The position numbers were made by a program, and so were the translations under genes. Shown here piece after piece: positions 1 through 64,000 of a stretch of 64,000 nucleotides of DNA. Location: the NCBI RefSeq assembly GCF_055900595.2, contig NZ_CM148325.1. One strand, written 5' to 3'. Positions within the stretch are counted from its first letter, which is position 1. Every line of letters starts with the position of its first letter. The notes beneath the pieces are model-generated. The model searched no databases and was not told where the DNA came from. It saw nothing but the letters and a program-made list of their open reading frames with translations.

Positions 1-966
1 CAGCGCGGCGAGGAGCAGGTTGGTGTAGTAGTAAATTTTGACGGTATCGAAACGTCGCGTTAACGGGCTGACAATCACCGAGCCGATAATGGAGGCGAAG
101 GTGACCATAGTGAAGAACAGCGACGTGTAGCCCGTACTGCCTTGTAAGACGTAGGTAATGAAGTACATATACCCACCGCCGCGAATATTAAAGACGTTAA
201 TCAGCAGGAAAGACATGACCAGCATCAGCAGCAGTTGGTCGTTGTTTCGCAGCCCGGCAAGATGTTCGCGCAGGGTAAATTTCCCCATTGTGGAGAGTGG
301 CACCCGTTCACGAACCCAGAAGAAACAGCACAGGAACATCACCACAGCGATGGCGCACAGCACGCCGACGCCCAGTTGATAGCCGCGCGCGGCATTACCC
401 TGACCGAAGAGATCTACCATCCACGGCAAGCCAACCGAAACCAGAAATCCTGCCACGCCGCAGAGAACGAATCGCCAGGACTGGCAGGAGATCACTTCAT
501 TGTGGCGGGTGGTCATGGTGTTGATCAGCGCGCAGTACGGCACGTTGATGGCGGTATAACCGACTGAAAGGAGCAGGTAAGTGCCGAACGCCCAGGCGAT
601 TTTTACTCCCATGCTGGCATCTGGCACGGTGAACGTCAGGATGCCGATAATGCCGATGGGAATGGCAATCCACAACTGCCACGGACGAAAGCGCCCCCAG
701 CGACTTTGCGTCCGGTCGGCAATGACGCCCATCACCGGGTCGGAGATGGCATCAAACACGCGCAGTGCAATAAACATCGTGCCGACCAGCGCCGGAGTTA
801 AGCCAAAAACGTCGGTGTAGAAAAAGGTGAGAAAGTTCATGATCAGGCAAGTTATTACGGTGCCGCCTGCGTCACCCAGGCCGTAGCCTATTTTTTCCCG
901 TACAGATAACGCATCGTCAATTTTACCTTTAGCGATATCAGCGGTAGTAATCGGTGTAGAGGTCAT
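1..966 (-). CDS. GPH-family (glycoside-pentoside-hexuronide) sugar:cation symporter, N-terminal ~322 aa; gene continues beyond window start
   Basis: Reverse-strand translation from ATG at 966 (GAGGA Shine-Dalgarno upstream) gives [15 protein letters not shown]...[13 protein letters not shown]... and the GPH signature ...[25 protein letters not shown]...; hydrophobic throughout. No stop within window. Family call from motif knowledge. Confidence 0.6.
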
Positions 967-1191
967 AGATATTCCTCGTGAATAGGGAGCAATTTTTAGT
1001 TTTATTGAAATGACATGATTAATTCTGCCGTGAACGGGAATATCAACAAGGCGAGAAAAGAGTAAAAAAAGGTGACGATTCCGACCTGAATTTAAAAGTG
1101 TGAATTGGATCAGGTGAAATTAATGTTTTTGATTAATAATCAAAAGGTAATGTGTTTAATCATTAATGAATAAGCGGGAAATTACATATCA

Positions 1192-2007
1192 ATGCTCGAA
1201 TTATCCATGACGTTACCGATTAAAGTGCAAAATGGTGGATTATTTATTTCCCGTGGCGTAGGGAGGCATCCGGCAAGGCGGCTGGAGTCATGGGAAATTA
1301 TCTTTGTCGAAAAAGGTCGATTAGCGATTCAGGAAGAAGAGCGGATATTTCTGGTCGATGCGGGAGAGAGTTTATTACTCTGGCCGAACCGACAGCATGT
1401 TGGGGTAGAGGATTTTCCCGCCGATCTCAAATTTTACTGGCTGCATTTTGAGGTTAAAGCGCCGGATAGCGACCCGCGCTGGCTCACTCATCTTAGCGTG
1501 CCGCAACAAACGAAGGTTGCCGATCCGCAGGCGCTGGTGGCCCTGTTTCGCCAGTTCTTAAGCGAACAGGAAAAGCATCAACGCACTCCGGCGCTGGAGT
1601 TTATTGTGCTGCTGATTTTGCAGCAACTCACCCGTGACGCGCGTCTTGATGAACAGGCCGATGCCGCAGGTACCACGCTTGCCTGGAAAGCGCAGAAACT
1701 GATCCGCACGCAATATCATCGCCCGCTTTCCACGGCGCTTTTAGCCCGCGAGCTGTACTGCAATGCCGATTATCTTGGGCGCGTCTATCGGCGGGTGTTT
1801 CATCTGACGCTTACAGAAGCAATCCACCGCCAGCGGGTGCGCGAAGCCGAAAAGCTGTTAATTAGCGACGCGCGCTCGCTCACGGAAGTGGCGGCGTTGT
1901 GCGGGTTTAATGACGTTGGCTATTTCCGACAGATTTTTCGCAAACACACCGGATTAACGCCAGCTGCGTGGAAGCGACGTTACAGCAAGGAACATATCAA
2001 TTCGTAG
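1192..2007 (+). CDS. AraC/XylS-family transcriptional regulator, divergent from the symporter
   Basis: 271-aa ORF; C-terminal part has the AraC-type helix-turn-helix pattern (...ARELYCNADYLGRVYRRVFHLTLTEAIHRQRVREAEKLL...GFNDVGYFRQIFRKHTGLTPAAWKRR). Start codon uncertain (1192 or 1207). Confidence 0.6.
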   Translation: MLELSMTLPIKVQNGGLFISRGVGRHPARRLESWEIIFVEKGRLAIQEEERIFLVDAGESLLLWPNRQHVGVEDFPADLKFYWLHFEVKAPDSDPRWLTHLSVPQQTKVADPQALVALFRQFLSEQEKHQRTPALEFIVLLILQQLTRDARLDEQADAAGTTLAWKAQKLIRTQYHRPLSTALLARELYCNADYLGRVYRRVFHLTLTEAIHRQRVREAEKLLISDARSLTEVAALCGFNDVGYFRQIFRKHTGLTPAAWKRRYSKEHINS

Positions 2008-2010
2008 TGT

Positions 2011-2028
2011 CGGGGCAATGAAGCCCCG
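2011..2028. terminator. GC-rich hairpin between convergent AraC-regulator gene and sgbE (likely bidirectional terminator)
   Basis: CGGGGC-AATGAA-GCCCCG perfect inverted repeat directly between two convergent stop codons. Confidence 0.5.
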
Positions 2029-2038
2029 GCGTGAGAGA

Positions 2039-2734
2039 TTACTGCCCGTAATAGGCATTGGCCCCATGCTTACGCAGGTAGTGCTTATCCAGCAGTTCGT
2101 TTTGCATGGCAGGGAGCTGTGGTGCAAGCTGGCGCGAGAACAGGCCCATATAGGCGCACTCTTCCAGCACTACGGCATTATGCACGGCATCGGCGGCGTT
2201 TTTTCCCCAGGCGAACGGGCCGTGAGAATGCACCAGTACCGCCGGGATTTGTGCCGGGTTCAACCCACGCTCTTCGAAGGTTTTAATGATCACTTCGCCG
2301 GTCTGGTATTCATACTCGCCGTTGATCTCCTCTACGGTCATCTGTCGCGTGCAGGGGATGGCACCATAGAAATAATCGGCGTGCGTGGTGCCCCAGGCGG
2401 GGAGATCCAGCCCGGCCTGTGACCAGATGGTGGCGTGGCGCGAGTGGGTATGCACAATACCGCCAATTTCTGCATAGCGACGATAAAGCGCCAGATGCGT
2501 TGGCGTATCGGACGAGGGCTTTTTGCTACCTTCCACCACCTTGCCGCTGGCTATCTCAACCACCACCATATCGTCGGCGGTCATCACGTCGTACTCGACG
2601 CCGGAAGGTTTGATTACCATCCATTGCCGCGTCTCGTCTACCGCACTGACATTGCCCCAGGTAAACGTCACCAGATGGTGAGCGGGAAGCGCCAGATTTG
2701 CCGCCAGTACGTCGGCTTTCAGTTGTTCTAACAT
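2039..2734 (-). CDS. sgbE: L-ribulose-5-phosphate 4-epimerase (class II aldolase fold)
   Basis: 231-aa [36 protein letters not shown]...; recognised as SgbE; last gene of the yiaK-S operon. Confidence 0.9.
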
Positions 2735-3588
2735 ATAAATCCGGCCTCCTGCATACGCGCTTCAATCCAGCGCCGCGCCTGAATAATCTCCAGCACCGGC
2801 TCTTTGGCTTTTTCGGTCCACATCTCAATCAGAAATGATCCGCGATAGTTCAGTTCATGCAGCGTTTTGAAGATACCAACGAAATCGACGCAGCCTTCGC
2901 CAAACGGCACGTCGCGGAACTGTCCGGGGCTATGATCGGTCACTGGCTGGGTATCTTTCAGGTGGATGGCGGCGATACGGTCAATGCCCAGTTTCAGTTC
3001 GGCGGGAACATCATTGCCCCACGCGCTAAGGTTGCCGACGTCCGGGTAAACAGTGAACCACGGCGAAGCGAGTATCTCGTCCCATTTTTTCCATTTGCTG
3101 ATGGAGTTCATAAACGCGGTATCCATAATCTCCACCGCCAGCATCACCTGCGCGGCGGCTGCCTGTTCAACCGCCCACGCCAGCCCTTCGGCAAAACGTT
3201 GCTGCGTGCCTTCGTCATGGGCTTCGTAATAGACGTCGTAGCCCGCCAGTTGAATGGTGCGAATACCGAGATCGCGCGCCAGACGAATTGCTTTACTCAT
3301 GATCTCCCGTGCTCGCTGGCGTGCCGCGTCGTCACGGCTACCAAAGGGAAAACGACGATGTGCGGACAGGCACATCGACGGGATCCCAACACCCGTTTCG
3401 ATCATCGCGGCAACCAGCGAAGTCCTTTGTGCGGCGCTCCAGTCAAGGCGCGACAGACGCTCGTCGGTTTCATCCACCGACATTTCGACAAAATCAAAAC
3501 CGCAGCTTTTTGCCAGCACCAGCCGCTCCGGCCAGGAGAGATCTTTCGCCAGCGCTTTTTCATAAATCCCTAACGGATGATTACGCAC
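2728..3588 (-). CDS. sgbU: L-xylulose-5-phosphate 3-epimerase
   Basis: ORF track gives 2728..3621; the GTG at 3588 preceded by GGGGAGG gives the expected 286-aa product starting (M)[25 protein letters not shown]-barrel sugar-phosphate isomerase pattern. Confidence 0.85.
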
Positions 3589-4243
3589 GCGCGCCTCCCC
3601 AGATAGCGTCGATTTGCGCATGGAAGTCGGCAGCTACCTGTGCCGGATTTGCTGCGCCTGCCAGTGCTCGTCCGGCAATAAATGCCTTCACGCGGATATC
3701 TTTAAACAGCGGCAGGTCAGCAGGCGTAATCCCGCCGGTAATGGAAAGCTCAAGGCCGATATCGGAAAGCGCCTTCATGCGTGCCAGATCGGCTTCGCCC
3801 CACTGTTGCCCGCTGGCCTGCGCGTCACGACCACGATGATAAATCGCCTGCCGCACGCCAATACGATGCCAGTCGCGGGCGTCGTCCAGCGTCCAGTTAC
3901 CAAAAAGCTCTATCTGGATTTCACCACCGCAGCGTTGCGCCATAGCGTGGCCTTTTTCCACCGTCGCGAGCGGTGCGGCGCAGATGATGGTCATCCAGTT
4001 AGCGCCTGCGCCAAACGCCTGTTGCGCGAGCGTTTCACCAGCATCGGCGACCTTCCAGTCAGCAACGATGATTTTGTCCGGGCACTGTTCGCGCAAGGCT
4101 TTCACCGCGCCAAGCCCTTCGTTTAAACAGAGAATAGTGCCTGCTTCGACGATATCGACGCTGTCTTTTAACAGCGCAACGTCGCGCTGTGCGGCTTCAA
4201 GTGATGAGTGGTCGAGGGCCAGTTGCAGAAGTGGTCTGCTCAT
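3581..4243 (-). CDS. sgbH: 3-keto-L-gulonate-6-phosphate decarboxylase
   Basis: 220-aa [39 protein letters not shown]...; overlaps sgbU start by 8 bp. Confidence 0.9.
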
Positions 4244-5736
4244 AATGTGTTCTCCTTAACGCGGGCATGAAAGCCCTGTAGTGCGGCAATGAGGTGCTGA
4301 TAGCGTTGGTATTTTTGTTGGTAAAGCTGATGGGCGGTCATATCCGGTAACAGGGTACGCACCGGGTGCTGTTGATCGCGCTGGGCTTCGCTGAAATCGC
4401 GATAAACTCCGGTGCCGACGCGGGCGGCAAGCGCCGCGCCAAAACAGCCCGTTTCTTGCACCTGCGGCAGTTCGATACGCAGTCCGCTAACGTCCGCCAG
4501 CATTTGCATCCAGACATCGGAGTGCGCCGGGCCGCCAGTGACGCGCAGGGTGTGCACATCAGTAAAACGTTCGCGCATCCGGTTGAGGTGGGTCATATGG
4601 CTGAACACCACGCCTTCATAAATGGCCTGCAACAGGTGTGCGCGGGTGTGAATGGCCTGCATCCCGTAGAAACCGCTGGTCATCTCGAGTCCGGCGTTGC
4701 TGCCGTACAGGAACGGCAGGAAAAAGAGATCGCCACCGGCTTTCGGTAAGCTGGCAACAGCCTGGTTGATCTCTGCAAACGAGATTTCTCCCCACTGCGC
4801 GGTAAACCATTCGAGATTGCCGGAAGAGGTAGGGCTGGCTTCGTGAACGATAAATTCACCGTCGTTAACGTAGCGGCCATAGACATACGGATGCGCTTCA
4901 CCGCCACCTAAACCGCTGGTTATGCCGCTGGTCACCGCCCAGGTCCCCATCACCGCATTGAGGGTAAATTCGTCTTCGATTCCGGCGCAGAGTGCGGTAG
5001 AAACCACATCAAACAGGCCGCCGACAACGGGCGTACCCGCTTTCAGACCGGTCAGTGCGGCTGTCTGAGCGGTGATTTCCCCGCAGATTTCGGCAGATCC
5101 AACAACAGGCGGCAGGGCGTGATTGATTTCACTGATCCCCAGCCAGTCGGTGAGGCACGGGTCATATTCCCCGCGACTCATGTTGTAGAGATTGGATTCG
5201 GAAATATTGCTCTCTTCGCAGCCTTTGACACCGGTTAAACACCAGCGCAGGTAGTCGTGCGTCATCATCACGCAGCCAATTTGCGCGTAGCGTTCTGGTT
5301 CGTGCTCTTTCAGCCAGCGTAACAGCGACACCGGATGCCCGGTCCACAAGGTTTGTCGGGTCAGCGGGTAGAGTTTTTCCGGGATGCCATCTTCCTGCCA
5401 GCGACGAACGATTTCCATCGCCCGGCGGTCCGAGGACAAAATAGCATTCCCGAGCGGCTTGTCGTTTTTATCCAGCAAAAACAAGCCCTTTCCCTGTGCG
5501 GAGATACCGATACCGACAATTTGTTCCCCGCTAACACCAGAATGAGTAAGCAGGGCGCGAATGACAGCCATGCAGCATTGCCACAGTTCTGCCATATCGC
5601 GCTCTGCCCAGCCTGGCTGCGGGCTTAATGCGCACAGCGGCAGGCGCTGCACGCCTGCCTCCCGTCCTTCGCGGTCATACAGCCCGGCTTTCAGCCAGCT
5701 ACCGCCACAATCTAACCCCAGCCAGTATTGCGTCAT
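4240..5736 (-). CDS. lyxK: L-xylulose / 3-keto-L-gulonate kinase (FGGY family)
   Basis: 498-aa ORF MTQYWLGLDCGGSWLKAGLYD...; FGGY sugar-kinase N-terminus; 4-bp overlap with sgbH. Confidence 0.9.
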   Translation of the reverse strand: MTQYWLGLDCGGSWLKAGLYDREGREAGVQRLPLCALSPQPGWAERDMAELWQCCMAVIRALLTHSGVSGEQIVGIGISAQGKGLFLLDKNDKPLGNAILSSDRRAMEIVRRWQEDGIPEKLYPLTRQTLWTGHPVSLLRWLKEHEPERYAQIGCVMMTHDYLRWCLTGVKGCEESNISESNLYNMSRGEYDPCLTDWLGISEINHALPPVVGSAEICGEITAQTAALTGLKAGTPVVGGLFDVVSTALCAGIEDEFTLNAVMGTWAVTSGITSGLGGGEAHPYVYGRYVNDGEFIVHEASPTSSGNLEWFTAQWGEISFAEINQAVASLPKAGGDLFFLPFLYGSNAGLEMTSGFYGMQAIHTRAHLLQAIYEGVVFSHMTHLNRMRERFTDVHTLRVTGGPAHSDVWMQMLADVSGLRIELPQVQETGCFGAALAARVGTGVYRDFSEAQRDQQHPVRTLLPDMTAHQLYQQKYQRYQHLIAALQGFHARVKENTL

Positions 5737-5739
5737 GGT

Positions 5740-6726
5740 TTATTGCACCTCATCCACGGCTTTCAGCAGCTCAGCGCCCTGCGGAACATCTTTAACAAAC
5801 ATGTCGCGGACCTGAGTACCCAGTGCGTCGCTAAAGGCTTTGCGGTCGAGATCGGTGATGACTTCCACGCCAGCGTCTTTCATGCCGTCGATGATTTTTT
5901 GCTGATTTTCGGCGACCAATTTGCGCTGGTAATTACCCGCTTCTTGCGCAGATGAAATTAGCGCTTGCTGGAACTCCGGGCTTAAGCCATCAAATTTCGC
6001 TTTGTTGATCACTACCAGAAGCGGGGAATAGGCATGGTGAGTCAGAGATAGGTACTTCTGCACTTCATAAAATTTTGCCGACCAGACGACGTTGATGGGA
6101 TGTTCCTGAGCGTCGATAGTGCGTGTTTCCAGTCCGGTATAGACTTCGGCAAACGGCATCGGGATAGGGTTAGCGCCAAATACTTTAAATGCGGCGATAT
6201 TCATCGGGCTGTTGTTGGTGCGGATTTTCAGCCCTTTCAGGTCGCCAGGCGTTTTAACCGGTTGGCGTGAGTTGGTGACATCGCGCCAGCCGTTTTCCCA
6301 GTAGGCCAGTACTTTCAGTCCCTTACCTTCAAGGGAGGCCTTAAGTTCATCGCCGACTTTGCCGTCGAGTGTTTTATGCGCGTGGGCGGTATCGCGGAAC
6401 AGGAAAGGAACATCAAGCAGGTTCATCACAGGTGATAATCCGGCAAAGTTATTCGAGCCAGACATCTCCATATCAATAGTGCCGCCACGCACGCCACTGA
6501 TCATCGCTTGTGCGTTACCGAGAGTACTGTCCGGGAACAGTTTTAATTTCAGCTCGCCTTTGGTTCTCTCCTGCAATAAATCATTAAATTTTTTCGCCGC
6601 AATATGTTGAGAGTCGGTTTGCGATGTTTCATAACCGAAACGTAATGATTGTGTCGCCAGTGAAGATGTACTGAATGCAGCCAGGCCAGCAATGAATAAT
6701 GCGTAGGTTACAGAACGTAATTTCAT
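5740..6726 (-). CDS. yiaO: TRAP transporter periplasmic solute-binding protein (2,3-diketo-L-gulonate)
   Basis: 328-aa ORF with signal peptide MKLRSVTYALFIAGLAAFSTSSLA; DctP-family features. Confidence 0.9.
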   Translation of the reverse strand: MKLRSVTYALFIAGLAAFSTSSLATQSLRFGYETSQTDSQHIAAKKFNDLLQERTKGELKLKLFPDSTLGNAQAMISGVRGGTIDMEMSGSNNFAGLSPVMNLLDVPFLFRDTAHAHKTLDGKVGDELKASLEGKGLKVLAYWENGWRDVTNSRQPVKTPGDLKGLKIRTNNSPMNIAAFKVFGANPIPMPFAEVYTGLETRTIDAQEHPINVVWSAKFYEVQKYLSLTHHAYSPLLVVINKAKFDGLSPEFQQALISSAQEAGNYQRKLVAENQQKIIDGMKDAGVEVITDLDRKAFSDALGTQVRDMFVKDVPQGAELLKAVDEVQ

Positions 6727-6738
6727 AATATTTTCCTT

Positions 6739-8016
6739 TTAATTAATCCATTTCAACGGGAGGATGATGAGATCGGGAATAAAAACAAATAAGGCTAATA
6801 AGGAATATAAAACCAGGACGTAAGGGAAAACGCCTCTGACTGCATCATCGAATTTGAGTTTAGCCACCCCTGAAATAACGTTAAGCACATTACCGATAGG
6901 CGGTGTAATTAAGCCGATTGAGCAGTTGATGATAAACATGACACCGAAATAAATCGGATCGATTCCTGCCTCTTTAACTAAAGGCATTAATACCGGGGTA
7001 AGAATTAACACCGTCGGCGTTAAATCCATGACCATGCCGACAATCAGGATAGCCACCATAATGACGATAAACAGCAGACGCGGTGAATCGACCAACGGTT
7101 GCAGTAAATCAGAAACCATCATCGGCAATTCAGCAATGGTAATCAGCCAGGCAGAAACTTGTGCCGAGGCCACCAGAAACATCACCACTGAGGTCGTTTT
7201 CGCTGCGCCAATAAGTACATGCCAAAGTGTGGCGAAGGTCATTTCACGGTAAATAACTGTGGCGACAAACAACGCATAGAAAGCAGCAACGGCCCCGGCT
7301 TCGGTAGGGGTAAACAGACCGGAGCGAAAGCCGCCAATAATAATGACCGGAAGAAATAGCGCCCAGATACCGGAAACAAAAGAGTGCCAGATTTCTCGTT
7401 TCGTTGCTTTTTGCTGACGGGGTAAATTAAGACGACTGGCCTGCCACCACCATGTGAGCATCAGCGTTGCGCCCATCATAATGCCTGGGGCAATGCCCGC
7501 CATAAACAACTTACTGATGGATAATCCGCTGGAAACACCGAAGATAATAAACGGAATGGAAGGGGGAATAATTGGCGCGATAATCCCGCCAGAGGCAATC
7601 AGCCCCGCAGCACGGTTGACCGGGTAGTTAGCGCTGCGCATCATCGGCACCAGTAGCGCGGCAACGGCGGCGGTATCCGCAACAGCAGAACCGGAAAGGC
7701 TCGCCATAATCATAGCCGCCAGCACGCCGACGTAGCCCAACCCGCCTGGTTTATGCCCCACCAGTTTCATCGGCAGGTCAACAATGCGTTTTGATAAGCC
7801 GCCCGCATTCATGATTTCACCCGCCAGTACAAAGAACGGAATCGCCAGCAGGGAGAAGCTGTCAGCACCGTTTACCAGCGTTTGCGCCATGATCTGGACA
7901 TCAAACATATCCAGCCAGAACATAAGCGCCGCCCCGCACAACAGTAGCGACCAGGCAATAGGCAAACCGATAGCAATGCCACCCAACAGGCAGCCCAGAA
8001 AAATCAGCACAGCCAT
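6739..8016 (-). CDS. yiaN: TRAP transporter large permease subunit
   Basis: 425-aa highly hydrophobic ORF; DctM-like; operon position. Confidence 0.9.
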   Translation of the reverse strand: MAVLIFLGCLLGGIAIGLPIAWSLLLCGAALMFWLDMFDVQIMAQTLVNGADSFSLLAIPFFVLAGEIMNAGGLSKRIVDLPMKLVGHKPGGLGYVGVLAAMIMASLSGSAVADTAAVAALLVPMMRSANYPVNRAAGLIASGGIIAPIIPPSIPFIIFGVSSGLSISKLFMAGIAPGIMMGATLMLTWWWQASRLNLPRQQKATKREIWHSFVSGIWALFLPVIIIGGFRSGLFTPTEAGAVAAFYALFVATVIYREMTFATLWHVLIGAAKTTSVVMFLVASAQVSAWLITIAELPMMVSDLLQPLVDSPRLLFIVIMVAILIVGMVMDLTPTVLILTPVLMPLVKEAGIDPIYFGVMFIINCSIGLITPPIGNVLNVISGVAKLKFDDAVRGVFPYVLVLYSLLALFVFIPDLIILPLKWIN

Positions 8017-8018
8017 GA

Positions 8019-8492
8019 TTAAGCTCCTTGCGGTGGCGGCGTTAGAGAATTGCTACGCGTGATGAGTTGATATAAAAGGCGCAGCTCAAAGAATGCGATA
8101 ACGAGGCTGGTGGGTAGACAAGCGGCATACATCAGGCCGATGGGCAAGCCGAGGATCGGTGAATAATCGCTCCAGTCCTGAATTGTTTTTAGCGTTGCGC
8201 CCCAGGCCAGTGCGCCACAAATAAATAATATTAAGGAGTGGGTAACCAGAGCGACTCGTCGCTGCCACGCGGGGGAGAGTTTCTCCACCAGAAAGGTAAC
8301 CTGAACGTGGGCGTTATCCATAAAAGCCACAATCGCGCCAATAAAGGTTAACCAGACAAATAAATAACGCGACAATTCATCTACAGATAAAATACTTGTC
8401 TGAAAACCATATCTTAAAATAATGTTTATAAACACAATACAGGAAAGTACGGCGAGATTAATCGCCAGTATTGCTTCAAGTATTTTTTTCAT
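8019..8492 (-). CDS. yiaM: TRAP transporter small permease subunit
   Basis: 157-aa hydrophobic ORF; DctQ-like; immediately upstream of yiaN. Confidence 0.9.
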
Positions 8493-8609
8493 AGCTATTC
8501 CTTGAGGCTATGTTTGTCATAATTCAAGTTGCATGTGCAGCAACCTGAATTATTAATATAGTTAGAGCAATAACATTACCCAGGCGTTCTGGCGTAGACG
8601 ATTATTCGA

Positions 8610-9080
<471 letters not shown>

Positions 9081-9088
9081 TTATCTCC

Positions 9089-10087
9089 TTATAACGCCTG
9101 GATTTTTGCCCATACGCTGTCATCAACGGTAATACCGTTACGGCGGTTTTCTGCCAGCAGGGTGGTAAATTCGTGGCCGGGTAAGCGGATGGCCTGGTTT
9201 TCGTCAGCGCGTTCAGCGGTAGTAACGTAATCCATGATGCGTTGCAGCTTGGCATCGCGGGTGGGGCCGTCGATCAATTTATCCACTTCGATGGCGATAA
9301 AGATTTGCGAAACACCGTATTCGTCGCTGTTATCCTGGGTGACTTCAGCAACTGACGCGCCGTCAGAAAGAAGAGTAGCGATCATATCCAATACGATCGA
9401 CATACCGGAACCTTTCCAATAGCCCATCGGCAAAATTCGACGATTTTTCTCGATAACGCCAGGTTCTTTGGTCAAATTGCCCTCATCATCAAAGCCACCA
9501 TCGACCGGGAGCTGACGGCCCGCCAGGCGGTTAACTTCTAACATGCCATAAGAGAACATCGACATCGACATATCGACCATGGTGATTGGGGTAGAAGGAA
9601 TGGCGACGATCAGCGGGTTGGTGCCGATGCGACACTCTTTTGCGCCCCACGGCGGCATTACGGCGATGGAGTTGGTCCAGCAAATGCCAATATAGCCTTT
9701 TTCCGCCGCCTGCCAGCCGTAGCTGCCGCCGCGCATCCAGTGGTTGGCATTACGTAGAGCCACCAGACCAATACCGTGATCGGCAGCCAGTTCGATGGCG
9801 CGATCCATCATCTTTTTCGCTGTCAGGTTACCGATCGAACGCTGGGCGTCCCACTGTTCAATTGCGCCGAGGCTGGTTATACGTTTGGGTTGGGCATCAG
9901 GAATGATATCGCCGTTTTCCAGTTGTTGAATGAAACGAGGGAAACGGTTGACGCCGTGAGAATAAACGCCGGATTCGGTGGTGCGGGCGAACATTTCGGC
10001 ACAGGCATCAGCCGTTTCGCTGTCAACGCCGCGTGAAATTAAGACTCGATTAAAGGCTGCTTTTAACTGCTCAAATGTCACTTTCAT
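9089..10087 (-). CDS. yiaK: 2,3-diketo-L-gulonate reductase
   Basis: 332-aa [52 protein letters not shown]...; first gene of operon. Confidence 0.9.
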
Positions 10088-10287
10088 CCCTGGCTTCCTT
10101 GTTTTTTTGATCGCTTTTTTGGCTTAAAATTTCAATATGCGAAATCTGATTTCAAATATATCGATCGCTTTTTAACAAAGCAATCTGATTGATGAATTTC
10201 AAAAAACTTAAAAATCAAGTGGTTATAAATTATCTGTCGAGATCGTGAACTACGACACACTTTGCGCTACCATCAGGACGCGACAAA
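10088..10287. promoter_or_regulatory. Divergent yiaK / yiaJ promoter-operator region
   Basis: AT-rich 200-bp gap between divergent start codons; YiaJ repressor and CRP control is established for K-12; individual sites not resolved here. Confidence 0.4.
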
Positions 10288-11136
10288 ATGGGGAAAGAAG
10301 TGATGGGAAAAAAAGAGAACGAGATGGCGCAGGAAAAAGAGCGTCCAGCCGGAAGCCAGAGTCTGTTTCGCGGGTTGATGCTGATTGAGATTTTGAGCAA
10401 CTATCCAAACGGTTGTCCGTTGGCGCATCTTTCGGAGCTGGCTGGTTTAAATAAGAGTACCGTCCATCGCTTATTGCAGGGATTACAATCCTGCGGCTAT
10501 GTGACCACCGCGCCCGCCGCAGGGAGTTACCGCCTGACTACCAAATTTATTGCCGTCGGGCAGAAGGCGCTGTCTTCGCTGAATATCATTCATATCGCCG
10601 CTCCGCATCTTGAGGCACTGAACATCGCCACTGGTGAAACCATTAACTTCTCCAGCCGCGAAGACGATCACGCTATTTTGATTTATAAGCTGGAACCCAC
10701 GACCGGGATGCTGCGAACCCGAGCTTATATAGGCCAGCATATGCCGCTCTACTGTTCCGCAATGGGCAAGATCTACATGGCGTTTGGTCACCCGGACTAC
10801 GTGAAGTCATACTGGGAAAGCCATCAGCATGAGATCCAGCCGTTAACCCGCAATACCATTACCGAGCTGCCCGCGATGTTCGACGAACTGGCGCACATTC
10901 GTGAAAGCGGAGCGGCGATGGACAGAGAAGAAAACGAACTCGGCGTCTCCTGTATTGCTGTTCCGGTGTTTGATATTCATGGGCGGGTGCCGTACGCCGT
11001 GTCGATTTCTCTTTCGACATCACGTCTGAAACAGGTGGGGGAGAAAAATCTCCTGAAACCACTGCGTGAAACCGCGCAGGCTATTTCTAATGAACTGGGA
11101 TTTACTGTCAGGGACGACCAGGGCGCGATCACATAA
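10288..11136 (+). CDS. yiaJ: IclR-family transcriptional repressor of the yiaK-S operon
   Basis: 282-aa ORF with IclR-type HTH (...LSELAGLNKSTVHRLLQGLQSCGYV...). Confidence 0.9.
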   Translation: MGKEVMGKKENEMAQEKERPAGSQSLFRGLMLIEILSNYPNGCPLAHLSELAGLNKSTVHRLLQGLQSCGYVTTAPAAGSYRLTTKFIAVGQKALSSLNIIHIAAPHLEALNIATGETINFSSREDDHAILIYKLEPTTGMLRTRAYIGQHMPLYCSAMGKIYMAFGHPDYVKSYWESHQHEIQPLTRNTITELPAMFDELAHIRESGAAMDREENELGVSCIAVPVFDIHGRVPYAVSISLSTSRLKQVGEKNLLKPLRETAQAISNELGFTVRDDQGAIT

Positions 11137-11237
11137 CGCTCTGGACAAGTGCCAAAACTTTAACATTTCCTTCGTTGGATCAAAGCAGTAGAGACGCGCT
11201 CTCTGGCACTCTGCTGTTTTAGTGCAAAGGAGTGATC

Positions 11238-11711
11238 ATGAACCGGTTTATTATTGCGGATGCGACGAAATGTATCGGTTGCCGTACCTGTGAAGTGGCT
11301 TGCGCAGTGTCGCATCAGGAGAATCAGGATTGCGCTGCGTTGTCACCCGGTGAGTTTATTTCGCGTATTCGTGTCATTAAAGATCATACTTACACCACGG
11401 CAGTAGCCTGTCATCAGTGTGAAGATGCACCGTGCGCAAATGTGTGCCCTGTTGACGCGATAAGTCGCGAACATGGGCATATTTTCGTTGAACAATCACG
11501 TTGTATTGGCTGTAAAAGCTGTATGCTGGCTTGCCCGTTTGGTGCGATGGAGGTCGTTTCTTCACGCACAAAGGCGAGGGCGATTAAGTGCGATCTGTGC
11601 TGGCATCGGGCGACGGGACCGGCTTGTGTTGAAGCTTGCCCAACACAAGCGTTGCAATGCATGGATGTCGAGAAAGTGCAGCGGCATCGGCTACGGCAGC
11701 AGTCTGTTTGA
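11238..11711 (+). CDS. ysaA: 4Fe-4S ferredoxin-type protein
   Basis: CxxCxxC...C clusters (CIGCRTCEVAC, CHQCEDAPCANVCP, CIGCKSCMLACP, CDLCW); ORF track starts 6 nt upstream at 11232; 11238 gives 157 aa. Confidence 0.85.
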   Translation: MNRFIIADATKCIGCRTCEVACAVSHQENQDCAALSPGEFISRIRVIKDHTYTTAVACHQCEDAPCANVCPVDAISREHGHIFVEQSRCIGCKSCMLACPFGAMEVVSSRTKARAIKCDLCWHRATGPACVEACPTQALQCMDVEKVQRHRLRQQSV

Positions 11712-11759
11712 AACGTTTTTCCGGCGTTTTTTAACGCAGGAATAGTGCGCTTTGTTTAT

Positions 11760-11858
11760 GCCGGATGCGGCTTAAACGCCTTATCCGGCCTACAAATTAT
11801 TCCAAATTCAATATATTGCAGAAATGATGTAGGCCTGATAAGCGTAGCGCATCAGGCA
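11760..11858. repeat. REP (BIME-like) palindromic elements between convergent ysaA and avtA
   Basis: GCCGGATGCGGCTTAAACGCCTTATCCGGCCTAC and GTAGGCCTGATAAGCGTAGCGCATCAGGC: the classic E. coli REP consensus. Confidence 0.8.
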
Positions 11859-11862
11859 ATTT

Positions 11863-13116
11863 TTAATGACTTTCAGCCCAGGCGCGTTCAATCTCTTCCG
11901 CCAGAATCTTCACCCCCGCTTCAATTTTATCCGGCTCCGGCACGTAGTTCATACGCATACATTGATGTGTATGTGGCCACGGTTTATCCAGCTCTGGGAA
12001 GAAGTTGTGCCCCGGCACCATCAGCACGCCCCGTGCTTTCAGGCGCTGGTAGAGCTGCTCGGTCGTAATTGGCAAATCCTTAAACCATAGCCAGAGGAAA
12101 ATGGCTCCTTCCGGTTTATGAATCAGGCAGCGATCTTCCGGTAAATAGCGGCGAATGATAGCGATAGTTTCCTGAACACGTTGGTAGTAAAACGGTTTGA
12201 TGACTGTTTCAGACAGGCGCAGCAGATCGTTACGCTTAATCATTTCACACATCATCGCTGGACCAATACCGCCAGGTGCCAGGCTGATAATGCCGTTCAT
12301 ATTGGTGATGGCGGTGATGATTTTTTCATTGGCGATGATAATGCCGCAGCGGGAGCCTGGTAGACCCAGCTTGGAAAGACTCATGCACAGTACGATATTC
12401 GGATTCCACAGCGGGCGCGCTTCGCTGAAGATGATACCCGGGAATGGGACGCCATAAGCGTTATCAATCACCAGCGGAATGCCGTGTTGATTCGCCAGCG
12501 CGTCAAGCTTCAGCAACTCTTCGTCAGTAATCACATTGCCTGTTGGATTCGTCGGCCGGGAGACGCAAATCATCCCGGTTTCTTCGCCAATATGCAGATG
12601 CTCAAAATCGACGTGGTATTTAAACTGGCCTTCCGGCAGCAGTTCAATATTCGGACGCGCAGAGACAAACAGATCTTCTTCCAGTCCGGCGTCAGCGTAG
12701 CCAATGTATTCCGGTGCCAGCGGAAACAGCACTTTTTTGATCCGACCATCTGCACGGCGTCCGGCGAACAGATTAAATAAGTAGAAAAACGCGCTCTGGC
12801 TGCCGTTTGTTAGTGCAATATTCTGTGGTTCGATATCCCAACCCAACTTCTCGCGTAGCATTCCGGCAAGCAGTGTGAGTAGCTCCGTTTTCCCCTGTGG
12901 ACCGTCGTAATTGCACAGTGCATCAGTCGCTTTGCCACTTTCCAGCATGTCGGTCAGTAGCGTCTGGAAGTAGTCCTGCATTTCCGGGATCTGCGCTGGA
13001 TTACCGCCGCCGAGCATAATCGCGCCAGGCGTGCGTAAACCGTCGTTCAGATCTTCCATCAGCAGCGTAATGCCGGAGTGGCGGGTAAATTTGTCACCAA
13101 AAAGGGAGAATGTCAT
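11863..13116 (-). CDS. avtA: valine-pyruvate aminotransferase (transaminase C)
   Basis: Start at internal ATG (MTFSLFGDKFTRHSGITLLMEDLNDG...) gives 417 aa; the 452-aa ORF in the track is an upstream extension. Confidence 0.9.
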   Translation of the reverse strand: MTFSLFGDKFTRHSGITLLMEDLNDGLRTPGAIMLGGGNPAQIPEMQDYFQTLLTDMLESGKATDALCNYDGPQGKTELLTLLAGMLREKLGWDIEPQNIALTNGSQSAFFYLFNLFAGRRADGRIKKVLFPLAPEYIGYADAGLEEDLFVSARPNIELLPEGQFKYHVDFEHLHIGEETGMICVSRPTNPTGNVITDEELLKLDALANQHGIPLVIDNAYGVPFPGIIFSEARPLWNPNIVLCMSLSKLGLPGSRCGIIIANEKIITAITNMNGIISLAPGGIGPAMMCEMIKRNDLLRLSETVIKPFYYQRVQETIAIIRRYLPEDRCLIHKPEGAIFLWLWFKDLPITTEQLYQRLKARGVLMVPGHNFFPELDKPWPHTHQCMRMNYVPEPDKIEAGVKILAEEIERAWAESH

Positions 13117-13293
13117 AGCGGGATATCTGTCGAACTCTGTAGCAAGGAAGGTAACAATAACGCTACATTTGCTGGGGTGCAAATCGCTCTGTTGAAGTGG
13201 GAGCGGTGCTTTATCCTGCAACGCTGATTAGGGCTGACATTTTATCCTGGTTGGCGGCTTCCCGAGGTACTGACGAACGGGAAGCCGGAAACG

Positions 13294-15324
13294 TTACTGT
13301 TGCCCCGCCCAGACGACCAGCACTTTATCGTCGTCATGCTCACGAACAAAGCCGTAGCCCTGCTTCAGCGAAAGTGTCGTTTGTTTGCCCGCGCCAATTG
13401 CGGGATGGCGGGCGCGGAACTGGCTGATTTTCTGCCAGTGCGCGACGCTGGCGGCAGATTTACCGCTAACATCCTGCCAGTTCATATCCGAACGCGTGCC
13501 TTGCAGTGGATCCGAACCGGTGGGGCCGAACGGACGCGAGGATTCATCACCATAAAAGATTTGTACTGCGCCTGGCGCTAATAACAATAACTCTGCTGCT
13601 TTGTCGCCCCCTTCACGGAACAGGCGGGTATCATGCGACGAGAGGTAGCTCAACACGTTGAAATCCTGCAATTTCTCTGCCATTTGCTGCCAGGTCGTAT
13701 CCATCTGCGCCAGACAATCGACCGCTTTCGCCGCCTGCTCCTGATAATCGAAATTGATCATCGCATCGAAGCCGTGGTGATAGTAGTCACTTTGCATCAC
13801 GCCGTGGCCCCAGGCTTCACCGATCATCCAGAAAGGTTTGTCATCTAATGCTTTGTCGGGATTCGCTTTTTTCCATTCGACAAGCGCGGCGCTGGCTTCG
13901 GTTTTCAGTTGCTGCCAGGCGGGCAACTCAACATGCTTGGCGGTATCGACCCGAAAACCATCAATTCCGTAGTCACGGACCCACTGGCTTAACCAATGGG
14001 TTAAGTAATCTCGAGGGGTAAAGCCGTCAATGGCTTTAGCGTGGGTATCCGTTTTGTTGTTATAGAACACTGGCAGGCCAGAAGCGGTCGTTGATTCGGT
14101 TTTGATATCCGGTAAAAAGGCCAGCGACATGGTGAGATCGTCAAATCCAGGATTGTCGTAGTCGCCGATATCCGTTCTGATCCAGTTTTTTCCCCACCAT
14201 TTATCCCAGCCTGTTTTGTCGCTGAAATTAATGTAATCGTTAAAGCTATGCCAGGTTTGCCCGGCGGCGGGCTTCCAGTCGCTCCAACGGTCACCTAACG
14301 TTTTTTTCACTTCGTCACCAGAAAGATATAACGCGCCAAACTGATACTCCTGCATATCCGCCAGTGTGGCATAGCCGGTGTGGTTCATCACGACATCAAA
14401 GAGAATACGAATACCGCGCTGATGCGCGCTATCAACCAGCGTCCGTAGATCGGCTTCGCTGCCCATATTGGCATCAAGATTCGTCCAGTCCTGTGTGTAA
14501 TAACCGTGGTAGGCATAATGCGGGAAATCGCCTTTTGTACCGCCGCCGACCCAGCCGTGAATTTGCTCAAATGGGGCACTTATCCATAAAGCATTGACGC
14601 CCAGCTGCTGGAGGTAATCCAGTTTGTTGGTCAGGCCGCGTAAATCGCCGCCGTGAAAAGTGCCAATTTCTGCCATATCGTCTTTATGACGTCCGTAACT
14701 CTGGTCATTACTGGGATCGCCGTTTTCGAAACGATCTGTCAGCACAAAGTAAACCGTAGCGTTATGCCAGTCGAAAGGGGCGGATGTGTCAGTTTCTGCC
14801 CGTTCCAGCAGGAGTAAACCGTTGCTGGTGGCAGCGGGTTGTAACGTTATTTGACCGTTCTTCACTATCGCAATTTGCTGGCTGTAATAATCCCGGACTG
14901 CGGCTCCCTCCGGAAAAGTGGCGCTGACATCCAGTGTGAGCGGTAATCCATCCCATTTCGGGCATTCACGGACCAGGCTTGCTACCGGTTCGACGGCGTT
15001 CTGGATGGAAATCATCAATGTTGGTGTACCGGAGCGGGTGTCTAGTTGCAGCGTATATTCGCCGTCCCTGAACAATCGCCATTGAGGTGGCGTGTTGCTA
15101 CAAGGTTGCAGGGAAAGCATCTGATTGAGTTTTATCGCATCCGCAGGCTGCCAGCACTGTTGGTCAAAATTTAGCGTTAGTGGACGCGTACCTTTGGGCA
15201 ACTGCGCGTGGCTGACAAATGTTCCCGTTCCCTGTTCGCTAAAGGCAGGGAACCCCGGAGAAGTCCAGCTGGCGGCAACGGCGAAGCCAGGAAGGAGTGT
15301 CAGAAAACAGGCGGCGAGTTTCAT
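13294..15324 (-). CDS. malS: periplasmic alpha-amylase
   Basis: 676-aa ORF with signal peptide MKLAACFLTLLPGFAVAA; GH13 motifs (GFRVDTAKH, FDVVMNH). Confidence 0.9.
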   Translation of the reverse strand: MKLAACFLTLLPGFAVAASWTSPGFPAFSEQGTGTFVSHAQLPKGTRPLTLNFDQQCWQPADAIKLNQMLSLQPCSNTPPQWRLFRDGEYTLQLDTRSGTPTLMISIQNAVEPVASLVRECPKWDGLPLTLDVSATFPEGAAVRDYYSQQIAIVKNGQITLQPAATSNGLLLLERAETDTSAPFDWHNATVYFVLTDRFENGDPSNDQSYGRHKDDMAEIGTFHGGDLRGLTNKLDYLQQLGVNALWISAPFEQIHGWVGGGTKGDFPHYAYHGYYTQDWTNLDANMGSEADLRTLVDSAHQRGIRILFDVVMNHTGYATLADMQEYQFGALYLSGDEVKKTLGDRWSDWKPAAGQTWHSFNDYINFSDKTGWDKWWGKNWIRTDIGDYDNPGFDDLTMSLAFLPDIKTESTTASGLPVFYNNKTDTHAKAIDGFTPRDYLTHWLSQWVRDYGIDGFRVDTAKHVELPAWQQLKTEASAALVEWKKANPDKALDDKPFWMIGEAWGHGVMQSDYYHHGFDAMINFDYQEQAAKAVDCLAQMDTTWQQMAEKLQDFNVLSYLSSHDTRLFREGGDKAAELLLLAPGAVQIFYGDESSRPFGPTGSDPLQGTRSDMNWQDVSGKSAASVAHWQKISQFRARHPAIGAGKQTTLSLKQGYGFVREHDDDKVLVVWAGQQ

Positions 15325-15643
15325 GGCGGATGAGTCCTTATTGCTGCGATTTCAGACAGTTTGCCAGCGATAAGCCAGACAAAACTCATCCCTGAGCGGT
15401 AAGTCCACAGGATGAGAAGCAAGGGTGAGCGATCGCGCGCAAAAAACGGCTGAATTTTGCGATAAACCCCACATTTTCTGCGATTTAGCGCCAATCTGAA
15501 TCGTTAACTCGTGACATAGTTTCAGATTTGGACTATTCCTTGGGGTGCTCTTGACAGCTATTTTTGATATGATTTGAGATTCAACTCTCAAATTTGTGAA
15601 AAATATAAGGTGTTGGAATGATTAAATCCGACCAGGAGACCTG

Positions 15644-16468
15644 ATGATTTTGACTCCCATACGACGATATGGGGCGATGATTCTTATGTTACTCACTCTG
15701 GTGTTTTCGAGTGAGGTGTTAGCGAAGACGCACACAACAACAGCGAGTCAAAAGTCCCACTTAATTAAAGCTAGTAATAAACAGGTAAGCAGTAAACAAG
15801 AGTATTCTCGCAATAGTGCAAAGAGTAGTTCACTTCCTGATTTGCGAAAATACCCTTCCGGAACACCAAGGAAAAAAGCGTTTCTCCGGACCGTAATGCC
15901 TTACATTACCAGCCAAAATGCGGCCATTACTGCGGAACGTAACTGGCTCATTTCAAAACAGTATCAGGGCCAATGGTCACCTGCTGAGCGTGCGCGTCTG
16001 AAAGACATCGCCAAACGCTACAAGGTGAAGTGGTCTGGTAATACGCGAAAAATCCCGTGGAATACCTTGCTTGAACGCGTAGACATTATCCCTACCAGTA
16101 TGGTAGCGACGATGGCTGCAGCAGAAAGCGGTTGGGGAACGTCGAAGCTGGCGCGCAACAACAACAATCTGTTCGGCATGAAATGCATGAAAGGACGTTG
16201 TACTAATGCGCCGGGTAAAGTGAAGGGGTACTCACAGTTTAGTTCTGTCAAAGAATCGGTGAGCGCCTATGTCACTAACCTGAATACTCACCCTGCTTAC
16301 TCTTCGTTCCGTAAATCGCGTGCACAACTGCGTAAAGCGGATCAGGAAGTGACTGCCACAGCGATGATTCACAAGCTGAAGGGCTACTCGACCAAAGGGA
16401 AGAGTTATAACAACTACCTGTTCGCAATGTACCAGGATAACCAACGGTTAATCGCGGCGCATATGTAA
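15644..16468 (+). CDS. bax: Bax-family protein (glucosaminidase-like domain)
   Basis: 274-aa ORF MILTPIRRYGAMILMLLTLVFSSEVLA... Confidence 0.85.
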   Translation: MILTPIRRYGAMILMLLTLVFSSEVLAKTHTTTASQKSHLIKASNKQVSSKQEYSRNSAKSSSLPDLRKYPSGTPRKKAFLRTVMPYITSQNAAITAERNWLISKQYQGQWSPAERARLKDIAKRYKVKWSGNTRKIPWNTLLERVDIIPTSMVATMAAAESGWGTSKLARNNNNLFGMKCMKGRCTNAPGKVKGYSQFSSVKESVSAYVTNLNTHPAYSSFRKSRAQLRKADQEVTATAMIHKLKGYSTKGKSYNNYLFAMYQDNQRLIAAHM

Positions 16469-16481
16469 TTGCATTTCCTCG

Positions 16482-16553
16482 AGCCTTATCCGACTTGTCA
16501 GTCGGATAAGGCTTTTGCTCGCATCAGGTGGTTGTGCTGAGTTACCTGATGCG
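16482..16553. terminator. Two stem-loops between convergent bax and xylR
   Basis: AGCCTTATCCGAC-TTGTCA-GTCGGATAAGGCT (13-bp perfect stem followed by TTTTG) and CGCATCAGGT...ACCTGATGCG. Confidence 0.6.
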
Positions 16554-16575
16554 ACGCCGACAATTCTCATCATCG

Positions 16576-17754
16576 CTACAACATGACCTCGCTATTTACA
16601 TCGCGATACTCTTTTGGCGTCGTGTCATATGCTTTTTTAAAAACAGAGTAGAAATATTGCAGCGATGGATAACCGCACATTTGCGATATCTCATTGATCG
16701 ACAAGGTGGTTGAAATCAGCAGACTGCGCGCTTTCTCCAACTTCTCGGCATGAATCATGGCATGGATGGTTTCACCCACCTCTTCTTTAAAACGCTTCTC
16801 AAGATTGGAGCGCGAGATCCCGACCGCATCGAGTACCTGATCCACTTTAATCCCTTTACAGGCGTGATTACGAATGTAATGCATGGCCTGAATAACGGCG
16901 GGATCGGTCAGCGAGCGGTAATCTGTTGAGCGCCGTTCAATGACGCGAACTGGTGGGACCAAAATCCGCTGTAGCGGCATTTCTTCTTTATCTAATAATC
17001 GATGCAACAGTTTTGCCGCCTGATAGCCCATTTGCCGTGCGCCCTGAGCGACCGAAGAAAGGGCGACACGCGACAGATAGCGGGTCAGTTCTTCGTTATC
17101 GATGCCAATCACGCATAATTTTTCCGGTACGGGAATATGTAGATGTTCACATACTTGCAGAATATGCCGCGCCCGGGCGTCAGTAACGGCAATAATCCCG
17201 GTTTGCGGTGGCAGCGTTTGTAGCCAGTCTGCCAGCCGATTTTGCGCGTGTTGCCAGTTCTCTGGCGCGGTTTCTAACCCCTGATAAACCACTCCGCGAT
17301 ACTTTTCTTCGGCGACAAGCTGACGAAATGCATATTCGCGTTCAGTGGCCCAACGTTTGCCGCTTGATTCCGGAAGACCATAAAAAGCAAAGCGGTTAAC
17401 GCCTTTCTCTTTTAAATGCAAAAATGCGCTTTCAACCAGCGCATAGTTATCGGTGGCAATGTAATGAACGGGTGGGTAACTTTCGGCAAGGTGATACGAG
17501 CCACCAACCCCAACAATGGGGACGTCGACATCAGCTAGCGCTTGCTCGATTTGTTTGTCGTCGAAGTCGGCAATGACGCCATCTCCTAACCAGTCCTTGA
17601 TTTTATCAATGCGGGCGCGGAAATCTTCTTCAATGAAAATATCCCATTCCGATTGTGACGCCTGTAAATATTCCCCTACGCCTTCTACTACCTGACGGTC
17701 ATAGGCTTTATTAGCATTGAATAGTAATGTGATGCGGTGACGTTTAGTAAACAT
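16576..17754 (-). CDS. xylR: xylose operon transcriptional activator (AraC family with periplasmic-binding-like sensor domain)
   Basis: 392-aa ORF MFTKRHRITLLFNANKAYDRQVVEGVGEYLQ...; C-terminal AraC HTH. Confidence 0.95.
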   Translation of the reverse strand: MFTKRHRITLLFNANKAYDRQVVEGVGEYLQASQSEWDIFIEEDFRARIDKIKDWLGDGVIADFDDKQIEQALADVDVPIVGVGGSYHLAESYPPVHYIATDNYALVESAFLHLKEKGVNRFAFYGLPESSGKRWATEREYAFRQLVAEEKYRGVVYQGLETAPENWQHAQNRLADWLQTLPPQTGIIAVTDARARHILQVCEHLHIPVPEKLCVIGIDNEELTRYLSRVALSSVAQGARQMGYQAAKLLHRLLDKEEMPLQRILVPPVRVIERRSTDYRSLTDPAVIQAMHYIRNHACKGIKVDQVLDAVGISRSNLEKRFKEEVGETIHAMIHAEKLEKARSLLISTTLSINEISQMCGYPSLQYFYSVFKKAYDTTPKEYRDVNSEVML

Positions 17755-17831
17755 GGTTCTTTTCCTGCTGAATCATGCAAAAACTCAAAACCGGTAATAC
17801 GTTACCGGCTTTGAGAAAATTTTTATCAAAA

Positions 17832-19013
17832 TCAAGAACGGCGTTTGGTTGCGGAGTCCATCCATACTGCCAGCAACAGAATCGCACCTTTAACGATATA
17901 CTGCCAGAAGGTCGGTACATCCATCATACTCATGCCGTTATCCAGTGAAGCCATGATGAATGCCCCCATTACCGCTCCGGCCACGCTCCCGACGCCGCCT
18001 GCCAGACTGGTGCCGCCAATCACACATGCGGCAATTGCGTCCAGTTCGGCGATATTTCCCGCAGAAGGTGAACCAGCGCCAAGTCGAGAACTGAGGATTA
18101 ATCCGGCGATGGCTACCATTAATCCGTTAATAGCGAACACGGCAAGTTTGGTGCGTTCAACGTTAATCCCGGAGAGCCGTGCTGCTTCCAGATTGCCGCC
18201 GATGGCATAAATGCGTCTTCCAAATGCCGTCCGCGTTGCCATAAACATTCCGCCGAGTAACAGCAACGTCAGCAGCAGAACAGGAGTGGGAACGCCACGG
18301 TAATCGTTCAACAGCCAGATTGCGCCTAAGACGATAATCGCCGTTAATGCCTGGCGACCGACAACTGTGGTAGAGGCCGGAGACTGCAAACCCAAAGCCT
18401 GACGGCGCATTCTTCCGCGCCATTGCCAGCCAACAAAAGCCATTAAGCCAAGCGCGCCAATGATGAAGCCGGTGCTGGCGGGTAGATAGCTTTGCCCGAT
18501 TTGTGACATCGCGGCGCTGGTGGGGGAAACCGTCGTGCCGTTGGTGATGCCAATGAGTATGCCGCGAAATGCCAACATGCCCGCGAGGGTGACAATAAAT
18601 GAAGGGACTTTGCGGTACGCGACCCACCATCCGTTCCAGGCACCGAGAAGCAGTCCCAGAACCAACGTCACAATGATGGTAAGTGGCAAAGGCCAGCCTA
18701 GCCAGACGTCACAAATCGCCGCGACGCCACCTAATAGCCCCATCATTGAGCCGACGGAAAGGTCGATTTCAGCAGAAATTATGACGAACACCATTCCTAC
18801 CGCGAGGATGCCGGTAATCGCGGTCTGGCGTAACAGGTTGGAGACGTTACGGGCGCTTAAGTAGGCACCATCGGTGGTCCAGGTAAAGAACAGCATGATT
18901 GCGATGATAGCTGCAATCATCACGAAGACCTGCAAATTCAGTGACTTCAGCCCGGAAAAGCCACCGGATGTCGGTACGGCCAATTTCACTTCAGACGGAT
19001 TGCTTTTCGACAT
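17832..19013 (-). CDS. xylH: D-xylose ABC transporter permease
   Basis: 393-aa hydrophobic [27 protein letters not shown]... Confidence 0.95.
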
Positions 19014-20532
19014 GATGTTCGCTCCTCAATGCGGCTTCCATCACCTGCTCCTGAGTCAGGTTATGATTTATCAGGTTGGCTTTTAGTTTCCCTTCATGCA
19101 TCACCAGTACACGATCGCTAAGGCCGAGCACTTCAGGTAATTCGGAAGAGATGACAATAACGGCAATACCCTGCTGGACGAGTTGGTTAATTAATTTGTA
19201 GATCTCGTATTTCGCGCCAATATCGATACCCCTGGTAGGTTCATCAAGAATGAGAATGCGCGGGTTGAGTAACAGACAGCGAGCGAGGATCGCTTTTTGC
19301 TGATTGCCGCCGCTCAAACGTCCAATAGCAAGGTCGGGGGACGACGTTTTAACTTTGAGTTGCTGGATTGATTCCAGAATACATTTTTGCTCTGCCGCGT
19401 CATCAAGCTGGCTAATACCGCCGGTAAATTTATTGAGTGCGGCGAGGGTAATATTTTTACCAACCGCCATTACCGGAACGATGCCGTCGCGCTTTCTGTC
19501 TTCGGGTACCATCGCAATCCCCTGGGCGATGGCTTGCTGACAGTTACGAATATCTACCTGTTTGCCATCAATATAAATTTTTCCTTCCCATTGTCCGGGC
19601 CACACGCCAAACAGGCACTGAATGGTCTCGGTACGTCCGGCACCAACGAGTCCGGCAATACCCAGTATTTCGCCACGTTTCAGGGAAAACGAGACATCAT
19701 TAACTCGTTTAATATGACGATTAACCGGATGCCATGCCGTCAGATGTTCAATACGTAATATTTCATCTCCGGTGGTATGTGGTTCATTAGGGTAAAGCGC
19801 GGTTAACTCTCGCCCGACCATCATGGTGATAATATCGTCTTCACTCATTCCGGCAGCATCACGCGTACCAATGTGCTGACCGTCGCGAATAACGCAAATC
19901 GTATCGGAAATCGCTTTGACTTCGTTGAGTTTGTGCGAAATATAAATACAGGCGATACCGTGCTGTTGTAGATCGCGAATAATATCCAGTAAAACCGACG
20001 TTTCCTGCTCAGTTAATGAGGCTGTCGGTTCATCGAGAATTAACAAGCGCACCTGTTTATTAAGTGCCTTAGCAATTTCAACCAGTTGTTGTTGCCCTAG
20101 CCCTAAATCGCCAACGCGGGTATCTGGTGAAATGGATAAACTGACCTGTGCGAGCAGCTTCTGACAGCGTAGCGTCATCAGATCATAGTCCATAATACCA
20201 TTGTGGGTTATTTCGTTACCCAGGAAAATATTTTCCAGTACGGTCAATTCTTTCACCAGCGCCAATTCCTGGTGAATGATGGCGATACCTTTGCGTTCGG
20301 TATCGCGGATGTGACTCGCCTGAATCTCTTCTCCCGCAAAAATAATTTCGCCTTCGTAGGAGCCATGGGGATAAATACCACACAGCACTTTCATCAGCGT
20401 TGATTTACCAGACCCATTTTCCCCACAGAGTGAGACGATTTCGCCAGCATTCAACCGCAAGCTGACGTTATCAATCGCCTTCACACTGCCGAAGGTTTTG
20501 GTAATGTTCTTCATTTCAAGTAGATAAGGCAT
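18991..20532 (-). CDS. xylG: D-xylose ABC transporter ATP-binding protein (tandem ABC domains)
   Basis: Start at [15 protein letters not shown] gives 513 aa; two Walker A motifs ([18 protein letters not shown]); track ORF extends 12 codons upstream; 23-bp overlap with xylH. Confidence 0.95.
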
Positions 20533-20609
20533 AACGACTCCACCTAAGCCAATTAATTCACGCGGCATGGAGAGAAATCACGCCCCCGCTCCTCGCCGGG
20601 GCGTAACGC

Positions 20610-21602
20610 TTACAGCTCGCTCTCTTTGTGGAATCCGTCTTTAACTACCGTATCTTTGATGTTGTTTTTATTCACATCGATCGGTGTCAGCAGGCGGGAG
20701 GGAACATCTTTCAGACCATTATTCAGTGTGGTATCTGCTTTTGGTTCCTGACCATTGCCCAACTCAACGGCAATTTCTGCGGCAGTATTTGCCAACAATG
20801 TAATAGGTTTATACACCGTCATAGTTTGCGTACCGGCAGCAATACGTTTAATACCTGCGAGATCCGCATCCTGGCCGGATATTGCTACTTTCCCTGATAA
20901 ACCTTGCGCACTTAATGCCTGAATTGCCCCACCTGCGGTGGCATCGTTTGAGGCAACTACAGCATCAATTTTGTTATTATTGGCGGTTAGCGCGTTTTCC
21001 ATAATTTTCAATGCGTTTTCCGGTAACCAGCCATCAACCCATTGGTCACCAACGACTTTAATTTTTCCGGAATCAACGTAAGGTTTTAACACTTTCATTT
21101 GTCCGGCGCGGAACAGCTTGGCGTTGTTATCTACCGGCGAGCCGCCCATCAGGAAGTAATTACCTTGCGGAACAATATCGACCAGGGCTTTTGCCTGCAG
21201 TTCACCGACTTTTTCGTTATCGAAAGAAATATAAAAATCGATATCCGCATCGTTAATCATACGGTCGTAAGCTAATACTTTAATACCTTCTTGTTTGGCT
21301 TCTTTTACAACGTTACTTAATACCTGACCGTTATACGGAATAATGACAAGAACATCGACACCCCGGTTAATCATGTTTTCAATCTGCGACATTTGTGTTT
21401 CTTCATTGCCATTTGCAGACTGTACAAATACTTTCGCGCCGAGAGATTCTGCCTTTTTCACAAAGATATCTCGATCTTTTTGCCAGCGTTCAAGACGGAG
21501 ATCATCAATCGCCATACCTATTTTGACTTCTTTGGCGTGCGCCGCAACGTTGGTAAGCAGAAGTGAGGTGCAAAGGGTGAGTAGAATGTTCTTTATTTTC
21601 AT
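20610..21602 (-). CDS. xylF: D-xylose ABC transporter periplasmic binding protein
   Basis: Start at MKIKNILLTLCTSLLLTNVAAHA gives 330 aa; track ORF has a 26-codon upstream extension. Confidence 0.95.
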   Translation of the reverse strand: MKIKNILLTLCTSLLLTNVAAHAKEVKIGMAIDDLRLERWQKDRDIFVKKAESLGAKVFVQSANGNEETQMSQIENMINRGVDVLVIIPYNGQVLSNVVKEAKQEGIKVLAYDRMINDADIDFYISFDNEKVGELQAKALVDIVPQGNYFLMGGSPVDNNAKLFRAGQMKVLKPYVDSGKIKVVGDQWVDGWLPENALKIMENALTANNNKIDAVVASNDATAGGAIQALSAQGLSGKVAISGQDADLAGIKRIAAGTQTMTVYKPITLLANTAAEIAVELGNGQEPKADTTLNNGLKDVPSRLLTPIDVNKNNIKDTVVKDGFHKESEL

Positions 21603-21967
21603 GGTGTAGGGCCTTCTGTAGTTAGAGGACAGCTTTAATAAGTAACAATCACCGCGATAAACGTAACCAATTTTTAGCAACTAAACAGGGGAAAACAATT
21701 ACAGATTTTTATCTTTCGATTACGATTTTTGGTTTATTTCTTGATTTATGACAGAGATCTTACTTTTGTTGCGCAATTGTACTTATTGCATTTTTCTCTT
21801 CGAGGAATTACCCAGTTTCATCATTCCATTTTATTTTGCGAGCGAGCGCACACTTGTGAATTATCTCAATAGCAGTGTGAAATAACATAATTGAGCAACT
21901 GAAAGGGAGTGCCCAATATTACGACATCATCCATCACCCGCGGCATTACCTGATTATGGAGTTCAAT
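21603..21967. promoter_or_regulatory. Divergent xylAB / xylFGH promoter region (XylR- and CRP-dependent)
   Basis: 365-bp AT-rich gap between divergent xylF and xylA starts; TGTGA-type half sites present; individual operators not resolved by eye. Confidence 0.6.
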
Positions 21968-23290
21968 ATGCAAGCCTATTTTGACCAGCTCGATCGCGTT
22001 CGTTATGAAGGCTCAAAATCCTCTAACCCGTTAGCATTCCATCACTATAATCCCGACGAACTGGTGTTGGGCAAGCGTATGGAAGAGCACTTGCGTTTTG
22101 CCGCCTGCTACTGGCACACCTTCTGCTGGAACGGGGCGGACATGTTTGGTGTGGGGGCGTTTAATCGTCCGTGGCAGCAGCCTGGTGAGGCACTGGCGTT
22201 GGCGAAGCGTAAAGCAGATGTCGCATTTGAGTTTTTCCACAAGTTACATGTGCCATTTTATTGCTTCCACGATGTGGATGTTTCCCCTGAGGGCGCGTCG
22301 TTAAAAGAGTACATCAATAATTTTGCGCAAATGGTTGATGTCCTGGCAGGCAAGCAAGAAGAGAGCGGCGTGAAGCTGCTGTGGGGAACCGCTAACTGCT
22401 TTACAAACCCTCGCTACGGTGCGGGTGCGGCGACGAACCCAGATCCAGAAGTCTTTAGTTGGGCGGCAACTCAAGTTGTTACGGCGATGGAAGCAACCCA
22501 TAAATTGGGCGGTGAAAACTATGTCCTGTGGGGCGGTCGTGAAGGTTACGAAACGCTGTTAAATACCGACTTGCGTCAGGAGCGTGAACAACTGGGCCGC
22601 TTTATGCAAATGGTGGTTGAGCATAAACATAAAATCGGTTTCCAGGGTACGTTGCTTATCGAACCGAAACCGCAAGAACCGACTAAACATCAATATGATT
22701 ACGATGCCGCGACGGTGTATGGCTTCCTGAAACAGTTTGGTCTGGAAAAAGAGATTAAACTGAACATTGAAGCTAACCACGCGACGCTGGCAGGTCACTC
22801 TTTCCATCATGAAATAGCCACCGCCATTGCGCTTGGCCTGTTCGGTTCTGTCGACGCCAACCGTGGCGATGCACAACTGGGCTGGGACACCGACCAGTTC
22901 CCGAACAGTGTGGAAGAGAATGCGCTGGTGATGTATGAAATTCTCAAAGCAGGCGGTTTCACCACCGGCGGTCTGAACTTCGATGCCAAAGTCCGTCGTC
23001 AAAGTACTGATAAATATGATCTGTTTTACGGTCATATCGGCGCGATGGATACGATGGCGTTGGCGCTGAAAATTGCAGCACGCATGATTGAAGATGGCGA
23101 GCTGGATAAACGCATCGCGCAGCGTTATTCCGGCTGGAATAGCGAATTAGGCCAGCAAATCCTGAAAGGCCAAATGTCACTGGCAGATTTAGCCAAATAT
23201 GCTCTGGAACATGATTTGTCTCCGGTGCATCAGAGTGGTCGCCAGGAGCAACTGGAAAATCTGGTAAACCATTATCTGTTCGACAAATAA
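21968..23290 (+). CDS. xylA: xylose isomerase
   Basis: [31 protein letters not shown]...; 440 aa from ATG 21968 (GGAG upstream). Confidence 0.95.
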
Positions 23291-23361
23291 CGGCTAACTG
23301 TGCAGTCCGTTGGCCCGGTTATCGGTAGCGATACCGGGCATTTTTTTAAGGAACGATCGAT

Positions 23362-24816
23362 ATGTATATCGGGATAGATCTTGGCACCTCGGGCGTAAAA
23401 GTTATTTTGCTCAACGAGCAGGGTGAGGTGGTTGCTTCGCAAACGGAAAAGCTGACCGTTTCGCGCCCGCATCCACTCTGGTCGGAACAAGACCCGGAAC
23501 AGTGGTGGCAGGCAACTGATCGCGCAATGAAAGCTCTGGGCGATCAGCATTCTCTGCAGGACGTTAAAGCATTGGGTATTGCCGGCCAGATGCACGGTGC
23601 AACCTTACTGGATGCCCAGCAACGGGTATTACGCCCTGCCATTTTGTGGAACGACGGGCGCTGTGCGCAAGAGTGCACTTTGCTGGAAGCGCGAGTTCCG
23701 CAATCACGGGTGATTACCGGTAACCTGATGATGCCCGGATTTACTGCGCCTAAATTGCTATGGGTTCAGCGGCATGAGCCGGAGATATTCCGTCAAATCG
23801 ACAAAGTATTATTACCGAAAGATTACTTGCGTCTGCGTATGACGGGGGAGTTTGCCAGCGATATGTCTGACGCAGCTGGCACCATGTGGCTGGATGTCGC
23901 AAAGCGTGACTGGAGTGACGTCATGCTGCAGGCTTGCCACTTATCTCGTGACCAGATGCCCGCATTATACGAAGGCAGCGAAATTACTGGTGCTTTGCTA
24001 CCTGAAGTTGCGAAAGCATGGGGTATGGCGGCAGTGCCAGTTGTCGCAGGCGGTGGTGATAATGCAGCTGGTGCGGTTGGTGTAGGAATGGTTGATGCTA
24101 ATCAGGCAATGTTATCGCTGGGGACGTCGGGGGTCTATTTTGCTGTCAGCGAAGGGTTCTTAAGCAAGCCAGAAAGCGCCGTACACAGCTTTTGCCATGC
24201 GCTACCGCAGCGTTGGCATTTAATGTCTGTGATGCTGAGTGCAGCGTCGTGTCTGGATTGGGCCGCGAAATTAACGGGCCTGAACAATGTCCCAGCTTTA
24301 ATCGCGGCTGCTCAACAGGCTGATGAAAGTGCCGAGCCTGTCTGGTTTCTGCCTTATCTTTCCGGCGAGCGTACACCACACAATAATCCCCAGGCGAAGG
24401 GGGTTTTCTTTGGTTTGACTCATCAACATGGCCCCAATGAACTGGCGCGAGCAGTGCTGGAAGGCGTGGGTTATGCGCTGGCAGATGGCATGGATGTCGT
24501 GCATGCCTGCGGCATTAAACCGCAAAGTGTTACGTTGATTGGTGGCGGGGCGCGTAGTGAGTACTGGCGTCAGATGCTGGCGGATATCAGCGGTCAGCAA
24601 CTCGATTACCGCACGGGGGGGGATGTGGGGCCAGCACTGGGCGCAGCAAGGCTGGCGCAGATTGCGGCGAATCCAGAGAAATCGCTCATTGAGTTGTTGC
24701 CACAACTGCCGTTAGAACAGTCGCATTTACCAGATGCGCAGCGTTATGCCACTTATCAGCCACGACGTGAAACGTTCCGTCGCCTCTATCAGCAACTTCT
24801 GCCATTAATGGCGTAA
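23362..24816 (+). CDS. xylB: xylulokinase
   Basis: 484-aa FGGY kinase MYIGIDLGTSGVKVILLNEQGEVVA... Confidence 0.95.
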   Translation: MYIGIDLGTSGVKVILLNEQGEVVASQTEKLTVSRPHPLWSEQDPEQWWQATDRAMKALGDQHSLQDVKALGIAGQMHGATLLDAQQRVLRPAILWNDGRCAQECTLLEARVPQSRVITGNLMMPGFTAPKLLWVQRHEPEIFRQIDKVLLPKDYLRLRMTGEFASDMSDAAGTMWLDVAKRDWSDVMLQACHLSRDQMPALYEGSEITGALLPEVAKAWGMAAVPVVAGGGDNAAGAVGVGMVDANQAMLSLGTSGVYFAVSEGFLSKPESAVHSFCHALPQRWHLMSVMLSAASCLDWAAKLTGLNNVPALIAAAQQADESAEPVWFLPYLSGERTPHNNPQAKGVFFGLTHQHGPNELARAVLEGVGYALADGMDVVHACGIKPQSVTLIGGGARSEYWRQMLADISGQQLDYRTGGDVGPALGAARLAQIAANPEKSLIELLPQLPLEQSHLPDAQRYATYQPRRETFRRLYQQLLPLMA

Positions 24817-24820
24817 ACGT

Positions 24821-24848
24821 TATCCCCTGCCTGACCGGGTGGGGGATA
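24821..24848 (+). terminator. xylAB operon terminator hairpin
   Basis: TATCCCCTGCCTGACCGGGTGGGGGATA inverted repeat 5 nt after xylB stop. Confidence 0.5.
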
Positions 24849-24983
24849 ATTCACATCTATATATATCAGTAATTAATTAATATTTAGTATGAATTTATTC
24901 TGAAATCATTTGTTAATGGCATTTTTCAGTTTTGTCTTTCGTTGGTTACTCGTAATGTATCGCTGGTAGATATGGAGATCGTT

Positions 24984-25325
24984 ATGAAAACCTCAAAGAC
25001 TGTGGCAAAACTATTATTTGTTGTCGGGGCGCTGGTTTATCTGCTTGGGCTATGGATCTCATGCCCATTGTTAAGTGGAAAAGGCTATTTTCTTGGCGTG
25101 TTAATGACGGCAACTTTTGGCAACTATGCATATCTTCGTGCTGAAAAACTCGGGCAACTGGATGATTTTTTTATCCATGTCTGCCAGTTGGTAGCGTTAA
25201 TCACAATCGGTCTCTTGTTTATCGGTGTTTTAAATGCACCTATCAATGCTTATGAAATGGTGATTTATCCCATCGCCTTTTTTGTTTGCTTGTTTGGTCA
25301 AATGCGTTTGTTTCGCTCGGCATGA
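24984..25325 (+). CDS. yiaB: inner-membrane protein YiaB
   Basis: 113-aa hydrophobic product MKTSKTVAKLLFVVGALVYLLGLW... from internal ATG of the 127-aa track ORF. Confidence 0.85.
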   Translation: MKTSKTVAKLLFVVGALVYLLGLWISCPLLSGKGYFLGVLMTATFGNYAYLRAEKLGQLDDFFIHVCQLVALITIGLLFIGVLNAPINAYEMVIYPIAFFVCLFGQMRLFRSA

Positions 25326-25370
25326 GCAACATAAAGCTCTTACACATTCAGGAATGAAAGGAATACTGTG

Positions 25371-25808
25371 ATGGACAACAAAATATCAACCTATTCTCCG
25401 GCATTTAGTATTGTGTCATGGATAGCTCTTGTTGGTGGTATCGTTACCTATCTATTAGGGCTATGGAATGCAGAGATGCAGTTAAATGAAAAAGGATATT
25501 ATTTTGCCGTGCTGGTGCTAGGACTGTTTTCTGCGGCATCTTATCAAAAGACCGTTCGGGACAAGTATGAAGGCATACCGACCACCTCCATTTATTATAT
25601 GACCTGCCTGACTGTCTTTATTATCTCTGTTGCGTTATTGATGGTAGGTCTGTGGAATGCGACGTTATTACTCAGCGAAAAAGGTTTTTATGGGCTGGCT
25701 TTCTTCTTAAGCTTGTTTGGTGCAGTAGCGGTGCAGAAGAATATTCGTGATGCCGGAATAAACCCACCAAAAGAAACACAGGTTACCCAGGAAGAATACA
25801 GCGAATAA
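25371..25808 (+). CDS. yiaA: inner-membrane protein YiaA (paralogue of YiaB)
   Basis: 145 aa [23 protein letters not shown]...; internal duplication of the YiaB-like domain. Confidence 0.85.
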
Positions 25809-25849
25809 TTCACGTAAGCCCGGTCAGTCCAAGGTGACCGGGCTTTTAT

Positions 25850-26845
25850 TTAACTCACTAGTCTGTTTCTGTCGATTCGTTGTACCAGCACAGAAAGTAA
25901 CAAACTCGCTGCCAACGTCGCGCAAAAGATCCAAATAATATCGAGTATTGGCCAGTTTTTAAGCTCAATCCCCCGGGTACGCAGTGCATGGATAATCAAG
26001 GCGTGGAATCCGTATATACCCAACGAATGGCGGGAGATTAAGCCAAGTCCGCGAATGGTACGCGTATCCAGCGTGTTTTTAACCAGAGTCAATAGCGTGA
26101 TTGCGCAGATAAAAACCATCGGCCCACAGTAAAGATACCAGGTATCGGCAAAATTTCCGCGCCACTGCAATTCATATAATGTCCCGCGAGAGATAATAAA
26201 AACCCCCGTCGCAAACAGTGCGGCGCACACCCACGACAGTGCTTTATGCTGTGTGTCCATCATCCCTATAGCGCGGCCCAACATGCCATACAGGATGTAG
26301 TAAAAAGTATCGCCATTGATATATAAGTTAATTGGCAGCCATTCAAAACCGTCAATTTTCTGCGGCACTGTGTTTGGGTTAGCGATAATACCAATCACCA
26401 CCATTAGTACCAGCAACATTTTTCCGCCGACGTTCTTCACCTGAATCAGCGGTGAAACCAGATAAATCACCGCAATCGCGAAGAAAAACCATAAGTGGTA
26501 AAACACTGGCTTTTGCAGCAGGTTTTTCAGCGCTAACTCCACATTGATGGAGGTAAACAGCGCAATGTAGAGCAGTGCGATTGCGCTATAAAAAAGCAGA
26601 CATAAGCCGATACGTAAGAAATGGCGCGGCTGGGCGCTGCGTTCGCCAAAAAAGAGATAGCCGGAAATCATGAAAAATAGCGGAACGCTGACACGAGAGG
26701 CAGAATTCAGAACATTGGCGATATCCCAGGTGACGGGGCTAACACTATGAGCATTGGTCACATACCAGGTAGTGGTGTGAATCATCACCACCATTAAACA
26801 CGCTATCCCTCGCAGGTTATCAATCCAGTAAATTTTGGGCTGCAT
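25850..26845 (-). CDS. wecH: O-acetyltransferase (acyltransferase-3 family)
   Basis: 331-aa polytopic membrane [32 protein letters not shown]... Confidence 0.9.
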
Positions 26846-27019
26846 CTGTGTCTCTGTATCTGGTTAAAAAAAGTCTGACCGATAAATCATTCGGTTGGCG
26901 CACTGGAATAATCTGAGTTTTATCACTACAGCTTATAGAGGCTTGAGGAAATTCGTAAGATATCAGCCACTATACCGATATAAATAATAAGACTCACCTG
27001 CAAACCAGACGGTAATTTA

Positions 27020-27319
27020 ATGATGATGAACTCTTTCTTTCTGGCAATGGCGCTTGTAGTGTTAGTGGGATGCTCGACACCGCCACCCGTGCAGAAAGCA
27101 CAACGGGTAAAGGTTGATCCTCTGCGTTCGTTGAATATGGAAGCGTTATGCAAGGATCAGGCGGCAAAACGTTATAACACCGGTGAGCAAAAAATCGACG
27201 TCACCGCCTTCGAACAGTTCCAGGGAAGCTACGAAATGCGCGGTTATACCTTCCGGAAAGAGCAGTTTGTCTGTTCTTTTGACGCGGATGGCCATTTTTT
27301 GCATCTTTCCATGCGTTAA
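27020..27319 (+). CDS. ysaB: small lipoprotein YsaB
   Basis: 99 aa with lipobox (MMMNSFFLAMALVVLVGCSTPPP). Confidence 0.85.
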   Translation: MMMNSFFLAMALVVLVGCSTPPPVQKAQRVKVDPLRSLNMEALCKDQAAKRYNTGEQKIDVTAFEQFQGSYEMRGYTFRKEQFVCSFDADGHFLHLSMR

Positions 27320-27413
27320 GCCCTGCTTTTTCCCGTTTCGTACTGTATATCTTCCATCCAGCGGGTATACTGATCCCTTCCTTTAAATCCACACGTATCC
27401 AGCACGAAATAAT

Positions 27414-28325
27414 ATGCAAAAGTTTGATACCAGGACCTTCCAGGGCTTGATCCTGACCTTACAGGATTACTGGGCTCGCCAGGGCTGCACCATTGTTCAA
27501 CCATTGGACATGGAAGTCGGCGCGGGAACCTCTCACCCAATGACCTGTCTGCGCGCGCTGGGGCCAGAACCGATGGCGGCTGCTTATGTTCAGCCTTCTC
27601 GTCGCCCGACCGATGGTCGCTACGGCGAGAACCCCAACCGTTTACAGCACTACTATCAGTTCCAGGTGGTCATTAAGCCATCGCCGGACAATATTCAGGA
27701 GCTGTACCTTGGTTCTCTGAAAGAGCTGGGCATGGATCCGACTATCCACGATATCCGTTTCGTGGAAGATAACTGGGAAAACCCGACTTTGGGTGCCTGG
27801 GGACTGGGCTGGGAAGTGTGGCTGAACGGCATGGAAGTGACGCAGTTCACTTACTTCCAGCAGGTTGGTGGTCTGGAGTGTAAACCGGTTACCGGCGAGA
27901 TCACCTACGGTCTGGAACGTCTGGCCATGTACATTCAGGGCGTAGACAGCGTTTACGACCTGGTCTGGAGCGACGGTCCGCTGGGTAAAACCACCTACGG
28001 CGACGTGTTCCATCAGAACGAAGTGGAGCAGTCCACTTACAACTTCGAATACGCGGATGTGGACTTCCTGTTCACCTGCTTCGAGCAATACGAGAAAGAA
28101 GCGCAGCAGCTGCTGGCGCTGGAAAATCCGCTGCCGTTGCCAGCCTACGAGCGTATTCTGAAAGCCGCCCACAGCTTCAACCTGCTGGATGCGCGTAAAG
28201 CCATCTCCGTCACTGAGCGTCAGCGCTATATTCTGCGCATTCGCACCCTGACCAAAGCAGTGGCAGAAGCATACTACGCTTCCCGTGAAGCCCTCGGCTT
28301 CCCGATGTGCAACAAAGATAAGTAA
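27414..28325 (+). CDS. glyQ: glycine--tRNA ligase alpha subunit
   Basis: 303-aa [47 protein letters not shown]... Confidence 0.97.
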
Positions 28326-28334
28326 GAGGCGGCT

Positions 28335-30404
28335 ATGTCTGAGAAAACTTTTCTGGTGGAAATCGGCACTGAAGAGCTGCCACCAAAAGCACTGCGCAGC
28401 CTGGCTGAGTCCTTTGCTGCGAACTTTACTGCGGAGCTGGATAACGCTGGCCTCGCACATGGCACCGTTCAATGGTTTGCTGCTCCGCGTCGTCTGGCGC
28501 TGAAAGTAGCTAACCTGGCGGAAGCGCAACCGGATCGTGAAATCGAAAAACGCGGCCCGGCGATTGCCCAGGCGTTCGACGCTGAAGGCAAACCGAGCAA
28601 AGCGGCAGAAGGCTGGGCGCGTGGTTGCGGTATTACCGTTGACCAGGCTGAGCGTCTGACTACCGATAAAGGCGAATGGCTGCTGTATCGCGCCCACGTG
28701 AAGGGCGAAAGCACTGAAGCACTGTTGCCGAATATGGTTGCGACTTCGCTGGCGAAACTGCCGATCCCGAAACTGATGCGTTGGGGTGCAAGCGACGTGC
28801 ACTTCGTGCGTCCGGTGCACACCGTGACCCTGCTGCTGGGCGACAAAGTTATTCCGGCTACCATTCTGGGCATTCAGTCCGATCGCGTGATTCGCGGCCA
28901 CCGCTTTATGGGCGAGCCGGAATTCACTATCGACAATGCTGATCAGTATCCGGAAATTTTGCGTGAGCGCGGGAAAGTCATCGCCGATTACGAAGAACGT
29001 AAGGCGAAGATTAAAGCCGATGCCGAAGAAGCGGCGCGTAAGATTGGCGGTAACGCTGACTTAAGCGAAAGCCTGTTGGAAGAAGTCGCTTCGCTGGTGG
29101 AATGGCCGGTTGTGCTTACCGCAAAATTCGAAGAGAAATTCCTCGCGGTGCCGTCTGAAGCGCTGGTTTACACCATGAAAGGTGACCAGAAATACTTCCC
29201 GGTGTATGCGAACGACGGCAAACTGCTGCCGAACTTTATCTTCGTTGCCAATATCGAATCGAAAGATCCGCAGCAAATTATCTCTGGTAACGAGAAAGTC
29301 GTTCGTCCACGTCTGGCGGATGCCGAGTTCTTCTTCAATACCGACCGTAAAAAACGTCTGGAAGATAATCTGCCGCGCCTGCAAACCGTGCTGTTCCAGC
29401 AACAACTGGGTACGCTGCGCGACAAAACTGACCGCATTCAGGCGCTGGCTGGCTGGATTGCTGAACAGATTGGCGCTGACGTGAATCATGCCACCCGTGC
29501 GGGCCTGCTGTCTAAGTGTGACCTGATGACTAACATGGTCTTCGAGTTCACCGACACTCAGGGCGTTATGGGGATGCACTACGCGCGTCACGATGGCGAA
29601 GCGGAAGATGTTGCCGTGGCGCTGAACGAGCAGTATCAGCCGCGCTTTGCCGGTGATGACCTGCCGTCTAACCCAGTGGCTTGTGCGCTGGCGATTGCTG
29701 ACAAGATGGATACTCTGGCGGGTATCTTCGGTATCGGCCAGCATCCGAAAGGCGACAAAGATCCGTTTGCGCTGCGTCGTGCCGCACTTGGCGTGCTGCG
29801 TATTATCGTTGAGAAGAACCTCAATCTTGACCTGCAAACCCTGACCGAAGAAGCAGTGCGTCTGTATGGCGATAAGCTGACTAATGCCAACGTGGTTGAT
29901 GATGTTATCGACTTTATGCTCGGTCGCTTCCGCGCCTGGTATCAGGACGAAGGTTACACCGTTGACACCATCCAGGCGGTACTGGCGCGTCGTCCGACTC
30001 GTCCGGCTGATTTCGATGCCCGAATGAAAGCGGTATCGCACTTCCGTACCCTGGATGCAGCTGCAGCACTGGCGGCGGCGAACAAGCGTGTATCTAACAT
30101 TCTGGCGAAATCTGACGAAGTGCTGAGCGACCGCGTGAATGCCTCTACTCTGAAAGAGCCGGAAGAAATTAAACTGGCGATGCAGGTTGTGGTGCTACGT
30201 GACAAGCTAGAGCCGTACTTTGCTGAAGGTCGTTACCAGGATGCGCTGGTCGAACTGGCTGAGCTGCGTGAACCGGTTGATGCCTTCTTCGATAAAGTGA
30301 TGGTCATGGTTGATGACAAAGAATTGCGAATCAACCGTCTTACCATGCTGGAGAAACTGCGCGAATTATTCCTGCGAGTTGCGGATATTTCGCTGTTGCA
30401 GTAA
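28335..30404 (+). CDS. glyS: glycine--tRNA ligase beta subunit
   Basis: 689-aa [39 protein letters not shown]...; 9 nt after glyQ stop. Confidence 0.97.
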
Positions 30405-30421
30405 TAACGTCGTTATTAAAA

Positions 30422-30448
30422 AGCCTGCCATCTGGCAGGCTTTTTTAT
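30422..30448 (+). terminator. glyQS rho-independent terminator
   Basis: GCCTGCCATCTGGCAGGC followed by TTTTTTAT, 18 nt after glyS stop. Confidence 0.8.
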
Positions 30449-30609
30449 CGCTAAATAATAGAGCAACCTTTAATAATCTTCTGCTGAATAAAGATTGTCT
30501 CATATATTAATTTTATGAGATTTTTTTAGGATTATATCAAGGAGAAGAAACGAACTTATTAAACTAGAATAGCTGCGGGTGCTTGAGACTGTTTGTCTCA
30601 GGTATTCAC

Positions 30610-30690
30610 CGAAAGGCAGACAGAGAAAAGCCCCACCTGACTATAAATCAAAGTGAGGCTACCCTATGCCTGAACACCATAAGGTTAGCC
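30610..30690 (-). ncRNA. sokA: putative Sok-type antisense RNA of the hokA locus (approximate position)
   Basis: Inference from hok/sok locus architecture (antisense RNA overlapping the mok translation start region); no promoter or terminator individually verified. Confidence 0.3.
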
Positions 30691-30878
30691 TCTTACTCGT
30701 TGGAAATCAACACAGGAGGCTGGGAATGCCGCAGAAATATAGATTACTTTCTTTAATAGTGATTTGTTGCACGCTTTTATTTTTCACCTGGATGATAAGA
30801 GATTCACTGTGTGAATTGCATATTAAACAGGGGAGTTATGAGCTGGCGGCATTTTTAGCCTGCAATTTGAAAGAGTAA
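30666..30878 (+). CDS. mokA: Mok-type reading frame overlapping and in-frame with hokA (translational coupling ORF)
   Basis: 70-codon ORF starting MPEHHKVSLLLVGNQHRRLG then continuing into Hok; architecture matches known chromosomal hok/mok loci. Confidence 0.5.
   Translation: MPEHHKVSLLLVGNQHRRLGMPQKYRLLSLIVICCTLLFFTWMIRDSLCELHIKQGSYELAAFLACNLKE
30726..30878 (+). CDS. hokA: Hok-family type I toxin (50 aa membrane peptide)
   Basis: MPQKYRLLSLIVICCTLLFFTWMIRDSLCELHIKQGSYELAAFLACNLKE; AGGAGG 6 nt upstream of ATG; terminator hairpin GGCGGGAAGTTATTCCCGCC follows. Confidence 0.85.
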   Translation: MPQKYRLLSLIVICCTLLFFTWMIRDSLCELHIKQGSYELAAFLACNLKE

Positions 30879-31065
30879 GAGTCTTCGGCGGGAAGTTATT
30901 CCCGCCTTTCTTACGGCGTTGCGCATTCTCATTGCACCCAAATTTATTTTTCACAAAAATAATAATAGATTTTATTACGCGATCGATTATTTATTTCCTG
31001 AAAAACAAATAAAAAAATCCCCGCCAAATGGCAGGGATCTTAGATTCTGTGCTTTTAAGCAGAGA

Positions 31066-31278
31066 TTACAGGCTGGTTACGTTACCAGCTGCCGGGCCTT
31101 TAGCGCCGCTTTCGATGGTGAAGGACACTTTCTGACCTTCGTCCAGAGATTTGTAACCATCGTTCTGGATAGCAGAGAAGTGTACGAACACGTCTTTAGA
31201 GCCATCGTCAGGAGTGATGAAGCCGAAGCCTTTGTCAGCGTTGAACCATTTTACGATACCAGTCATTTTACCGGACAT
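31066..31278 (-). CDS. cspA: major cold-shock protein CspA
   Basis: [70 protein letters not shown] (70 aa, RNP1/RNP2 motifs). Confidence 0.98.
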
Positions 31279-31500
31279 AGTGTATTACCTTTAATAATTA
31301 AGTGTGCCTTTCGGCGATATGGCGTGCTTTACAGATTTTGAAGCGTTAAAGGAATGTGCACTACGAGGGGTATCAACGATAACTCTTGAAGGGACTTGCC
31401 TTACTACACTGCTTTAATGGTCTGTACGTCAAACCGTTGATGTGCATTAAGCCACGCATTGGCGGGTGATGCAACAATTATTTTTCATATTTATGATTAA
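31279..31500 (-). promoter_or_regulatory. cspA long 5' UTR (cold-box leader, about 160 nt) and promoter with AT-rich upstream element
   Basis: Reverse complement of 31279..31438 reads as the known cspA leader ...ACGGTTTGACGTACAGACCATTAAAGCAGTGTAGTAAGGCAAGTCCCTTCAAGAG...; TTGCAT / CTTAAT-like promoter hexamers upstream. Confidence 0.7.
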
Positions 31501-31558
31501 TCGGTTGGAAAACGGTCCTGTCATCAGGACCGTAAACAGCAATAAAGTGGATAAAAGT

Positions 31559-31849
31559 CTATTCCATCAACTGCTTACTTAATGCCGGGTTGGCTTGAAT
31601 CAAACGCATCAATTTTAGTTCGGCACTTGAAGGCTTCACGCGTCTGGATTCCCATTCCTTTACCATGGCGACTGATACGCCCAAAACCCGGGCGAAATCA
31701 TCGATTTTTAACCCTGTCCCTTTTCGTAACTGCTCAATTTCGGTACAGGACGTTGTTCTGTGCGTCAGGGTAATTTTCTGCGTTTCATCTTTAAAAACAA
31801 TCTGTTCCAGGCTGCTCAACAGCTCATGCATGGGATCTTTATATTCCAT
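31559..31849 (-). CDS. yiaG: HTH (XRE-like) DNA-binding protein YiaG
   Basis: 96-aa ORF MEYKDPMHELLSSLEQIVFKDETQK...LRKGTGLKIDDFARVLGVSVAMVKEWESRRVKP. Confidence 0.85.
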   Translation of the reverse strand: MEYKDPMHELLSSLEQIVFKDETQKITLTHRTTSCTEIEQLRKGTGLKIDDFARVLGVSVAMVKEWESRRVKPSSAELKLMRLIQANPALSKQLME

Positions 31850-32282
31850 TGAAAACTCCTCAAATCACACTGCGGGATCGTGAATTGCATCGAAGCTCAT
31901 TAAGAATAGTCGGGAAAAACAGACACAGCGGGGTGTAGTCAGGGCATGCTCTGGCTATGATTCGATTCAGCCAGTCATTTAGCGTGACTTATAGCCACCT
32001 AACGATCTGATAAATGCCGATATATCTCTTACCACTCCCGGTTTGTAAAGATTTCGAAAATCTAACGTTCTGAGAAGGCGTAAATCTCTGGCTACAAAAA
32101 AAGCAACGGCACTATCATTTTTTAACAATGAAACAACAAATTAACCTTGTTTCGTTTTCTCCATGATTTTACCAGGAAGATTACGTAGAAAGGGTATCCT
32201 GCAAGCCTGTCCTGGACTATCCTTGTCACGTCAGACACGCGTGTGTCGTTGTGCGCTTTTTTTGGGTGAAAGGAGTAAGAAA

Positions 32283-32993
32283 ATGGCGACAGGAAAGTCC
32301 TGCTCTCGCTGGTTTGCGCCTCTTGCGGCGTTATTAATGGTAGTTAGCCTGAGTGGGTGTTTTGATAAAGAAGGCGATCAGCGTAAAGCGTTTATCGACT
32401 TCCTGCAGAATACAGTGATGCGTAGCGGTGAACGTCTACCAACCCTGACTGCCGATCAGAAAAAACAGTTTGGTCCTTTTGTCTCTGATTACGCGATTCT
32501 GTATGGTTATTCTCAGCAGGTGAATCAGGCGATGGATTCCGGTCTGCGCCCGGTTGTAGACAGCGTTAACGCAATTCGCGTACCGCAGGATTACGTTACG
32601 CAAAGCGGCCCATTGCGTGAAATGAACGGTTCTCTGGGTGTGCTGGCGCAACAGCTGCAAAATGCGAAGTTGCAGGCCGATGCTGCGCACTCTGCGCTAA
32701 AACAGAGCGATGACCTGAAACCGGTCTTTGATCAGGCATTCACCAAAGTGGTAACGACGCCAGCTGATGCTTTGCAACCGTTGATTCCGGCGGCACAAAC
32801 TTTCACGCAACAACTGGTGATGGTTGGAGACTACATTGCTCAGCAAGGTACTCAGGTGAGTTTTGTAGCAAATGGCATCCAGTTCCCGACTTCGCAGCAG
32901 GCAAGTGAATATAACAAACTGATTGCGCCATTACCGGCACAGCATCAGGCGTTTAATCAGGCCTGGACTACAGCAGTCACTGCAACCCAATAA
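32283..32993 (+). CDS. yiaF: DUF3053-family lipoprotein YiaF
   Basis: Start at MATGKSCSRWFAPLAALLMVVSLSGC (lipobox) gives 236 aa; track ORF extended 40 codons upstream. Confidence 0.85.
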   Translation: MATGKSCSRWFAPLAALLMVVSLSGCFDKEGDQRKAFIDFLQNTVMRSGERLPTLTADQKKQFGPFVSDYAILYGYSQQVNQAMDSGLRPVVDSVNAIRVPQDYVTQSGPLREMNGSLGVLAQQLQNAKLQADAAHSALKQSDDLKPVFDQAFTKVVTTPADALQPLIPAAQTFTQQLVMVGDYIAQQGTQVSFVANGIQFPTSQQASEYNKLIAPLPAQHQAFNQAWTTAVTATQ

Positions 32994-33041
32994 AGAGTAA
33001 AAGCCCGAGCGATTATCGGGCTTTACTTCCCGCAGTCGCGG

Positions 33042-34016
33042 TTAGTCCGCGACGTGCGGATTCACACAGTTCTTCTCAACTTTTCCCTGTAACGCATTAA
33101 TCAAATTATCCACGGCGCAGGCGGCCATGCCATAACGCGTCTCATGGGTGGCAGAACCAATATGCGGTACGGCGACGACGTTGGCCATTGAGAGCAACGG
33201 AGAATCTACGGCCAGTGGCTCTTGTTCGAATACATCCAGCCCGGCAGCGTGAATTTCCCCTTTCTGCAATGCTGCAATCAGTGCATTTTCGTCAACCACT
33301 GGACCACGTCCGGCATTAATGAAAATGGCGGAGGATTTCATTTTGGCGAATTGTTCTGCGCCAAACAGATGATGCGTTTCATCAGTTAACGGCAGGATCA
33401 GGCAAACGAAATCTGACTCTTGTAACAGTGTATCCAAATCGCAGTAGCGGGCGTTGAAGCGTTCTTCTGCTTCTTTATGGTGGCGGCGCGCGTTATAGAG
33501 GATGGGCATATTGAAGCCAAAGTGCGCACGTTGTGCCAGCGCCATGCCGATCCGTCCCATCCCGACAATGCCCAGTGTTTTATGGTGAACGTCAGTGCCG
33601 TACCAGTCCGGGCCTATGCTCGCGGTCCATTCGCCTGCTTTTACCCGTTCTGCTACCTCCACAACCCGACGAGCGGTAGACAACACCAGCGCCATCAGCG
33701 TATCGGCGACGGTTTCCGTTAATACGGTTGGCGTGTGCATCAGCAGGATTTTTCGAGCATTAAGGGCATCGACATCAAAATTGTCATAGCCTACGGAGAT
33801 CGTTGAAGTGGCCCGCAGTTTTGGCATTTTTTCCAGTAATGCGGCGTCAACGTTTTCATTTGAACCCAGCAAGCCTTCGGCGTCGGCAAAAATTGCTGCA
33901 TTTTGTTCGACGGTTTGTGGGCTGAGGTTTGCCACCTGATGAACGGTGAAATGCTCTTGCAGGCGTTGCAGTAAATCATCAGGTAAGGCTTTGTAGAGGA
34001 TAACGGACGGCTTCAT
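33042..34016 (-). CDS. ghrB: glyoxylate/hydroxypyruvate reductase B (D-2-hydroxyacid dehydrogenase)
   Basis: [28 protein letters not shown]...; NAD-binding GxGxxG (GIVGMGRIG); 324 aa. Confidence 0.9.
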
Positions 34017-34119
34017 TCTTCTCTCCATTCACTGATAAGGCGATCACCTTAGCCTGAAATATGATGAAGGAAAACTGAAGAATGCCAGGTGATTTTTGCA
34101 TCACCTGGCATGAAAGGGA

Positions 34120-34779
34120 TTACAGCGGGCTTAAGGTAATTTCTACACGGCGGTTTTGCGCCTTACCTTCTGCGGTGCTGTTGCTGGCGATTGGGTTAGC
34201 CGGGCCAAGGCCCTGAGTACGGATGCGGCTGGCGTCCACGCCCTGGGTGATCAACGCGCTGGCAACGGAATCCGCACGCTGCTGGGAGAGACGCATGTTC
34301 AGGTCGTGACCACCCGTGCTGTCGGTATAACCAATCACGTTAACCGCCGTTTTCGGATACTCTTTCAGCACCATTGCCACGCCGGTTAGGGTGTTAGCGC
34401 CTGCCGGTTTCAGGGTCGCGCTGCTGCTGTCGAAGGTTACATTGTTCGGCATATTGAGGATAATGTTATCCCCGCTGCGGGTTACGCTAACACCAGTGCC
34501 GCGCATTTTGTCACGTAGCTTCGCTTCCTGCACATCCATGTAATAACCAACGCCGCCGCCCAGAGCTGCACCCGCTGCTGCGCCAATCAGCGCGCCTTTA
34601 CCGCGATCTTTCTTCGAAGAAGAGAGCGCACCAATACCCGCGCCAACGAGAGAGCCCAGACCTGCGCCGATAGCAGATTTACCTGCTTCGCGTTCGCCAG
34701 TGTAAGGGTTAGTTGTGCAGCCAGATACCGCCAGAGCGCCACTCACTACGGCGGCAATAAGATAAACACGTTTCTTCAT
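34120..34779 (-). CDS. yiaD: OmpA-domain outer-membrane lipoprotein
   Basis: 219 aa; lipobox (LAVSGCTT), glycine-rich region, C-terminal OmpA-like peptidoglycan-binding motif. Confidence 0.9.
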   Translation of the reverse strand: MKKRVYLIAAVVSGALAVSGCTTNPYTGEREAGKSAIGAGLGSLVGAGIGALSSSKKDRGKGALIGAAAGAALGGGVGYYMDVQEAKLRDKMRGTGVSVTRSGDNIILNMPNNVTFDSSSATLKPAGANTLTGVAMVLKEYPKTAVNVIGYTDSTGGHDLNMRLSQQRADSVASALITQGVDASRIRTQGLGPANPIASNSTAEGKAQNRRVEITLSPL

Positions 34780-34931
34780 TGTTAATCCTTAATAACCTTT
34801 TTATTCTTTGCCACGGGTTCCGTGGCGGGAGATTATGCCGCGTGAACATGAAGATTATTCCTGGGAATACTCGGAAATTTGTAAGTAATATTTAACTGCT
34901 CAATACATCTAATCTTTCAGGAGCCTTCGGT

Positions 34932-37265
34932 TTGGCCAACTCATCCTCACGTTATTCTGTTCTTACTGCCGCTCACTGGGGGCCCATGCTGGTTGAAACC
35001 GACGGCGAAACCGTGTTTAGCTCGCGTGGCGCGTTAGTCACAGAAATGAAAAACTCCTTGCAGAGTGCGGTTCGCGACCAGGTTCACAGCAAAACACGGG
35101 TACGATTTCCAATGGTGCGCAAGGGCTTTCTCGCGTCACCGGAAAACCCGCAAGGCATTCGTGGGCAGGATGAATTTGTTCGCGTGAGTTGGGATGAGGC
35201 GCTGGATCTCATCCATCATCAACATAAACGCATTCGTGAGGCTTATGGTCCGGCATCGATTTTTGCTGGTTCCTACGGCTGGCGTTCAAACGGCGTGCTG
35301 CATAAGGCCTCGACATTATTACAACGCTATATGGCGCTGGCAGGCGGTTATACCGGGCATCTGGGGGATTATTCGACCGGTGCAGCACAGGCGATCATGC
35401 CGTATGTCGTGGGGGGCAGCGAAGTTTATCAACAGCAAACCAGTTGGCCGCTGGTGCTGGAACATAGCGATGTCGTGGTGTTGTGGAGCGCTAACCCTCT
35501 CAATACGCTGAAAATTGCGTGGAATGCATCCGATGAGCAGGGGCTTTCTTACTTTTCCGCACTGCGTGACAGCGGGAAAAAGCTGATCTGCATTGATCCA
35601 ATGCGATCGGAAACCGTCGATTTCTTTGGCGATAAAATGGAGTGGGTGGCACCGCACATGGGCACCGATGTTGCGCTGATGCTGGGGATCGCCCATACGC
35701 TGGTGGAAAATGGCTGGCACGACGAAGCGTTTCTGGCGCGTTGCACCACAGGTTATGACGTCTTCGCCTCTTATTTGCTGGGCGAGAGTGACGGAATAGC
35801 GAAAAATGCCGAATGGGCGGCAGAAATTTGTGGGATTAACGCAGAAAAAATCCGCGAACTGGCGGCTATTTTTCATCAAAATACCACCATGCTGATGGCT
35901 GGCTGGGGAATGCAGCGCCAGCAGTTTGGTGAGCAAAAACACTGGATGATCGTCACCCTGGCAGCAATGTTAGGGCAAATCGGCACGCCTGGCGGGGGCT
36001 TTGGTCTTTCTTACCATTTTGCCAATGGTGGTAACCCTACGCGCCGCGCTGCGGTGCTTTCATCTATGCAGGGCAGCTTGCCAGGTGGCACCGATGCGGT
36101 AGATAAAATCCCCGTAGCCCGTATTGTTGAAGCTCTGGAAAACCCTGGCGGTGCATACCAACACAATGGCATGAACCGTCACTTCCCGGATATTCGTTTT
36201 ATCTGGTGGGCGGGCGGCGCCAACTTTACTCATCATCAGGATACCAATCGCCTGATTCGTGCCTGGCAAAAACCGGAGCTGGTGGTGATCTCCGAATGCT
36301 TCTGGACGGCAGCGGCGAAACACGCCGATATCGTCCTCCCTGCAACCACCTCGTTTGAGCGTAATGACCTCACCATGACCGGCGATTACAGTAATCAGCA
36401 TCTGGTGCCGATGAAGCAAGTGGTGCCTCCACGTTATGAAGCGCGTAATGATTTTGATGTCTTTGCCGAGTTGAGTGAACGTTGGGAGAAGGGCGGCTAT
36501 GCGCGGTTTACGGAAGGAAAAAGTGAGCTGCAATGGCTGGAAACGTTTTATAACGTTGCACGGCAGCGCGGGGCAAGCCAGCAGGTTGAATTGCCGCCAT
36601 TTGCTGAGTTCTGGGAAGCCAACCAGTTAATTGAGATGCCGGAAAACCCGGACAGCGAGCGGTTTATTCGCTTCGCCGATTTTCGCCGCGATCCGCAGGC
36701 GCATCCATTAAAAACCGCCAGCGGCAAGATTGAAATCTTCTCGCAGCGTATTGCCGATTACGCTTATCCGGATTGCCCTGGGCATCCAATGTGGCTGGAG
36801 CCGGACGAATGGCAGGGCAATGCCGAACCGGAACAGTTGCAGGTACTTTCTGCTCATCCGGCACATCGTCTGCACAGCCAGCTGAATTACAGTTCTCTGC
36901 GCGAATTGTACGCGGTGGCAAATCGTGAGCCTGTCACCATTCATCCTGACGATGCCCAGGCGCGCGGCATACAAGATGGCGATATTGTTCGGTTGTGGAA
37001 CGCACGCGGGCAAATTCTTGCCGGAGCGGTCATTAGCGAGGGAATTAAACCTGGCGTGATTTGCATTCATGAAGGGGCATGGCCGGATCTGGATTTAACC
37101 GCTGACGGTATTTGTAAAAACGGCGCGGTGAACGTTCTGACCAAAGATCTCCCCAGCTCGCGGCTGGGGAATGGCTGTGCGGGTAATACGGCGCTGGCAT
37201 GGCTGGAAAAATACAACGGTCCGGAACTGACACTTACAGCGTTTGAACCACCGGCCAGCTCATAA
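34932..37265 (+). CDS. bisC: biotin sulfoxide reductase (molybdopterin oxidoreductase)
   Basis: 777-aa ORF beginning with TTG at 34932 ([25 protein letters not shown]...); DMSO-reductase-family motifs. Confidence 0.9.
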
Positions 37266-37674
37266 TCCAGGTGGGTAGTTGGGTTTCATCCTGCCATGCG
37301 CAGTCGACAATGTGAAAACCCTGCGCATGGTAAAAATCTATCGCCGGTTGATTTTTTTGATAAACCTCCAGCATCAGATGGGGATGGCGCTGCTGCACAT
37401 ACTGCATTAGCGCCTTACCAATACCGCGTCTGACGGCCTTCGGTGCGACAAACATTGCAGCCAGAAATCGGCCTTCCATAATGCTGACAAAACCGAGAAG
37501 CTTACCGTCTTCTTCCCAGACCCAGTTTTGCGCGTTGGCAAGATAGGCATCCCGCACCAGCGGAATGCAATCACGCCAGTAATTCGCTTTTATAAAGGGA
37601 TGCCCCCAGGTTGTACTTTCCAGCCACAATTCGAGGATCGCGGGGAGTTCTGAACGTTGCGCTTCCCGAATCAT
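37234..37674 (-). CDS. yiaC: GNAT-family N-acetyltransferase
   Basis: 146-aa ORF; 3' end overlaps bisC 3' end by 32 bp (convergent); start overlaps tag stop (ATGA). Confidence 0.85.
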
Positions 37675-38234
37675 GGTTTATTTCCCGGATAGCAACAGCA
37701 GCCAACCACATGATCATTCACCAGCCCACATGCCTGCATAAAGGAGTAACAGATTGTGGTACCAACAAACTTAAAACCACGCTTTTTCAGGGCTTTAGAT
37801 AGAGCGTCGGAGGCGGGCGTAGATGTAGGGATTTCGCTCAACGTTGTGGCTTGTGTCACCTGTGGTTGATGATTGACAAACGACCAAACAAAGTCGGCAA
37901 ACGGTTCGCCGTTCTGTTCCATTTGCAGGTACGCTCGCGCATTACCAATAATTGCCTGAATTTTCCCGCGATGGCGGATAATCCCGGCGTCCTGTACCAG
38001 TCTTTCGACGTCCTCTTCCTGCATTGCAGCCACCTTCACCGGATCGAACTGATGAAAGCAGGCGCGATAGTTTTCGCGTTTTTTGAGGACGGTGATCCAC
38101 GATAACCCTGCTTGTTGCCCTTCAAGGCAGATCATTTCGAACAGTTTTTTACTGTCAGTTTCAGGCACGCCCCACTCATTATCATGGTAGGCAATATAAA
38201 GCGGGTCCTGACTCACCCAGCCGCAACGTTCCAT
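37671..38234 (-). CDS. tag: DNA-3-methyladenine glycosylase I
   Basis: Start at MERCGWVSQDPLYIAYHDNEWGVPETD gives 187 aa; track ORF carries a 79-codon upstream extension. Confidence 0.9.
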   Translation of the reverse strand: MERCGWVSQDPLYIAYHDNEWGVPETDSKKLFEMICLEGQQAGLSWITVLKKRENYRACFHQFDPVKVAAMQEEDVERLVQDAGIIRHRGKIQAIIGNARAYLQMEQNGEPFADFVWSFVNHQPQVTQATTLSEIPTSTPASDALSKALKKRGFKFVGTTICYSFMQACGLVNDHVVGCCCYPGNKP

Positions 38235-38391
38235 ACTTTCCCTCGCTATGTACCCGATCGTAAAAATTTCAGCCGCTTTTCTTGACGCATCGGTGAAAAA
38301 GTCAATATTTAATACAGGGCTACTATGCCCGATATCCTTCATACAATGACAATAATATTGCCGAATTCGGCTCTTCTCTGGAGTCGTGTTA

Positions 38392-39090
38392 ATGATCATA
38401 AAAAAAAGCGGTGGTCGCTGGCAGTTAAGCCTGCTGGCGAGCGTGGTAATCAGTGCCTTTTTTCTCAACACAGCTTACGCCTGGCAACAAGAATATATCG
38501 TTGATACGCAACCCGGACATTCCACAGAGCGCTACACCTGGGATAGCGATCATCAACCTGATTACAACGATATTCTGTCGCAACGTATTCAAAGTAGCCA
38601 AAGGGCGCTGGGACTGGAAGTCAATCTGGCGGAAGAAACCCCTGTGGATGTGACCAGCAGTATGAGTATGGGCTGGAATTTTCCTTTATATGAACAGGTT
38701 ACAACCGGCCCGGTCGCGGCATTACATTACGATGGTACAACCACCTCGATGTATAACGAGTTTGGCGACAGTACTACTACACTGACTGATCCGTTATGGC
38801 ATGCCAGCGTGAGTACCTTAGGCTGGCGTGTTGACTCCCGGCTTGGCGATCTCCGACCCTGGGCGCAAATCAGCTATAACCAGCAATTTGGCGAGAATAT
38901 CTGGAAGGCGCAATCAGGCTTAAGCCGGATGACGGCGACAAACCAGAACGGCAACTGGCTGGATGTCACGGTAGGTGCTGATATGTTGCTCAATCAAAAT
39001 ATTGCCGCCTACGCTGCGTTATCTCAGGCAGAAAATACCACGAACAATAATGACTATCTGTATACGATGGGGGTTAGTGCCAGATTTTAA
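38392..39090 (+). CDS. yhjY: YhjY, predicted outer-membrane beta-barrel (autotransporter-domain-like) protein
   Basis: 232 aa with signal peptide MIIKKSGGRWQLSLLASVVISAFFLNTAYA; C-terminal aromatic residue (…RF). Confidence 0.8.
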   Translation: MIIKKSGGRWQLSLLASVVISAFFLNTAYAWQQEYIVDTQPGHSTERYTWDSDHQPDYNDILSQRIQSSQRALGLEVNLAEETPVDVTSSMSMGWNFPLYEQVTTGPVAALHYDGTTTSMYNEFGDSTTTLTDPLWHASVSTLGWRVDSRLGDLRPWAQISYNQQFGENIWKAQSGLSRMTATNQNGNWLDVTVGADMLLNQNIAAYAALSQAENTTNNNDYLYTMGVSARF

Positions 39091-39204
39091 CGTAACAGTC
39101 ACAATTAAAACCATTGAATAACAACAGTTGTGGCGATAGTGGGTGCTAACTTACCAAATAATAAATTTGGTGAATAATTGTCACGTCATTCATTCCTGAA
39201 CTAA

Positions 39205-39235
39205 GGCATTTCATTCCGTTCTGATGGCATTTCAT
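39205..39235 (+). promoter_or_regulatory. Direct repeat GGCATTTCAT-N11-GGCATTTCAT upstream of yhjX (YpdB/LytTR-type response-regulator site)
   Basis: Two identical 10-mers at 39205..39214 and 39226..39235, about 85 bp upstream of the yhjX ATG; matches the motif reported for YpdB control of yhjX (from memory). Confidence 0.6.
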
Positions 39236-39318
39236 GCCGTTTTTCCCCAGGCATAAAGTGCACTTCGTTATGGTTGTCAGCAGAGATTTTTCCTTTTTAT
39301 TACTGCAGGAATACTGCC

Positions 39319-40527
39319 ATGACACCTTCAAATTATCAGCGTACTCGCTGGCTGACACTCATCGGTACTATCATTACCCAGTTTGCCCTGGGGTCGGTTT
39401 ATACCTGGAGTCTGTTTAACGGCGCGCTTTCTGCCAAGCTGGGGGCTCCGGTAAGCCAGGTTGCTTTCTCTTTCGGCTTGTTAAGTCTGGGGCTGGCAAT
39501 TTCGTCTTCTGTTGCGGGCAAATTGCAAGAACGTTTTGGTGTTAAACGCGTCACTATGGCTTCCGGCATTTTGCTGGGATTAGGTTTCTTCCTGACAGCA
39601 CATTCCAACAACCTGATGATGCTGTGGTTAAGCGCCGGTGTGTTGGTTGGTCTGGCGGATGGTGCGGGCTACCTGCTGACGCTCTCAAACTGCGTGAAGT
39701 GGTTCCCGGAGCGTAAGGGACTCATCTCTGCTTTCGCTATTGGTTCTTATGGACTTGGTAGTCTGGGTTTCAAATTTATCGATACGCAACTGTTGGAAAC
39801 GGTCGGTCTGGAAAAAACCTTTGTTATTTGGGGCGCGATTGTACTGGTGATGATTATCTTTGGCGCAACGTTAATGAAAGATGCGCCGAAACAGGAAGTG
39901 AAAACCAGCAATGGTGTGGTGGAGAAGGATTACACGCTGGCAGAGTCGATGCGTAAACCGCAGTACTGGATGTTAGCAGTTATGTTCCTGACTGCCTGCA
40001 TGAGTGGCCTGTATGTGATTGGCGTGGCGAAAGATATCGCTCAAAGTCTGGCGCATCTTGATGCAATTTCCGCAGCCAATGCTGTGACGGTTATTTCCAT
40101 CGCCAACCTTTCTGGTCGTCTGGTGCTGGGCATTCTGTCTGACAAAATCGCCCGTATCCGTGTTATCACCATTGGTCAGGTCATTTCGCTGGTGGGCATG
40201 GCGGCCCTGCTGTTTGCCCCATTGAATGCAGTGACGTTCTTTGCAGCGATTGCCTGCGTGGCATTTAACTTCGGCGGCACTATCACGGTGTTCCCGTCAC
40301 TGGTCAGTGAGTTCTTCGGCCTAAATAATCTGGCAAAAAACTACGGTGTGATTTACCTCGGTTTCGGTATCGGCAGCATTTGTGGTTCGATTATCGCTTC
40401 ACTGTTTGGCGGATTCTATGTGACTTTCTACGTGATTTTCGCCCTGCTGATTCTGTCACTGGCGCTTTCTACGACGATTCGCCAGCCAGAGCAGAAAATG
40501 TTGCGTGAGGCGCATGGCTCCCTTTAA
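39319..40527 (+). CDS. yhjX: MFS transporter (oxalate/formate antiporter family), pyruvate-inducible
   Basis: Start at MTPSNYQRTRWLTLIGTIITQFALGSVYTWS gives 402 aa; 12 predicted TM segments. Confidence 0.9.
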   Translation: MTPSNYQRTRWLTLIGTIITQFALGSVYTWSLFNGALSAKLGAPVSQVAFSFGLLSLGLAISSSVAGKLQERFGVKRVTMASGILLGLGFFLTAHSNNLMMLWLSAGVLVGLADGAGYLLTLSNCVKWFPERKGLISAFAIGSYGLGSLGFKFIDTQLLETVGLEKTFVIWGAIVLVMIIFGATLMKDAPKQEVKTSNGVVEKDYTLAESMRKPQYWMLAVMFLTACMSGLYVIGVAKDIAQSLAHLDAISAANAVTVISIANLSGRLVLGILSDKIARIRVITIGQVISLVGMAALLFAPLNAVTFFAAIACVAFNFGGTITVFPSLVSEFFGLNNLAKNYGVIYLGFGIGSICGSIIASLFGGFYVTFYVIFALLILSLALSTTIRQPEQKMLREAHGSL

Positions 40528-40610
40528 TGACCTGCCGCGAGCTACTGGGCTTTAGCCTTAGTGTGAATCAAACGCTTCAACGCAATGTATAAACAATGAC
40601 GCGTAAAATT

Positions 40611-40635
40611 TGGGCCAGTGAACTGGCCCTTTTTA
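40611..40635 (+). terminator. yhjX terminator
   Basis: GGGCCAGTGAACTGGCCC followed by TTTTTAC. Confidence 0.7.
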
Positions 40636-40850
40636 CTGCTTTTTGTAACGCTAAAGTCTCTTTTCAAACTTGCATTTTTGTAAATTTGTGCTTCATGCAC
40701 ACTCTTTCCCCACACTTTTTCCCTTTGCTGTGGTCTACTTATTCGCGCGTGTAGATTTTACTTATCTGACTACCTCCGCACTTTTCCCCTGCCGGGCCTG
40801 AAAAGCCACAAAGCAGGGTGTTATCACCTGTTTGTCCAGGGTTTGTTTGC

Positions 40851-42542
40851 ATGAGATACATCAAATCGATTACACAGCAGAAGCTGAGCTTTTTGCTTGC
40901 AATCTATATTGGCCTTTTTATGAATGGCGCGGTTTTTTACCGCCGCTTCGGCAGCTATGCGCACGATTTTACCGTCTGGAAAGGCATTTCTGCTGTTGTT
41001 GAACTGGCCGCCACCGTACTGGTGACCTTCTTTTTACTACGTCTTCTTTCGCTATTTGGCCGCCGCAGCTGGCGAATTCTGGCATCGCTGGTGGTGCTCT
41101 TTTCCGCAGGTGCCAGCTATTACATGACCTTCCTTAATGTGGTCATTGGTTATGGCATCATCGCTTCCGTCATGACCACCGATATCGACCTGTCAAAAGA
41201 AGTTGTTGGTCTGAACTTTATTCTCTGGTTAATCGCCGTTAGCGCATTGCCTCTTATCCTTATCTGGAATAACCGCTGTCACTACACCTTGCTCCGACAA
41301 CTGCGAACCCCAGGGCAGCGTATTCGCAGCCTGGCGGTCGTCGTACTGGCAGGTATTATGGTTTGGGCACCGATTCGTTTGCTGGATATCCAGCAGAAGA
41401 AAGTGGAGAGGGCGACAGGTGTTGATTTGCCGAGTTATGGTGGCGTTGTCGCGAACTCTTATCTGCCATCAAACTGGCTTTCGGCGTTAGGTCTTTATGC
41501 CTGGGCGCGGGTCGATGAATCTTCCGATAACAATTCTCTCCTTAACCCTGCGAAGAAGTTTACGTACCAGGCTCCACAAAACGTTGATGATACATATGTC
41601 GTTTTCATTATTGGTGAAACCACGCGCTGGGATCATATGGGCATTTTCGGCTATGAACGCAATACCACACCGAAACTGGCTCAGGAGAAAAATCTGGCGG
41701 CGTTTCGTGGCTATTCTTGTGACACGGCGACCAAACTTTCTCTGCGTTGCATGTTTGTGCGTCAGGGTGGAGCAGAAGATAATCCGCAGCGCACATTAAA
41801 AGAACAGAACATTTTCGCGGTATTGAAGCAGTTAGGATTCAGTTCTGATCTCTACGCTATGCAAAGCGAAATGTGGTTCTACAGCAACACGATGGCAGAC
41901 AACATTGCTTATCGTGAGCAGATTGGTGCGGAGCCACGTAACCGTGGCAAGCCGGTAGATGATATGTTGCTGGTAGACGAAATGCGGCAATCGCTGGGGC
42001 GCAACCCGGATGGCAAGCATCTGATCATTTTGCATACCAAAGGTTCGCACTTTAACTACACCCAGCGTTACCCGCGCAGCTTTGCGCAGTGGAAGCCGGA
42101 ATGTATTGGTGTTGATAGCGGCTGTACTAAAGCGCAGATGATCAACTCCTATGACAACTCGGTGACCTATGTGGATCACTTTATCTCCAGCGTGATTGAT
42201 CAGGTTCGCGATAAGAAAGCGATTGTGTTCTACGCAGCTGACCACGGTGAGTCAATTAATGAACGCGAGCACCTGCACGGCACGCCGCGTGAACTGGCAC
42301 CGCCGGAGCAGTTCCGTGTGCCGATGATGGTCTGGATGTCAGATAAATATCTGGAAAATCCGGTCAATGCGCAGGCATTTGCGCAGCTGAAAAAAGAAGC
42401 CGACATGAAAGTGCCACGCCGTCACGTAGAGCTGTACGACACCATCATGGGTTGTCTTGGCTATACTTCACCGGATGGTGGAATTAACGAAAACAACAAC
42501 TGGTGCCACATCCCGCAGGCAAAAGAGGCAGCGGCTAACTAA
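40851..42542 (+). CDS. eptB: Kdo2-lipid A phosphoethanolamine transferase
   Basis: Start at [30 protein letters not shown] gives 563 aa; sulfatase-domain C-terminus. Confidence 0.9.
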
Positions 42543-42633
42543 GAAGCCTGCTGACTTTCTCGCCGATCAAAAGGCATTTTGCTATTAAGGGATTGACGAG
42601 GGCGTATCTGCGCAGTAAGATGCGCCCCGCATT

Positions 42634-42710
<77 letters not shown>

Positions 42711-42719
42711 ATTTAGAAA

Positions 42720-42745
42720 AACCAGCCTACGGGCTGGTTTTTTGC
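42720..42745 (+). terminator. proK terminator
   Basis: CCAGCCTACGGGCTGG followed by TTTTTTGC, 10 nt after the tRNA 3' end. Confidence 0.8.
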
Positions 42746-42759
42746 TTTCTGCGACCTGA

Positions 42760-42885
42760 AGAGGATAAGAACCTCCGGGGGCAGAGAGGTTCGACTCGAG
42801 CAAAGCGAGAGAACGTTGCGTCAGCAACGGCCCGCAGGGCGAGCCACGCAGTGGCGAGTAATCCTCTGGCACCGACCAAATCTGA
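42760..42885. other. Degenerate tRNA-like segment ending in a near-copy of the proK 3' end
   Basis: AATCCTCTGGCACCGACCAA (42860..42880) versus proK 3' end AATCCTCTATCACCGACCAA; upstream GAGGTTCGACTC resembles a T-arm. Confidence 0.4.
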
Positions 42886-42889
42886 ACGT

Positions 42890-42970
42890 AGGCCTGATAA
42901 GACGCGTCAGCGCCGCATCAGGCAACGGCACCGCACTTATTGTCGGATGCGGCGTGAACGCCTTATCTGA
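42890..42970. repeat. REP/BIME palindromic elements
   Basis: GCCTGATAAGACGCGTCAGCGCCGCATCAGGC and GTCGGATGCGGCGTGAACGCCTTATCTGACC. Confidence 0.8.
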
Positions 42971-43339
42971 CCGACACACCACATATTTCCCTGCCAAATT
43001 TGCGCCCCACATCTCACTATCCATTAACGGATTTGTGACAGAATCCATTGTCTTTTTTTATATTTGCTTAAATCTTTTTTTGCGTTACTTATGGCTGGCG
43101 CTGGCATTTTCCGCTGTGCGTTTTAGCGTTCATGGTATTAATCGCTCAGATATCCATCTTTTCCTCAGATTTTTTTCATTAAATGCATAAAACTTAATCA
43201 CCAAATGTTGCTAAATATTAAGCTGATTGTTCTGGTTATGTTGGCGTAGCACAAATTTCTCTGCTGCAAATAGCTGTTTGAAGTTTTTTTAATCTTTGTT
43301 TGTGGATTCTCACCGTTGGTGTAAATCCCGGTTGGCTGT

Positions 43340-43541
43340 ATTGACGTTTTCACATTCTGTTGACAGATTGTAGGTCACGAGGGGCATTTTATGGAGGATC
43401 CGCACTGTTACACTGATGTTAATTAGTACGGCATCCCCACCTCATAACGTTGACCCGACCGGGTAAAAAACAAAAAAGGTCAGGCAGCGACAACCCACTG
43501 CAAAGGGTTAAAACAACAAACATCACAATTGGAGCAGAATA
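43340..43541 (+). promoter_or_regulatory. dppA promoter and long 5' leader
   Basis: TTGACA-like hexamers at about 43341 and 43360; long untranslated leader before the dppA ATG; known sRNA (GcvB) target in E. coli; exact start site not determined. Confidence 0.4.
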
Positions 43542-45149
43542 ATGCGTATTTCCTTGAAAAAGTCAGGGATGCTGAAGCTTGGTCTCAGCCTGGTGGCTAT
43601 GACCGTCGCAGCAAGTGTTCAGGCTAAAACTCTGGTTTATTGCTCAGAAGGCTCTCCGGAAGGGTTTAACCCGCAGCTGTTTACCTCCGGCACCACCTAT
43701 GACGCCTCTTCCGTACCGCTTTATAACCGCCTGGTTGAATTTAAAATCGGCACCACTGAAGTGATTCCGGGCCTCGCTGAAAAGTGGGAAGTCAGCGAAG
43801 ACGGTAAAACCTATACCTTCCATCTGCGTAAAGGTGTGAAGTGGCATAACAACAAAGAATTCAAACCGACGCGCGAACTGAATGCCGATGACGTGGTGTT
43901 CTCGTTCGATCGTCAGAAAAACGCACAAAACCCGTACCATAAAGTTTCTGGCGGCAGCTACGAATACTTCGAAGGTATGGGCTTGCCGGAGCTGATCAGC
44001 GAAGTGAAAAAGGTGGACGACAACACCGTTCAGTTTGTGCTGACTCGCCCGGAAGCGCCGTTCCTTGCTGACCTTGCAATGGACTTCGCCTCTATTCTGT
44101 CAAAAGAATATGCTGACGCGATGATGAAAGCCGGTACGCCGGAAAAACTGGACCTCAACCCAATCGGCACCGGCCCGTTCCAGTTACAGCAGTATCAAAA
44201 AGATTCCCGTATCCGCTACAAAGCGTTTGATGGCTACTGGGGCACCAAACCACAGATCGATACGCTGGTCTTCTCTATTACCCCTGACGCTTCCGTGCGT
44301 TACGCTAAATTGCAGAAAAATGAATGCCAGGTGATGCCGTACCCGAACCCGGCAGATATCGCCCGCATGAAGCAGGATAAATCCATCAACCTGATGGAAA
44401 TGCCGGGGCTGAACGTCGGCTATCTCTCGTATAACGTGCAGAAAAAACCACTGGATGACGTGAAAGTTCGCCAGGCTCTGACCTACGCAGTGAACAAAGA
44501 CGCCATCATCAAAGCAGTTTATCAGGGCGCGGGCGTAGCAGCGAAAAACCTGATCCCACCAACCATGTGGGGCTATAACGACGACGTTCAGGACTACACC
44601 TACGATCCTGAAAAAGCGAAAGCCTTGCTGAAAGAAGCGGGCCTGGAAAAAGGCTTCTCCATCGACCTGTGGGCGATGCCGGTACAGCGTCCGTATAACC
44701 CGAACGCTCGCCGCATGGCGGAGATGATCCAGGCTGACTGGGCGAAAGTGGGCGTACAGGCCAAAATCGTTACGTATGAATGGGGTGAGTACCTCAAGCG
44801 TGCGAAAGATGGCGAGCACCAGACGGTAATGATGGGCTGGACTGGCGATAACGGGGATCCGGATAACTTCTTCGCTACCCTGTTCAGCTGCGCTGCCTCT
44901 GAACAAGGCTCCAACTACTCAAAATGGTGCTACAAACCGTTTGAAGATCTGATTCAACCGGCGCGTGCTACCGACGACCACAACAAGCGTGTTGAACTGT
45001 ACAAACAAGCACAGGTCGTGATGCACGATCAGGCTCCGGCACTGATCATCGCTCACTCCACCGTGTTTGAACCGGTACGCAAAGAAGTTAAAGGCTATGT
45101 GGTTGATCCATTAGGCAAACATCACTTCGAAAACGTCTCTATCGAATAA
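43542..45149 (+). CDS. dppA: dipeptide ABC transporter periplasmic binding protein
   Basis: 535-aa ORF MRISLKKSGMLKLGLSLVAMTVAASVQAKTLVYCSEGSPEGFNPQLF... Confidence 0.97.
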   Translation: MRISLKKSGMLKLGLSLVAMTVAASVQAKTLVYCSEGSPEGFNPQLFTSGTTYDASSVPLYNRLVEFKIGTTEVIPGLAEKWEVSEDGKTYTFHLRKGVKWHNNKEFKPTRELNADDVVFSFDRQKNAQNPYHKVSGGSYEYFEGMGLPELISEVKKVDDNTVQFVLTRPEAPFLADLAMDFASILSKEYADAMMKAGTPEKLDLNPIGTGPFQLQQYQKDSRIRYKAFDGYWGTKPQIDTLVFSITPDASVRYAKLQKNECQVMPYPNPADIARMKQDKSINLMEMPGLNVGYLSYNVQKKPLDDVKVRQALTYAVNKDAIIKAVYQGAGVAAKNLIPPTMWGYNDDVQDYTYDPEKAKALLKEAGLEKGFSIDLWAMPVQRPYNPNARRMAEMIQADWAKVGVQAKIVTYEWGEYLKRAKDGEHQTVMMGWTGDNGDPDNFFATLFSCAASEQGSNYSKWCYKPFEDLIQPARATDDHNKRVELYKQAQVVMHDQAPALIIAHSTVFEPVRKEVKGYVVDPLGKHHFENVSIE

Positions 45150-45186
45150 TTAAAAGCCATACAAGGTTGATGGCAAACGCAAAACT

Positions 45187-45285
45187 GCCGGATGCGCTCC
45201 GCTTATCAGGCCTACGAGAGTTCTGCAATGTATTGAGTTTGCACGATTTTGTAGGCCGGATAAGGCGTTCACGCCGTATCCGGCA
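45187..45285. repeat. REP/BIME elements between dppA and dppB
   Basis: GCCGGATGCGCTCCGCTTATCAGGCCTAC ... GTAGGCCGGATAAGGCGTTCACGCCGTATCCGGCA. Confidence 0.8.
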
Positions 45286-45456
45286 TGACCAAAGCGTACT
45301 TTGTCAACAATCTGCATACCCGGTGGTGCTGTGCCTTTAAGTGCAGCGCCATCCGGCAGCAATACTTAATTCCCTGTCCTATAAGGGCGGGAATTGATTT
45401 GTGAGCAATACAGACTCGCAGTTCCAGGCTGCGGGTCACTACAGAGAATCCGGGTT

Positions 45457-46476
45457 ATGTTGCAGTTTATTCTCCGACGTTTGGGGCTCGTCATCCCCAC
45501 GTTTATCGGTATTACCCTTCTCACATTTGCCTTTGTCCACATGATCCCTGGCGATCCGGTGATGATCATGGCGGGTGAACGTGGGATCTCCCCAGAGCGT
45601 CACGCGCAATTGCTGGCAGAACTCGGCTTGGATAAACCGATGTGGCAGCAGTATCTCCATTACATTTGGGGCGTAATGCACGGTGATTTAGGCATTTCGA
45701 TGAAAAGCCGAATTCCGGTATGGGAAGAGTTCGTGCCGCGCTTCCAGGCCACGCTGGAACTTGGCGTCTGCGCAATGATTTTTGCGACCGCGGTCGGCAT
45801 TCCGGTTGGTGTGCTGGCTGCGGTTAAACGCGGTTCTATTTTCGATCATACAGCCGTTGGCCTGGCGCTGACCGGCTACTCGATGCCGATCTTCTGGTGG
45901 GGCATGATGCTGATCATGCTGGTTTCGGTGCACTGGAACCTGACGCCTGTCTCCGGTCGCGTGAGCGACATGGTATTCCTCGATGATTCCAATCCGTTAA
46001 CCGGTTTTATGCTGATCGACACCGCCATCTGGGGTGAAGACGGTAACTTTATCGATGCCGTCGCCCATATGATCCTGCCCGCCATTGTGCTGGGTACTAT
46101 CCCGCTGGCGGTCATTGTACGTATGACGCGCTCCTCGATGCTGGAAGTGCTGGGCGAGGATTACATCCGCACCGCGCGTGCCAAAGGGCTGACCCGCCTT
46201 AGGGTGATTATCGTCCATGCGCTGCGTAATGCCATGCTGCCGGTGGTGACCGTTATCGGCCTGCAGGTGGGAACATTGCTGGCAGGCGCGATTCTGACCG
46301 AAACCATCTTCTCGTGGCCAGGTCTGGGGCGCTGGTTGATTGACGCGCTGCAACGCCGCGATTATCCGGTAGTGCAGGGAGGTGTATTACTGGTGGCGAC
46401 GATGATTATCCTCGTCAACCTGCTGGTCGATCTGCTGTACGGCGTGGTGAACCCGCGTATTCGTCATAAGAAGTAA
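45457..46476 (+). CDS. dppB: dipeptide ABC transporter permease
   Basis: Start at MLQFILRRLGLVIPTFIGITLLTFAFVH gives 339 aa. Confidence 0.95.
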   Translation: MLQFILRRLGLVIPTFIGITLLTFAFVHMIPGDPVMIMAGERGISPERHAQLLAELGLDKPMWQQYLHYIWGVMHGDLGISMKSRIPVWEEFVPRFQATLELGVCAMIFATAVGIPVGVLAAVKRGSIFDHTAVGLALTGYSMPIFWWGMMLIMLVSVHWNLTPVSGRVSDMVFLDDSNPLTGFMLIDTAIWGEDGNFIDAVAHMILPAIVLGTIPLAVIVRMTRSSMLEVLGEDYIRTARAKGLTRLRVIIVHALRNAMLPVVTVIGLQVGTLLAGAILTETIFSWPGLGRWLIDALQRRDYPVVQGGVLLVATMIILVNLLVDLLYGVVNPRIRHKK

Positions 46477-46485
46477 GGGGGCATC

Positions 46486-47388
46486 ATGTCACAGGTTACT
46501 GAAAATAAAGTGATTAGCGCACCGGTGCCGATGACCCCGTTACAGGAGTTCTGGCACTATTTTAAACGCAACAAAGGCGCGGTCGTCGGGCTGGTTTACG
46601 TCGTCATCGTGTTGTTTATCGCGATCTTTGCCAACTGGATTGCGCCGTATAACCCGGCGGAACAGTTCCGCGATGCACTGCTCGCCCCGCCAGCCTGGCA
46701 GGAAGGCGGCAGCATGGCGCACTTGCTTGGCACCGATGACGTAGGCCGTGATGTGCTGTCGCGGCTGATGTACGGCGCGCGCTTGTCGCTGCTGGTTGGT
46801 TGTCTGGTGGTGGTGTTGTCGCTGATTATGGGCGTTATTCTCGGCCTGATCGCCGGTTACTTTGGCGGTCTGGTTGATAACATCATCATGCGCGTGGTCG
46901 ATATCATGCTGGCGCTGCCAAGTCTGCTGCTGGCGCTTGTGTTGGTGGCTATCTTCGGCCCGTCGATTGGTAACGCCGCGCTGGCACTGACCTTTGTTGC
47001 GCTGCCGCACTATGTGCGCTTAACCCGCGCCGCCGTGCTGGTGGAGGTGAATCGAGATTACGTCACCGCGTCTCGCGTGGCGGGGGCCGGGGCGATGCGC
47101 CAGATGTTTATTAACATCTTCCCGAACTGCCTTGCGCCGCTGATTGTTCAGGCGTCGCTCGGTTTCTCTAACGCCATTCTCGATATGGCTGCTCTTGGTT
47201 TCCTCGGTATGGGGGCGCAGCCGCCAACACCGGAGTGGGGCACCATGCTCTCCGACGTATTGCAGTTCGCGCAAAGCGCCTGGTGGGTCGTAACCTTCCC
47301 CGGTCTGGCGATCCTGCTGACGGTGCTGGCATTTAACCTGATGGGTGACGGTCTGCGTGACGCGCTCGATCCCAAACTGAAGCAGTAA
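46486..47388 (+). CDS. dppC: dipeptide ABC transporter permease
   Basis: 300-aa [39 protein letters not shown]... Confidence 0.95.
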
Positions 47389-47398
47389 GAGGTTCGAG

Positions 47399-48382
47399 AT
47401 GGCGTTATTAAATGTAGATAAATTATCGGTGCATTTCGGCGACGAAAGCGCACCGTTCCGCGCCGTAGACCGCATCAGCTACAGCGTGAAACAAGGCGAA
47501 GTGGTCGGAATTGTGGGTGAGTCTGGCTCCGGTAAGTCGGTCAGTTCACTGGCGATTATGGGGCTGATTGATTATCCGGGCCGCGTGATGGCAGAAAAGC
47601 TGGAGTTTAACGGCCAGGATTTGCAGCGTATCTCAGAAAAAGAGCGCCGCAACCTGGTGGGCGCCGAAGTGGCGATGATCTTCCAGGACCCGATGACCAG
47701 CCTCAACCCGTGTTACACCGTAGGTTTCCAGATTATGGAAGCAATTAAGGTACATCAGGGCGGTAATAAGAGCACTCGCCGTCAGCGGGCGATTGATCTG
47801 CTGAATCAGGTCGGTATTCCCGATCCGGCATCGCGTCTGGATGTTTACCCGCATCAGCTTTCTGGCGGCATGAGCCAGCGTGTGATGATCGCCATGGCGA
47901 TTGCCTGTCGGCCAAAACTGCTGATTGCTGATGAGCCGACCACCGCGCTGGACGTGACCATTCAGGCACAAATCATCGAACTGCTGCTGGAGCTGCAGCA
48001 GAAAGAGAACATGGCGCTGGTGTTGATTACCCATGACCTGGCGCTGGTGGCGGAAGCGGCGCATAAAATCATCGTCATGTATGCAGGCCAGGTGGTGGAA
48101 ACGGGCGATGCCCACGCCATCTTCCATGCACCGCGTCATCCGTATACTCAGGCATTGCTGCGCGCGCTGCCGGAATTTGCCCAGGACAAAGAACGTCTGG
48201 CGTCATTGCCTGGCGTCGTTCCTGGCAAATACGACCGTCCGAATGGCTGCCTGCTTAACCCGCGTTGTCCCTATGCCACTGACAGATGCCGCGCTGAAGA
48301 ACCGGCGTTGAATATGCTCGCTGACGGGCGTCAGTCCAAATGCCACTACCCACTTGATGATGCCGGGAGGCCCACACTATGA
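47399..48382 (+). CDS. dppD: dipeptide ABC transporter ATP-binding protein
   Basis: 327 aa; Walker A GESGSGKS, signature LSGGMSQR; C-terminal cysteine cluster. Confidence 0.95.
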
Positions 48383-49383
48383 GTACGCAAGAGGCCACCC
48401 TGCAACAACCGCTGTTGCAGGCTATCGACCTGAAAAAACATTATCCGGTGAAGAAAGGCATGTTCGCGCCGGAACGTCTGGTTAAAGCGCTGGACGGAGT
48501 TTCGTTCAACCTTGAACGTGGCAAAACGCTGGCGGTAGTGGGTGAATCTGGCTGCGGTAAATCGACCCTCGGTCGGCTGCTGACGATGATCGAAACACCT
48601 ACCGGCGGCGAACTGTATTACCAGGGGCAGGATCTGCTCAAGCACGATCCGCAGGCGCAGAAGTTGCGTCGGCAGAAAATCCAGATCGTCTTCCAGAATC
48701 CCTATGGCTCGCTGAATCCGCGTAAAAAAGTTGGGCAAATTCTTGAAGAGCCGCTGCTGATCAACACCAGTTTAAGCAAAGAACAGCGTCGGGAAAAAGC
48801 GTTGTCGATGATGGCGAAAGTCGGCCTGAAAACCGAGCATTACGATCGCTATCCGCACATGTTCTCCGGCGGTCAGCGTCAGCGTATCGCCATTGCCCGT
48901 GGTCTGATGCTCGACCCGGATGTGGTGATTGCCGATGAACCGGTTTCCGCGCTGGACGTCTCGGTACGTGCGCAGGTGCTGAATCTGATGATGGATTTGC
49001 AGCAGGAACTGGGGCTGTCTTATGTCTTTATCTCGCACGACCTGTCGGTGGTGGAACACATTGCTGATGAAGTGATGGTGATGTACCTGGGCCGCTGCGT
49101 GGAGAAAGGTACGAAAGACCAAATCTTCAATAATCCGCGTCATCCGTACACCCAGGCGCTGCTTTCAGCAACACCGCGTCTGAATCCGGACGATCGTCGC
49201 GAGCGCATTAAGCTCACCGGTGAACTGCCAAGCCCGCTGAATCCACCGCCGGGTTGCGCCTTCAACGCCCGCTGTCGTCGGCGCTTCGGCCCCTGCACTC
49301 AGTTACAGCCGCAGCTAAAAGACTACGGCGGTCAACTGGTAGCTTGTTTTGCTGTTGATCAGGATGAAAATCCGCAGCGGTAA
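48379..49383 (+). CDS. dppF: dipeptide ABC transporter ATP-binding protein
   Basis: 334 aa; Walker [10 protein letters not shown], signature FSGGQRQR; ATGA overlap with dppD. Confidence 0.95.
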
Positions 49384-49412
49384 CTCACAAAACCGGGGCC
49401 ATGCGCTCCGGT

Positions 49413-50684
49413 TTACTCAATCAGCTTCAACAGTGGCGACAAGCATAACAAAATGCCGTACAGCAGAATCATCCAGGCTTTAAACCCGCGAAGTTTTTCC
49501 AGTTGTGAGACTTTATAGATCAGGAAAAATGGAATGAGGCACGACACAATGCCATATAACGGGCTTCCCAACTGAAAGAACACCAGCACCGATACACGAA
49601 ACGAAACCCAAATCGTCAACGTAATGACGATAAAAGCGCAGATCGCCAGAGTCAGCATGCGTGAGTTAATTTTCTTGGTATCAATAATTCGGCTTAACAG
49701 ATTGAGAATAATGCCTTTAATGGCCTCGTGGAAACCGAGATAAATGCCAAAGAATGCGGTCAGTACGGCAAAGATATTCAGCACCGTAGAGGTGATATGA
49801 ATGATATGCCCAGGGATCACCTGCGCGGCCAGTGCCAGTGCCGAGATATTTTGTTCAAAGGCAGAAACGGCTTCTTCGTGGCTAATTGAGAAGGTAAACG
49901 AAAAGGCAAAAAACAGGATCACCGCGATGAGCGTGACATAACTAATTCGGTGGGTACGCAGCGCGAGCCGGGTTGCCAGTACTTTATCCGCTTCCCGTTT
50001 ACGATAGGCAATATTCATTGGGTTAAGTACCTGAATAAATACCGCAGAAAAGAAGCAAAAGGGAATGGTAAGCAGGACATCGCGGAAAAAGACGGAGGCT
50101 TGCGGGAAGGCGGTTATATTGGCGAAATTCCAGTGCGGGATCATCGCAAAACCGAACACGACGATAATCCCTACTTTGACCACCACCATTGGCCCGGAAA
50201 TCTTAAACAGTAATCGTTCACCACCAGACGCAATTGCCACCAGTACGGCGAAAATGGCGACTTTATAAAGTAGAGATTGTGAAAGATCGGCATCGGTTAA
50301 ACCGAAGGTTTTCAGGTACGAGGCGCTGTCGAAAACCACGGAGAGAGAGTAGATAAAAATCCCGTGGATAATCATCAAAAAGTAGATAACCCCGAGGAAA
50401 ATTCCCCAGTTCTTCCCCAGGTAATGACTGATAATATCGGTGTAGTCATTACAGGAATCGCTTTCAGAAAGGGTTTTTAAATAAATGTCCTGCACTACCC
50501 AGGTGGCAGGATAAGCAATGATCGCTGCGGTAATAAATACCCAAATTCCCTTCAAGCCAATTTGTACTGGCATCAGCACGGTTCCGGCACCAATCGCCAT
50601 GCCTATGCATAATAAAACCCAGCCGAAGTCGTAGCGTGTAAACGGCATTTTCTGATCGTGTTTCGGTAGTGTGTTGTGCTGCAT
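49413..50684 (-). CDS. yhjV: amino-acid (HAAAP/serine-threonine type) transporter family protein
   Basis: Start at [28 protein letters not shown] gives 423 aa; polytopic. Confidence 0.85.
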
Positions 50685-51039
50685 AAAGTCCTGTCCAGAA
50701 AGAAGTCGGCCTCGCAAAAATGAATAAACCCAGTTTCTCTTGCGCAACAGGTGGAGAAGTCGAATACGCAGTATGTAAAAAATGAGGCAATAGATTCACT
50801 GGGGAGGTCGCGAGGAGGCGCAATTCTACAAAATTGCGCATTTCACTACCAGTCTGGAGTCAGCCCGGATATGAACTGCAACTATTGCAAATAAAGAAAT
50901 TAAGCTGGAAGGTATCACGCAATGAGGAAGGTTGCCGGGTGCTGACGGTAAAAAGCAATCGTAAAATCAGCGGCAAGCCGGAAAGGTTCCGGTGAGGCGC
51001 AATGTTGCGGGGGCTTAATCCCTGGTGGCATTGGTTGCT

Positions 51040-51112
51040 GGAGAGAGAAAACCCCCGCACGTTGCAGATATTCACCTGACAACATCACGGGGGCTAATCT
51101 TGAACCTAGACC
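51040..51112 (-). ncRNA. rdlD: putative Rdl antisense RNA, copy 1 (approximate ends)
   Basis: Minus-strand GC stem (CCCCCG...CGGGGG) followed by UUUUCUCUCU, opposite the ldr leader; inferred from LDR locus organisation. Confidence 0.35.
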
Positions 51113-51159
51113 ACTCAAGAATAGCCGCGAAACGTTGTCATTACAACACAGGCGGCTAT

Positions 51160-51267
51160 ATGACGCTCGCAGAACTGGGCATGGCCTTCTGGCATGATTT
51201 AGCGGCTCCGGTCATCGCTGGCATTCTTGCCAGCATGATCGTGAACTGGCTGAATAAGCGGAAGTAA
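51160..51267 (+). CDS. ldrD: Ldr-family type I toxin, copy 1 (35 aa)
   Basis: MTLAELGMAFWHDLAAPVIAGILASMIVNWLNKRK; closest to K-12 LdrD as recalled. Confidence 0.85.
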   Translation: MTLAELGMAFWHDLAAPVIAGILASMIVNWLNKRK

Positions 51268-51522
51268 CGTGTCAGACGGGCGTCAGGCTGCCGTAATGGC
51301 AATTTGCGCCCGGACCAGGCCGCAGGGATAAAACTCTGCGGCCTTTTTCGTAAGAAAAATGCAACGGTTGCAAGCGGATAATATTCTGCGGAATGCGCAG
51401 CACAGAGTGAAGAAGTGACGGATTCCGGAACAGAAAAACAGTCGTAGAATCAGCGGCAAGCCGGAAGGGTTCCGGTGAGGCGCAATGTTGCGGGGGCTTT
51501 ATCCCTGGTGGCATTGGGTGCT

Positions 51523-51595
51523 GGAGAGAGAAAACCCCCGCACGTTGCAGGTATGCACCTGACAACACCACGGGGGCCATTCTTGCATCCAAACA
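51523..51595 (-). ncRNA. putative Rdl antisense RNA, copy 2 (approximate)
   Basis: Same element one repeat unit downstream. Confidence 0.35.
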
Positions 51596-51642
51596 ATACA
51601 AGAATAGCCGCGAAACGTTGTCATTACAACACAGGCGGCTAT

Positions 51643-51750
51643 ATGACGCTCGCAGAACTGGGCATGGCCTTCTGGCATGATTTAGCGGCTCCGGTCATTG
51701 CTGGCATTCTTGCCAGTCTGATCGTGAACTGGCTGAATAAGCGGAAGTAA
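51643..51750 (+). CDS. Ldr-family type I toxin, copy 2
   Basis: MTLAELGMAFWHDLAAPVIAGILASLIVNWLNKRK (M26L relative to copy 1). Confidence 0.85.
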   Translation: MTLAELGMAFWHDLAAPVIAGILASLIVNWLNKRK

Positions 51751-52006
51751 CGTGTCAGACGGGCGTCAGGCTGCCGTAATGGCAATTTGCGCCCGGACCA
51801 GGCTGCAGGGATAAAACTCTGCGGCCTTTTTCGTAAGAAAAATGCAACGGTTGCAAGCGGATAATATTCTGCGGAATGCGCAGCACAGAGTGAAGAAGTG
51901 ATGGATTTCGACGAGCAAAAATGGCCGTAGAATCAGCGGCAAGCCGGAAGGGTTCCGGTGAGGCGCAATGTTGCGGGGGGCTTTATCCCTGGTGGCATTG
52001 GTTGCT

Positions 52007-52079
52007 GGAGAGAGAAAACCCCCGCACGTTGCAGGTATGCACCTGGCAACACCACGGGGGCCATTCTTGCATCTAGACC
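52007..52079 (-). ncRNA. putative Rdl antisense RNA, copy 3 (approximate)
   Basis: Same element. Confidence 0.35.
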
Positions 52080-52126
52080 ATTCAAGAATAGCCGTGAAAC
52101 GTTGTCATTACAACAGAGGCGGCTAT

Positions 52127-52234
52127 ATGACGCTCGCAGAACTGGGCATGGCCTTCTGGCATGATTTAGCGGCTCCGGTCATCGCTGGCATTCTTGCCAG
52201 TCTGATCGTGAACTGGCTGAACAAGCGGAAGTAA
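52127..52234 (+). CDS. Ldr-family type I toxin, copy 3
   Basis: Identical peptide to copy 2. Confidence 0.85.
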   Translation: MTLAELGMAFWHDLAAPVIAGILASLIVNWLNKRK

Positions 52235-52489
52235 CGTGTCAGACGGGCGTCAGGCTGCCGTAATGGCAATTTGCGCCCGGATCAGGCCGCAGGGATAAAA
52301 CTCTGCGGCCTTTTTCGTAAGAAAAATGCAACGGTTGCAAGCGGATAATATTCTGCGGAATGCGCAGCACAGAGTGAAGAAGTGACGGATTCCGGAACAG
52401 AAAAACAGTCGTAGAATCAGCGGCAAGCCGGAAGGGTTCCGGTGAGGCGCAATGTTGCGGGGGCTTTATCCCTGGTGGCATTGGTTGCT

Positions 52490-52562
52490 GGAGAGAGAAA
52501 ACCCCCGCATATTGCAGGTATGCACCTGACAACATCACGGGGGCCATTCTTGAACCTACACA
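52490..52562 (-). ncRNA. putative Rdl antisense RNA, copy 4 (approximate)
   Basis: Same element. Confidence 0.35.
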
Positions 52563-52609
52563 ACTCAAGAGTAGCCGCGAAACGTTGTCATTACAACACT
52601 GGCGGCTAT

Positions 52610-52717
52610 ATGACGCTCGCAGAGCTGGGCATGGCCTTCTGGCACGATTTAGCGGCTCCGGTCATTGCTGGCATTCTTGCCAGTCTGATCGTGAACTGGC
52701 TGAACAAGCGGAAGTAA
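52610..52717 (+). CDS. Ldr-family type I toxin, copy 4
   Basis: Identical peptide to copy 2. Confidence 0.85.
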   Translation: MTLAELGMAFWHDLAAPVIAGILASLIVNWLNKRK

Positions 52718-52972
52718 CGTGTCGGACGAGCGTCAGGCTGCCGTAATGGCAATTTGCGCCCGGACCAGGCCGCAGGGATAAAACTCTGCGGCCTTTTTCG
52801 TAAGAAAAATGCAACGGTTGCAAGCGGATAATATTCTGCGGAATGCGCAGCACAGAGTGAAGAAGTGACGGATTCCGGAACAGAAAAACAGTCGTAGAAT
52901 CAGCGGCAAGCCGGAAGGGTTCCGGTGAGGCGCAATGTTGCGGGGGCTTAATCCCTGGTGGCATTGGTTGCT

Positions 52973-53045
52973 GGAGAGAGAAAACCCCCGCACGTTGCAG
53001 GTATGCACCTGACAACATCACGGGGGCTAATCTTGAACCCAAACA
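52973..53045 (-). ncRNA. putative Rdl antisense RNA, copy 5 (approximate)
   Basis: Same element. Confidence 0.35.
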
Positions 53046-53092
53046 ACTCAAGAATAGCCGCGAAACGTTGTCACTACAACAGAGGCGGCTAT

Positions 53093-53200
53093 ATGACGCT
53101 CGCAGAACTGGGCATGTCCTTCTGGCATGATTTAGCGGCTCCGGTCATTGCTGGCATTCTTGCCAGTCTGATCGTGAACTCGCTGAATAAGCGGAAGTAA
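53093..53200 (+). CDS. Ldr-family type I toxin, copy 5 (variant A9S, W30S)
   Basis: MTLAELGMSFWHDLAAPVIAGILASLIVNSLNKRK; loss of the C-terminal-region Trp may affect activity. Confidence 0.7.
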   Translation: MTLAELGMSFWHDLAAPVIAGILASLIVNSLNKRK

Positions 53201-53286
53201 CGTGTCATGCGGGCGTCAGGCTGCCGTAATGGCAATTTGCGCCCGGATCAGGCCGCAGGGGTGAAACTCTGCGGCCTTTTTCGTTC

Positions 53287-54966
53287 TTATTGCGGGTAAG
53301 GCACCCAGTCGCCGCCGTTCAGGCGAACGTACGGTTTATCCTGGTATTGAATAACTACTGCATTTGAGTTCTCGGAGACCGGTGCTGTTTGTGGCAACCC
53401 ACTGGTGAGTTTTTTCCAGTCAACATTGTCTTCGGTGAAAATCTTACCATCAAGAACGCGAACCACCAGATCGGAGATAGCCAGGAAGCTGCTCGGTTGG
53501 TCGATGACAATCGGTGCCCCCTGATGTGGTGCCTTCATGCCGAAGAATTTCACCCCAACGGGGACGTCTGTGATAGACGGGCTAGGGATATCACGTAGGC
53601 CAGATACCTGCATTCTGTCGCCCTTCAGCGCGCCACCGTGTTCCGGCACCACTACCACCATCACTTTACGACCCGATTTCTCCAGTTCAGTAAAGAAGGC
53701 GTCCAGCTCATCAAAGAATTTCTGCGCTCGCGCTTTGTAATCCGCTGTTTTGCTGACGCCCGGATAATGGTTGCCGTCATGCAGTGGAAGCGTGTTATAG
53801 AACGTGGCACTACGGCTGTTTTTATCTTTTTCGGTAACGTCCAGCCAGCGGTTAAGCACGGCGGTATCGTCATAAACCGGCGAACCATCAAAGCCCAGCA
53901 AAATAACCGGCAGATTTGTTTGATCCATCAATTCGGTCTGCATGCCGCCATTTTCGCGAACTTCTTTCAAAAAACCGCCGAACTGGCCGTTATGTCCCAT
54001 CATCAGGTGCTGGGTAAAGCCCAGTTTCGACAGGTTATCAAACAGATAGCAGTCGTTATTTGCCGGTTGATACAGATTAGTGTGCGAAGTCTGCCCGCAG
54101 CTGGCGCGCAGTAAACGGATCGCCGCCGGGCCACTGTAGGAGGTGGCGGAGTTAAAGTTCTTGAACTCAATATCGAAATGCGACCACAGCGGATGCGACA
54201 TCAACCCGGCGGCTTCAATATCCGACCAGGAAAGCGAACAGATATTAATCACCAGTAGTTCAAATGGCTGAGCATCAGCGGGCAGCGAAGACGGGAAGGT
54301 CGATTTACGTTTCGCCTCCGCGTTATAGAAATTATTCAGCCAGGCGTTAAGGTTCGCCGTTGTGGGCGGTGCAGTTTGTGCGGGCATATCACCCACTACC
54401 GGTGCGCCACCCGTCGCCGCAACGGTTGCCGCTGCGTTACCACCCGTCGTTGTTACAGTGGTCGTCGGTTGACCGGCAGGCCACAAGGAGAAACTTGGTC
54501 CCGCCAGGGTAAGTACGTTCAGCCATAGCAGAATGGCAACCACAAAAACGGTAATGCGAATCCATTGTGACAGGAATAACCAGGCCACTAATAAAACAAA
54601 AATGGCCCCAATCATCTGCCAGTTAATAAAGCGTGTGACAAGGTCGATTAAATAATCGGTACTGAACCCCGCCACCTGCGAACCCTGGCTCATTATGCTT
54701 TCCGGGCCAGGCAACCAGGTGTCATGCCAGAACAAAGCAAAGCCGATCGGCAGGGCAATCCAGTGGCGTAAGCGATGCAGGCTGTAGCGCGGAATGGGCA
54801 TCAGCAGAAACGCGGCAAACACCAGATTGAGGAGCGGATGGAAGTTAAGATATCCCGCCCACAACAGGCCGAACTTAACCAGAAAATAGAAGTTCCAGCC
54901 GGAAAGGCCGCGCCAGTATTGCCAGAGGGAAGAAGGCATGGCGGTATTTTGCGTAAATTGAGTCAT
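53287..54966 (-). CDS. bcsG: cellulose biosynthesis protein BcsG (phosphoethanolamine transferase for cellulose modification)
   Basis: 559-aa [45 protein letters not shown]... Confidence 0.9.
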
Positions 54967-55154
54967 TTTTTGGTTGCCCTGGCTTTTTCCGTGCGGCGTA
55001 ACGTCCCGGCCGGTTTAACATAACGAGGTTTAGCAAAGAACAAACGTAAGGTGTCGCGAATGCGTCGCAAAGAGTGCCGCGCCAGATAGCCCAGCGGGAA
55101 AAATATCAGTGCGCAAACGACAATAATTTCAATGATATCGCTGATGGTCATCAT
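54963..55154 (-). CDS. bcsF: cellulose biosynthesis protein BcsF (small membrane protein)
   Basis: 63 aa [63 protein letters not shown]; ATGA overlaps with bcsE and bcsG. Confidence 0.85.
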
Positions 55155-56722
55155 GATGAGCGCTCCACAGCATCATCTAACAGTCGCATTGGTTCTGGTA
55201 TTCTTCGCCAGTGGCGACCATCGTGCTCGGCATTGATGACCGGTTTAGAACTTTGCGTTAAAGGCAGCGGCATGCCCCATTGTTCTGGGGCAAGCAGGCG
55301 CATCTGCACCAGCTCGGCACTGATTTGATCATCTTCAAACCAGACCATACGGTTTGAGAAAATGTCGCCAGTCGGCAATGGGAAAATATGATTCAACGCG
55401 GTATCCAGATCGTTAATCCGACAGAATGAGAGAAACAGCACCAGCCGATTACCGCCAATGGTCATGATATCGCCGGTACGGTTAGGGCGACACAGCGTCA
55501 GGGCTTGCTCAACGCGGATACCCGGTACCGGACGTAGGGCAACCAGAACGCCTTTACCATGTGCAGGCAAGAGAGGGTTATTCATCATGTTGTTAACGGC
55601 ATTACAGAACACATCCCACTTCTGGAAACCACGTAGTTTGAGCGGCTGGGTCATTGACAGCAAGGTAGTGATATCTTCCGGCACATAGCGACTAAACTTC
55701 TGCCCTTGCACGCTTTCTATCATCGTCAGACAGCGGGAGAGTGGCGCATTCCACGGGATAACCATATTTGCACCGCAGGCCAATAACAAACGTTCATCGG
55801 TGGCGCGCAGGCTTGCGGTATTTTCCCGTACGAGGATTTTCATCGCACTACCGCGCTGGCGACGCAGAGTATGAATGCTGCGGGCCAGTGGCTCGATTTG
55901 CGCATTTTGCTGTAAAGAAAAGACCACCGTCGCCGCCTGAGCGGTACGGGCTTCATTGAACAGAACTTCGTTATTGTTGAACAGTTGCCAGTGTTCCGAT
56001 AGCGGCGGCGCACCTTCCAGTACAGCAACATTACTCAGAATGCGTTTTTCGTCGCTGCGTGGTTGGATCTCCGCCTCTTCGCTTTGAACTAATGTCCAGA
56101 TACCTTTTTGTTGCTGAACGCTAAGCTGCTGACGGGCGCTGACCCCTTTTTCGTTGCACCAGAAGGCAATATCCAGCAAATGTTGGTCGCCCTGAAAACG
56201 CAAACTGGCAAGACCAAAAAGTGAACGGTATTCCTCAAGCAACAATGAAAATTGTTTATCGTTATTATTTCCGGGATTAATTACCAAAAGCGAACAATGG
56301 TTTAACCTGCTCCATTTATTCATTTTATCCAACCATGAGCGAAGCCGCTCGGCAGGAATGTTTTGCCATGCGTTATTTGCGCAAACAAGAATAAAAAGGT
56401 AATTATTGGGATCAATAGAACACTGCAAATCACGGGCCAAATAGTATAGACCTTTTTCATGATTTAGCATTGAAAATAATTTTATTTTTTCCGGCCCTTG
56501 AGAATCATCTAATTGAAAGATTTTCGCCGGATCGCTGTCCATGCTAATGACCGCGACGTGTGCGGTTTCAGCCTGGGATGCAATTGTTTGATTCGCCAGA
56601 CTGATAGCATCTTCATGGCGATCGACGTTAAACCACCAGACGCCGCCTGCTGGCATATGTCGCAGCTCATCCCATAATGATGAGATACCGATAGAGAATA
56701 CAGGGTCCACAATGTCCCTCAT
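55151..56722 (-). CDS. bcsE: cellulose biosynthesis protein BcsE (c-di-GMP-binding GIL domain)
   Basis: 523-aa [48 protein letters not shown]... Confidence 0.9.
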
Positions 56723-56993
56723 GTCACCATTTTGTCTGATTATCAGTTTACTAGCGAAAGCTAAGAAATAAACCTACCATTGAAATTAAAACTTATCAGA
56801 TTTAGCATGTGAATCAATTTAGCAGGTCACAAGACGTGTGATTTTAGTCTTTTCGTTTTTAACTTTTTTTGTTGCGTAACGGAAAGTCAAAAAGTGAGCA
56901 AATTCCCGTCTCGCCGTAAACAATAAACCGGCGAAATGCTCACGGTTAGAATTGTCTCATGAACGGTACGGTTATTTCATAGGGATCAAGCAA
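56723..56993. promoter_or_regulatory. Divergent bcsEFG / bcsRQABZC promoter region
   Basis: 271-bp AT-rich gap between divergent start codons. Confidence 0.5.
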
Positions 56994-57182
56994 ATGAATA
57001 ACAATGAACCAGATACTCTGCCTGATCCCGCGATAGGCTATATCTTCCAGAATGATATTTTGGCGTTAAAGCAGGCATTTTCACTGCCTGATATTGATTA
57101 TGCCGATATTTCCCAACGCGAACAGTTGGCCGCGGCATTAAAACGCTGGCCGTTGCTGGCAGAGTTTGCGCAACAAAAGTAG
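56994..57182 (+). CDS. bcsR: cellulose biosynthesis regulator BcsR (YhjR)
   Basis: MNNNEPDTLPDPAIGYIFQNDILALKQAFSLPDIDYADISQREQLAAALKRWPLLAEFAQQK (62 aa) from internal ATG of the 76-aa track ORF. Confidence 0.85.
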   Translation: MNNNEPDTLPDPAIGYIFQNDILALKQAFSLPDIDYADISQREQLAAALKRWPLLAEFAQQK

Positions 57183-57193
57183 GGGATTGGTGA

Positions 57194-57945
57194 ATGGCCG
57201 TACTGGGATTGCAGGGGGTGCGGGGAGGCGTGGGAACAACAACCATCACTGCCGCATTAGCCTGGTCATTACAAATGTTGGGAGAAGATGTCCTGGTGGT
57301 CGATGCCTGCCCGGACAACTTGTTGCGCCTGTCATTTAACGTTGATTTTACCCACCGTCAGGGCTGGGCCAGAGCCATGCTGGACGGTCAGGACTGGCGT
57401 GACGCCGGGTTGCGCTATACCTCGCAACTCGATTTGCTGCCTTTTGGTCAGTTATCCATTGAAGAACAAGAAAATCCACAGCACTGGCAAACCCGGCTGA
57501 GCGATATTTGCTCCGGCTTACAGCAACTAAAAGCCAGCGGGCGTTACCAGTGGATTTTAATCGACTTACCGCGTGATGCCTCGCAGATAACCCACCAGCT
57601 GCTGAGTTTGTGCGATCACTCGCTGGCAATCGTCAATGTGGATGCCAACTGCCATATCCGGCTGCATCAGCAGGCGCTGCCGGATGGCGCGCATATTTTG
57701 ATTAATGACTTCCGTATCGGCAGTCAGTTCAGGACGATATTTACCAGCTTTGGTTGCAAAGCCAGCGCCGATTACTGCCAATGCTCATTCATCGTGATGA
57801 AGCGATGGCTCAATGCCTGGCGGCTAAGCAACCAGTCGGTGAATACCGCAGTGATGCGCTGGCGGCTGAAGAGATACTGACGCTGGCTAACTGGTGCCTG
57901 TTGAACTATTCCGGGCTGAAAACGCCAGTCGGGAGTGCATCATGA
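57194..57945 (+). pseudogene. bcsQ: bcsQ (ParA/MinD-like ATPase) disrupted by a 1-bp deletion frameshift
   Basis: ORF 57194..57880 reads BcsQ for 179 aa through ...HILINDFRIGSQ then goes out of frame; the BcsQ C-terminus (VQDDIYQLWLQSQRRLLPMLIHRD...LKTPVGSAS) continues in the +2 frame to 57945; 179 + 71 = 250 aa, the intact length. Junction at about 57727/57728 (CAGTCAG|TTCAGG, one G short of CAGGTTCAGG). Confidence 0.8.
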
Positions 57946-60560
57946 GTATCCTGACCCGGTGGTTGCTTATCCCGCCGGTCAACGCGCGGCTTATCGGGCG
58001 TTATCGCGATTATCGTCGTCACGGCGCGTCGGCTTTCAGCGCGACGCTCGGCTGTTTTTGGTTGATCCTGGCCTGGATTTTTATTCCGCTGGAGCACCCG
58101 CGCTGGCAGCGTATTCGCGCAGAACATAAAAACCTGTATCCGCATATCAACGCCTCGCGTCCGCGTCCGCTGGACCCGGTCCGTTATCTCATTCAAACCT
58201 GCTGGTTACTGATCGGTACATCGCGCAAAGAAACGCCGAAACCGCGCAGGCGGACATTTTCAGGTCTGCAGAATATTCGTGGACGTTACCATCAATGGAT
58301 GAACGAGCTGCCTGAGCGCGTTAGCCATAAAACACAGCATCTCGATGAGAAAAAAGAACTCGGCCATTTGAGCGCCGGGGCGCGGCGGTTGATCCTCGGT
58401 ATCATCGTCACCTTCTCGCTGATTCTGGCGTTAATCTGCGTTACCCAGCCGTTTAACCCGCTGGCGCAGTTTATCTTCCTGATGCTGCTGTGGGGTGTAG
58501 CGCTGATCGTACGGCGGATGCCGGGGCGCTTCTCGGCGCTAATGTTGATTGTGCTGTCGCTGACCGTTTCTTGCCGTTATATCTGGTGGCGCTACACCTC
58601 TACGCTGAACTGGGACGATCCGGTCAGTCTGGTGTGCGGGCTTATACTGCTGTTCGCTGAAACGTACGCGTGGATTGTGCTGGTGCTCGGCTACTTCCAG
58701 GTGGTATGGCCGCTGAATCGTCAGCCGGTGCCATTGCCGAAAGATATGTCGCTGTGGCCGTCGGTGGATATCTTTGTCCCGACTTACAATGAAGATCTCA
58801 ACGTGGTGAAAAATACGATTTACGCCTCGCTGGGTATCGACTGGCCGAAAGACAAGCTGAACATCTGGATCCTCGATGACGGCGGCAGGGAAGAGTTTCG
58901 CCAGTTTGCACAAAACGTGGGGGTGAAATATATCGCCCGTACCACTCATGAACATGCGAAAGCAGGCAACATCAACAATGCGCTGAAATATGCCAAAGGC
59001 GAGTTCGTGTCGATTTTCGACTGCGACCACGTGCCGACGCGCTCATTCCTGCAAATGACCATGGGCTGGTTCCTGAAAGAAAAACAACTGGCGATGATGC
59101 AGACGCCGCATCACTTCTTCTCACCGGACCCGTTTGAACGTAACCTGGGGCGTTTTCGTAAAACGCCGAACGAAGGCACGCTGTTTTATGGTCTGGTGCA
59201 GGATGGCAACGATATGTGGGACGCCACCTTCTTCTGCGGTTCATGTGCGGTGATTCGCCGTAAGCCGCTGGATGAGATTGGCGGCATTGCTGTCGAAACG
59301 GTAACCGAAGATGCGCATACTTCTCTGCGTTTGCACCGTCGTGGCTACACCTCTGCATATATGCGTATTCCGCAGGCGGCGGGGCTGGCGACCGAAAGTC
59401 TGTCGGCGCATATCGGCCAACGTATTCGCTGGGCACGTGGGATGGTGCAAATCTTCCGTCTTGATAACCCGCTCACCGGAAAAGGACTGAAGTTCGCGCA
59501 ACGGCTCTGCTACGTCAACGCCATGTTCCATTTCTTGTCGGGCATTCCACGGCTGATCTTCCTGACTGCGCCGCTGGCTTTCCTGCTACTTCATGCCTAC
59601 ATCATCTACGCGCCAGCGTTGATGATCGCTCTGTTTGTGCTGCCGCATATGATTCACGCCAGCCTGACCAACTCGAAGATTCAGGGCAAATATCGCCACT
59701 CCTTCTGGAGTGAAATCTACGAAACGGTACTGGCGTGGTATATCGCGCCACCGACGTTGGTAGCGCTGATTAACCCACATAAAGGCAAATTTAACGTCAC
59801 CGCCAAAGGTGGACTGGTGGAAGAAGAGTACGTCGACTGGGTGATCTCACGGCCCTACATTTTCCTGGTATTGCTCAACCTGGTCGGTATTGCGGTCGGT
59901 ATCTGGCGTTACTTCTACGGCCCGCCAACCGAGATGCTCACTGTCATCGTCAGTATGGTGTGGGTGTTCTACAACCTGATTATTCTCGGTGGTGCGGTAG
60001 CGGTATCGGTAGAAAGCAAACAGGTTCGCCGATCGCACCGCGTGGAGATGACGATGCCCGCGGCAATTGCCCGCGAAGATGGTCACCTCTTCTCGTGTAC
60101 CGTTCAGGATTTCTCCGACGGTGGTTTGGGGATCAAGATCAACGGTCAGGCACAGATTCTGGAAGGGCAGAAAGTGAATCTGTTGCTTAAACGCGGTCAG
60201 CAAGAATACGTCTTCCCGGCCCAGGTGGCGCGCGTGATGGGTAATGAAGTTGGGCTGAAATTAATGCCGCTCACCACCCAGCAACATATCGATTTTGTGC
60301 AGTGTACGTTTGCCCGTGCGGATACATGGGCGCTCTGGCAGGACAGTTACCCGGAAGATAAGCCGCTGGAAAGTCTGCTGGATATTCTGAAGCTCGGCTT
60401 CCGTGGCTACCGCCATCTGGCGGAGTTTGCGCCTTCTTCGGTGAAGGGCATTTTCCGTGTGCTGACTTCTCTGGTTTCCTGGGTTGTATCGTTTATTCCG
60501 CGCCGCCCGGCGCGGAGCGAAACGGCACAACCATCGGATCAGGCTTTGGCTCAACAATGA
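57942..60560 (+). CDS. bcsA: cellulose synthase catalytic subunit (GT2 with PilZ domain)
   Basis: Start at MSILTRWLLIPPVNARLIGRY gives 872 aa; GT2 motifs (DDGGREE, DCDH, QRIRWARG/QxxRW) and C-terminal PilZ. Confidence 0.97.
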   Translation: MSILTRWLLIPPVNARLIGRYRDYRRHGASAFSATLGCFWLILAWIFIPLEHPRWQRIRAEHKNLYPHINASRPRPLDPVRYLIQTCWLLIGTSRKETPKPRRRTFSGLQNIRGRYHQWMNELPERVSHKTQHLDEKKELGHLSAGARRLILGIIVTFSLILALICVTQPFNPLAQFIFLMLLWGVALIVRRMPGRFSALMLIVLSLTVSCRYIWWRYTSTLNWDDPVSLVCGLILLFAETYAWIVLVLGYFQVVWPLNRQPVPLPKDMSLWPSVDIFVPTYNEDLNVVKNTIYASLGIDWPKDKLNIWILDDGGREEFRQFAQNVGVKYIARTTHEHAKAGNINNALKYAKGEFVSIFDCDHVPTRSFLQMTMGWFLKEKQLAMMQTPHHFFSPDPFERNLGRFRKTPNEGTLFYGLVQDGNDMWDATFFCGSCAVIRRKPLDEIGGIAVETVTEDAHTSLRLHRRGYTSAYMRIPQAAGLATESLSAHIGQRIRWARGMVQIFRLDNPLTGKGLKFAQRLCYVNAMFHFLSGIPRLIFLTAPLAFLLLHAYIIYAPALMIALFVLPHMIHASLTNSKIQGKYRHSFWSEIYETVLAWYIAPPTLVALINPHKGKFNVTAKGGLVEEEYVDWVISRPYIFLVLLNLVGIAVGIWRYFYGPPTEMLTVIVSMVWVFYNLIILGGAVAVSVESKQVRRSHRVEMTMPAAIAREDGHLFSCTVQDFSDGGLGIKINGQAQILEGQKVNLLLKRGQQEYVFPAQVARVMGNEVGLKLMPLTTQQHIDFVQCTFARADTWALWQDSYPEDKPLESLLDILKLGFRGYRHLAEFAPSSVKGIFRVLTSLVSWVVSFIPRRPARSETAQPSDQALAQQ

Positions 60561-60570
60561 TGATAACGCG

Positions 60571-62910
60571 ATGAAAAGAAAACTATTCTGGATTTGTGCA
60601 GTGGCTATGGGGATGAGTGCGTTCCCCTCTTTCATGACGCAGGCGACGCCAGCAACGCAACCACTGATCAATGCTGAGCCAGCTGTAGCCGCCCAGACGG
60701 AACAAAATCCGCAGGTGGGGCAAGTGATGCCGGGCGTGCAGGGCGCTGATGCCCCCATCGTGGCGCAGAACGGTCCTTCGCGTGATGTGAAGCTGACCTT
60801 TGCGCAAATTGCGCCACCGCCGGGCAGCATGGTGCTACGTGGCATTAACCCGAACGGCAGCATTGAGTTTGGTATGCGCAGCGATGAAGTGGTGACGAAG
60901 GCGATGCTCAACCTCGAATACACGCCATCGCCATCGTTACTGCCTGTCCAGTCGCAGTTAAAGGTTTATCTCAATGATGAACTGATGGGCGTGCTGCCAG
61001 TGACCAAAGAACAGTTGGGTAAAAAAACGCTGGCACAAATGCCAATTAACCCACTGTTTATTACCGACTTCAACCGTGTGCGGCTGGAGTTTGTCGGTCA
61101 TTATCAGGACGTGTGCGAAAACCCGGCCAGCACCACGCTTTGGCTGGATGTTGGGCGGAGCAGTGGACTGGATCTGACCTATCAGACCCTGAATGTGAAG
61201 AATGATCTGTCACACTTCCCGGTACCATTCTTTGACCCGCGTGATAACCGCACCAACACCTTGCCGATGGTCTTTGCGGGTGCGCCGGATGTTGGGCTGC
61301 AACAAGCATCTGCCATTGTCGCCTCGTGGTTTGGTTCGCGTTCTGGCTGGCGTGGGCAGAACTTCCCGGTGCTCTATAACCAACTGCCGGATCGCAATGC
61401 CATCGTTTTTGCCACTAATGACAAACGCCCGGACTTCCTGCGCGATCATCCGGCGGTAAAAGCCCCGGTGATTGAGATGATCAACCATCCACAGAATCCT
61501 TACGTCAAACTGCTGGTGGTCTTTGGTCGTGACGACAAAGACCTGTTGCAGGCAGCGAAAGGTATCGCTCAGGGTAACATGCTGTTCCGTGGTGAAAGCG
61601 TGGTAGTGAATGAAGTGAAACCGCTGCTACCGCGTAAGCCGTACGATGCGCCGAACTGGGTGCGTACCGATCGTCCGGTCACCTTTGGTGAACTGAAAAC
61701 CTATGAAGAACAGTTACAATCCAGCGGTCTTGAGCCAGCAGCGATTAACGTTTCGCTAAACCTGCCGCCGGATCTCTACCTGATGCGCAGTACCGGCATT
61801 GATATGGATATCAACTATCGCTACACCATGCCGCCGGTGAAAGACAGTTCGCGGATGGATATCAGCCTGAATAACCAGTTCCTGCAATCCTTCAACCTGA
61901 GCAGTAAACAGGAGGCGAACCGCCTGCTGCTGCGTATTCCGGTATTACAAGGTCTGCTGGATGGCAAAACGGATGTCTCTATTCCGGCGCTGAAACTGGG
62001 CGCGACCAACCAGCTGCGCTTCGACTTTGAGTATATGAACCCGATGCCGGGCGGTTCGGTGGATAACTGCATTACCTTCCAGCCGGTGCAGAATCATGTG
62101 GTGATTGGTGACGACTCCACCATCGACTTCTCGAAGTATTACCACTTCATCCCGATGCCGGATCTACGCGCCTTTGCTAACGCGGGCTTCCCGTTCAGCC
62201 GGATGGCGGATCTGTCACAAACCATCACCGTGATGCCGAAAGCGCCTAACGAAGCACAGATGGAAACCTTGCTGAATACCGTTGGCTTTATCGGTGCGCA
62301 GACGGGCTTCCCGGCGATTAACCTGACGGTGACCGATGATGGCAGCACCATTCAGGGCAAAGATGCCGACATCATGATCATCGGTGGTATCCCGGACAAA
62401 CTGAAAGACGACAAGCAGATCGACCTGTTGGTGCAGGCGACCGAAAGCTGGGTGAAAACGCCGATGCGCCAGACCCCGTTCCCCGGCATTGTGCCGGACG
62501 AGAGCGATCGCGCGGCAGAAACTCAATCAACGCTGACCTCTTCCGGTGCGATGGCAGCGGTGATTGGCTTCCAGTCGCCGTATAACGACCAGCGTAGCGT
62601 GATTGCGCTGCTGGCAGATAGCCCACGCGGTTATGAAATGCTTAACGATGCGGTGAACGATAGCGGCAAACGCGCCACCATGTTCGGCTCGGTCGCGGTG
62701 ATCCGCGAGTCCGGTATCAATAGCCTGCGTGTTGGCGACGTCTATTACGTTGGCCATCTGCCGTGGTTCGAACGCTTATGGTATGCGCTGGCAAACCATC
62801 CGATTCTGCTGGCGGTGCTGGCGGCAATCAGCGTCGTGCTGCTGGCCTGGGTACTGTGGCGTTTGCTGCGTATTATCAGCCGTCGTCGTCTTAACCCGGA
62901 TAACGAGTAA
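60571..62910 (+). CDS. bcsB: cellulose synthase periplasmic subunit (c-di-GMP-regulated co-polymerase)
   Basis: Start at MKRKLFWICAVAMGMSAFPSFMTQA gives 779 aa; C-terminal TM anchor. Confidence 0.95.
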   Translation: MKRKLFWICAVAMGMSAFPSFMTQATPATQPLINAEPAVAAQTEQNPQVGQVMPGVQGADAPIVAQNGPSRDVKLTFAQIAPPPGSMVLRGINPNGSIEFGMRSDEVVTKAMLNLEYTPSPSLLPVQSQLKVYLNDELMGVLPVTKEQLGKKTLAQMPINPLFITDFNRVRLEFVGHYQDVCENPASTTLWLDVGRSSGLDLTYQTLNVKNDLSHFPVPFFDPRDNRTNTLPMVFAGAPDVGLQQASAIVASWFGSRSGWRGQNFPVLYNQLPDRNAIVFATNDKRPDFLRDHPAVKAPVIEMINHPQNPYVKLLVVFGRDDKDLLQAAKGIAQGNMLFRGESVVVNEVKPLLPRKPYDAPNWVRTDRPVTFGELKTYEEQLQSSGLEPAAINVSLNLPPDLYLMRSTGIDMDINYRYTMPPVKDSSRMDISLNNQFLQSFNLSSKQEANRLLLRIPVLQGLLDGKTDVSIPALKLGATNQLRFDFEYMNPMPGGSVDNCITFQPVQNHVVIGDDSTIDFSKYYHFIPMPDLRAFANAGFPFSRMADLSQTITVMPKAPNEAQMETLLNTVGFIGAQTGFPAINLTVTDDGSTIQGKDADIMIIGGIPDKLKDDKQIDLLVQATESWVKTPMRQTPFPGIVPDESDRAAETQSTLTSSGAMAAVIGFQSPYNDQRSVIALLADSPRGYEMLNDAVNDSGKRATMFGSVAVIRESGINSLRVGDVYYVGHLPWFERLWYALANHPILLAVLAAISVVLLAWVLWRLLRIISRRRLNPDNE

Positions 62911-62916
62911 TTGAAG

Positions 62917-64000
62917 ATGAATGTGTTGCGTAGTGGACTCGTGACGATACTGCTGCTGGCTGCCTTTAGTGTTCAGGCAGCCTGCAACTGGCCTGCCTGG
63001 GAGCAGTTCAAAAAGGATTACATCAGTCAGGAAGGGCGCGTCATCGACCCCAGCGACGCGCGCAAAATCACCACCTCCGAAGGGCAAAGTTACGGCATGT
63101 TCTTTGCCCTGGCGGCTAACGACCGTGCAGCTTTCGATAATATTCTCGACTGGACGCAGAACAATCTCGCTCAGGGTTCTTTAAAAGAACATTTGCCCGC
63201 CTGGCTGTGGGGCAAGAAAGAGAACAGTAAGTGGGAAGTGCTGGACAGCAATTCGGCCTCTGATGGTGATGTCTGGATGGCCTGGTCGTTGCTGGAGGCG
63301 GGGCGTTTGTGGAAAGAGCAGCGTTATACCGACATCGGCAGCGCGTTGTTAAAACGTATTGCGCGGGAGGAAGTGGTGACGGTGCCTGGGCTGGGTTCCA
63401 TGTTGTTGCCGGGCAAAGTGGGATTTGCTGAGGATAACAGCTGGCGTTTTAACCCCAGCTACCTGCCGCCGACGCTGGCGCAGTATTTCACCCGCTTTGG
63501 CGCGCCGTGGACTACGCTGCGCGAAACCAATCAACGTTTATTGCTGGAAACCGCCCCGAAAGGCTTTTCGCCAGACTGGGTGCGCTATGAGAAAGACAAA
63601 GGCTGGCAGCTAAAAGCCGAAAAAACATTGATCAGCAGCTACGACGCTATCCGTGTTTACATGTGGGTAGGCATGATGCCTGACAGCGATCCGCAAAAAG
63701 CGCGGATGCTCAACCGGTTTAAACCGATGGCGACATTCACCGAGAAAAACGGCTATCCGCCGGAAAAAGTCGATGTGGCTACGGGGAAAGCGCAGGGTAA
63801 AGGACCGGTCGGTTTTTCTGCCGCCATGTTGCCCTTTTTACAAAACCGCGATGCACAGGCCGTTCAGCGCCAGCGCGTGGCCGATAACTTTCCCGGCAGC
63901 GATGCCTATTACAACTATGTGCTGACCCTGTTTGGACAAGGCTGGGATCAACACCGTTTCCGCTTCTCGACAAAAGGTGAGTTATTACCTGACTGGGGCC
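62917..64000 (+). CDS. bcsZ: endo-1,4-beta-glucanase (GH8 cellulase); 3' end beyond window
   Basis: Translation from ATG 62917 gives [69 protein letters not shown]...; no stop within window. Confidence 0.9.

Follow-up and report, generated by a model that had tools for sequence, protein, structure and literature searches.

The 64,000-nucleotide stretch of DNA analyzed in this work (the window; contig NZ_CM148325.1 of RefSeq assembly GCF_055900595.2) contains at its left end part of a three-gene cassette encoding an AraC-type regulator, a symporter and a glycoside hydrolase of family GH127. With a probability of roughly 0.7 we consider it to be an ancestral enterobacterial cassette that serves the import of beta-L-arabinofuranosides and their cleavage by the cytoplasmic GH127 enzyme under the control of the AraC-type regulator, and that has been lost by Escherichia coli K-12. 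The components stem from well-known families and are annotated in RefSeq, so that current understanding is left unchallenged; the cassette is an experimentally uncharacterized member of these families. The searchable literature yielded neither functional experiments on the cassette from E. coli or other enterobacteria nor a published assay of an enterobacterial GH127 member. The sole mention of a cassette gene found comes from comparative genomics, where the GH127 gene co-segregates with epithelial invasiveness in isolates from inflammatory bowel disease (IBD) (PMC11879602).

Gene organization of the locus

The reverse strand of positions 1-966 is a single open frame of 322 codons with its ATG at position 966 (start codon 964-966). 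It corresponds to codons 1-322 of 466 of a gene for a GPH-family (MFS_2) symporter that leaves the window at its left edge. A divergent control region of 225 nt and 32% G+C (967-1191) lies between this gene and that for the 271-aa AraC-family regulator (1192-2007, plus strand), which combines an N-terminal cupin-type ligand-binding domain with a C-terminal double helix-turn-helix. The regulator gene is divergent from the symporter gene and convergent with sgbE (2039-2734, minus strand), and a spacer of 31 nt separates it from the latter. The assignment of sgbE as the gene for L-ribulose-5-phosphate 4-epimerase follows the annotation of relatives and a match to NF009002 (512 bits, cutoff 386). 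It is the final gene of the yiaK-sgbE operon, and sgbU, sgbH, lyxK and yiaO are found beyond it in the window. As O157:H7 and 44 of 67 assessable loci from other species have the cassette but no adjacent sgbE, sgbE marks its boundary and is a neighbor outside the cassette proper.

The window stops inside the symporter gene, and what follows in this genome was deduced from near-identical ones. In genomes that are 99.96-99.98% identical to the window, an intact gene for the 466-aa symporter (minus strand) is followed after a gap of 10 nt by the gene for the 656-aa GH127 protein on the same strand and then by yiaT. The same order of regulator, symporter, GH127 and yiaT is present in strain 2020CK-00188. 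A preliminary description of the window had reported the convergent regulator next to sgbE and the divergent symporter running off the edge, just as found here, and had predicted that a glycoside hydrolase gene would follow that of the transporter. The GH127 gene occupies this place, so the pair does form the front end of a glycoside-utilization unit; the further notion that it represents the edge of a larger cluster does not hold, as the locus comprises three genes in all. It had also stated that sgbE is followed by yiaT in K-12. This is the case in MG1655, where the regulator and symporter genes are missing and the pseudogene remnants ysaC and ysaD are located between the two.

The hydrolase and its probable substrate

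The hydrolase shows the three-domain architecture of GH127 enzymes (PF07944, 1.2e-111; PF20736, 2.9e-24; PF20737, 3.4e-25), and the same Pfam domains are listed in the genomes 99.96-99.98% identical to the window. Its closest solved relative is the beta-L-arabinofuranosidase from Geobacillus (PDB 4QJY; E=3.6e-237, 792 bits, residues 11-650 aligned), and HypBA1 from Bifidobacterium longum (3WKW; E=5.6e-153, 514 bits) aligns over the full length. HypBA1 uses Cys417 as the nucleophile and Glu322 as the acid/base and contains a zinc site of the (Cys)3-Glu type (PMC8106489). Residues Glu322, Glu338, Cys340, Cys417 and Cys418 of HypBA1 align with E318, E334, C336, C414 and C415 of the cassette enzyme. 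All five are kept in 80 of 80 orthologues. Of seven loci retrieved with the exact regulator protein of the window, four of them near-identical to the window, six likewise have all five. The enzyme retains the cysteine nucleophile, the glutamate acid/base and the zinc ligands. Its N-terminus (MNISEVDLHKLTVSDPF) does not resemble a signal peptide, and the protein is likely a cytoplasmic beta-L-arabinofuranosidase.

A protein of identical architecture might act on another substrate, be it an aceric-acid-containing fragment of rhamnogalacturonan II, a 3,6-anhydro-D-galactoside or some other furanoside. Family GH127 holds further specificities, among them an aceric-acid hydrolase and 3,6-anhydro-D-galactosidases, and sequence alone cannot give the specificity of a member. 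The sole NCBIfam match of the cassette enzyme is in fact the aceric acid hydrolase model NF049879 (E=1.6e-136), and PDB entries 5MQO and 6EX6 are matched as well (7e-95 and 3e-116, respectively). However, the score of 456.4 bits with NF049879 amounts to less than half of the curated cutoff of 950 and its best stretch is confined to residues 252-649, whereas the two beta-L-arabinofuranosidases match over the whole length with 792 and 514 bits as compared to 322-393 bits for 5MQO and 6EX6. A different substrate is therefore regarded as unlikely, and cleavage of a beta-L-arabinofuranoside is the preferred reading.

The symporter

The fragment encoded in the window is identical in 321 of 322 positions to the N-terminus of the 466-aa MFS transporter of strain 2020CK-00188, and family models were run on this orthologue. 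It matches Pfam MFS_2 with E=3e-73 and the GPH:cation symporter model TIGR00792 with 333.2 bits (cutoff 231.35) over model positions 1-437 of 437, which places it in the GPH family (TC 2.A.2). The nearest named NCBIfam models are those for YagG-like and YicJ-like proteins. The scores stay below the curated cutoffs for YagG-like proteins (357 versus 610), PRK11462 (325 versus 836), MelB (209 versus 456) and the glucuronide transporter (194 versus 528). Because those for the YagG-like and PRK11462 models fall short, the symporter is a paralogue separate from the named GPH carriers of E. coli. Asp55 and Asp59 of MelB are cation-site residues located in helix II. In the alignment to 4M64 they correspond to D72 and D76 of the symporter, while S75 takes the place of N58, so that the aspartate pair is conserved. 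The protein is predicted to be a glycoside/pentoside:cation carrier that is closest to the pentoside carriers of the YagG/YicJ type.

Proposed function and comparison with established systems

Taken together, the likely function of the cassette would be the uptake of a small beta-L-arabinofuranoside and its cytoplasmic hydrolysis to L-arabinose. The symporter may import a compound such as the disaccharide Araf-beta1,2-Ara, which would originate from plant hydroxyproline-rich glycoproteins and would be freed by other gut or plant-associated microbes. GH127 would then liberate L-arabinose for the AraBAD pathway. In the presence of an inducer the regulator would activate the symporter-GH127 operon by acting at the 225-nt control region, where CRP is a probable co-input.

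A K-12 parallel to this design is provided by yicJ-yicI and yagG-yagH, and also by melAB and uidAB, in which the genes for a GPH symporter and for a cytoplasmic glycosidase acting on a small glycoside are co-transcribed. The cassette differs from yicJ-yicI and yagG-yagH in that the partner enzyme belongs to GH127 and not to GH31 or GH43, and in that it has a divergent AraC-type regulator of its own. Ara127N from Geobacillus stearothermophilus T6 (4QJY/4QK0) is the GH127 enzyme already introduced as the closest solved relative; its host is Gram-positive, unlike that of the cassette, and its gene is located in a larger cluster for L-arabinan utilization. The precedent for the complete route is B. 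longum, which consumes beta-Ara2 freed by an extracellular enzyme by means of an importer and intracellular HypBA1 (PMC7263609). That system (HypBA2 of family GH121, an ABC importer and HypBA1 of family GH127) and the cassette have in common an importer and an intracellular GH127 cysteine glycosidase, and the two hydrolases, aligned over their full length, are identical in the five catalytic and zinc-binding residues. Where B. longum has an ABC importer, the E. coli cassette encodes a GPH cation symporter made of a single component, and its regulator is of the AraC type; the E. coli system is known from sequence alone. Another difference concerns extracellular enzymes of families GH121 or GH43, which are not encoded near the E. 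coli cassette. E. coli would therefore depend on substrate released by others. No extracellular enzyme releasing beta-arabino-oligosaccharides was found beside the cassette, so that the source of the substrate is conjecture.

Integrity of the cassette

Symporter and regulator are real genes rather than chance open reading frames because few of the differences between E. coli alleles reach the protein level: 34 nucleotide differences in the symporter fragment result in only three amino-acid changes, and 29 in the regulator gene result in six. Both genes are open in the window and under purifying selection. This argues against the cassette being a non-functional relic in this genome, be it through a break just beyond the window edge or through loss of expression, a view that could draw on the window ending within the symporter gene and on a locus so prone to deletion that at least five configurations occur in E. 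coli. The symporter, GH127 and its catalytic set are intact in four public genomes that differ from 12 kb of the window by 1-5 mismatches, and the disruption of the symporter that had been envisaged as a possibility beyond the edge is not seen in the genomes 99.96-99.98% identical to the window. An apparent frameshift in the GH127 gene of ST131-type strains was considered as a sign of pseudogenization and rejected; it is a deletion of 1 nt five codons before the stop codon and affects the last five codons only. We consider a relic very unlikely.

Distribution and loss in E. coli

The cassette is carried by 2313 of 5426 complete E. coli genomes (~43%), including BL21(DE3), O157:H7 and ST131. 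The expression strain-specific used in the preliminary description is thus overstated, although K-12 does lack the regulator-symporter pair, as had been presumed there, and it is absent from more than half of the complete genomes. About 2470 genomes including K-12 share one common scar of two deletions and about 640 have nothing at the locus, both figures being differences between totals that are backed by the identity bands of the matches. The ~2470 genomes match positions 1904-2030 only, with 92-94.5% identity. This surviving segment (plus strand) is made up of the spacer and the final 104 nt of the regulator gene, the counterpart of ysaC.

The sgbE-yiaT interval of MG1655 holds the annotated pseudogenes ysaC (102 nt) and ysaD (192 nt). 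Both are accounted for by the cassette: ysaC (b4648) covers the final ~100 nt of the regulator gene (window positions 1904-2007), and ysaD (b4649) is an internal GH127 fragment from close to the 3' end of that gene. They are non-coding scars of the same cassette of which the window has the intact ancestral genes. The K-12 scar goes back to two deletions, one of about 210 bp and one of about 4021 bp, and breakpoint mapping places the right end of the 4.0-kb deletion between positions 1903 and 1904. K-12-type genomes thereby retain remnants of both cassette ends. The GH127 remnant is 89% identical, as opposed to 94-97% for the adjoining retained stretches, and is for this reason taken as a decayed deletion scar. 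A different solution is realized in O157:H7, where the cassette is kept and the neighboring yiaK-sgbE operon is deleted. Altogether, at least five different deletion configurations exist at the locus in E. coli. Besides the intact form, the arrangements distinguished are the K-12 scar and the O157, ST131, aldB|sgbE and IS1 types, and the neighboring modules HicAB, Fic and yiaWVUT likewise vary between strains. Presence and absence of the cassette constitute a long-standing polymorphism in E. coli that has arisen through several independent deletions, and its absence from K-12 is a loss. Two short BLAST matches in cassette-less genomes (H68 and H69) were considered as cassette remnants and rejected, being intergenic DNA at unrelated loci (flg, tor); they resemble copies of a short dispersed repeat that the yiaT-GH127 spacer contains.

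Of the best 80 matching loci outside E. coli, 68 contain the cassette, often in the same sgbE...yiaT/aldB context. The order sgbU-sgbE, regulator, symporter, GH127, yiaT, yiaU, aldB recurs in Citrobacter, Enterobacter, Lelliottia and Pseudocitrobacter, and Salmonella diarizonae as well as some Klebsiella contain sgbU-sgbE, regulator, symporter and GH127 without yiaT and yiaU. The hallmarks of a genomic island, i.e. mobility genes or tRNA, deviant composition and an empty site in related genera, are not found. From the distribution in E. coli, the shared scar and the same cassette in other species it follows that the cassette is ancestral in enterobacteria and has repeatedly been lost. The acquired accessory island implied by the earlier reading, that is a horizontally acquired, strain-specific insertion between sgbE and yiaT, would agree with the absence from K-12 and 57% of complete E. 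coli genomes and with the strain-variable modules nearby, but is highly improbable in view of both cassette ends persisting as a decayed scar in K-12-type genomes, the gene order shared with (or, in S. diarizonae and Klebsiella, partly shared with) other genera, a G+C content of 53-55%, similar to the 57% of sgbE and the 51% of the whole window, and the lack of an integrase, IS element or tRNA beside the cassette in the carrier genomes.

Possible ecological significance

Should the proposed function be correct, the ability of a strain to use beta-linked L-arabinofuranosides of dietary or plant glycoproteins would hinge on a common polymorphism. The cassette is present in ~43% of complete genomes and lost from ~57% by at least five different deletions, and the K-12 reference hides this piece of ancestral metabolism. 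We tentatively put forward, as a possibility that we rate somewhat below even odds, that the cassette enables about two fifths of E. coli lineages to live on beta-L-arabinofuranosyl di- or oligosaccharides such as beta-Ara2, for example from dietary plant extensins, that are freed by bifidobacteria or plant-associated bacteria. Such a cross-feeding or niche trait would have been overlooked since K-12 lost the cassette. If true, it would bear on cross-feeding with bifidobacteria in the gut, on persistence on plants (O157:H7 retains the cassette and has deleted yiaK-sgbE) and on the single reported link between the GH127 gene and invasive IBD isolates, a co-segregation that it could underlie (PMC11879602).

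The regulator and its control region

The regulator possesses an N-terminal cupin effector domain (AraC_binding, PF02311; 1.5e-08, residues 26-132) and belongs to the AraC/XylS family by its matches to HTH_18 (3.9e-19, residues 184-263) and HTH_AraC (4.8e-08). The Pfam models HTH_18 and, for the symporter, MFS_2 support the family assignments made beforehand for both proteins. With 61.2 bits against the AraC equivalog NF007860 (cutoff 208), it is a member of the AraC family but not AraC itself. It is divergent from the symporter in 68 of 68 three-gene loci of other species, and it always accompanies the symporter-GH127 pair, even where sgbE is absent. A role as controller of the adjacent yiaK-sgbE operon was rejected because the regulator gene is convergent with this operon and stays with symporter and GH127 where the operon is deleted (O157:H7), and because it accompanies the pair in the 44 of 67 other-species loci without adjacent sgbE.

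Alignment of 69 orthologous intergenic regions from many genera revealed several conserved elements in the control region, the functional assignment of which is necessarily putative. These are blocks at 1044-1051 (CAACAAGG), 1061-1071 (AGTA.AAAAAG) and 1078-1085 (ATTCCGAC), a CRP-like site with a single good half-site (TGTGA-N4-GATC; TGTGA at 1099-1103 and GATC at 1108-1111) and a conserved core, TTAATAATCA, within a perfect palindrome at 1127-1145. A scan of positions 900-2100 returned no sigma-70 consensus promoter, which fits dependence on an activator. Terminator-like predictions in the same interval were disregarded, as all of them lie inside the regulator coding sequence, and Rfam gave no match in 1-2030. 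The spacer between the regulator gene and sgbE contains a G+C-rich hairpin at 2009-2030 (stem CGGGGC/GCCCCG, nine pairs when extended; fold -18.9 kcal/mol, z-score -2.75). It is devoid of a T-run and is not called an intrinsic terminator. The yiaK-sgbE deletion of O157:H7 ends inside this hairpin, the O157:H7 matches stopping at 2016-2019.

A three-gene cassette next to sgbE

The left end of the window carries the N-terminal part of a GPH-family symporter (1-966, minus strand), a single open frame of 322 codons with its ATG at 964-966 that exits the left edge, followed by an AraC-family regulator gene (1192-2007, plus strand; 271 aa) and a 231-aa ORF (2039-2734, minus strand). The latter is assigned as sgbE because its product matches the L-ribulose-5-phosphate 4-epimerase model NF009002 (512 bits versus a cutoff of 386) and because sgbU, sgbH/ulaD, lyxK and yiaO come next in order. 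ORF positions and strands thus agree with the geometry given in the preliminary description, i.e. a regulator gene that converges on sgbE and diverges from a GPH symporter gene truncated at the edge of the window. The start codon of sgbU (2728-3621), which overlaps the end of sgbH, is ambiguous: the ATG of the longest ORF yields 297 aa, and RefSeq annotates 286 aa (861 nt) in relatives.

The regulator contains an AraC_binding cupin (1.5e-08), HTH_18 (3.9e-19) and HTH_AraC (4.8e-08); with 61 bits versus a cutoff of 208, it is not AraC itself. The truncated symporter is identical in 321 of 322 positions to the N-terminus of an intact 466-aa MFS transporter from E. coli 2020CK-00188, which matches Pfam MFS_2 (3e-73) and exceeds the cutoff of the GPH:cation symporter model TIGR00792 (333 versus 231 bits). 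Symporter residues D72 and D76 align with the cation-site residues D55 and D59 of MelB.

The exact regulator protein of the window is encoded by many public contigs, and four of these, AP025754.1 included, have just 1-5 mismatches to window 1-12007 (99.96-99.98% identity). In all four near-identical genomes, the symporter is intact (466 aa) and is followed, after a gap of 10 nt, by an intact gene for a 656-aa GH127 hydrolase, beyond which lie yiaT, yiaU, yiaV, yiaW, a HicBA pair and aldB. Gene order is identical in 2020CK-00188, which is collinear with the window across all 64 kb (cassette, yia, avtA, malS, xyl, glyQS, bisC, eptB, dpp, into the bcs genes) at 97.8-99.0% identity, with length differences only at an LDR toxin-antitoxin array and a site by tRNA-Pro/RtT. 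The symporter-GH127-yiaT order in these genomes therefore defines the locus as a three-gene cassette. A glycoside hydrolase downstream of the transporter had been predicted and is indeed found in all four near-identical genomes; the locus is not the edge of something large.

The hydrolase and its active site

The hydrolase possesses all three GH127 Pfam domains. Its closest solved relative is the Geobacillus beta-L-arabinofuranosidase 4QJY (E=3.6e-237, residues 11-650), followed by HypBA1 from Bifidobacterium longum (3WKW, E=5.6e-153), and the Bacteroides-type entries 6EX6 and 5MQO score far below these two. The sole NCBIfam match, aceric acid hydrolase, reaches less than half of the cutoff (456 versus 950). 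HypBA1 is a retaining "cysteine glycosidase" with Cys417 as nucleophile, Glu322 as acid/base and zinc on (Cys)3-Glu (PMC8106489). The E. coli residues aligned with this set, E318, E334, C336, C414 and C415, are kept in 80 of 80 orthologues, and the catalytic and zinc residues are likewise kept in six of the seven loci listed as encoding the exact window regulator, the four near-identical genomes among them. Gene content, architecture and catalytic apparatus of the cassette are shown by these data. Read by eye, the N-terminus (MNISEVDLHKLTVSDPF...) is devoid of signal-peptide character, and the enzyme should therefore be cytoplasmic.

Selection and control region

Relative to O157:H7, the 966-nt symporter fragment has 34 nucleotide differences, which lead to three amino acid changes, and the regulator gene has 29, which lead to six; the corresponding values for Escherichia sp. 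E1V33 are 72 and six for the symporter fragment and 102 and 17 for the regulator. So few amino acid changes per nucleotide difference indicate purifying selection on both.

The divergent control region (967-1191) comprises 225 nt with 32% G+C. Comparison of 69 sequences from many genera revealed the conserved blocks CAACAAGG (1044-1051), AGTA.AAAAAG (1061-1071), ATTCCGAC (1078-1085), TGTGA (1099-1103) followed by GATC (1108-1111), and TTAATAATCA. The last, kept across genera, forms the core of a perfect palindrome, TTTTGATTA-A-TAATCAAAA (1127-1145), which lies about 50 nt upstream of the regulator start codon and may serve as an operator or belong to the promoter of the regulator gene itself. 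TGTGA-N6-TC resembles one good CRP half-site, an activator could bind the block at about 1073-1087, and the motif AGTA(T/A)A on the reverse strand may be a -10-like element. No sigma-70 promoter turned up in a consensus scan, consistent with activator dependence. A hairpin of nine pairs (2009-2030; -18.9 kcal/mol, z=-2.75) lies between the convergent genes for the regulator and sgbE; it lacks a run of T and was not predicted to be a terminator.

Distribution and losses within E. coli

Of 5426 complete E. coli genomes, 2312 contain at least 80% of window 1-2030, and 2313 contain at least 80% of the full 4.58-kb cassette as one contiguous stretch, BL21(DE3), O157:H7, O55:H7 and ST131 among them. 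In about 2470 genomes the match is confined to window 1904-2030 (92-94.5% identity), and about 640 are without any match. The sgbE-yiaT interval of K-12 MG1655 harbors the annotated pseudogenes ysaC (102 nt) and ysaD (192 nt), and its alignment to the intact cassette reveals two deletions. The smaller, about 210 bp long and with GGCTGG microhomology where its ends were joined, removed the 3' end of GH127 along with some of the spacer towards yiaT; the larger, of 4021 bp, took the entire symporter gene as well as most of GH127 and of the regulator gene. What survives of GH127, a piece of 190 nt, shows only 89% identity, compared with 94-97% in the adjoining retained stretches. Alignment limits are identical in every sampled genome with this K-12-type scar, which points to a single old event.

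Other lineages lost other parts. O157:H7 and O55:H7 kept the cassette and have lost the entire yiaK-sgbE operon by deletion, with only a C-terminal yiaJ remnant left; the breakpoint in O157:H7 FRIK2533 (L003 11007-11149) corresponds to about window 2016-2019, inside the hairpin just past the regulator stop codon. In ST131-type genomes (L008, L091) yiaWVUT is absent and GH127 abuts aldB. Their GH127, "frameshifted" according to RefSeq, has a 1-nt deletion five codons before the stop, adjoining the yiaWVUT deletion; only the last five codons differ, and the enzyme is probably still functional. An EPEC E2348/69 derivative (L093 9539-9586) has aldB directly against sgbE, yiaWVUT and the cassette having gone without a scar, and in AH02 (L092 10546-13005) an IS1-bounded deletion that starts inside yiaU and ends inside yiaN has removed yiaT together with the site of the cassette and half the yia operon. 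Segments present in some strains and absent from others make the entire aldB-yiaJ interval a mosaic.

The E2348/69 derivative also carries a DUF4862-family gene between yiaL and yiaM, within the yia operon (L093 16147-17067). Small modules that vary between strains occupy the yiaY/aldB-yiaW stretch (L001 7049-7972; L003 1-964; L008 5949-7244): some strains have a Fic-family gene there, others a toxin-antitoxin pair, HicA/HicB, plus a hypothetical gene.

Ancestry of the cassette

Other species were scanned with one genome each, and the best 80 loci with close GH127 relatives (71-97% identity) were considered. Regulator, symporter and GH127 are arranged exactly alike in 68 of them; the remaining 12 comprise three truncated before the regulator, seven from Bradyrhizobium with GH127 alone, and one each from Hafnia and Buttiauxella in which one or both partner genes are missing. 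Of these best 80 loci, 23 have sgbE at most 400 nt from the regulator 3' end, 23 have yiaT downstream and 42 have aldB in the flank. Citrobacter, Enterobacter, Lelliottia and Pseudocitrobacter exhibit the order sgbU-sgbE/regulator/symporter/GH127/yiaT/yiaU/aldB, and Salmonella diarizonae and some Klebsiella the same order up to GH127, without yiaT and yiaU. The cassette genes have 53-55% G+C (sgbE, 57%), and no mobility genes were found in the cassette's flanks. Recurring synteny, ordinary G+C and the lack of flanking mobility genes together argue that the cassette is ancestral and vertically inherited and that K-12 represents the derived state. Neither the acquisition implied by the preliminary description nor its term "strain-specific" is supported; "variable within E. 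coli" is correct.

The Bradyrhizobium enzymes (L080-L083, L085, L087, L089), which occur without symporter or regulator, are 71-72% identical to that of E. coli. For an alphaproteobacterium this is more similarity than expected, and the enzyme gene alone may have been transferred horizontally long ago.

The regulator is part of the cassette and not of the yia operon, because it is kept beside the symporter-GH127 pair in O157:H7, where the yia operon has gone, and because it is kept with the pair in the other-species loci that have no adjacent sgbE (44 of 67).

Proposed function

The three genes are already annotated by RefSeq in thousands of genomes and the K-12 remnants already bear names. 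A literature search yielded no work on the function of the enterobacterial cassette; in one comparative study, the GH127 gene is named as one of those that co-segregate with the invasiveness of IBD isolates, and hydrolysis of beta-Ara2 is assumed (PMC11879602). The cassette is thus uncharacterised and consists of components of known kinds.

In B. longum, an extracellular enzyme frees Araf-beta1,2-Araf from hydroxyproline-rich glycoproteins, an importer brings the disaccharide in and intracellular HypBA1 converts it to L-arabinose (PMC7263609). A model following this precedent is the best-supported one; substrate, induction and CRP input are inferred. The E. coli importer is a GPH symporter related to the pentoside carriers YagG and YicJ, and an extracellular enzyme is not encoded near the cassette, so that the cell would scavenge beta-L-arabinofuranosides freed by other organisms. 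The symporter would take up these small compounds, and GH127 would cleave them to L-arabinose, which could then be passed on to AraBAD.

Other features of the window

In the LDR tandem array (50951-53284) a 483-bp unit is repeated 4.8 times, and five matches to the antitoxin RNA rdlD lie within it; three Ldr toxin genes are located at this position in the closest RefSeq strain. The array is a copy-number expansion of a type I toxin-antitoxin module, of which K-12 has a single ldrD/rdlD at this locus. A short stretch without counterpart in 2020CK-00188 (42843-42924), next to the tRNA (42634-42707) and RtT (42744-42878), borders an Rfam match to naRNA4 (REP-type; 42891-42972), with partial overlap, and is probably an extra REP-type element.

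Follow-up and report, generated by a model that had tools for sequence, protein, structure and literature searches.

Among described proteins, SgbU is closely related to UlaE (SgaU) of E. coli, the L-xylulose-5-phosphate 3-epimerase represented by PDB entries 3CQH, 3CQI, 3CQJ and 3CQK. UlaE is a paralogue that aligns with SgbU over the entire length (361 bits, E = 3.5e-107), and the two proteins share the positions of the metal ligands as well as a xylose-isomerase-like TIM barrel. They differ in setting, UlaE belonging to the ula operon and to PTS-dependent ascorbate use, and in a 6-residue gap in the alignment near residue 226. In Escherichia coli K-12, SgbU (YiaR, b3582, WP_001350555.1, 286 aa) is encoded within the gene order lyxK-sgbH-sgbU-sgbE, the same operon position as in the window, by which we mean the whole 64,000-nucleotide stretch of DNA analysed here. 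A GTG start for the gene is already known, in that both RefSeq and the K-12 reference annotation use it. Under standard conditions, PlaR/YiaJ keeps the operon repressed (PMC6958661). Plausibly because of this repression under laboratory conditions, the literature on sgbU, sgbH, sgbE and UlaE yielded no N-terminal sequencing, N-terminomics or initiation-site ribosome profiling.

Within the window, lyxK (L-xylulokinase, 4240..5736), sgbH (3581..4243), sgbU and sgbE (L-ribulose-5-phosphate 4-epimerase, 231 aa, 2039..2734) all lie on the minus strand and, closely packed, make up the distal portion of the yiaKLMNO-lyxK-sgbHUE operon. The translated sgbU frame matches the NCBIfam equivalog TIGR00542 (L-ribulose-5-phosphate 3-epimerase) with 518.2 bits against a cutoff of 272.15, over profile positions 1-279 of 279, and NF009689 with 504.6 bits against a cutoff of 200, over positions 2-285 of 286. 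The xylose isomerase-like TIM barrel family, PF01261 (194.4 bits, cutoff 31.1), covers residues 36-288 of the longest open reading frame. Glu, Asp, His and Glu residues, found in AVEIM, YPDVG, HLKDT and LIEMW, align with their counterparts in the UlaE chain 3cqh_A; we take these E/D/H/E positions (AxEIM, YPDxG, HxKDT and LIEMW) to be the four metal ligands described with the UlaE structure. By homology, the sgbU product is assigned as an L-ribulose-5-phosphate / L-xylulose-5-phosphate 3-epimerase. Context identifies it as SgbU rather than UlaE, with the order yiaJ / yiaKLMNO-lyxK-sgbH-sgbU-sgbE equal to that of annotated E. coli records and RefSeq using the name sgbU. In the same operon, PGAP names sgbH 'ulaD', the coding sequence homologous to sgbE 'araD' and the middle gene sgbU, a spill-over of paralogue names.

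The initial annotation had proposed that sgbU begins at a GTG rather than at the ATG of its longest open reading frame, and the features to which it pointed are present at the junction with sgbH. According to the ORF listing and its translation, the longest sgbU frame spans 2728..3621 on the minus strand, begins with ATG and encodes 297 aa, as had been described. The GTG at 3588-3586 (minus strand) gives the expected 286-aa product, its next codons being CGT AAT CAT CCG TTA GGG (R N H P L G). Ahead of it stands the sequence GGGGAGG, at 3600-3594 (minus strand) and inside the Trp-Gly-Gly codons of the SgbH C terminus, with a 5-nt spacer, CGCGC, separating GGAGG (3598-3594) from the GTG. The 11 extra codons of the longest frame (33 nt, 3621-3589, minus strand) fall, as the initial annotation also stated, entirely within sgbH, in another frame, and the upstream ATG at 3621-3619 (minus strand) is built from the sgbH codons caT GCg (His-Ala). 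SgbH itself is 220 aa long and ends in I-W-G-G-A-R-A-stop. Counted from the first base of the sgbU GTG, the sgbH TAA codon (3583-3581) lies just 5-7 nt downstream, and the two genes overlap by 8 nt.

Taken together, the boundary of profile homology, the N termini of homologues, the DNA of other genera, the energy of Shine-Dalgarno pairing and the RefSeq annotation all favour the GTG as the likelier start. Judged from sequence comparison, sgbU is very probably translated from GTG 3588 as a 286-aa epimerase whose initiation is directed by the Shine-Dalgarno element. The best-supported coding sequence is 2728..3588 (minus strand; 286 codons plus stop), which carries the TIGR00542 match and corresponds to the homologous 861-nt coding sequence of RefSeq.

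GTG 3588 coincides with the boundary of family homology. TIGR00542 positions 1-279 correspond to residues 13-297 of the longest frame, and NF009689 positions 2-285 correspond to residues 13-296; since position 2 of NF009689 lies on residue 13, position 1 of the profile falls on residue 12, which is the GTG codon. UlaE aligns from residue 14. Its native N terminus, counted after removal of the 11-residue tag present in the crystallised chain, has an ATG start and is only two residues longer than that of the short SgbU. No part of the 11-codon extension was matched by the family profiles or by UlaE.

We examined the N termini of the 120 best database homologues, of which 117 contained the GIYEKA motif and were counted. 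The N terminus M-R-x-H-P-L-G-I-Y-E-K, that of the short form, was found in 103 of these 117, most of which are automated calls and not independent evidence, and a consistent 11-residue extension was not seen. Among homologues called long, namely 293-aa JGI calls reading MTFGDLD-M-RQHPLG and two 504-aa fusions, an internal Met occurs at the position equivalent to the GTG, which means that the codon there is a genuine ATG in those lineages. Because the homologue N termini are mostly automated calls, the DNA of orthologous loci was compared as well, which addresses the difficulty for eight genera.

This comparison covered the junction at 13 loci, five from Escherichia and the others from Enterobacter, Kluyvera, Mangrovibacter, Hafnia, Budvicia, Serratia, Erwinia and Yersinia. 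The homologous start codon is GTG in all five Escherichia loci and ATG in seven of the eight other genera; in Hafnia, the sgbU start lies four codons further upstream, leaving ATG or GTG at the homologous codon in 12 of the 13 loci. The ATG at −11 codons is unconserved outside Escherichia, and four genera lack any upstream in-frame start. In Kluyvera and Budvicia, an in-frame stop eight codons upstream of the homologous start leaves no room for an extension of 11 codons. At every one of the 13 loci, sgbH terminates close by, its stop codon ending −2 to +8 nt from the start of sgbU. Over the 20 nt that precede this start, all 13 also show Shine-Dalgarno-like pairing with the anti-Shine-Dalgarno sequence (−5.5 to −12.6 kcal/mol), a conservation that could partly reflect the conserved Ile-Trp-Gly of SgbH, since the element sits in sgbH coding sequence. 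The SgbH tail after Ile-Trp varies by locus (GGARA, GGKRA, GE, GGQ, RSK, GERA, GARK, RS, GQ and GK), yet the nucleotides stay purine-rich, which argues for selection on ribosome-binding function and not on the SgbH sequence alone.

Escherichia departs from the other genera at this junction in two linked ways. The ancestral stop, which the other genera have right beside the sgbU start, has been lost, with the result that SgbH is about three residues longer (..GGARA) and the 8-nt overlap arises. In addition, sgbU starts with GTG, as against the ATG of other genera, which we take as ancestral.

The strength of candidate ribosome-binding sites was estimated by pairing the 20 nt upstream of each start with the 3′ end of 16S rRNA, against a background of 6,055 ATG, GTG and TTG triplets on both strands of the window (mean −2.35, sd 2.36 kcal/mol). 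The GTG at 3588 scored −11.3 kcal/mol, placing it in the best 0.07% of these start-like triplets. For the ATG at 3621, the value was −3.8 kcal/mol, equalled or beaten by 24% of them, and this codon does not appear credible as an initiation site. The bare pattern GGAGG-N5-RTG is unenriched in the window (4 found against 3.0 expected), so the motif alone proves nothing and the argument stands on pairing strength and position. Folding of the junction RNA (MFE −27.1 kcal/mol, z = 0.09) revealed no unusual structure of a kind that could impose coupling or hide a start codon.

Each of the five Escherichia sequences compared nevertheless has the upstream ATG and its open frame, with GTG in place of the ancestral ATG as its sgbU start codon, and ATG is intrinsically the stronger start codon of the two. 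The sequence itself poses no bar to occasional initiation at the upstream ATG, and we assign a slim chance to the use of both starts, with GTG 3588 yielding the main 286-aa enzyme and ATG 3621 a minor, Escherichia-specific isoform of 297 aa with an 11-residue N-terminal tail. Against such an isoform, the ATG has no Shine-Dalgarno element before it and lies in the middle of sgbH, which is itself translated; the extension is also absent in other genera. The conservation of the ATG is fully accounted for by the His-Ala codons of sgbH. As these codons fix the ATG, alignment within E. coli is by itself uninformative about it, and other genera were therefore included.

The peptide that the extension would encode likewise shows no sign of purifying selection. 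Over the 12 residues given by the 11 extra codons and the GTG codon, the Escherichia sequences contain five variants, including ...GEVRV, ...GEAHV, MRKSTPSGEASV and MRKLTQSGEVLV. Substitutions include L>P, R>S, R>H and S>L, whereas the 20 residues that follow are near-invariant. A C>T change in K-12 and a G>A change in Z0117EC0005 are each synonymous in the sgbH frame and non-synonymous in the extension frame. On this pattern, the constrained frame across the extension is that of sgbH, and the extension (3589..3621, minus strand) is best described as an open frame outside sgbU, variable in Escherichia and unconserved elsewhere.

Fusion proteins of SgbH and SgbU, 504 aa in length, are on record (P0005, P0015, P0125 and P0133). 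In P0125, the sgbH frame (HAQI) switches into the extension frame of sgbU (ELSGEARV). With the extension frame open, a single-base insertion or deletion late in sgbH joins the two genes into one, and the recorded fusions may be either real frameshifts or assembly errors.

Slimmer still is the chance that SgbU is a 297-aa protein translated from ATG 3621 alone. This reading would follow the longest open reading frame, and it has deposited records on its side: the exact 297-aa product of the window is WP_274619626.1, further 297-aa versions stand under WP_ accessions, and the original GenBank call for CFT073, AAN82841.1, is 297 aa long. It is contradicted by the homology, conservation and Shine-Dalgarno evidence, and for the same CFT073 DNA RefSeq now gives the GTG start and a protein of 286 aa. 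The long records reflect the behaviour of gene callers rather than evidence, bearing out the earlier warning that automated calling may mis-set this start. RefSeq gives the 861-nt, GTG-initiated sgbU in all four E. coli genomes sampled (K-12, CFT073, AR_0104 and Z0117EC0005), and records for 301 contigs contain the 286-aa protein exactly as the window encodes it. The choice is a matter of annotation hygiene and changes no biology, the same DNA having been deposited both as a 286-aa and as a 297-aa protein. The long form would carry 11 spurious residues into pan-genome clustering, expression constructs and proteomics search databases.

Starts further downstream, at the in-frame GTG 3519 (+23 codons) or ATG 3483 (+35 codons), are the only other nearby in-frame candidates, and GTG 3519 has weak Shine-Dalgarno-like pairing (−6.2 kcal/mol), but both were rejected as having a negligible chance, for they would remove the most conserved N-terminal segment, PLGIYEKAL..., which is covered by the profiles and the UlaE structure and is invariant among homologues.

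K-12 shares with the window the GTG start of sgbU, the GGGGAGG element, the 8-nt overlap with sgbH and the upstream in-frame ATG, at 93.9% DNA identity over the 1.7-kb region. The two SgbU proteins differ at residue 5, which is Gln in K-12 and Pro in the window. Unlike the window, which has GCG at the equivalent place (3592-3594), K-12 carries a further in-frame GTG two codons before the annotated start (GGAGGTGCGCGTG). This codon abuts the Shine-Dalgarno element with no spacer; it is unlikely to function, but it sets another trap for start-site callers.

Window positions 2600-4300 are about 94% identical to most E. coli genomes: of 4,856 records with a match, 4,828 show between 90% and 95% identity. 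A single canine isolate reaches 98.2%. Because of the identity of about 94% to most E. coli genomes, the window would represent either a divergent Escherichia lineage or a divergent allele of the operon. Downstream of sgbE lies an intact gene for a 271-aa helix-turn-helix (AraC-like) regulator (1192-2007, plus strand). The closest relative, NZ_CP098223, has an MFS transporter after the AraC-like regulator (compare window positions 1-1100), and Enterobacter and Kluyvera carry a similar regulator downstream of sgbE. In K-12, only a 102-nt pseudogene remnant of the AraC family remains before yiaT. Given this remnant and the intact regulator of the window, we infer that K-12 carries a deletion downstream of sgbE; the arrangement in the window is fuller and probably ancestral.

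Elsewhere in the window, the rdlD antitoxin RNA (Rfam RF01813) occurs in five tandem copies between 50951 and 53284, with 80-90 bits each and matches at 51046, 51529, 52013, 52496 and 52979 on the minus strand. The array has a 483-bp unit, 4.8 repeats and 94% identity between them, and constitutes an expanded ldr/rdl type I toxin-antitoxin array. K-12 presumably has a single ldrD/rdlD copy at that locus. Further Rfam matches comprise a cspA thermoregulator (31011-31438, minus strand), a sok-like antitoxin (30577-30728, plus strand), a tRNA followed by RtT (42634-42878, plus strand), naRNA4 (42891-42972, minus strand) and ES036 at 11794 and 45208.

Returning to initiation at GTG 3588, the arrangement of the junction suggests how it could be achieved. 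The GGGGAGG element, embedded in the last codons of sgbH, would direct ribosomes to the GTG 5 nt downstream, and we infer that they initiate there. Ribosomes that finish sgbH at the nearby TAA would be positioned to start sgbU, and such translational coupling, which the geometry of the overlap suits, probably contributes to sgbU initiation. On this account, the upstream ATG would be a by-product of reading conserved sgbH codons (His-Ala) in a different frame, and it would be by accident that the frame stays open from there to the GTG. The neighbouring junctions are equally tight: lyxK overlaps the start of sgbH by 4 nt (ATGA), and the end of sgbU overlaps sgbE by 7 nt. The sgbH-sgbU pair thereby resembles the overlapping, translationally coupled gene pairs of other bacterial operons, in which the Shine-Dalgarno element also lies within the upstream gene and the stop codon is adjacent; at this locus, the resemblance is one of sequence geometry.

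Follow-up and report, generated by a model that had tools for sequence, protein, structure and literature searches.

The yiaL–yiaM locus

The yiaK–S operon lies on the minus strand of the window (the whole 64-kb stretch of DNA that was analysed, numbered from its first letter). Within the operon, a spacer of exactly 117 bp separates the end of yiaL at 8610 from the start of yiaM at 8492. E. coli records match the window here, the best with 99.7% identity over a 301-nt query and most with 95–99%, and the matching records annotate yiaL and yiaM at the positions that these genes occupy in the window. In K-12 the gap is identical in size; it spans 3,744,211–3,744,327 of MG1655, and the MG1655 reference annotates no feature within it. 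Published operon data indicate that the spacer is probably co-transcribed with its neighbours. The features of the spacer and of the related loci discussed below are collected in Table 1.

Two further features of the window were recorded. The IclR-family regulator gene yiaJ, for which the current MG1655 reference annotation uses the name plaR, is divergent from the operon. At a distance from it, a tandem array consists of 4.8 copies of a 483-bp unit at 94% identity and carries five genes for the rdlD antitoxin RNA (Rfam RF01813, 80–90 bits, minus strand). This array represents LDR (ldr/rdl type I toxin–antitoxin) repeats amplified to five tandem copies; at about this position K-12 presumably has a single LDR-D.

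Table 1 Positions of the genes, spacer features and related copies. Positions are those of the window unless a locus label beginning with L is given.
Feature	Position	Strand	Basis
yiaM, TRAP transporter small permease, gene downstream of the spacer	8019..8492	−	ORF list; E. coli annotation
yiaL (DUF386/YhcH family), gene upstream of the spacer	8610..9077	−	ORF list; annotation in E. coli matches
yiaL–yiaM spacer, probably transcribed, 117 bp, Escherichia-specific	8493..8609	−	ORF ends; locus comparison
5′ spacer part, single-copy, with a small predicted hairpin (8596..8577)	8565..8609	−	BLAST; fold
Probable mini-ERIC (internally deleted ERIC/IRU element), ~56 nt; outer boundaries approximate, termini degenerate	8564..8509	−	Alignment to full-length ERIC; paralogues
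Hairpin 5′ arm, AUAAUUCAGGUUGC, assigned to the left ERIC terminal inverted repeat	8553..8540	−	Fold; ERIC alignment
Hairpin loop, UGCACAU, 7 nt, across the deletion junction	8539..8533	−	Fold; ERIC alignment
Hairpin 3′ arm, GCAACUUGAAUUAU, assigned to the right ERIC terminal inverted repeat	8532..8519	−	Fold; ERIC alignment
Weak predicted 6-bp stem, CAUAGC (8512..8507) with GCUAUG (8495..8490)	8490..8512	−	Predicted fold
Short ERIC copy, speFL–speF leader	L071 2501..2549	Co-oriented with flanking genes	BLAST
Short ERIC copy, yehK–yehL gap	L072/L073 ~2501..2547	Co-oriented with flanking genes	BLAST
Short ERIC copy, just downstream of yafP	L074/L084	Co-oriented with flanking genes	BLAST
waaO–rfaJ element	L083 1501..1638		
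DUF4862 gene between yiaL and yiaM	L076 1430..2362; L077 1495..2436; L082 1492..2418; L005 1481..2422		
IS1 at the yiaL 3′ end, E. coli EC19	L003 3063..3771		
yiaJ (plaR), IclR-family regulator	10288..11136	+	
LDR tandem array	50951..53284		

A stable stem-loop in the spacer

A preliminary description of this DNA had placed an inverted repeat in the yiaL–yiaM gap, on the coding strand and inside the polycistronic operon, and the repeat is indeed there. It had been given as a stem of approximately 10 bp with a TGCACA loop; these dimensions have to be revised, as the stem is 14 bp long and the loop has 7 nt instead of 6. The 14 pairs are contiguous and include one G·U; the stem is AU-rich, with G–C pairs at 4 of the 14 positions. 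The stem starts 56 nt 3′ of the yiaL stop codon and ends 26 nt 5′ of the yiaM AUG.

Folding energies were compared with those of shuffled controls, and no control folded as well as the native sequence. The 43-nt hairpin segment yielded −17.8 kcal/mol versus −5.4 ± 1.9 kcal/mol in dinucleotide shuffles (z = −6.6, 0/200 as good), and the entire 117-nt gap yielded −31.3 kcal/mol (z = −3.4, again 0/200). The expected count of the palindrome pattern in shuffles of the window was 0.00. When larger contexts were folded with a partition function, the pairing probability of the stem was at least 0.89 everywhere and mostly ~1.0. Together, these results confirm the existence of the hairpin and its very high stability, and the folds predict a stem that is formed essentially always in the mRNA. 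As its start lies too far from the yiaL stop codon, a terminating ribosome would not be expected to melt it.

Two further candidates within the spacer were discarded. A long-range helix between gap nt 36–44 and the Shine–Dalgarno region, present in the 117-nt fold, was lost in larger contexts and is disrupted by substitutions in two of the compared loci (L004 and L086). A small ORF of 14 codons, which begins with an AUG at 8520 and runs over the yiaM start, has no Shine–Dalgarno sequence and abuts the stem.

The stem-loop as a probable ERIC derivative

ERIC (enterobacterial repetitive intergenic consensus), also known as IRU or RU-1, is a non-autonomous, MITE-like element that forms a 127-bp imperfect palindrome, and both ERIC and deleted ERIC forms have been known since the 1990s. 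Reportedly, the family was described by Sharples & Lloyd in 1990, Hulton et al. in 1991 and Wilson & Sharp in 2006. We aligned the spacer to a full-length E. coli ERIC from the rpiA–argP spacer, using 2,000 shuffles as the control. The alignment score was 52, compared with 19 ± 3.6 and a maximum of 37 in the shuffles. In the left arm, window positions 8554..8542 correspond to ERIC 10–22 with 11 of 13 nucleotides identical; in the right arm, 8541..8516 correspond to ERIC 95–120 with 24 of 26 identical. Both arms together thus match at 35/39 positions, and the ERIC core of ~72 nt (23–94) is missing from between them. BLAST within the window recovered a 23-nt match with 95.7% identity to ERIC 98–120 (E = 2e-5) and found no other ERIC-related sequence in the 64 kb. 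A text search also located the shared 16-mer GTCATACTTCAAGTTG in the 127-nt Salmonella RU-1 (ERIC/IRU) sequence as printed in Delihas 2007, the reverse complement of which starts with TATACTCTAAATAATTCGAGTTGCAG and ends with GCAGCACATGCAACTTGAAGTATGACGAGTATA.

The junction of the apparent deletion, GTTGC(U/A)G–CACAUG (break at the dash), sits in a GCAG motif that is found on either side of the ERIC core. This short repeat flanks the core as GAGTTGCAG on one side and as GCAG CACATG on the other, and the terminal inverted repeats are left adjacent. The ends of the element, TA–ACTATAT... and ...ACATA–GCC, are degenerate; all of the Escherichia loci examined carry the element.

On this sequence comparison, the hairpin very probably represents the paired terminal inverted repeats of a core-deleted ERIC, or mini-ERIC. 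The identification is based on ~40 nt of termini, and the element would best be described as an internally deleted ERIC derivative, not as a canonical full-length member. As a copy of a dispersed repeat, the hairpin would therefore be a mobile-element relic and not a structure shaped for the yiaK–S operon.

Related copies in E. coli genomes

To find paralogues, a sensitive BLAST search with the 117-nt gap was run against 5,426 complete E. coli genomes. Besides the orthologous site, it returned matches at 81–90% identity to the hairpin with its immediate flanks (gap nt 56–104), in at most four places per genome, and no paralogues of the spacer's 5′ portion. When a short paralogue was used to search instead, the number of related places rose to a median of 8 per genome (maximum 15), and some matches came in two pieces spanning ~138 bp, as expected of full-length elements. 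The yiaL–yiaM junction itself was unmatched in ~1,550 of the 5,426 genomes.

Three other short copies, at speF, yehK and yafP (Table 1), carry no annotation. The speF copy lies inside a leader with known ornithine-sensing regulation. Full-length copies at rpiA–argP and waaO–rfaJ have both termini in common with the yiaL–yiaM element. The waaO–rfaJ element combines canonical ERIC termini with an interior that is unrelated to the ERIC core, and could be a variant that arose by replacement of the core or by insertion. In what is a small sample, orientation is uniform: the four short copies and the full-length waaO–rfaJ copy all run in the direction of their flanking genes.

The speF, yehK and yafP copies have an identical deletion junction, from which that of the yiaL–yiaM copy differs at two positions, and the short copies at speF, yehK and yiaL–yiaM have their terminal TATA extended by GC(C). 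The common junction and the extension suggest that the short copies may form a propagated short subfamily, as opposed to four independent deletions. The paralogues fold in a similar manner, and their stems are broken by A·G and C·A mismatches; the stem of the yiaL–yiaM copy, with its uninterrupted pairs, is more perfect.

Distribution of the spacer

We next compared the yiaL–yiaM junction across genera. The 117-bp spacer with the mini-ERIC was found at all Escherichia loci examined, which comprise diverse E. coli, a divergent GTDB representative (L004) and contigs whose YiaM is named by NCBI as that of E. albertii or E. fergusonii. In Pasteurellaceae there is no spacer, the yiaL stop and the yiaM start lying within a few nucleotides of each other. 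In Salmonella, Klebsiella, Citrobacter and Pseudocitrobacter, a DUF4862 gene of ~310 codons stands between yiaL and yiaM, and the short gaps around it are unrelated to the Escherichia spacer. The Salmonella, Klebsiella and Citrobacter loci were obtained by exact-protein look-up; a peptide-pattern genome scan recovered few Enterobacteriaceae.

By parsimony, Escherichia would have lost the DUF4862 gene. The idea of a deletion scar, with the 3′ coding end of this gene surviving as the first portion of the spacer, was abandoned, the local alignment being no better than shuffles (241–358 of 1,000 were as good). The DUF4862 protein (~310 aa), conserved in Salmonella, Klebsiella, Citrobacter and Pseudocitrobacter and missing in Escherichia and Pasteurellaceae, may have a role in the 2,3-diketo-L-gulonate/L-ascorbate pathway. 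A different arrangement occurs in some E. coli strains, such as EC19, in which IS1 has inserted at the yiaL 3′ end and the operon from yiaM onward has given way to other genes, for a transporter of the MFS type and a glycoside hydrolase of family GH127.

Possible role of the element in the operon

The identity, distribution and structure of the element allow us to propose what it does in the yiaK–S operon. We suggest that a core-deleted ERIC sits in a spacer found only in Escherichia, at the place taken by the DUF4862 gene in related genera. Transcribed within the yiaK–S polycistronic mRNA, the spacer would give this RNA a constitutively folded 14-bp stem-loop. The element would be a passenger fixed by descent and not a regulatory construction, and any effect that it has would be a by-product. 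One such effect could be protection of the upstream yiaKL segment, with the hairpin blocking 3′→5′ exonucleases; another could be a modest shift in the relative stability of the two mRNA segments, comparable to that described for ERIC in Yersinia. Taken as a whole (core-deleted ERIC, by-product effect, no terminator), this explanation is one that we hold with high confidence. The element is most likely a passenger relic in the first place, and its main biochemical consequence is most probably a passive 3′-exonuclease barrier or a mild shift in segment stability; a function as a switch is unlikely. The preliminary description had offered the hairpin as an mRNA stabiliser or processing site, and such a role is plausible by analogy, since the ERIC family is reported to alter segment stability in Yersinia.

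The alternative that fares best goes one step further, in that the mini-ERIC would have been domesticated. As a stabiliser or a site of processing, the hairpin would then allow the yiaKL enzyme segment and the yiaMNO transporter segment to have uncoupled levels, and the element might tune yiaM translation through a stem at the AUG. The orientation-dependent effects of ERIC on upstream versus downstream transcripts in Yersinia, as presented in a review (PMC2229807), speak in favour of this, as do the co-orientation of the four short copies and the waaO–rfaJ copy with their flanking genes and a stem more perfect than those of the paralogues. So does the strand bias of the K-12 hairpin, which folds to −17.5 kcal/mol on the sense strand versus −10.7 kcal/mol on the antisense strand, because both departures from symmetry are G·U on the sense strand.

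Strain variation points both ways. Among 10 alleles, six substitutions fall in the stem; four preserve pairing (C–G to U·G, G–C to G·U, U–A to U·G and G·U to A–U) and two break pairs. Natural variants break the DNA symmetry yet keep the RNA pairing. However, no compensatory double changes occur in the stem among the 10 alleles, a sample underpowered at six substitutions. Pairing is kept in four of five stem transitions, which is not distinguishable from the ~50% expected by chance; as about half of stem transitions keep pairing by chance, the bias towards pair-preserving substitutions is not significant. Together, the perfect stem, the sense bias and the pair-preserving changes hint that the RNA may be under some selection, which would speak against a strictly neutral passenger.

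A second structure could link the element to yiaM. The predicted 6-bp stem at the yiaM start pairs CAUAGC, which is the 3′ tip of the mini-ERIC plus GC, with GCUAUG, which includes the yiaM AUG, and places the Shine–Dalgarno sequence AAGGA (8503..8499) in an 11-nt loop. Its pairing probability is ~0.98 in a context of 150 nt upstream and 40 nt downstream. The AUG is mostly paired in four of five other context sizes, and it is ~0.7 paired in the shortest (117 nt upstream, 30 nt downstream). The stem is weak and a prediction only; its sequence, unchanged across the 10 alleles, would fit a tuned yiaM start. Against domestication stand, besides the chance-level pairing and the pair-breaking substitutions, the occurrence of the same operon without the element in Salmonella, Klebsiella and Pasteurellaceae, and the dependence on context of the long-range helix in the 117-nt fold, which is disrupted in L004 and L086. 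We regard domestication as unlikely. Its strongest form is less probable still: that a truncated ERIC, at the site of the DUF4862 gene of sister genera, was recruited in Escherichia to serve inside the operon as an RNA module, in which an unusually perfect, sense-biased hairpin sets the yiaKL:yiaMNO ratio and the 3′ tip, by pairing with the yiaM start codon, gates translation of the transporter.

The passenger mini-ERIC was also weighed against two readings in which the hairpin controls transcription. The first is a partial attenuator, as raised in the preliminary description, or a partial intrinsic terminator, either of which would reduce read-through from yiaL into yiaM; in its favour, the stem-loop is stable and lies in a gap within the operon. 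This suggestion does not hold up. Downstream of the stem comes AUGACAAACAUAGCC, which lacks a U-run, and a terminator scan of the minus strand returned no site in the gap; the stem is also AU-rich, with few G–C pairs. According to Gao et al. 2018 (PMC6237786), deletion of yiaJ up-regulates the entire yiaK–sgbE operon, which is thus co-regulated as one unit; this means that the hairpin is no strong terminator. A consensus scan of the minus strand of 8493..8609 for a sigma-70 promoter of yiaMNO (−35/−10, 16–18 nt spacing) found none, and an Rfam scan at permissive E-values gave chance-level matches only (E ≥ 3.5), all outside the gap.

The second reading takes the inverted repeat as a DNA operator for a dimeric transcription factor such as YiaJ/PlaR, or for another DNA-binding protein, and its arms of 12–14 bp with a 7-bp spacer do have typical operator geometry. 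Arms of identical type nevertheless recur at unrelated loci, as ERIC termini, and the count of the half-site in the window, including the yiaJ–yiaK control region, is not above chance. The main text of Gao et al. 2018 (PMC6237786) describes YiaJ ChIP-exo peaks only between yiaJ and yiaK and hence gives no sign of the hairpin as a YiaJ operator; the review cited above (PMC2229807) gives no DNA motif for ERIC, and natural variants lose the DNA symmetry while retaining the RNA pairing. The hairpin is neither a terminator nor an operator, and we consider both readings extremely improbable.

The importance of the mini-ERIC lies mainly in annotation, as the E. coli yiaL–yiaM spacer, including that of MG1655, contains an unannotated hairpin that is probably ERIC-derived. 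RNA structure, RNA ends and palindromes at yiaL–yiaM, in the speF leader, at yehK–yehL and in the yafP 3′ region should accordingly be treated as repeat-derived. No new mechanism is indicated by the yiaL–yiaM element. If it does alter segmental mRNA stability, it would be an E. coli counterpart to what has until now been documented for the ERIC elements of Yersinia.

Comparison with known repeat elements

In the open-access literature we found no paper linking ERIC with yiaL or yiaM; the kind of element, by contrast, is familiar. REP/BIME hairpins act as 3′-exonuclease barriers inside operons, for example in malE–malF. The yiaL–yiaM stem-loop resembles them in being stable, repeat-derived and located in an intra-operon spacer, and by analogy it could protect upstream mRNA. 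The sequences are unrelated, however, REP being GC-rich and the yiaL–yiaM element AU-rich. A second parallel is offered by the Correia/NEMIS elements of Neisseria, MITEs whose hairpins are described as being cleaved by RNase III in the review cited above (PMC2229807). In both cases the paired terminal inverted repeats of a MITE would form an RNA hairpin that is co-transcribed with the flanking genes. Family and host differ, and the 14-bp contiguous stem at yiaL–yiaM is short for an RNase III substrate.

The closest counterpart is ERIC itself. ERIC elements are described as intergenic, co-transcribed with flanking genes, hairpin-forming and able to affect mRNA stability, and in Yersinia as shifting the stability of the upstream relative to the downstream transcript in a manner that depends on orientation (PMC2229807). 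The yiaL–yiaM element is ~90% identical to both ERIC termini (10–22 and 95–120), and its terminal inverted repeats fold as an RNA hairpin (−17.8 kcal/mol). It occupies an intergenic site within a transcription unit, has multiple dispersed copies in E. coli, is AT-rich and has TA-rich ends. It differs from the canonical element in lacking the ~72-nt core, and with it the primer sites ERIC1R and ERIC2, and in its length of ~56 nt with degenerate outer termini. With the core lost at a junction of short GCAG repeats and the terminal inverted repeats brought next to each other, it is most like the internally deleted forms of ERIC. The yiaL–yiaM hairpin is an element of an already known kind and an ordinary feature.

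Follow-up and report, generated by a model that had tools for sequence, protein, structure and literature searches.

The window, i.e., the complete stretch of 64,000 nucleotides analyzed here, corresponds to the reverse complement of the region at about 3.69 to 3.75 Mb of the Escherichia coli K-12 MG1655 chromosome. Along its plus strand, the genes ysaA (+), avtA (-), malS, bax (+), and xylR (-) are followed further downstream by eptB, proK, dppA, and dppB, and all gene names given in an earlier sequence-based reading (here termed the original prediction) were correct. The strain represents a rare E. coli lineage, with 8 to 25 of 5,426 complete genomes being at least 99% identical in intergenic queries; most of these genomes are only 90 to 95% identical here, and the closest ones are those of Z0117EC0005 (dog) and N96 (Tibetan pig).

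REP units were searched for by edit distance on both strands of the full window, using consensus sequences of the three E. coli REP classes that are identical to the three REP queries of Durrant et al. (PMC11208160). Six units were recovered at 0 to 4 edits, the next best matches started from 8 edits, and 20 shuffles of the window produced 0 matches at ≤6 edits. This is the outcome of the formal consensus scan that had been proposed as a check together with the original prediction, whose coordinates proved accurate within a few bases. The six units pair up at three sites (Table 1), all of them are extragenic, i.e., located between annotated genes, and the window contains no further full REP. 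The 14-nt core CTTATCMGGCCTAC has five exact occurrences, all within the REP sites, and at ≤3 mismatches it has 13 matches versus 5.7 expected, a number that was reached by no shuffle. The tetranucleotide GTAG/CTAC is present at the foot of the palindrome in five of the six units, the exception being the y variant downstream of proK. Rfam matches above the gathering threshold were obtained with naRNA4 at the proK pair and with ES036/CssrF (RF02751) on the L linkers of the two other sites. In the copy of the K-12 RefSeq annotation that was consulted, REP features are not listed. Nine-mer REP matches at positions 32942-32964 are located within a coding region and were dismissed as chance.

The consensus scan and the Rfam models thus agree with the expectation of the original prediction that these are REP/BIME repeats of the E. 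coli core genome. Four sites had been claimed, of which ysaA/avtA, proK, and dppA/dppB stand, whereas the junction of bax and xylR contains REP fragments only, with a best match of 10 edits.

Table 1. Positions of genes, REP units, linkers, and hairpins in the window
Feature	Position	Strand	Remarks
Non-REP hairpin between ysaA stop and BIME	11719..11742	.	From folding; sole element left in BIME-less alleles (Ec55 alignment)
y-type REP TGCCGGATGCGGCTTAAACGCCTTATCCGGCCTAC	11759..11793	+	2 edits from y consensus; exact CTTATCCGGCCTAC core
L linker (35 nt)	11794..11828	+	Rfam ES036/CssrF, 43.5 bits (gathering 37.6)
IHF-consensus-like 13-mer ATTCAATATATTG	11806-11818		In the ysaA/avtA L linker; one mismatch to consensus
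Short-Z REP (z1)	11829..11858	-	0 edits; holds IS621 target ATCAGGCCTAC
avtA stop codon	11863-11865	-	z1 REP begins 4 nt beyond
Hairpin H-a, GAGCCTTATCCGAC-loop-GTCGGATAAGGCTT then TTTT	16481..16514	+	From folding; just past bax stop; conserved in K-12
Hairpin H-b, CGCATCAGGT-14 nt-ACCTGATGCG	16517..16557	+	From folding; REP sub-match
proK, tRNA-Pro CGG	42634-42710
proK terminator	42722-42743
RtT-like element	42744-42878		Rfam, 95.8 bits
Long-Z REP (z2)	42888..42924	-	2 edits; holds IS621 target
Short linker (16 nt) ACGGCACCGCACTTAT	42925..42940	+	Between REP heads; aligns to naRNA4 linker CGGUGCCG
y-variant REP TGTCGGATG...CTTATCTGACCGAC	42941..42975	+	4 edits
dppA	43542-45149
Presence/absence segment (157 bp)	45158..45314	+	BIME-1 plus flanks of ~29 nt; bounded by 5-bp CATAC direct repeat
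Short-Z REP (z1)	45186..45215	+	2 edits; 36 nt past dppA stop; holds IS621 target
L linker	45216..45250	-	Rfam ES036, 44.8 bits
IHF-like 13-mer ACTCAATACATTG	45226-45238	-	In the dppA/dppB L linker; consensus match
y-type REP	45251..45285	-	1 edit
Hairpin 1, dppA 3' UTR	45320..45356	+	Kept in all alleles; 8 edits from short-Z consensus
Hairpin 2, terminator-like, AATTCCCTGTCC...GGGCGGGAATT then GATTTG	45368..45395	+	From terminator scan; present in all alleles
Conserved block GATTTGTGAGCAATACAGAC upstream of dppB	45396-45416		All alleles; adjoins hairpin 2
dppB	from 45457

BIME classes of the three REP sites

BIME-1 is defined by a y and a z1 REP in inverse orientation around a long and conserved L linker, in which an IHF site is frequent, and is present in single copy, whereas BIME-2 comprises y and z2 REPs with a short S linker in multiple tandem copies (PMC3333891). 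From these definitions, the labels z1 for the short-Z unit (30 nt) and z2 for the long-Z unit (37 nt) were inferred. The elements at ysaA/avtA and dppA/dppB are each exactly 100 bp long and composed of a y REP of 35 nt, an L linker of 35 nt, and a short-Z REP of 30 nt. The two copies have opposite orientations and are collinear and 85% identical after reverse-complementing one of them, and at the matching position of both linkers a 13-mer with one mismatch to the IHF consensus WATCAANNNNTTR was found (0.03 expected per linker). Judged by their sequences, the segments 11759-11858 and 45186-45285 are BIME-1, with an IHF site that represents a consensus match only. They agree with the known BIME-1 (RIP/RIB elements) in composition, the length of 100 bp, the GTAG/CTAC ends facing the linker, an ES036-matching L, and the presence of one unit per locus. 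The extragenic position and the many copies per genome are likewise shared (queries containing a BIME-1 found a median of 17 to 20 places per genome), and there is no structural difference, the IHF site being a predicted one.

The homology of the two BIME-1 copies extends for about 15 nt past the y unit (TAAACAAAGCGCACT versus TGACCAAAGCGTACT, 12/15 identical; positions 45286-45300 and 11744-11758), and this extension possibly represents a flanking motif of the kind known from the BIME literature. Beyond the z side, the similarity between the flanks of the two copies is not significant. The BIMEs fold into long inter-REP hairpins (z = -4.5 to -7.3).

By the BIME definitions, the third element can be classified as a single BIME-2-type unit, with one unit instead of tandem copies at the proK site of the window, K-12, and O157 alike. 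It resembles BIME-2/naRNA4 (REP325) in the head-to-head arrangement of a long-Z and a y REP, in a short linker containing CGGTGCCG, and in a full-length match to the Rfam model, but it consists of one unit rather than an array, and its y REP is a GTCGGAT...ATCTGAC variant whose terminal tetranucleotide is CGAC in this strain versus CTAC in K-12 and O157. The pattern GCCKGATGCG-N12-CTTATCMGGC matches the long-Z unit exactly (0.01 expected). The pair is kept in all alleles aligned. Its description as lying after proK is right insofar as it is found downstream of this gene, but loose, as 178 nt with the terminator and the RtT-like element separate it from the tRNA; the promoter region of dppA is located further downstream.

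The match of naRNA4 (RF02564, a y plus long-Z pair) covers positions 42891-42972 on the minus strand with 69.6 bits versus a gathering threshold of 59.5, and naRNA4 has been described from REP325 (PMC4550694). On this basis, one could propose that the proK pair gives rise to a naRNA4-like nucleoid-associated RNA that, together with HU, organizes the chromosome. We regard this as highly improbable, because the Rfam family is effectively a generic model of y plus long-Z REP pairs and the K-12 Term-seq tables list no 3' end at the proK pair. The window has a single RtT-like repeat after proK, compared with about 1.6 copies in K-12 and about 0.3 copies in O157, and an IS3-family element is located between proK and RtT in NZ_CP195454.1.

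Hairpins between bax and xylR

The two hairpins at the junction of bax and xylR, designated H-a and H-b, fold with -47.8 kcal/mol (z = -6.4). H-a has GCCTTATCCGAC and its complement as arms, representing the tail half of a REP, and an exact REP match of 10 nt is found on either arm. The right arm of H-b together with its flank (CCTGATGCGACGC) matches the head of the long-Z unit at 13/13 positions and represents the longest REP sub-match outside the BIMEs in the window. Altogether, four exact matches of ≥10 nt to the REP consensus sequences are found within 75 nt. A full-length REP was not detected at this junction in the window scan, the best match of 10 edits being at chance level; the only Rfam match was naRNA4 with 13.8 bits (E = 2.3), and the GTAG/CTAC tetranucleotide is missing from both hairpins. 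The term "REP-like" in the original prediction is hence fair with respect to the sub-matches of 10 to 13 nt, whereas "REP-type" is inappropriate for a site without a full-length match, and a REP annotation is not warranted here in this strain.

The bax/xylR allele of K-12 is 88 bp longer and includes a complete y-variant REP (GTAGGTCGGATAAGGCGTTCACGCCGCATCCGACA). Among 40 evenly spaced records, 27 had a short allele like that of the window and 12 a long, K-12-like one; about 30% of the genomes carry the REP, and the query finds one place per genome. The REP claimed for this junction was probably the one of K-12.

That H-a and H-b are genuine, divergent REPs of the same family as those of the other three sites appears very doubtful. 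The density of exact sub-matches would be in line with such a relationship, as would the GTCGGATAAGGC of the full y-variant REP in K-12-like alleles of the same junction, which equals an arm of H-a. The distance of at least 10 edits over the full length, the low naRNA4 score, and the absence of GTAG/CTAC argue for a different status, and so do the single-copy nature of the locus and a differing pairing scheme, in which the halves are paired with their respective complements instead of head with tail. H-b is best described as a REP relic. H-a, with the TTTT that follows it, is probably the terminator of bax; a simple consensus terminator scan did not call H-a, but it also missed the obvious terminator of proK.

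Strain polymorphism and IS621 targets

REP sites had been referred to as hotspots for rearrangement, and this view is borne out by the presence or absence of both BIME-1 and of the bax/xylR REP among 5,426 complete genomes and by IS621 insertions in Z units of other strains. At least 80% of the 501-bp ysaA/avtA query is covered in 4,491 of the 5,426 genomes. In 6 of 39 sampled chromosomal records, the ysaA/avtA allele is 113 bp shorter and lacks the BIME-1; what remains is a 38-bp spacer with only the hairpin TTCCGGCG...CGCCGGAA. The indel also takes in the homologous flank of ~15 nt next to the y unit, and the BIME-1 of this site is absent from about 15 to 17% of the genomes. At dppA/dppB, the long allele is found in 3,249/5,426 complete genomes, and the remainder (about 40%), including O157:H7, lacks exactly 157 bp. 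E. albertii and E. whittamii carry the same segment with identical boundaries, and since it is therefore old, the short allele more likely originated from a deletion.

The natural target of IS621 is the 11-bp sequence ATCAGGCCTAC with a CT core (PMC11208160). Three exact copies are present in the window, one per Z unit, compared with 0.62 expected at ≤1 mismatch. In NZ_CP169399.1, IS621 is inserted at the position corresponding to 11831/11832, i.e., at the GTAG/GCCTGAT junction of the ysaA/avtA Z unit, and in NZ_CP027371.1 at the GTAG/GCC junction of the proK Z unit; both junctions show a 2-bp AG/CT overlap. The three Z units thus carry the exact REP target of this bridge-RNA recombinase of the IS110 family, with all sites unoccupied in the window, and represent predictable landing sites of IS621.

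REP elements in the 3' UTRs of avtA and dppA

REPs have been described as local, context-dependent stabilizers of 3' UTRs and as partial Rho-dependent terminators with strain-variable locations (bioRxiv 10.64898/2026.03.23.713779), and gyrase preferentially cleaves the y REPs of BIME-2 (PMC6379681). The elements studied here are selfish or semidomesticated intergenic repeats that strains have acquired and lost. At the DNA level, they offer the 11-bp target of IS621, and, going by the literature, they might be bound by IHF at the L linker and by gyrase at the y REPs. At the RNA level, the literature suggests that the long hairpins in the avtA and dppA 3' UTRs can slow down 3'-to-5' decay or attenuate read-through, depending on the context. 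All our observations fit the picture of REPs as context-dependent 3' UTR regulators; REP/BIME elements, their polymorphism between strains, the targeting by IS621, and context-dependent effects in 3' UTRs are already described and ordinary.

Positions of transcript 3' ends were taken from the K-12 Term-seq data of Adams et al., supplementary file 1 (PMC7815308). The 3' end of avtA, 3741106(+), corresponds to position 11714 of the window, just past the non-REP hairpin, and since it maps beyond the BIME, the BIME-1 lies inside the avtA 3' UTR. The avtA stop codon is located 4 nt from the z1 REP, i.e., within the distance of <16 nt for which a REP-dependent downregulation of translation has been reported, which makes this gene a candidate for such damping.

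For dppA/dppB, the original prediction stated that the BIME probably contributes to the differential expression of dppA versus the permease genes, and Term-seq for 3' ends at 45190 to 45290 had been proposed as a check. The K-12 tables list no 3' end in this interval and none inside either BIME-1, in a data set from which multimapping reads were discarded and in which repeat-internal ends could be missed. The one 3' end in the dppA-dppB spacer, 3705889(-), which is found in both tables, corresponds to position 45358 of the window, 73 nt past the BIME and two bases beyond the hairpin 1 foot. The same supplement set also has an entry at 3705667, within dppB, in what appears to be a bicyclomycin comparison table. 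A literature search for dppA in connection with REP or Term-seq gave nothing specific, and the four supplementary files of PMC12306157 contain no entries for these genes.

The strongest version of the claim would make the BIME-1 the principal cause of high dppA and low dppBCDF expression, either by blocking 3'-to-5' exonucleases or by attenuation, as in the malE-malF paradigm. Like the malE-malF REPs, the element is situated in the classic position, i.e., in the 3' UTR of an abundant binding-protein gene and in front of genes for membrane components. The spacer has a minimum free energy of -129 kcal/mol (z = -7.3), the 157-bp segment predates the divergence of E. coli, E. albertii, and E. whittamii, and the dppA-dppB spacers of other genera contain repeated palindromes of their own. 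On a genome-wide scale, tandem gene pairs with an intervening REP show an upstream-biased expression, but the effects of REPs on half-life are not uniform (bioRxiv 10.64898/2026.03.23.713779). In contrast to the paradigm, the dppA BIME-1 is dispensable in about 40% of the strains, which retain the operon, and the mapped 3' end coincides with another, downstream hairpin. REP325 (yjdMN), a dual stabilizer and partial Rho-dependent terminator, is an array of six repeats, whereas the dppA element is one BIME-1.

Apart from the BIME, the spacer contains hairpins 1 and 2, which no allele lacks. In a sample of 120 dppA loci from Enterobacterales, dppB was located in 113, and the spacer of all 113 measures 101 to 333 nt. 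The block GATTTGTGAGCAATACAGAC was found in 81 of these 113 spacers, and in 70 of 76 distinct spacers a hairpin of ≤-10 kcal/mol stands immediately 5' of it according to per-sequence folding, so that a hairpin adjoining the block is near-universal. RNAalifold yielded no consensus structure for hairpin 2 across genera, with stem lengths that differ and an alignment that is out of register. Candidate roles of the block itself are a signal for dppB translation or processing or an internal promoter. Stable hairpins past dppA are found across Enterobacterales without this BIME.

Since the BIME-1 is dispensable, the mapped 3' end lies elsewhere, and other structures are kept everywhere, the BIME-1 is probably not the main determinant of dppA expression, and the reading modeled on malE-malF is unlikely. 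The probable contribution asserted in the original prediction finds little specific support. Our reading is that some stable hairpin is needed after dppA and that the BIME-1 is an optional addition. The dppA 3' end and the polarity of dppA over dppB are probably determined mainly by the hairpins at 45320-45356 and 45368-45395, while the BIME-1 is probably an optional extra in setting dppA levels and may have a modest accessory role in stabilization. As the BIME is found in some natural alleles and missing from others, it should not be taken to control the dppA/dppB stoichiometry, and these alleles represent a ready-made experiment. We are very confident in the overall view that three sites of the window are standard E. 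coli REP/BIME repeats, that the fourth consists of hairpins made of REP half-sequences, and that the dppA BIME-1 is at most an optional modifier.

Hairpin 1 itself might have a REP ancestry. At its position, short-Z-like REPs with 4 to 6 edits are found in Citrobacter, Salmonella arizonae, Leclercia, Enterobacter sp., and Pseudenterobacter, and several of the genera have them as a tail-to-tail REP/iREP pair. In an alignment that includes one synthetic guide sequence as a row, the hairpin 1 of Escherichia aligns to the outer REP/iREP arms of Leclercia, Enterobacter, and Pseudenterobacter, and an internal gap of 26 nt removes both CTAC/GTAG tails. This suggests a degraded REP pair that was retained as a plain hairpin, and the bax/xylR hairpins look like similar remnants. 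As a tentative scenario, which we consider possible though not the favored outcome, hairpin 1 would be an old REP/iREP pair that lost its center with both GTAG/CTAC tails and became fixed as the stem-loop of the dppA 3' end across Escherichia. REPs would then have been domesticated by internal deletion, with bax/xylR as a second example and the BIME-1 as a separate, dispensable element. If true, an internal deletion would cost REPs the recognition sites of their transposase and of IS621 and leave the RNA hairpin in place; the fuller forms would be those of Salmonella, Citrobacter, Leclercia, and Enterobacter, and the Escherichia form would be immobile.

Some further differences from K-12 were noticed outside the REP sites. 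Five tandem ldr/rdl toxin-antitoxin units of 483 bp are located at 50951-53241 (five Rfam rdlD matches of 80 to 90 bits), and their K-12 counterpart is a single ldrD/rdlD. An intact sok antitoxin RNA and a cspA thermoregulator were identified at 30577-30728 and 31011-31438, respectively, and the IS150 that lies beside hokA/sokA in K-12 is apparently absent from the window.

Follow-up and report, generated by a model that had tools for sequence, protein, structure and literature searches.

Overlapping start and stop codons of neighbouring genes in an Escherichia coli chromosome segment: a 23-nt xylG/xylH overlap, ATGA junctions and a frameshifted bcsQ

Do the out-of-frame overlap of xylG and xylH and the ATGA junctions of neighbouring genes mark translational coupling, as the original prediction held for this DNA, or do they only reflect how the genes are packed? 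The window, by which we mean the whole stretch of 64,000 nucleotides that was analysed, is a segment of the E. coli chromosome that carries the sgb/yia, xyl, gly and dpp genes, five copies of ldr and the bcs genes. Two segments of the window match almost all of 5,426 complete E. coli genomes in a megablast search, and the annotations beneath these matches are xylFGHR, and bcsEFG and bcsRQABZ with the start of bcsC. The gene map was transferred to window coordinates from the near-identical annotated strains Z0117EC0005, E200086 and E400634, and each gene was inspected for its start codon, stop codon, internal stops and reading frame. Between about 19 and 64 kb, five substitutions and one 1-bp deletion separate the window from these three relatives. 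Positions 1-19,000 carry about 340 substitutions (about 1.8%) compared to the closest complete genomes, making the window a mosaic, and the contrast in divergence on either side of about 19 kb is suggestive of a recombination boundary close to xylG and xylH.

Our main reading, to which we give a probability of about 0.8, is that the overlaps are ordinary, already known start/stop overlaps of co-transcribed E. coli genes, in other words standard operon architecture. All seven junctions listed in the original prediction are present at their positions in the window, with starts, stops and frames checked, including the claimed 23-bp overlap of xylG and xylH (18991-19013). The list itself was incomplete, as two overlaps in the same operon as lyxK/sgbH, those of sgbH/sgbU and sgbU/sgbE, were missing from it. 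On the minus strand, lyxK and sgbH share an ATGA at 4240-4243 (Shine-Dalgarno sequence, SD, AAGGAG, -9.2 kcal/mol), sgbH and sgbU overlap by the 8 nt GTGCGTAA at 3581-3588, with a GTG start (SD GGGGAGG, -11.3 kcal/mol), and sgbU and sgbE by the 7 nt ATGTTAG at 2728-2734 (SD CAGGAGG, -10.3 kcal/mol). The ATGA overlaps of tag/yiaC (37671-37674), bcsE/bcsF (55151-55154) and bcsF/bcsG (54963-54966) are on the same strand and have weak SDs (-4.3, -5.6 and -3.4 kcal/mol, respectively). On the plus strand, dppD and dppF share an ATGA at 48379-48382 (SD GGGAGG, -10.3 kcal/mol), and the ATGA at 57942-57945 combines the ATG of bcsA (57942-57944) with the TGA (57943-57945) at which bcsQ would end in its unshifted frame. 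The -4 NTGA class is thus found at six junctions, beginning at 4240, 37671, 48379, 54963, 55151 and, for bcsQ/bcsA in the unshifted frame, 57942. We take yiaK-sgbE, xylFGHR and dppABCDF to be operons. The operon membership of bcsEFG and bcsRQABZC has been described (PMC7397504). Two other overlaps in the window are convergent and irrelevant to coupling, namely a 32-nt overlap at 37234-37265 between the 3' ends of bisC, a plus-strand gene with a TTG start, and yiaC on the minus strand, and a 24-nt overlap of hokA with a small antisense ORF.

The overlap pattern is above chance yet typical for E. coli. There are 40 same-direction neighbour pairs in the window, 19 of them spaced between -23 and +12 nt, and a spacing of exactly -4, the commonest in the window, occurs in 6 of these 19 close pairs (P ~9e-6 against uniform spacing). 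Spacings from -8 to +6 nt were found in 27.5% of the unidirectional pairs (11/40) compared to 23.7% genome-wide (707/2,987; P = 0.34), the genome-wide figures for E. coli being taken from PMC10666635. According to the same work, the -4 NTGA overlap is the commonest spacing of E. coli gene pairs and forms a sharp genome-wide peak (PMC10666635). Of the 11 genes with a TGA stop, 7 were the upstream member of an overlap, compared to 2 of the 47 with a TAA or TAG stop (Fisher P 3e-5). XylG/XylH and DppD/DppF are presumably partners within one complex. BcsE-BcsF and BcsRQ-BcsA are complex partners (PMC7840130), and altogether, in five of the nine overlapping pairs, the two products belong to the same complex. 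This agrees with published data, in which subunits of a complex are 4.5-fold enriched among gene pairs with close spacing (PMC10666635). As a separate observation, spacings from +9 to +12 nt were seen in 7 of the 40 same-direction pairs (glyQ/S, dppB/C, dppC/D, bcsA/B, yiaK/L, bcsR/Q and yiaN/O; 17.5% vs 6.8% genome-wide, uncorrected P = 0.017), and they match the class described for E. coli as a small +10 nt peak.

Two models of coupling have been put forward: in one the terminating ribosome reinitiates, in the other the upstream ribosome opens a structure that is inhibitory (PMC12548453). Among five native ATGA pairs of E. coli, four were translationally coupled, and removal of the SD cut reinitiation by 60-90% in four of the five; bioBF was the exception, an ATGA pair that is uncoupled and initiated de novo (PMC6728339). 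Reinitiation is also lost with the distance from stop to start, by 40-80% at +14 nt and by 80-100% at +38 nt in three E. coli pairs (PMC10666635). The six ATGA junctions of the window have exactly the same geometry as the coupled -4 NTGA pairs (Huber et al. 2019, PMC6728339; Huber et al. 2023, PMC10666635; Brown & Wade 2025, PMC12548453). As in those pairs, they lie in co-directional clusters, their SDs are mostly inside the upstream gene, and most of them join partners of one complex (DppD/F, BcsE/F/G, BcsQ/A). In contrast to those pairs, for which coupling was tested experimentally, coupling at the window junctions is argued by analogy. The sgbH/sgbU overlap (GTGCGTAA) shares the -8 nt spacing of the third most common class (NTGNNTGA-like) but differs from it in having TAA instead of TGA and a GTG start, and the 7-nt overlap of sgbU/sgbE is outside the enriched spacing classes. 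The geometry of termination-reinitiation (about -8 to +10 nt) is seen at the six -4 junctions and at those with spacings of -7 and -8 nt, whereas xylG/xylH (-23) and the frameshifted bcsQ (+61) lie outside it. To call the junctions consistent with coupled translation, as had been done, is fair given that four out of five tested E. coli ATGA pairs are coupled and that the xylG/xylH overlap and the three bcs junctions are conserved across genera, although coupling itself is beyond the reach of sequence.

Accessibility of the initiation regions was calculated for 58 genes as the partition-function unpaired probability over positions -15 to +6. The initiation regions at the nine overlaps were no less accessible than those of the other 49 genes in the window (Mann-Whitney P = 0.55), and coupling by RNA unfolding thus gets no support, which leaves SD-aided reinitiation as the better default for the -4 junctions. 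It is most likely, by analogy with the tested pairs, that these junctions work by termination-reinitiation, in which a ribosome finishing the upstream gene would restart on the overlapping ATG. The SDs embedded in the upstream gene would assist this, and fresh initiation would add to it where the SD is strong. Strong internal ribosome-binding sites, which the original prediction had named as evidence against coupling, are present in the sequence at xylH, sgbH, dppF, sgbU and sgbE, that is, at five of the nine junctions (anti-SD pairing from -8.5 to -11.3 kcal/mol). They settle coupling neither way, because published work finds that SDs also aid reinitiation.

The overlap of xylG (18991-20532) and xylH (17832-19013), both on the minus strand, is out of frame and reads ATGTCGAAAAGCAATCCGTCTGA on that strand. 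The ATG of xylH (19013-19011) is 20 nt ahead of the TGA of xylG (18993-18991), and the SD of xylH, GAGGAG at 19022-19027, is 8 nt before the ATG (-8.5 kcal/mol) and is encoded within xylG by Leu-Arg(AGG)-Ser. A scan for XylH with one genome per species gave 80 loci in Enterobacteriaceae (86-99% protein identity), or 81 sequences with the window included. The 23-nt overlap with its ATG start and TGA stop is found in 79 of them, and in the other two, both Buttiauxella, a new TAA shortens the overlap to 14 nt. ATG-TCG-AAA at the start of xylH is invariant across the 81 sequences, and so is the AGG that encodes Arg and forms the core of the AGGAG motif (81/81). The preceding Leu codon appears in five synonymous forms among the same sequences, and another invariant Arg, 29 codons upstream, uses CGC, CGG, CGT, AGA and AGG. 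The start context of xylH is, judged from this alignment, under constraint at the nucleotide level. AGG makes up 2.2% of the Arg codons in the window genes (20 codons in total), and the SD of dppF likewise includes a rare AGG, at codon 324 of dppD. Three of the 20 AGG codons lie close to the ends of xylG, dppD and bcsF, among the last 5-12 codons, and there supply the SD of the following gene (19022-19027, 48365-48370 and 54978-54980, respectively).

Is xylH then coupled to xylG? In the predicted fold of 18960-19080 (minus strand) the SD of xylH is unpaired, and this start-region fold is no stabler than that of shuffled sequence (z = +0.49). When the junction was scanned, neither a promoter-like site nor, on the coding (minus) strand, a terminator-like site turned up. 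Published tests deal with -4 overlaps and positive spacings and include no cellular overlap of 23 nt, and our literature search on the overlap or coupling of xylG/xylH found nothing relevant. Long-overlap coupled pairs are described for RNA phages, with 34 nt in fr coat/lysis (Adhin & van Duin 1990) and -50 nt in MS2 coat/lysis, and the lysis starts of these phages are weak and dependent on termination of coat translation (PMC10666635, PMC12548453). As in coat/lysis, the downstream start of xylG/xylH is well before the upstream stop and reinitiation would have to run backwards, for which the literature search found no precedents besides the phage pairs. Unlike the phage lysis starts, xylH has a strong invariant SD with ideal spacing and no predicted occluding structure, and its translation may be wholly independent of termination on xylG. 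Most likely, to judge from these features, the main route to XylH would be SD-driven initiation, with or without recapture of terminating ribosomes: either fresh 30S subunits would load, or post-termination ribosomes would be recaptured a short way upstream. We consider it doubtful that the overlap and the invariant AGGAG together form a dedicated device that sets the ratio of XylG to XylH synthesis. Such a device would rely either on terminating ribosomes being recaptured a short way back or on the traffic of ribosomes along xylG controlling how accessible the xylH start is, and, if true, it would be a cellular counterpart of the long-overlap coupling of phage coat/lysis.

The bcs junctions were followed beyond E. 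coli by tracing BcsQ homologues (75-92% identity) of E. albertii, S. bongori, S. enterica and C. koseri to their contigs. The ATGA at bcsQ/bcsA, bcsE/bcsF and bcsF/bcsG is kept in all four of these species, and the A after ATG persists even where the second codon has changed (AGT/AGC/AAC). The bcsA start has an SD of its own, GGGAG at 57931-57935 (plus strand), 6 nt before the ATG and of moderate strength (-6.9 kcal/mol); GGGAG is found in four of the five species, and E. albertii has GGGGG. The bcsE/bcsF junction reads ATGATG at 55149-55154 (minus strand), offering the -4 ATGA and a second in-frame ATG as a -1 TGATG; the second ATG is ATA in S. bongori.

In the window, bcsQ itself is broken. 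Compared to the closest relatives, in which bcsQ is an intact gene of 753 nt that ends exactly at the bcsA ATGA, it has lost 1 bp (GG to G) in codon 178, at about 57727 on the plus strand. In the shifted frame the last 73 native residues (178-250) give way to 51 unrelated ones, for a product of 228 aa, and the reading frame runs into a premature TGA (57878-57880) that leaves 61 nt before the ATG of bcsA. A 71-nt probe spanning the deletion matched 5,262 complete RefSeq E. coli genomes, without a single identical match. Even so, 94 public contigs from NCBI, ENA and Logan assemblies (indexed in 125 blocks), one of them 5.35 Mb long, encode precisely this 228-aa product, and four retrieved bcsQ loci show 100% identity with the window over 3.2-3.7 kb. 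A sequencing error was rejected on these grounds, and the recurrence indicates that the frameshift is a genuine mutation common to a lineage, represented for example by assembly GCA_964249055.1.

On the effect of the deletion, the original prediction went beyond the evidence in claiming that it specifically uncouples bcsA. The ATGA that bcsQ and bcsA would form if bcsQ were intact was confirmed in the intact relatives; the uncoupling that was to follow from its loss is only plausible, and the word "specifically" is an over-reading, not justified because the loss of BcsQ comes first and bcsA has its own GGGAG site. The crystal structure of BcsQ shows order almost to the C terminus, up to the final 10 residues or so, and R219 is among the contact residues (PMC7840130), so replacing residues 178-250 should inactivate the protein. 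BcsQ is called essential for cellulose synthesis in the title of a reference cited in PMC5944007. We infer that the primary effect of the frameshift is the loss of BcsQ function, and this alone should abolish cellulose production in the frameshift strains. A secondary drop in bcsA translation is plausible because the gap is now 61 nt and one of 38 nt was already enough to all but abolish reinitiation in three tested pairs, and termination 61 nt upstream probably lowers bcsA translation in this way, as far as those pairs are a guide. In the fold of 57881-57990 the SD of bcsA is paired in two alternative predicted hairpins, and the fold is no stabler than that of shuffled sequence (z = -0.61). 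In the alignment of bcsQ/bcsA from five species there was zero covariation at pairs involving this SD. A consensus helix of the five species, from the SD to codon 6/7 of bcsA, was set aside as uninformative, every pair in it being invariant.

A similar lesion has been described in E. coli K-12, where TTG to TAG at codon 6 of bcsQ gives a cellulose-negative strain and is described as polar on the downstream cellulose synthase genes (Serra et al. 2013, as cited in PMC5944007 and PMC4238805); whether loss of BcsQ or polarity causes the phenotype is left open in the literature (PMC5944007). As in K-12, the window has a lineage-specific lesion of bcsQ before an intact bcsA, and the lesion ends translation ahead of the ATGA. 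Unlike in K-12, BcsQ of the window begins MAVLGLQ, with Leu at codon 6, and its gene is disrupted by the loss of 1 bp in codon 178, which puts the stop 61 nt before bcsA compared to more than 700 nt. There should therefore be far less untranslated RNA for Rho-dependent polarity. The 228-aa BcsQ marks a probably cellulose-negative lineage distinct from K-12.

Other loci of the window were described along the way. Between yhjV and bcsG, a 483-bp unit is repeated 4.8 times in tandem (50951-53284, 94% match), and the array contains five ldr toxin ORFs on the plus strand, starting at 51160, 51643, 52127, 52610 and 53093, each paired with an rdlD antisense RNA (five hits of Rfam RF01813). K-12 presumably has a single ldrD/rdlD at the site of this array. 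The hokA/sok toxin-antitoxin locus (30577-30878) is intact and without IS150, and two of the closest relatives have a copy of IS150 inserted just upstream of it, at about 30.66 kb. The gene called cspE in the relatives (31011-31438, minus strand) lies under a full-length hit of the Rfam cspA thermoregulator (501 bits), and by position it appears to be cspA with its 5' UTR, the product name in the relatives' records being apparently wrong.

Against our main reading stand explanations in which the junctions carry less meaning. Each downstream gene could be translated independently by fresh ribosomes at its own internal SD, the overlaps being mere compact packing. The SD pairing at xylH (-8.5 kcal/mol), sgbH (-9.2), dppF and sgbE (both -10.3) and sgbU (-11.3) points this way, as do the open SD of xylH in the predicted fold, initiation regions at the overlaps that are no less accessible than those of other genes, and the precedent of bioBF, an ATGA pair that initiates de novo (PMC6728339). 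On the other side, the four coupled E. coli ATGA pairs out of five were coupled despite their SDs, which aided reinitiation (PMC6728339), the SDs at yiaC, bcsG and bcsF are weak, and a ribosome on the upstream stop would cover the overlapping start at -4, which makes fully independent loading difficult to picture there. We regard independent translation as unlikely, though it is the most probable of the alternatives weighed here. Less probable still is that the overlaps are neutral by-products without selected function, in which the TGA within ATGA is a backstop when the upstream stop drifts. An A follows the start codon in 25 of the 49 non-overlapping genes of the window, so ATGA arises easily; the two Buttiauxella went from 23 to 14 nt through the new TAA otherwise with no apparent change; and the functions of tag and yiaC are unrelated. 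This does not sit well with the exact -4 spacing at three bcs junctions in five species despite the change of the second codon, with a 23-nt overlap in 79 of 81 sequences together with an invariant rare-codon SD, or with the genome-wide -4 peak and the enrichment of complex subunits among close pairs (PMC10666635).

That the overlaps or the bcsQ frameshift are artefacts of annotation or sequencing, such as a wrong xylH start or a miscalled base, is very improbable. The alternative ATG upstream of sgbU at 3621 and the absence of the bcsQ deletion from the 5,262 complete genomes matching the probe could be taken in its favour. The xylH ATG, however, is the first start codon past the in-frame stop and invariant in 81 sequences, with its equally invariant SD 8 nt away, and the GTG at codon 9 that would be the next possible start is unconserved; the annotated start and the overlap are therefore sound. 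In bcsQ the 94 contigs with the exact frameshifted product and the four identical loci speak against an artefact.

Seen as ordinary operon architecture, the overlaps have small significance beyond sound annotation, short overlaps and their link to coupling being textbook features of bacterial operons. In the Enterobacteriaceae the xylG/xylH overlap is ancient, and an invariant rare AGG codon in xylG doubles as the ribosome-binding site of the next gene. The bcsQ frameshift serves as a lineage marker, and strains that carry it should be cellulose-negative whatever the translation of bcsA does. The same lineage would serve as a natural experiment on the effect of stop-to-start distance on ATGA coupling.

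What the first reader, a model, noticed from the sequence alone, without database searches (positions are those of the whole stretch)
30600..30910. Apparently intact hokA/mokA/sokA type I toxin-antitoxin locus, with no IS element beside it
A 50-aa Hok peptide with strong Shine-Dalgarno, an in-frame upstream Mok-type ORF and a downstream terminator hairpin are all present, and nothing transposase-like lies between glyS and cspA. In K-12 this locus is flanked or disrupted by IS150, as I recall, and is regarded as inactive. An undisrupted copy could be a functional membrane-depolarising toxin locus. Together with the ldr array this puts six small-toxin genes in the window.
Basis: partly seen in the sequence, partly recalled or inferred. 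Interest (0 to 1): 0.4.

Follow-up and report, generated by a model that had tools for sequence, protein, structure and literature searches.

The report
Ordinary IS-free hokA toxin-antitoxin locus
This is the normal, uninterrupted form of the E. coli chromosomal hokA/mokA/sokA small-toxin locus; about half of sequenced E. coli carry it, and it was studied in strain C in 1999, so it is correctly spotted but ordinary.

Summary
The 661-bp glyS-cspA spacer (window 30405-31065) holds a complete hokA unit and no transposase.

- **ORFs:** 50-aa HokA at 30726-30878. MokA, in frame, at 30666-30878.
- **Family matches:** NCBIfam HokA equivalog 126.5 bits. The mRNA leader matches Rfam RF01794 at 124 bits.
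- **RNA elements:** Folding reproduces every R1 hok/sok element: tac-fbi 5'-3' clamp, ucb/SDmok sequestration, tac-ucb switch after 3' trimming, target hairpin, 3' stem-loop.
- **Antisense gene:** A SokA gene with a TTGATT-17-TAACCT promoter is predicted on the minus strand.
- **K-12:** It carries IS150 plus a 39-nt deletion (30655-30693). That removes the mokA start, the Sok target and the sokA 5' end.

None of this is new. The unit is contiguous in 2812 of 5426 complete E. coli genomes, and four are 100% identical to the window. It differs at five positions in the transcript from the IS-free E. coli C locus studied by Pedersen & Gerdes (1999). That locus reportedly gave no post-segregational killing and no rifampicin activation.

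"Intact" holds at sequence level. "Functional" remains unproven. The five-copy ldr/rdl array is also real.

The parts
30565..30570 (+). Putative -10 box (TAGAAT) of the hokA/mokA mRNA promoter; no good -35 box. Inferred only.
   Evidence: Lies 6 nt upstream of the homology-inferred +1 (G30577). Positional match to the R1-like hok promoter in alignment A1. Not picked up by the consensus scan.
30577..30941 (+). Predicted full-length hokA/mokA mRNA (about 365 nt).
   Evidence: The Rfam RF01794 match starts at 30577 at model position 1. The fold has z = -6.5 against shuffles, with the 5' and 3' ends paired.
30577..30587 (+). tac (translational activator) element, GGGUGCUUGAG.
   Evidence: Pairs with fbi in the full-length fold and with ucb in the truncated fold. 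Invariant in all the other E. coli loci that cover this stretch (9 of the 10 rows compared).
30629..30636 (+). ucb / anti-SD box (AGCCCCAC).
   Evidence: Pairs with the SDmok region 30653-30660 in the full-length fold and with tac in the truncated fold. Geometry matches the R1-like control, with two compensatory pair changes.
30655..30658 (+). mokA Shine-Dalgarno (GAGG), 7 nt before the mokA ATG.
   Evidence: Sequence. Sequestered by ucb in the full-length fold.
30666..30878 (+). mokA ORF (70 aa), in frame with hokA, so MokA is an N-terminally extended HokA.
   Evidence: K-12 annotates mokA with the same stop as hokA.
30655..30692 (+). Sok-target hairpin (SDmok/dcb stem GAGGCUA/UAGCCUC; loop CCUGAACAC contains CUGA, which fits the YUNR pattern).
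   Evidence: Rfam consensus structure. The constrained fold is within 0.5 kcal/mol of the MFE of the truncated mRNA.
30714..30719 (+). hokA Shine-Dalgarno AGGAGG. A30717 is polymorphic: G in E. coli C and in every sampled locus outside K-12, including the IS150-interrupted P27 locus.
   Evidence: Paired with 30859-30863 in both folds.
30726..30878 (+). hokA ORF, 50-aa membrane toxin.
   Evidence: Pfam HOK_GEF 79.3 bits. NCBIfam NF007290 HokA equivalog 126.5 bits. RefSeq annotates the identical sequence as hokA, WP_001135727.1.
30887..30906 (+). G+C-rich 3' stem-loop followed by UUUC. By homology with R1, this is the 3' end of the processed, active mRNA.
   Evidence: Same position as GGCGGGCGCAGGCCCGCC-UUUUC in the R1-like locus.
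30927..30939 (+). fbi (fold-back inhibition) element UCUCAUUGCACCC.
   Evidence: Pairs with tac in the MFE. The pair probabilities reported were 0.97-1.0, for the four inner pairs 30584-30587 with 30931-30928. The outer GGGUGC/GCACCC pairs appear in the MFE but their probabilities were not obtained, because of an indexing slip. Invariant in all the other E. coli loci that cover this stretch (9 of the 10 rows compared).
30682..30710 (-). Predicted sokA promoter: -35 TTGATT (30710-30705), 17-nt spacer, -10 TAACCT (30687-30682).
   Evidence: Read from the sequence. My recollection of the R1 Sok promoter is TTGCGC-17-TATCCT; the alignment with the R1-like locus (MAFFT) places the -10 hexamers in register and the -35 hexamers about 4 nt apart. 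Invariant in all sampled loci that retain the region; of the two IS150-interrupted types, K-12 lacks the -10 box. Identical to E. coli C. Missed by the strict consensus scan.
30619..30675 (-). Predicted SokA antisense RNA (about 57 nt): short single-stranded 5' tail, long hairpin, UUUUCUCU tail. The 5' end is complementary to the mokA start region.
   Evidence: Folds. The 3' 35 nt correspond to the K-12 sokA pseudogene remnant. A target length of 52 nt is quoted for E. coli C hokA/sokA in PMC3562002.
30651..30693 (.). Empty IS150 target zone. AAG 30651-30653 is the duplicated target of the simple IS150 insertion in strain P27_L1_05.20. 30655-30693 is the 39-nt stretch missing next to IS150 in K-12.

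Best explanation
The region is the native, uninterrupted allele of the E. coli chromosomal hokA/mokA/sokA type I toxin-antitoxin locus. It is expected to work like hok/sok of plasmid R1.

Proposed mechanism:
1. A weak promoter makes a stable mRNA of about 365 nt (30577 to about 30941).
2. The 5' tac element of that mRNA is clamped to the 3' fbi element. As a result ucb masks the mokA Shine-Dalgarno, and the hokA SD and AUG are buried.
3. Slow 3' trimming back to the stem-loop at 30887-30906 frees tac. tac then pairs with ucb, and the mokA start region refolds into a target hairpin.
4. The constitutive, short-lived antisense SokA RNA (about 57 nt, 30675 to 30619 on the minus strand) binds that hairpin. 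This blocks mokA translation, and therefore the coupled hokA translation, and triggers cleavage of the duplex.
5. Where SokA is lacking, the 50-aa HokA peptide would insert into the inner membrane and depolarise it.

Shown here: the ORFs, family membership, leader RNA family match, predicted alternative folds, promoter and terminator motifs, absence of any IS, and conservation across strains.

Inferred by homology: transcription starts, 3' processing, SokA expression and instability, mok-hok coupling, and RNase III cleavage.

Published work on the near-identical E. coli C locus suggests that under laboratory conditions the system stays silent.
For: - HokA equivalog 126.5 bits and HOK_GEF 79 bits.
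- Rfam RF01794 124 bits over 30577-30728, with the tac/ucb and SDmok/dcb helices.
- Full-length fold: tac-fbi pairs (pair probability 0.97-1.0 for the four inner pairs; the outer pairs appear in the MFE only), ucb-SDmok pairs, and the hokA SD and AUG paired. Truncated fold: tac-ucb.
- The same pipeline run on an R1-like hok locus gives the same architecture. There are compensatory differences, for example R1 G76-C99 and U77-A98 against hokA A30635-U30654 and C30636-G30653.
- SokA fold, and promoter TTGATT-17-TAACCT, invariant in all sampled loci that retain the region and identical to E. coli C.
- Synteny glyS-hokA-cspA. RefSeq annotates the 100%-identical locus as hokA.
- The mechanism of the family is summarised in PMC9841398.
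- HokA (K-12 allele) was toxic on overexpression (bioRxiv 10.1101/2025.08.07.668861).
Against: - There are no expression data for this strain.
- The hokA promoter has no recognisable -35 box. Neither promoter passes a simple consensus scan.
- The IS-free E. coli C locus differs from the window at only 5 positions within the transcript. It reportedly did not mediate post-segregational killing and was not activated by rifampicin. Chromosomal hok mRNAs are reported to be poorly translated in vitro.
- Roughly 48% of complete genomes have the locus interrupted, and ECOR29 has lost the hokA stop codon. The locus is therefore dispensable.
- The window's HokA carries F15C relative to the E. coli C and O157 allele. 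That variant is untested.
Confidence: 0.88

Rival explanations
1. Structurally complete but physiologically dead relic. The locus keeps every recognisable element yet can no longer be activated (for example too little translation of the truncated mRNA), so it does nothing for the cell and persists by drift.
For: - Reported lack of killing for the IS-free E. coli C hokA locus, and poor in vitro translation of chromosomal hok mRNAs.
- Frequent loss by IS150 insertion, in about 46% of genomes (estimated).
- Loss of the stop codon in ECOR29.
Against: - tac, ucb, fbi and the 3' stem-loop core are invariant across the E. coli loci compared that cover them, and the sokA promoter is invariant in those that retain it. 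These loci span 95-100% identity.
- The mokA and hokA ORFs are open in 9 of 10 sampled alleles.
- The tac-fbi and ucb-SDmok helices carry compensatory changes relative to R1. This argues for continued selection on RNA structure.
Confidence: 0.35
2. Fully active killer locus in this strain. The canonical AGGAGG hokA SD (G at 30717 in E. coli C and in every sampled locus outside K-12) makes this allele translationally competent where the E. coli C allele was not.
For: - A30717 gives AGGAGG in place of AGGGGG.
- All other elements are intact.
Against: - In hok systems Hok translation depends on mok translation, not mainly on the hok SD (PMC9841398).
- In the fold A30717 pairs with U30861, and G would still pair.
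- K-12 carries the same A, so it is a common polymorphism.
- There are no experimental data.
Confidence: 0.1
3. Not a TA locus at all: chance ORFs in an AT-rich spacer.
For: None beyond the small size of the ORFs.
Against: Family E-values from 1e-22 to 1e-37, and an RNA family match at E=8e-28.
Confidence: 0.01

Closest known systems
hokA/sokA locus of E. coli C (Pedersen & Gerdes 1999, Mol Microbiol 32:1090; genome NZ_CP020543.1)
   Same: - Same glyS-cspA position, with no IS and a spacer of the same 661-bp length.
- 17 differences in 661 bp.
- The predicted SokA gene and its promoter (30619-30710) are identical.
- The sokT haplotype is the same.
   Different: Differences within the transcript:
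- 30717 A/G (hokA SD AGGAGG against AGGGGG; MokA R18G).
- 30769 (HokA C15 against F15).
- 30869 (synonymous).
- 30921-22 (between the stem-loop and fbi).

There are also three changes just upstream of +1: 30563, 30574 and 30575.
hokA / mokA' / sokA' of E. coli K-12 MG1655 (b4455, b4647, b4614)
   Same: - Same gene and same neighbours.
- hokA ORF 47 of 50 aa identical.
- Same AGGAGG SD, 3' stem-loop and fbi.
   Different: - K-12 has a 1443-bp IS150 plus a 39-nt deletion (window 30655-30693).
- The deletion removes the mokA SD and ATG, the Sok target, and the sokA 5' end and -10 box.
- The IS separates hokA from its promoter, tac and ucb.
hok/mok/sok of plasmid R1 (parB)
   Same: - Same order of elements: tac, ucb, SDmok, mok, dcb, SDhok, hok, stem-loop, fbi, and an antisense Sok with its promoter inside mok.
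- Same predicted alternative folds (mechanism in PMC9841398).
   Different: - Chromosomal, not plasmid-borne.
- mokA is in frame with hokA.
- The 5' leader is about 25 nt shorter.
- The primary sequence is only weakly similar (no stretch of the MAFFT alignment A1 is well conserved).
- No plasmid-stabilising or killing phenotype is reported for hokA loci.

Membership tests
[quoted passage not shown] | Hok toxin of about 50 aa with the HOK_GEF domain | tested here: met
   PF01848 79.3 bits (cut-off 22), covering profile positions 1-42 of 42.
[quoted passage not shown] | Upstream overlapping mok reading frame with its own SD | tested here: met
   70-codon ORF 30666-30878, with GAGG 7 nt upstream. 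Translational coupling itself is not testable here.
[quoted passage not shown] | Conserved hok mRNA leader structure (tac/ucb stem, SDmok/dcb target hairpin) | tested here: met
   Rfam RF01794 124 bits against a gathering score of 59, full length 1-157. The tac-ucb stem is in the MFE of the truncated mRNA.
[quoted passage not shown] | Long-range 5'-3' tac/fbi pairing that locks the full-length mRNA | tested here: met
   Ten tac-fbi pairs in the MFE, extended by A30588-U30927, with one internal loop. Pair probability 0.97-1.0 was obtained for the four inner pairs only. The same result was obtained for the R1-like positive control. Thermodynamic prediction only.
[quoted passage not shown] | 3' stem-loop that defines the processed, active mRNA | tested here: met
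   8-bp G+C-rich hairpin at 30887-30906, at the position homologous to R1. Processing itself is not testable.
[quoted passage not shown] | cis-encoded antisense Sok RNA gene overlapping the mok start, with its own promoter and terminator | tested here: inconclusive
   Sequence motifs are present and conserved: TTGATT-17-TAACCT, hairpin plus U-tail, and a match to the K-12 sokA remnant. The consensus promoter scan did not call it, and expression cannot be tested.
[quoted passage not shown] | Killing when Sok decays (post-segregational killing, rifampicin activation) | not testable with these tools
   The literature reports a negative result for the E. coli C hokA locus.
HokA orthologue group (E. 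coli chromosomal locus between glyS and cspA) | HokA-specific sequence and conserved synteny | tested here: met
   NF007290 equivalog 126.5 bits against a cut-off of 89. glyS upstream and cspA downstream. 5425 of 5426 E. coli genomes match, all on the chromosome.

The most novel reading that the evidence does not exclude
IS150 occupies the same few base pairs between ucb and SDmok, in both orientations, in roughly 46% of complete E. coli genomes. That recurrence may reflect repeated selection to silence an otherwise costly, active hokA. The window's allele is IS-free and has a canonical AGGAGG hokA SD, so it would be one of the more active natural versions. This would make it a chromosomal hok locus able to kill or arrest growth under some natural trigger.
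Probability: 0.1. Interest if true: 0.35.

Novelty: already known. Interest (0 to 1): 0.08.

Why it matters
It matters little beyond correct annotation. The window comes from an E. coli lineage that keeps the ancestral, uninterrupted hokA/mokA/sokA unit, which K-12 and about half of sequenced strains have lost to IS150.

Strains like this one are the right background for asking what chromosomal hok loci do, a question still open since 1999. The locus itself adds no new biology.

The population numbers are a modest by-product. About 52% of genomes are intact. The rest are estimated to fall into at least two IS150-associated classes at one hot spot.

Tried and rejected
- **Promoter scan:** the simple promoter/terminator scan found neither the hokA nor the sokA promoter. 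Both are assigned by homology and conservation only.
- **Primary paper:** I tried to read Pedersen & Gerdes 1999 directly but it is not held. Its results are cited second-hand.
- **ATCC 8739 as a stand-in for E. coli C:** its locus turned out to be K-12-type, with a second IS3-family element replacing most of IS150. I therefore located the true E. coli C genome instead.
- **Coordinate error:** I first used 30727 as the hokA start, an off-by-one error. This was corrected to 30726.
- **Literature search:** the search on hokA/sokA/mokA was swamped by unrelated words.
- **STnc370:** the sub-threshold Rfam hit at 30412-30478 (46 bits against a gathering score of 54) is just the glyS terminator region and was dismissed.
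- **Scans not run:** The identity was already unambiguous.

Full report
**What is there**

Window 30405-31065 is the 661-bp spacer between the glyS stop and the convergent cspA gene. The cspA 5' UTR thermoregulator is found by Rfam at 31011-31438 on the minus strand.

The spacer contains a 50-codon ORF at 30726-30878. It is preceded by AGGAGG at 30714-19. A 70-codon ORF begins at ATG 30666 in the same frame and is preceded by GAGG.

The 50-aa product matches Pfam HOK_GEF (79.3 bits, E=1.5e-22). It also matches the NCBIfam HokA equivalog NF007290 (126.5 bits against a cut-off of 89).

On the plus strand, 30577-30728 matches Rfam RF01794 end to end (124 bits against a gathering score of 59). Despite its name "sok", this model describes the sense leader of hok mRNAs, from the conserved 5' end to the hok AUG. 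A G+C-rich hairpin followed by TTTC lies at 30887-30906.

**No IS, and what K-12 looks like**

The whole spacer aligns in one piece to other E. coli chromosomes. Strain E400634 is 100% identical, and RefSeq annotates hokA at the same place there.

In K-12 (NEB 5-alpha and MG1655) a 1443-bp IS150 sits directly upstream of hokA. MG1655 annotates mokA and sokA as pseudogenes.

Base-level comparison shows that K-12 also lacks 39 nt next to the IS, window 30655-30693. That stretch holds the mokA SD and ATG, the Sok target, and the 5' end and -10 box of sokA. The IS also separates hokA from its promoter, tac and ucb.

A second class is represented by strain P27_L1_05.20. It has IS150 in the opposite orientation as a simple insertion, with a 3-bp target duplication AAG at 30651-30653. 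ATCC 8739 has the K-12-type junctions, but another IS3-family element replaces most of IS150.

**How common is the intact state**

With the 386-nt unit (30560-30945) as query, 2812 of 5426 complete genomes have it contiguous. An evenly spaced sample of 60 records gave these estimates:

| Class | Rows of 60 | Share |
|---|---|---|
| Contiguous | 31 | 52% |
| Broken at window ~30649 (P27-type position) | 11 | about 18% |
| Broken at ~30694 (K-12-type position) | 17 | about 28% |

The junction classes were verified at sequence level only in the loci named above. Four genomes are 100% identical to the window over the unit, and dozens are at least 99% identical.

**Regulatory anatomy**

Folding 30577-30941 gives -138.9 kcal/mol (z = -6.5). 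In this fold:

- The 5' end GGGUGC.UGAG pairs with CUCA..GCACCC at 30928-30939. This is the tac-fbi clamp. Pair probabilities of 0.97-1.0 were obtained for the four inner pairs; the outer six pairs appear in the MFE.
- AGCCCCAC (ucb, 30629-36) pairs with GUGAGGCU, which contains the mokA SD.
- The hokA SD and AUG pair with 30850-30863.

Folding the 3'-trimmed form (30577-30910) switches tac onto ucb. The Rfam-type target hairpin, GAGGCUA/UAGCCUC with loop CCUGAACAC, is within 0.5 kcal/mol of the MFE.

The same pipeline applied to an R1-like hok locus (L006) gives the same tac-fbi and ucb-SDmok helices, with the same bulged C. Two ucb-SDmok pairs differ by compensatory double changes. This is the architecture described for R1 hok mRNA (PMC9841398).

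On the minus strand, TTGATT (30710-05), a 17-nt spacer and TAACCT (30687-82) are my reading of the sokA promoter. From memory the R1 Sok promoter is TTGCGC-17-TATCCT. The MAFFT alignment with the R1-like locus puts the -10 hexamers in register and the -35 hexamers about 4 nt apart.

The predicted SokA RNA of about 57 nt (30675 to 30619) has a free 5' tail complementary to the target loop, a long hairpin and a UUUUCUCU tail. Its 3' 35 nt coincide with the K-12 sokA remnant. The hokA promoter (TAGAAT 30565-70, no clear -35 box) is inferred only. The simple consensus scan called neither promoter.

**Is anything mutated**

I aligned the window with nine other E. coli loci, seven IS-free and two IS150-interrupted, and with E. 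coli C.

- tac, ucb and fbi are invariant in every locus that covers them.
- The sokA -35 and -10 boxes are invariant in the loci that retain them; K-12 lacks the -10.
- The 3' hairpin has only loop or flank changes.

Against E. coli C there are 17 differences in 661 bp, five of them within the transcript:

- 30717 A/G (AGGAGG against AGGGGG; MokA R18G).
- 30769 (HokA C15 against F15).
- 30869 (synonymous).
- 30921-22 (between the hairpin and fbi).

**What is known**

IS-free hokA was described and tested long ago. Later papers cite Pedersen & Gerdes 1999 for three points:

- The K-12 hok loci are inactivated by IS elements, point mutation or rearrangement.
- Wild strains lack these IS elements.
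- hokA of E. coli C has a sokA antisense regulator but did not mediate post-segregational killing and was not activated by rifampicin.

Chromosomal hok mRNAs are also reported to be poorly translated in vitro. HokA (K-12 allele) is toxic when overexpressed, and it already encodes both cysteines needed for the disulfide. An intact hokA was also noted in AIEC strain NRG857c. I could not read the 1999 paper itself.

**Verdict**

The locus is the common wild-type allele of a well-known system. Intactness holds at sequence and predicted-structure level, while activity remains as uncertain as it has been for chromosomal hok loci since 1999. Novelty: already known. Interest: low.

Noticed in passing
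window 50951-53284: Five tandem ldr/rdl type I toxin-antitoxin units with a 483-bp period and 94% matches. There are five 35-aa Ldr ORFs (MTLAELGMAFWHDLAAPVIAGILAS.IVNWLNKRK and variants) and five rdlD Rfam hits at 51046-53044. ATCC 8739 and E. coli C each have a single ldrD at this position, between yhjV and bcsG.
   Followed up: partly
window 30651-30693 (compared with L001, L003, L005): IS150 hot spot. IS150 sits at almost the same base in opposite orientations in two lineages. One is a simple insertion with target duplication AAG. The other (K-12 type) comes with a 39-nt deletion. In ATCC 8739 a second IS3-family element has replaced most of the IS150. About 46% of complete genomes are estimated to be interrupted here.
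   Followed up: partly
window 30660-30673: Two distinct haplotypes of the mokA start and Sok-target segment exist in E. coli. The window, E. coli C, ECOR29, FDAARGOS_1280 and P27 have GGCTACCCTATGCCTGAAC. Strains 3059, 3347558, SF-166 and EC444 have GGCCCCTCTATGCATAGAC, and O157:H7 has that variant with one further change. These are 6 clustered changes that alter the antisense pairing sequence and MokA residues 2-3. This may be a change of Sok/target specificity or a recombination tract.
   Followed up: no
window 30717: The hokA Shine-Dalgarno is AGGAGG in the window and in K-12. It is AGGGGG in E. coli C and in every other locus sampled, including the IS150-interrupted P27 locus. In the predicted fold this base pairs with U30861 either way.
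   Followed up: partly
window 30855-30926, minus strand: A 23-codon ORF (MRNAVRKAGITSRRRLLLFQIAG) lies antisense to the hokA 3' end and stem-loop. It is the homologue of K-12 ysaE (b4793, MRNAVSKAGIISRRRLLLFQFAG) and is annotated as a hypothetical protein in RefSeq genomes. It has no Pfam or NCBIfam match.
   Followed up: partly
L008 (ECOR29), corresponding to window 30877: ECOR29 has an otherwise IS-free locus with a substitution in the hokA stop codon. RefSeq flags hokA as a pseudogene there.
   Followed up: no
L013 (FDAARGOS_1280), inserted after about window 30950: An insertion of about 394 bp carrying a 123-aa ORF annotated as YidD-like lies between the hokA fbi element and the cspA terminator. 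This strain has the same HokA allele as the window.
   Followed up: no
window 30497-30527: An AT-rich hairpin (TCTCATAT...ATGAGA) followed by TTTTTTT lies between the glyS terminator (30421-30447) and the hokA promoter. It may be a second terminator that insulates hokA from glyS read-through (fold -9.2 kcal/mol, z = -2.7).
   Followed up: partly
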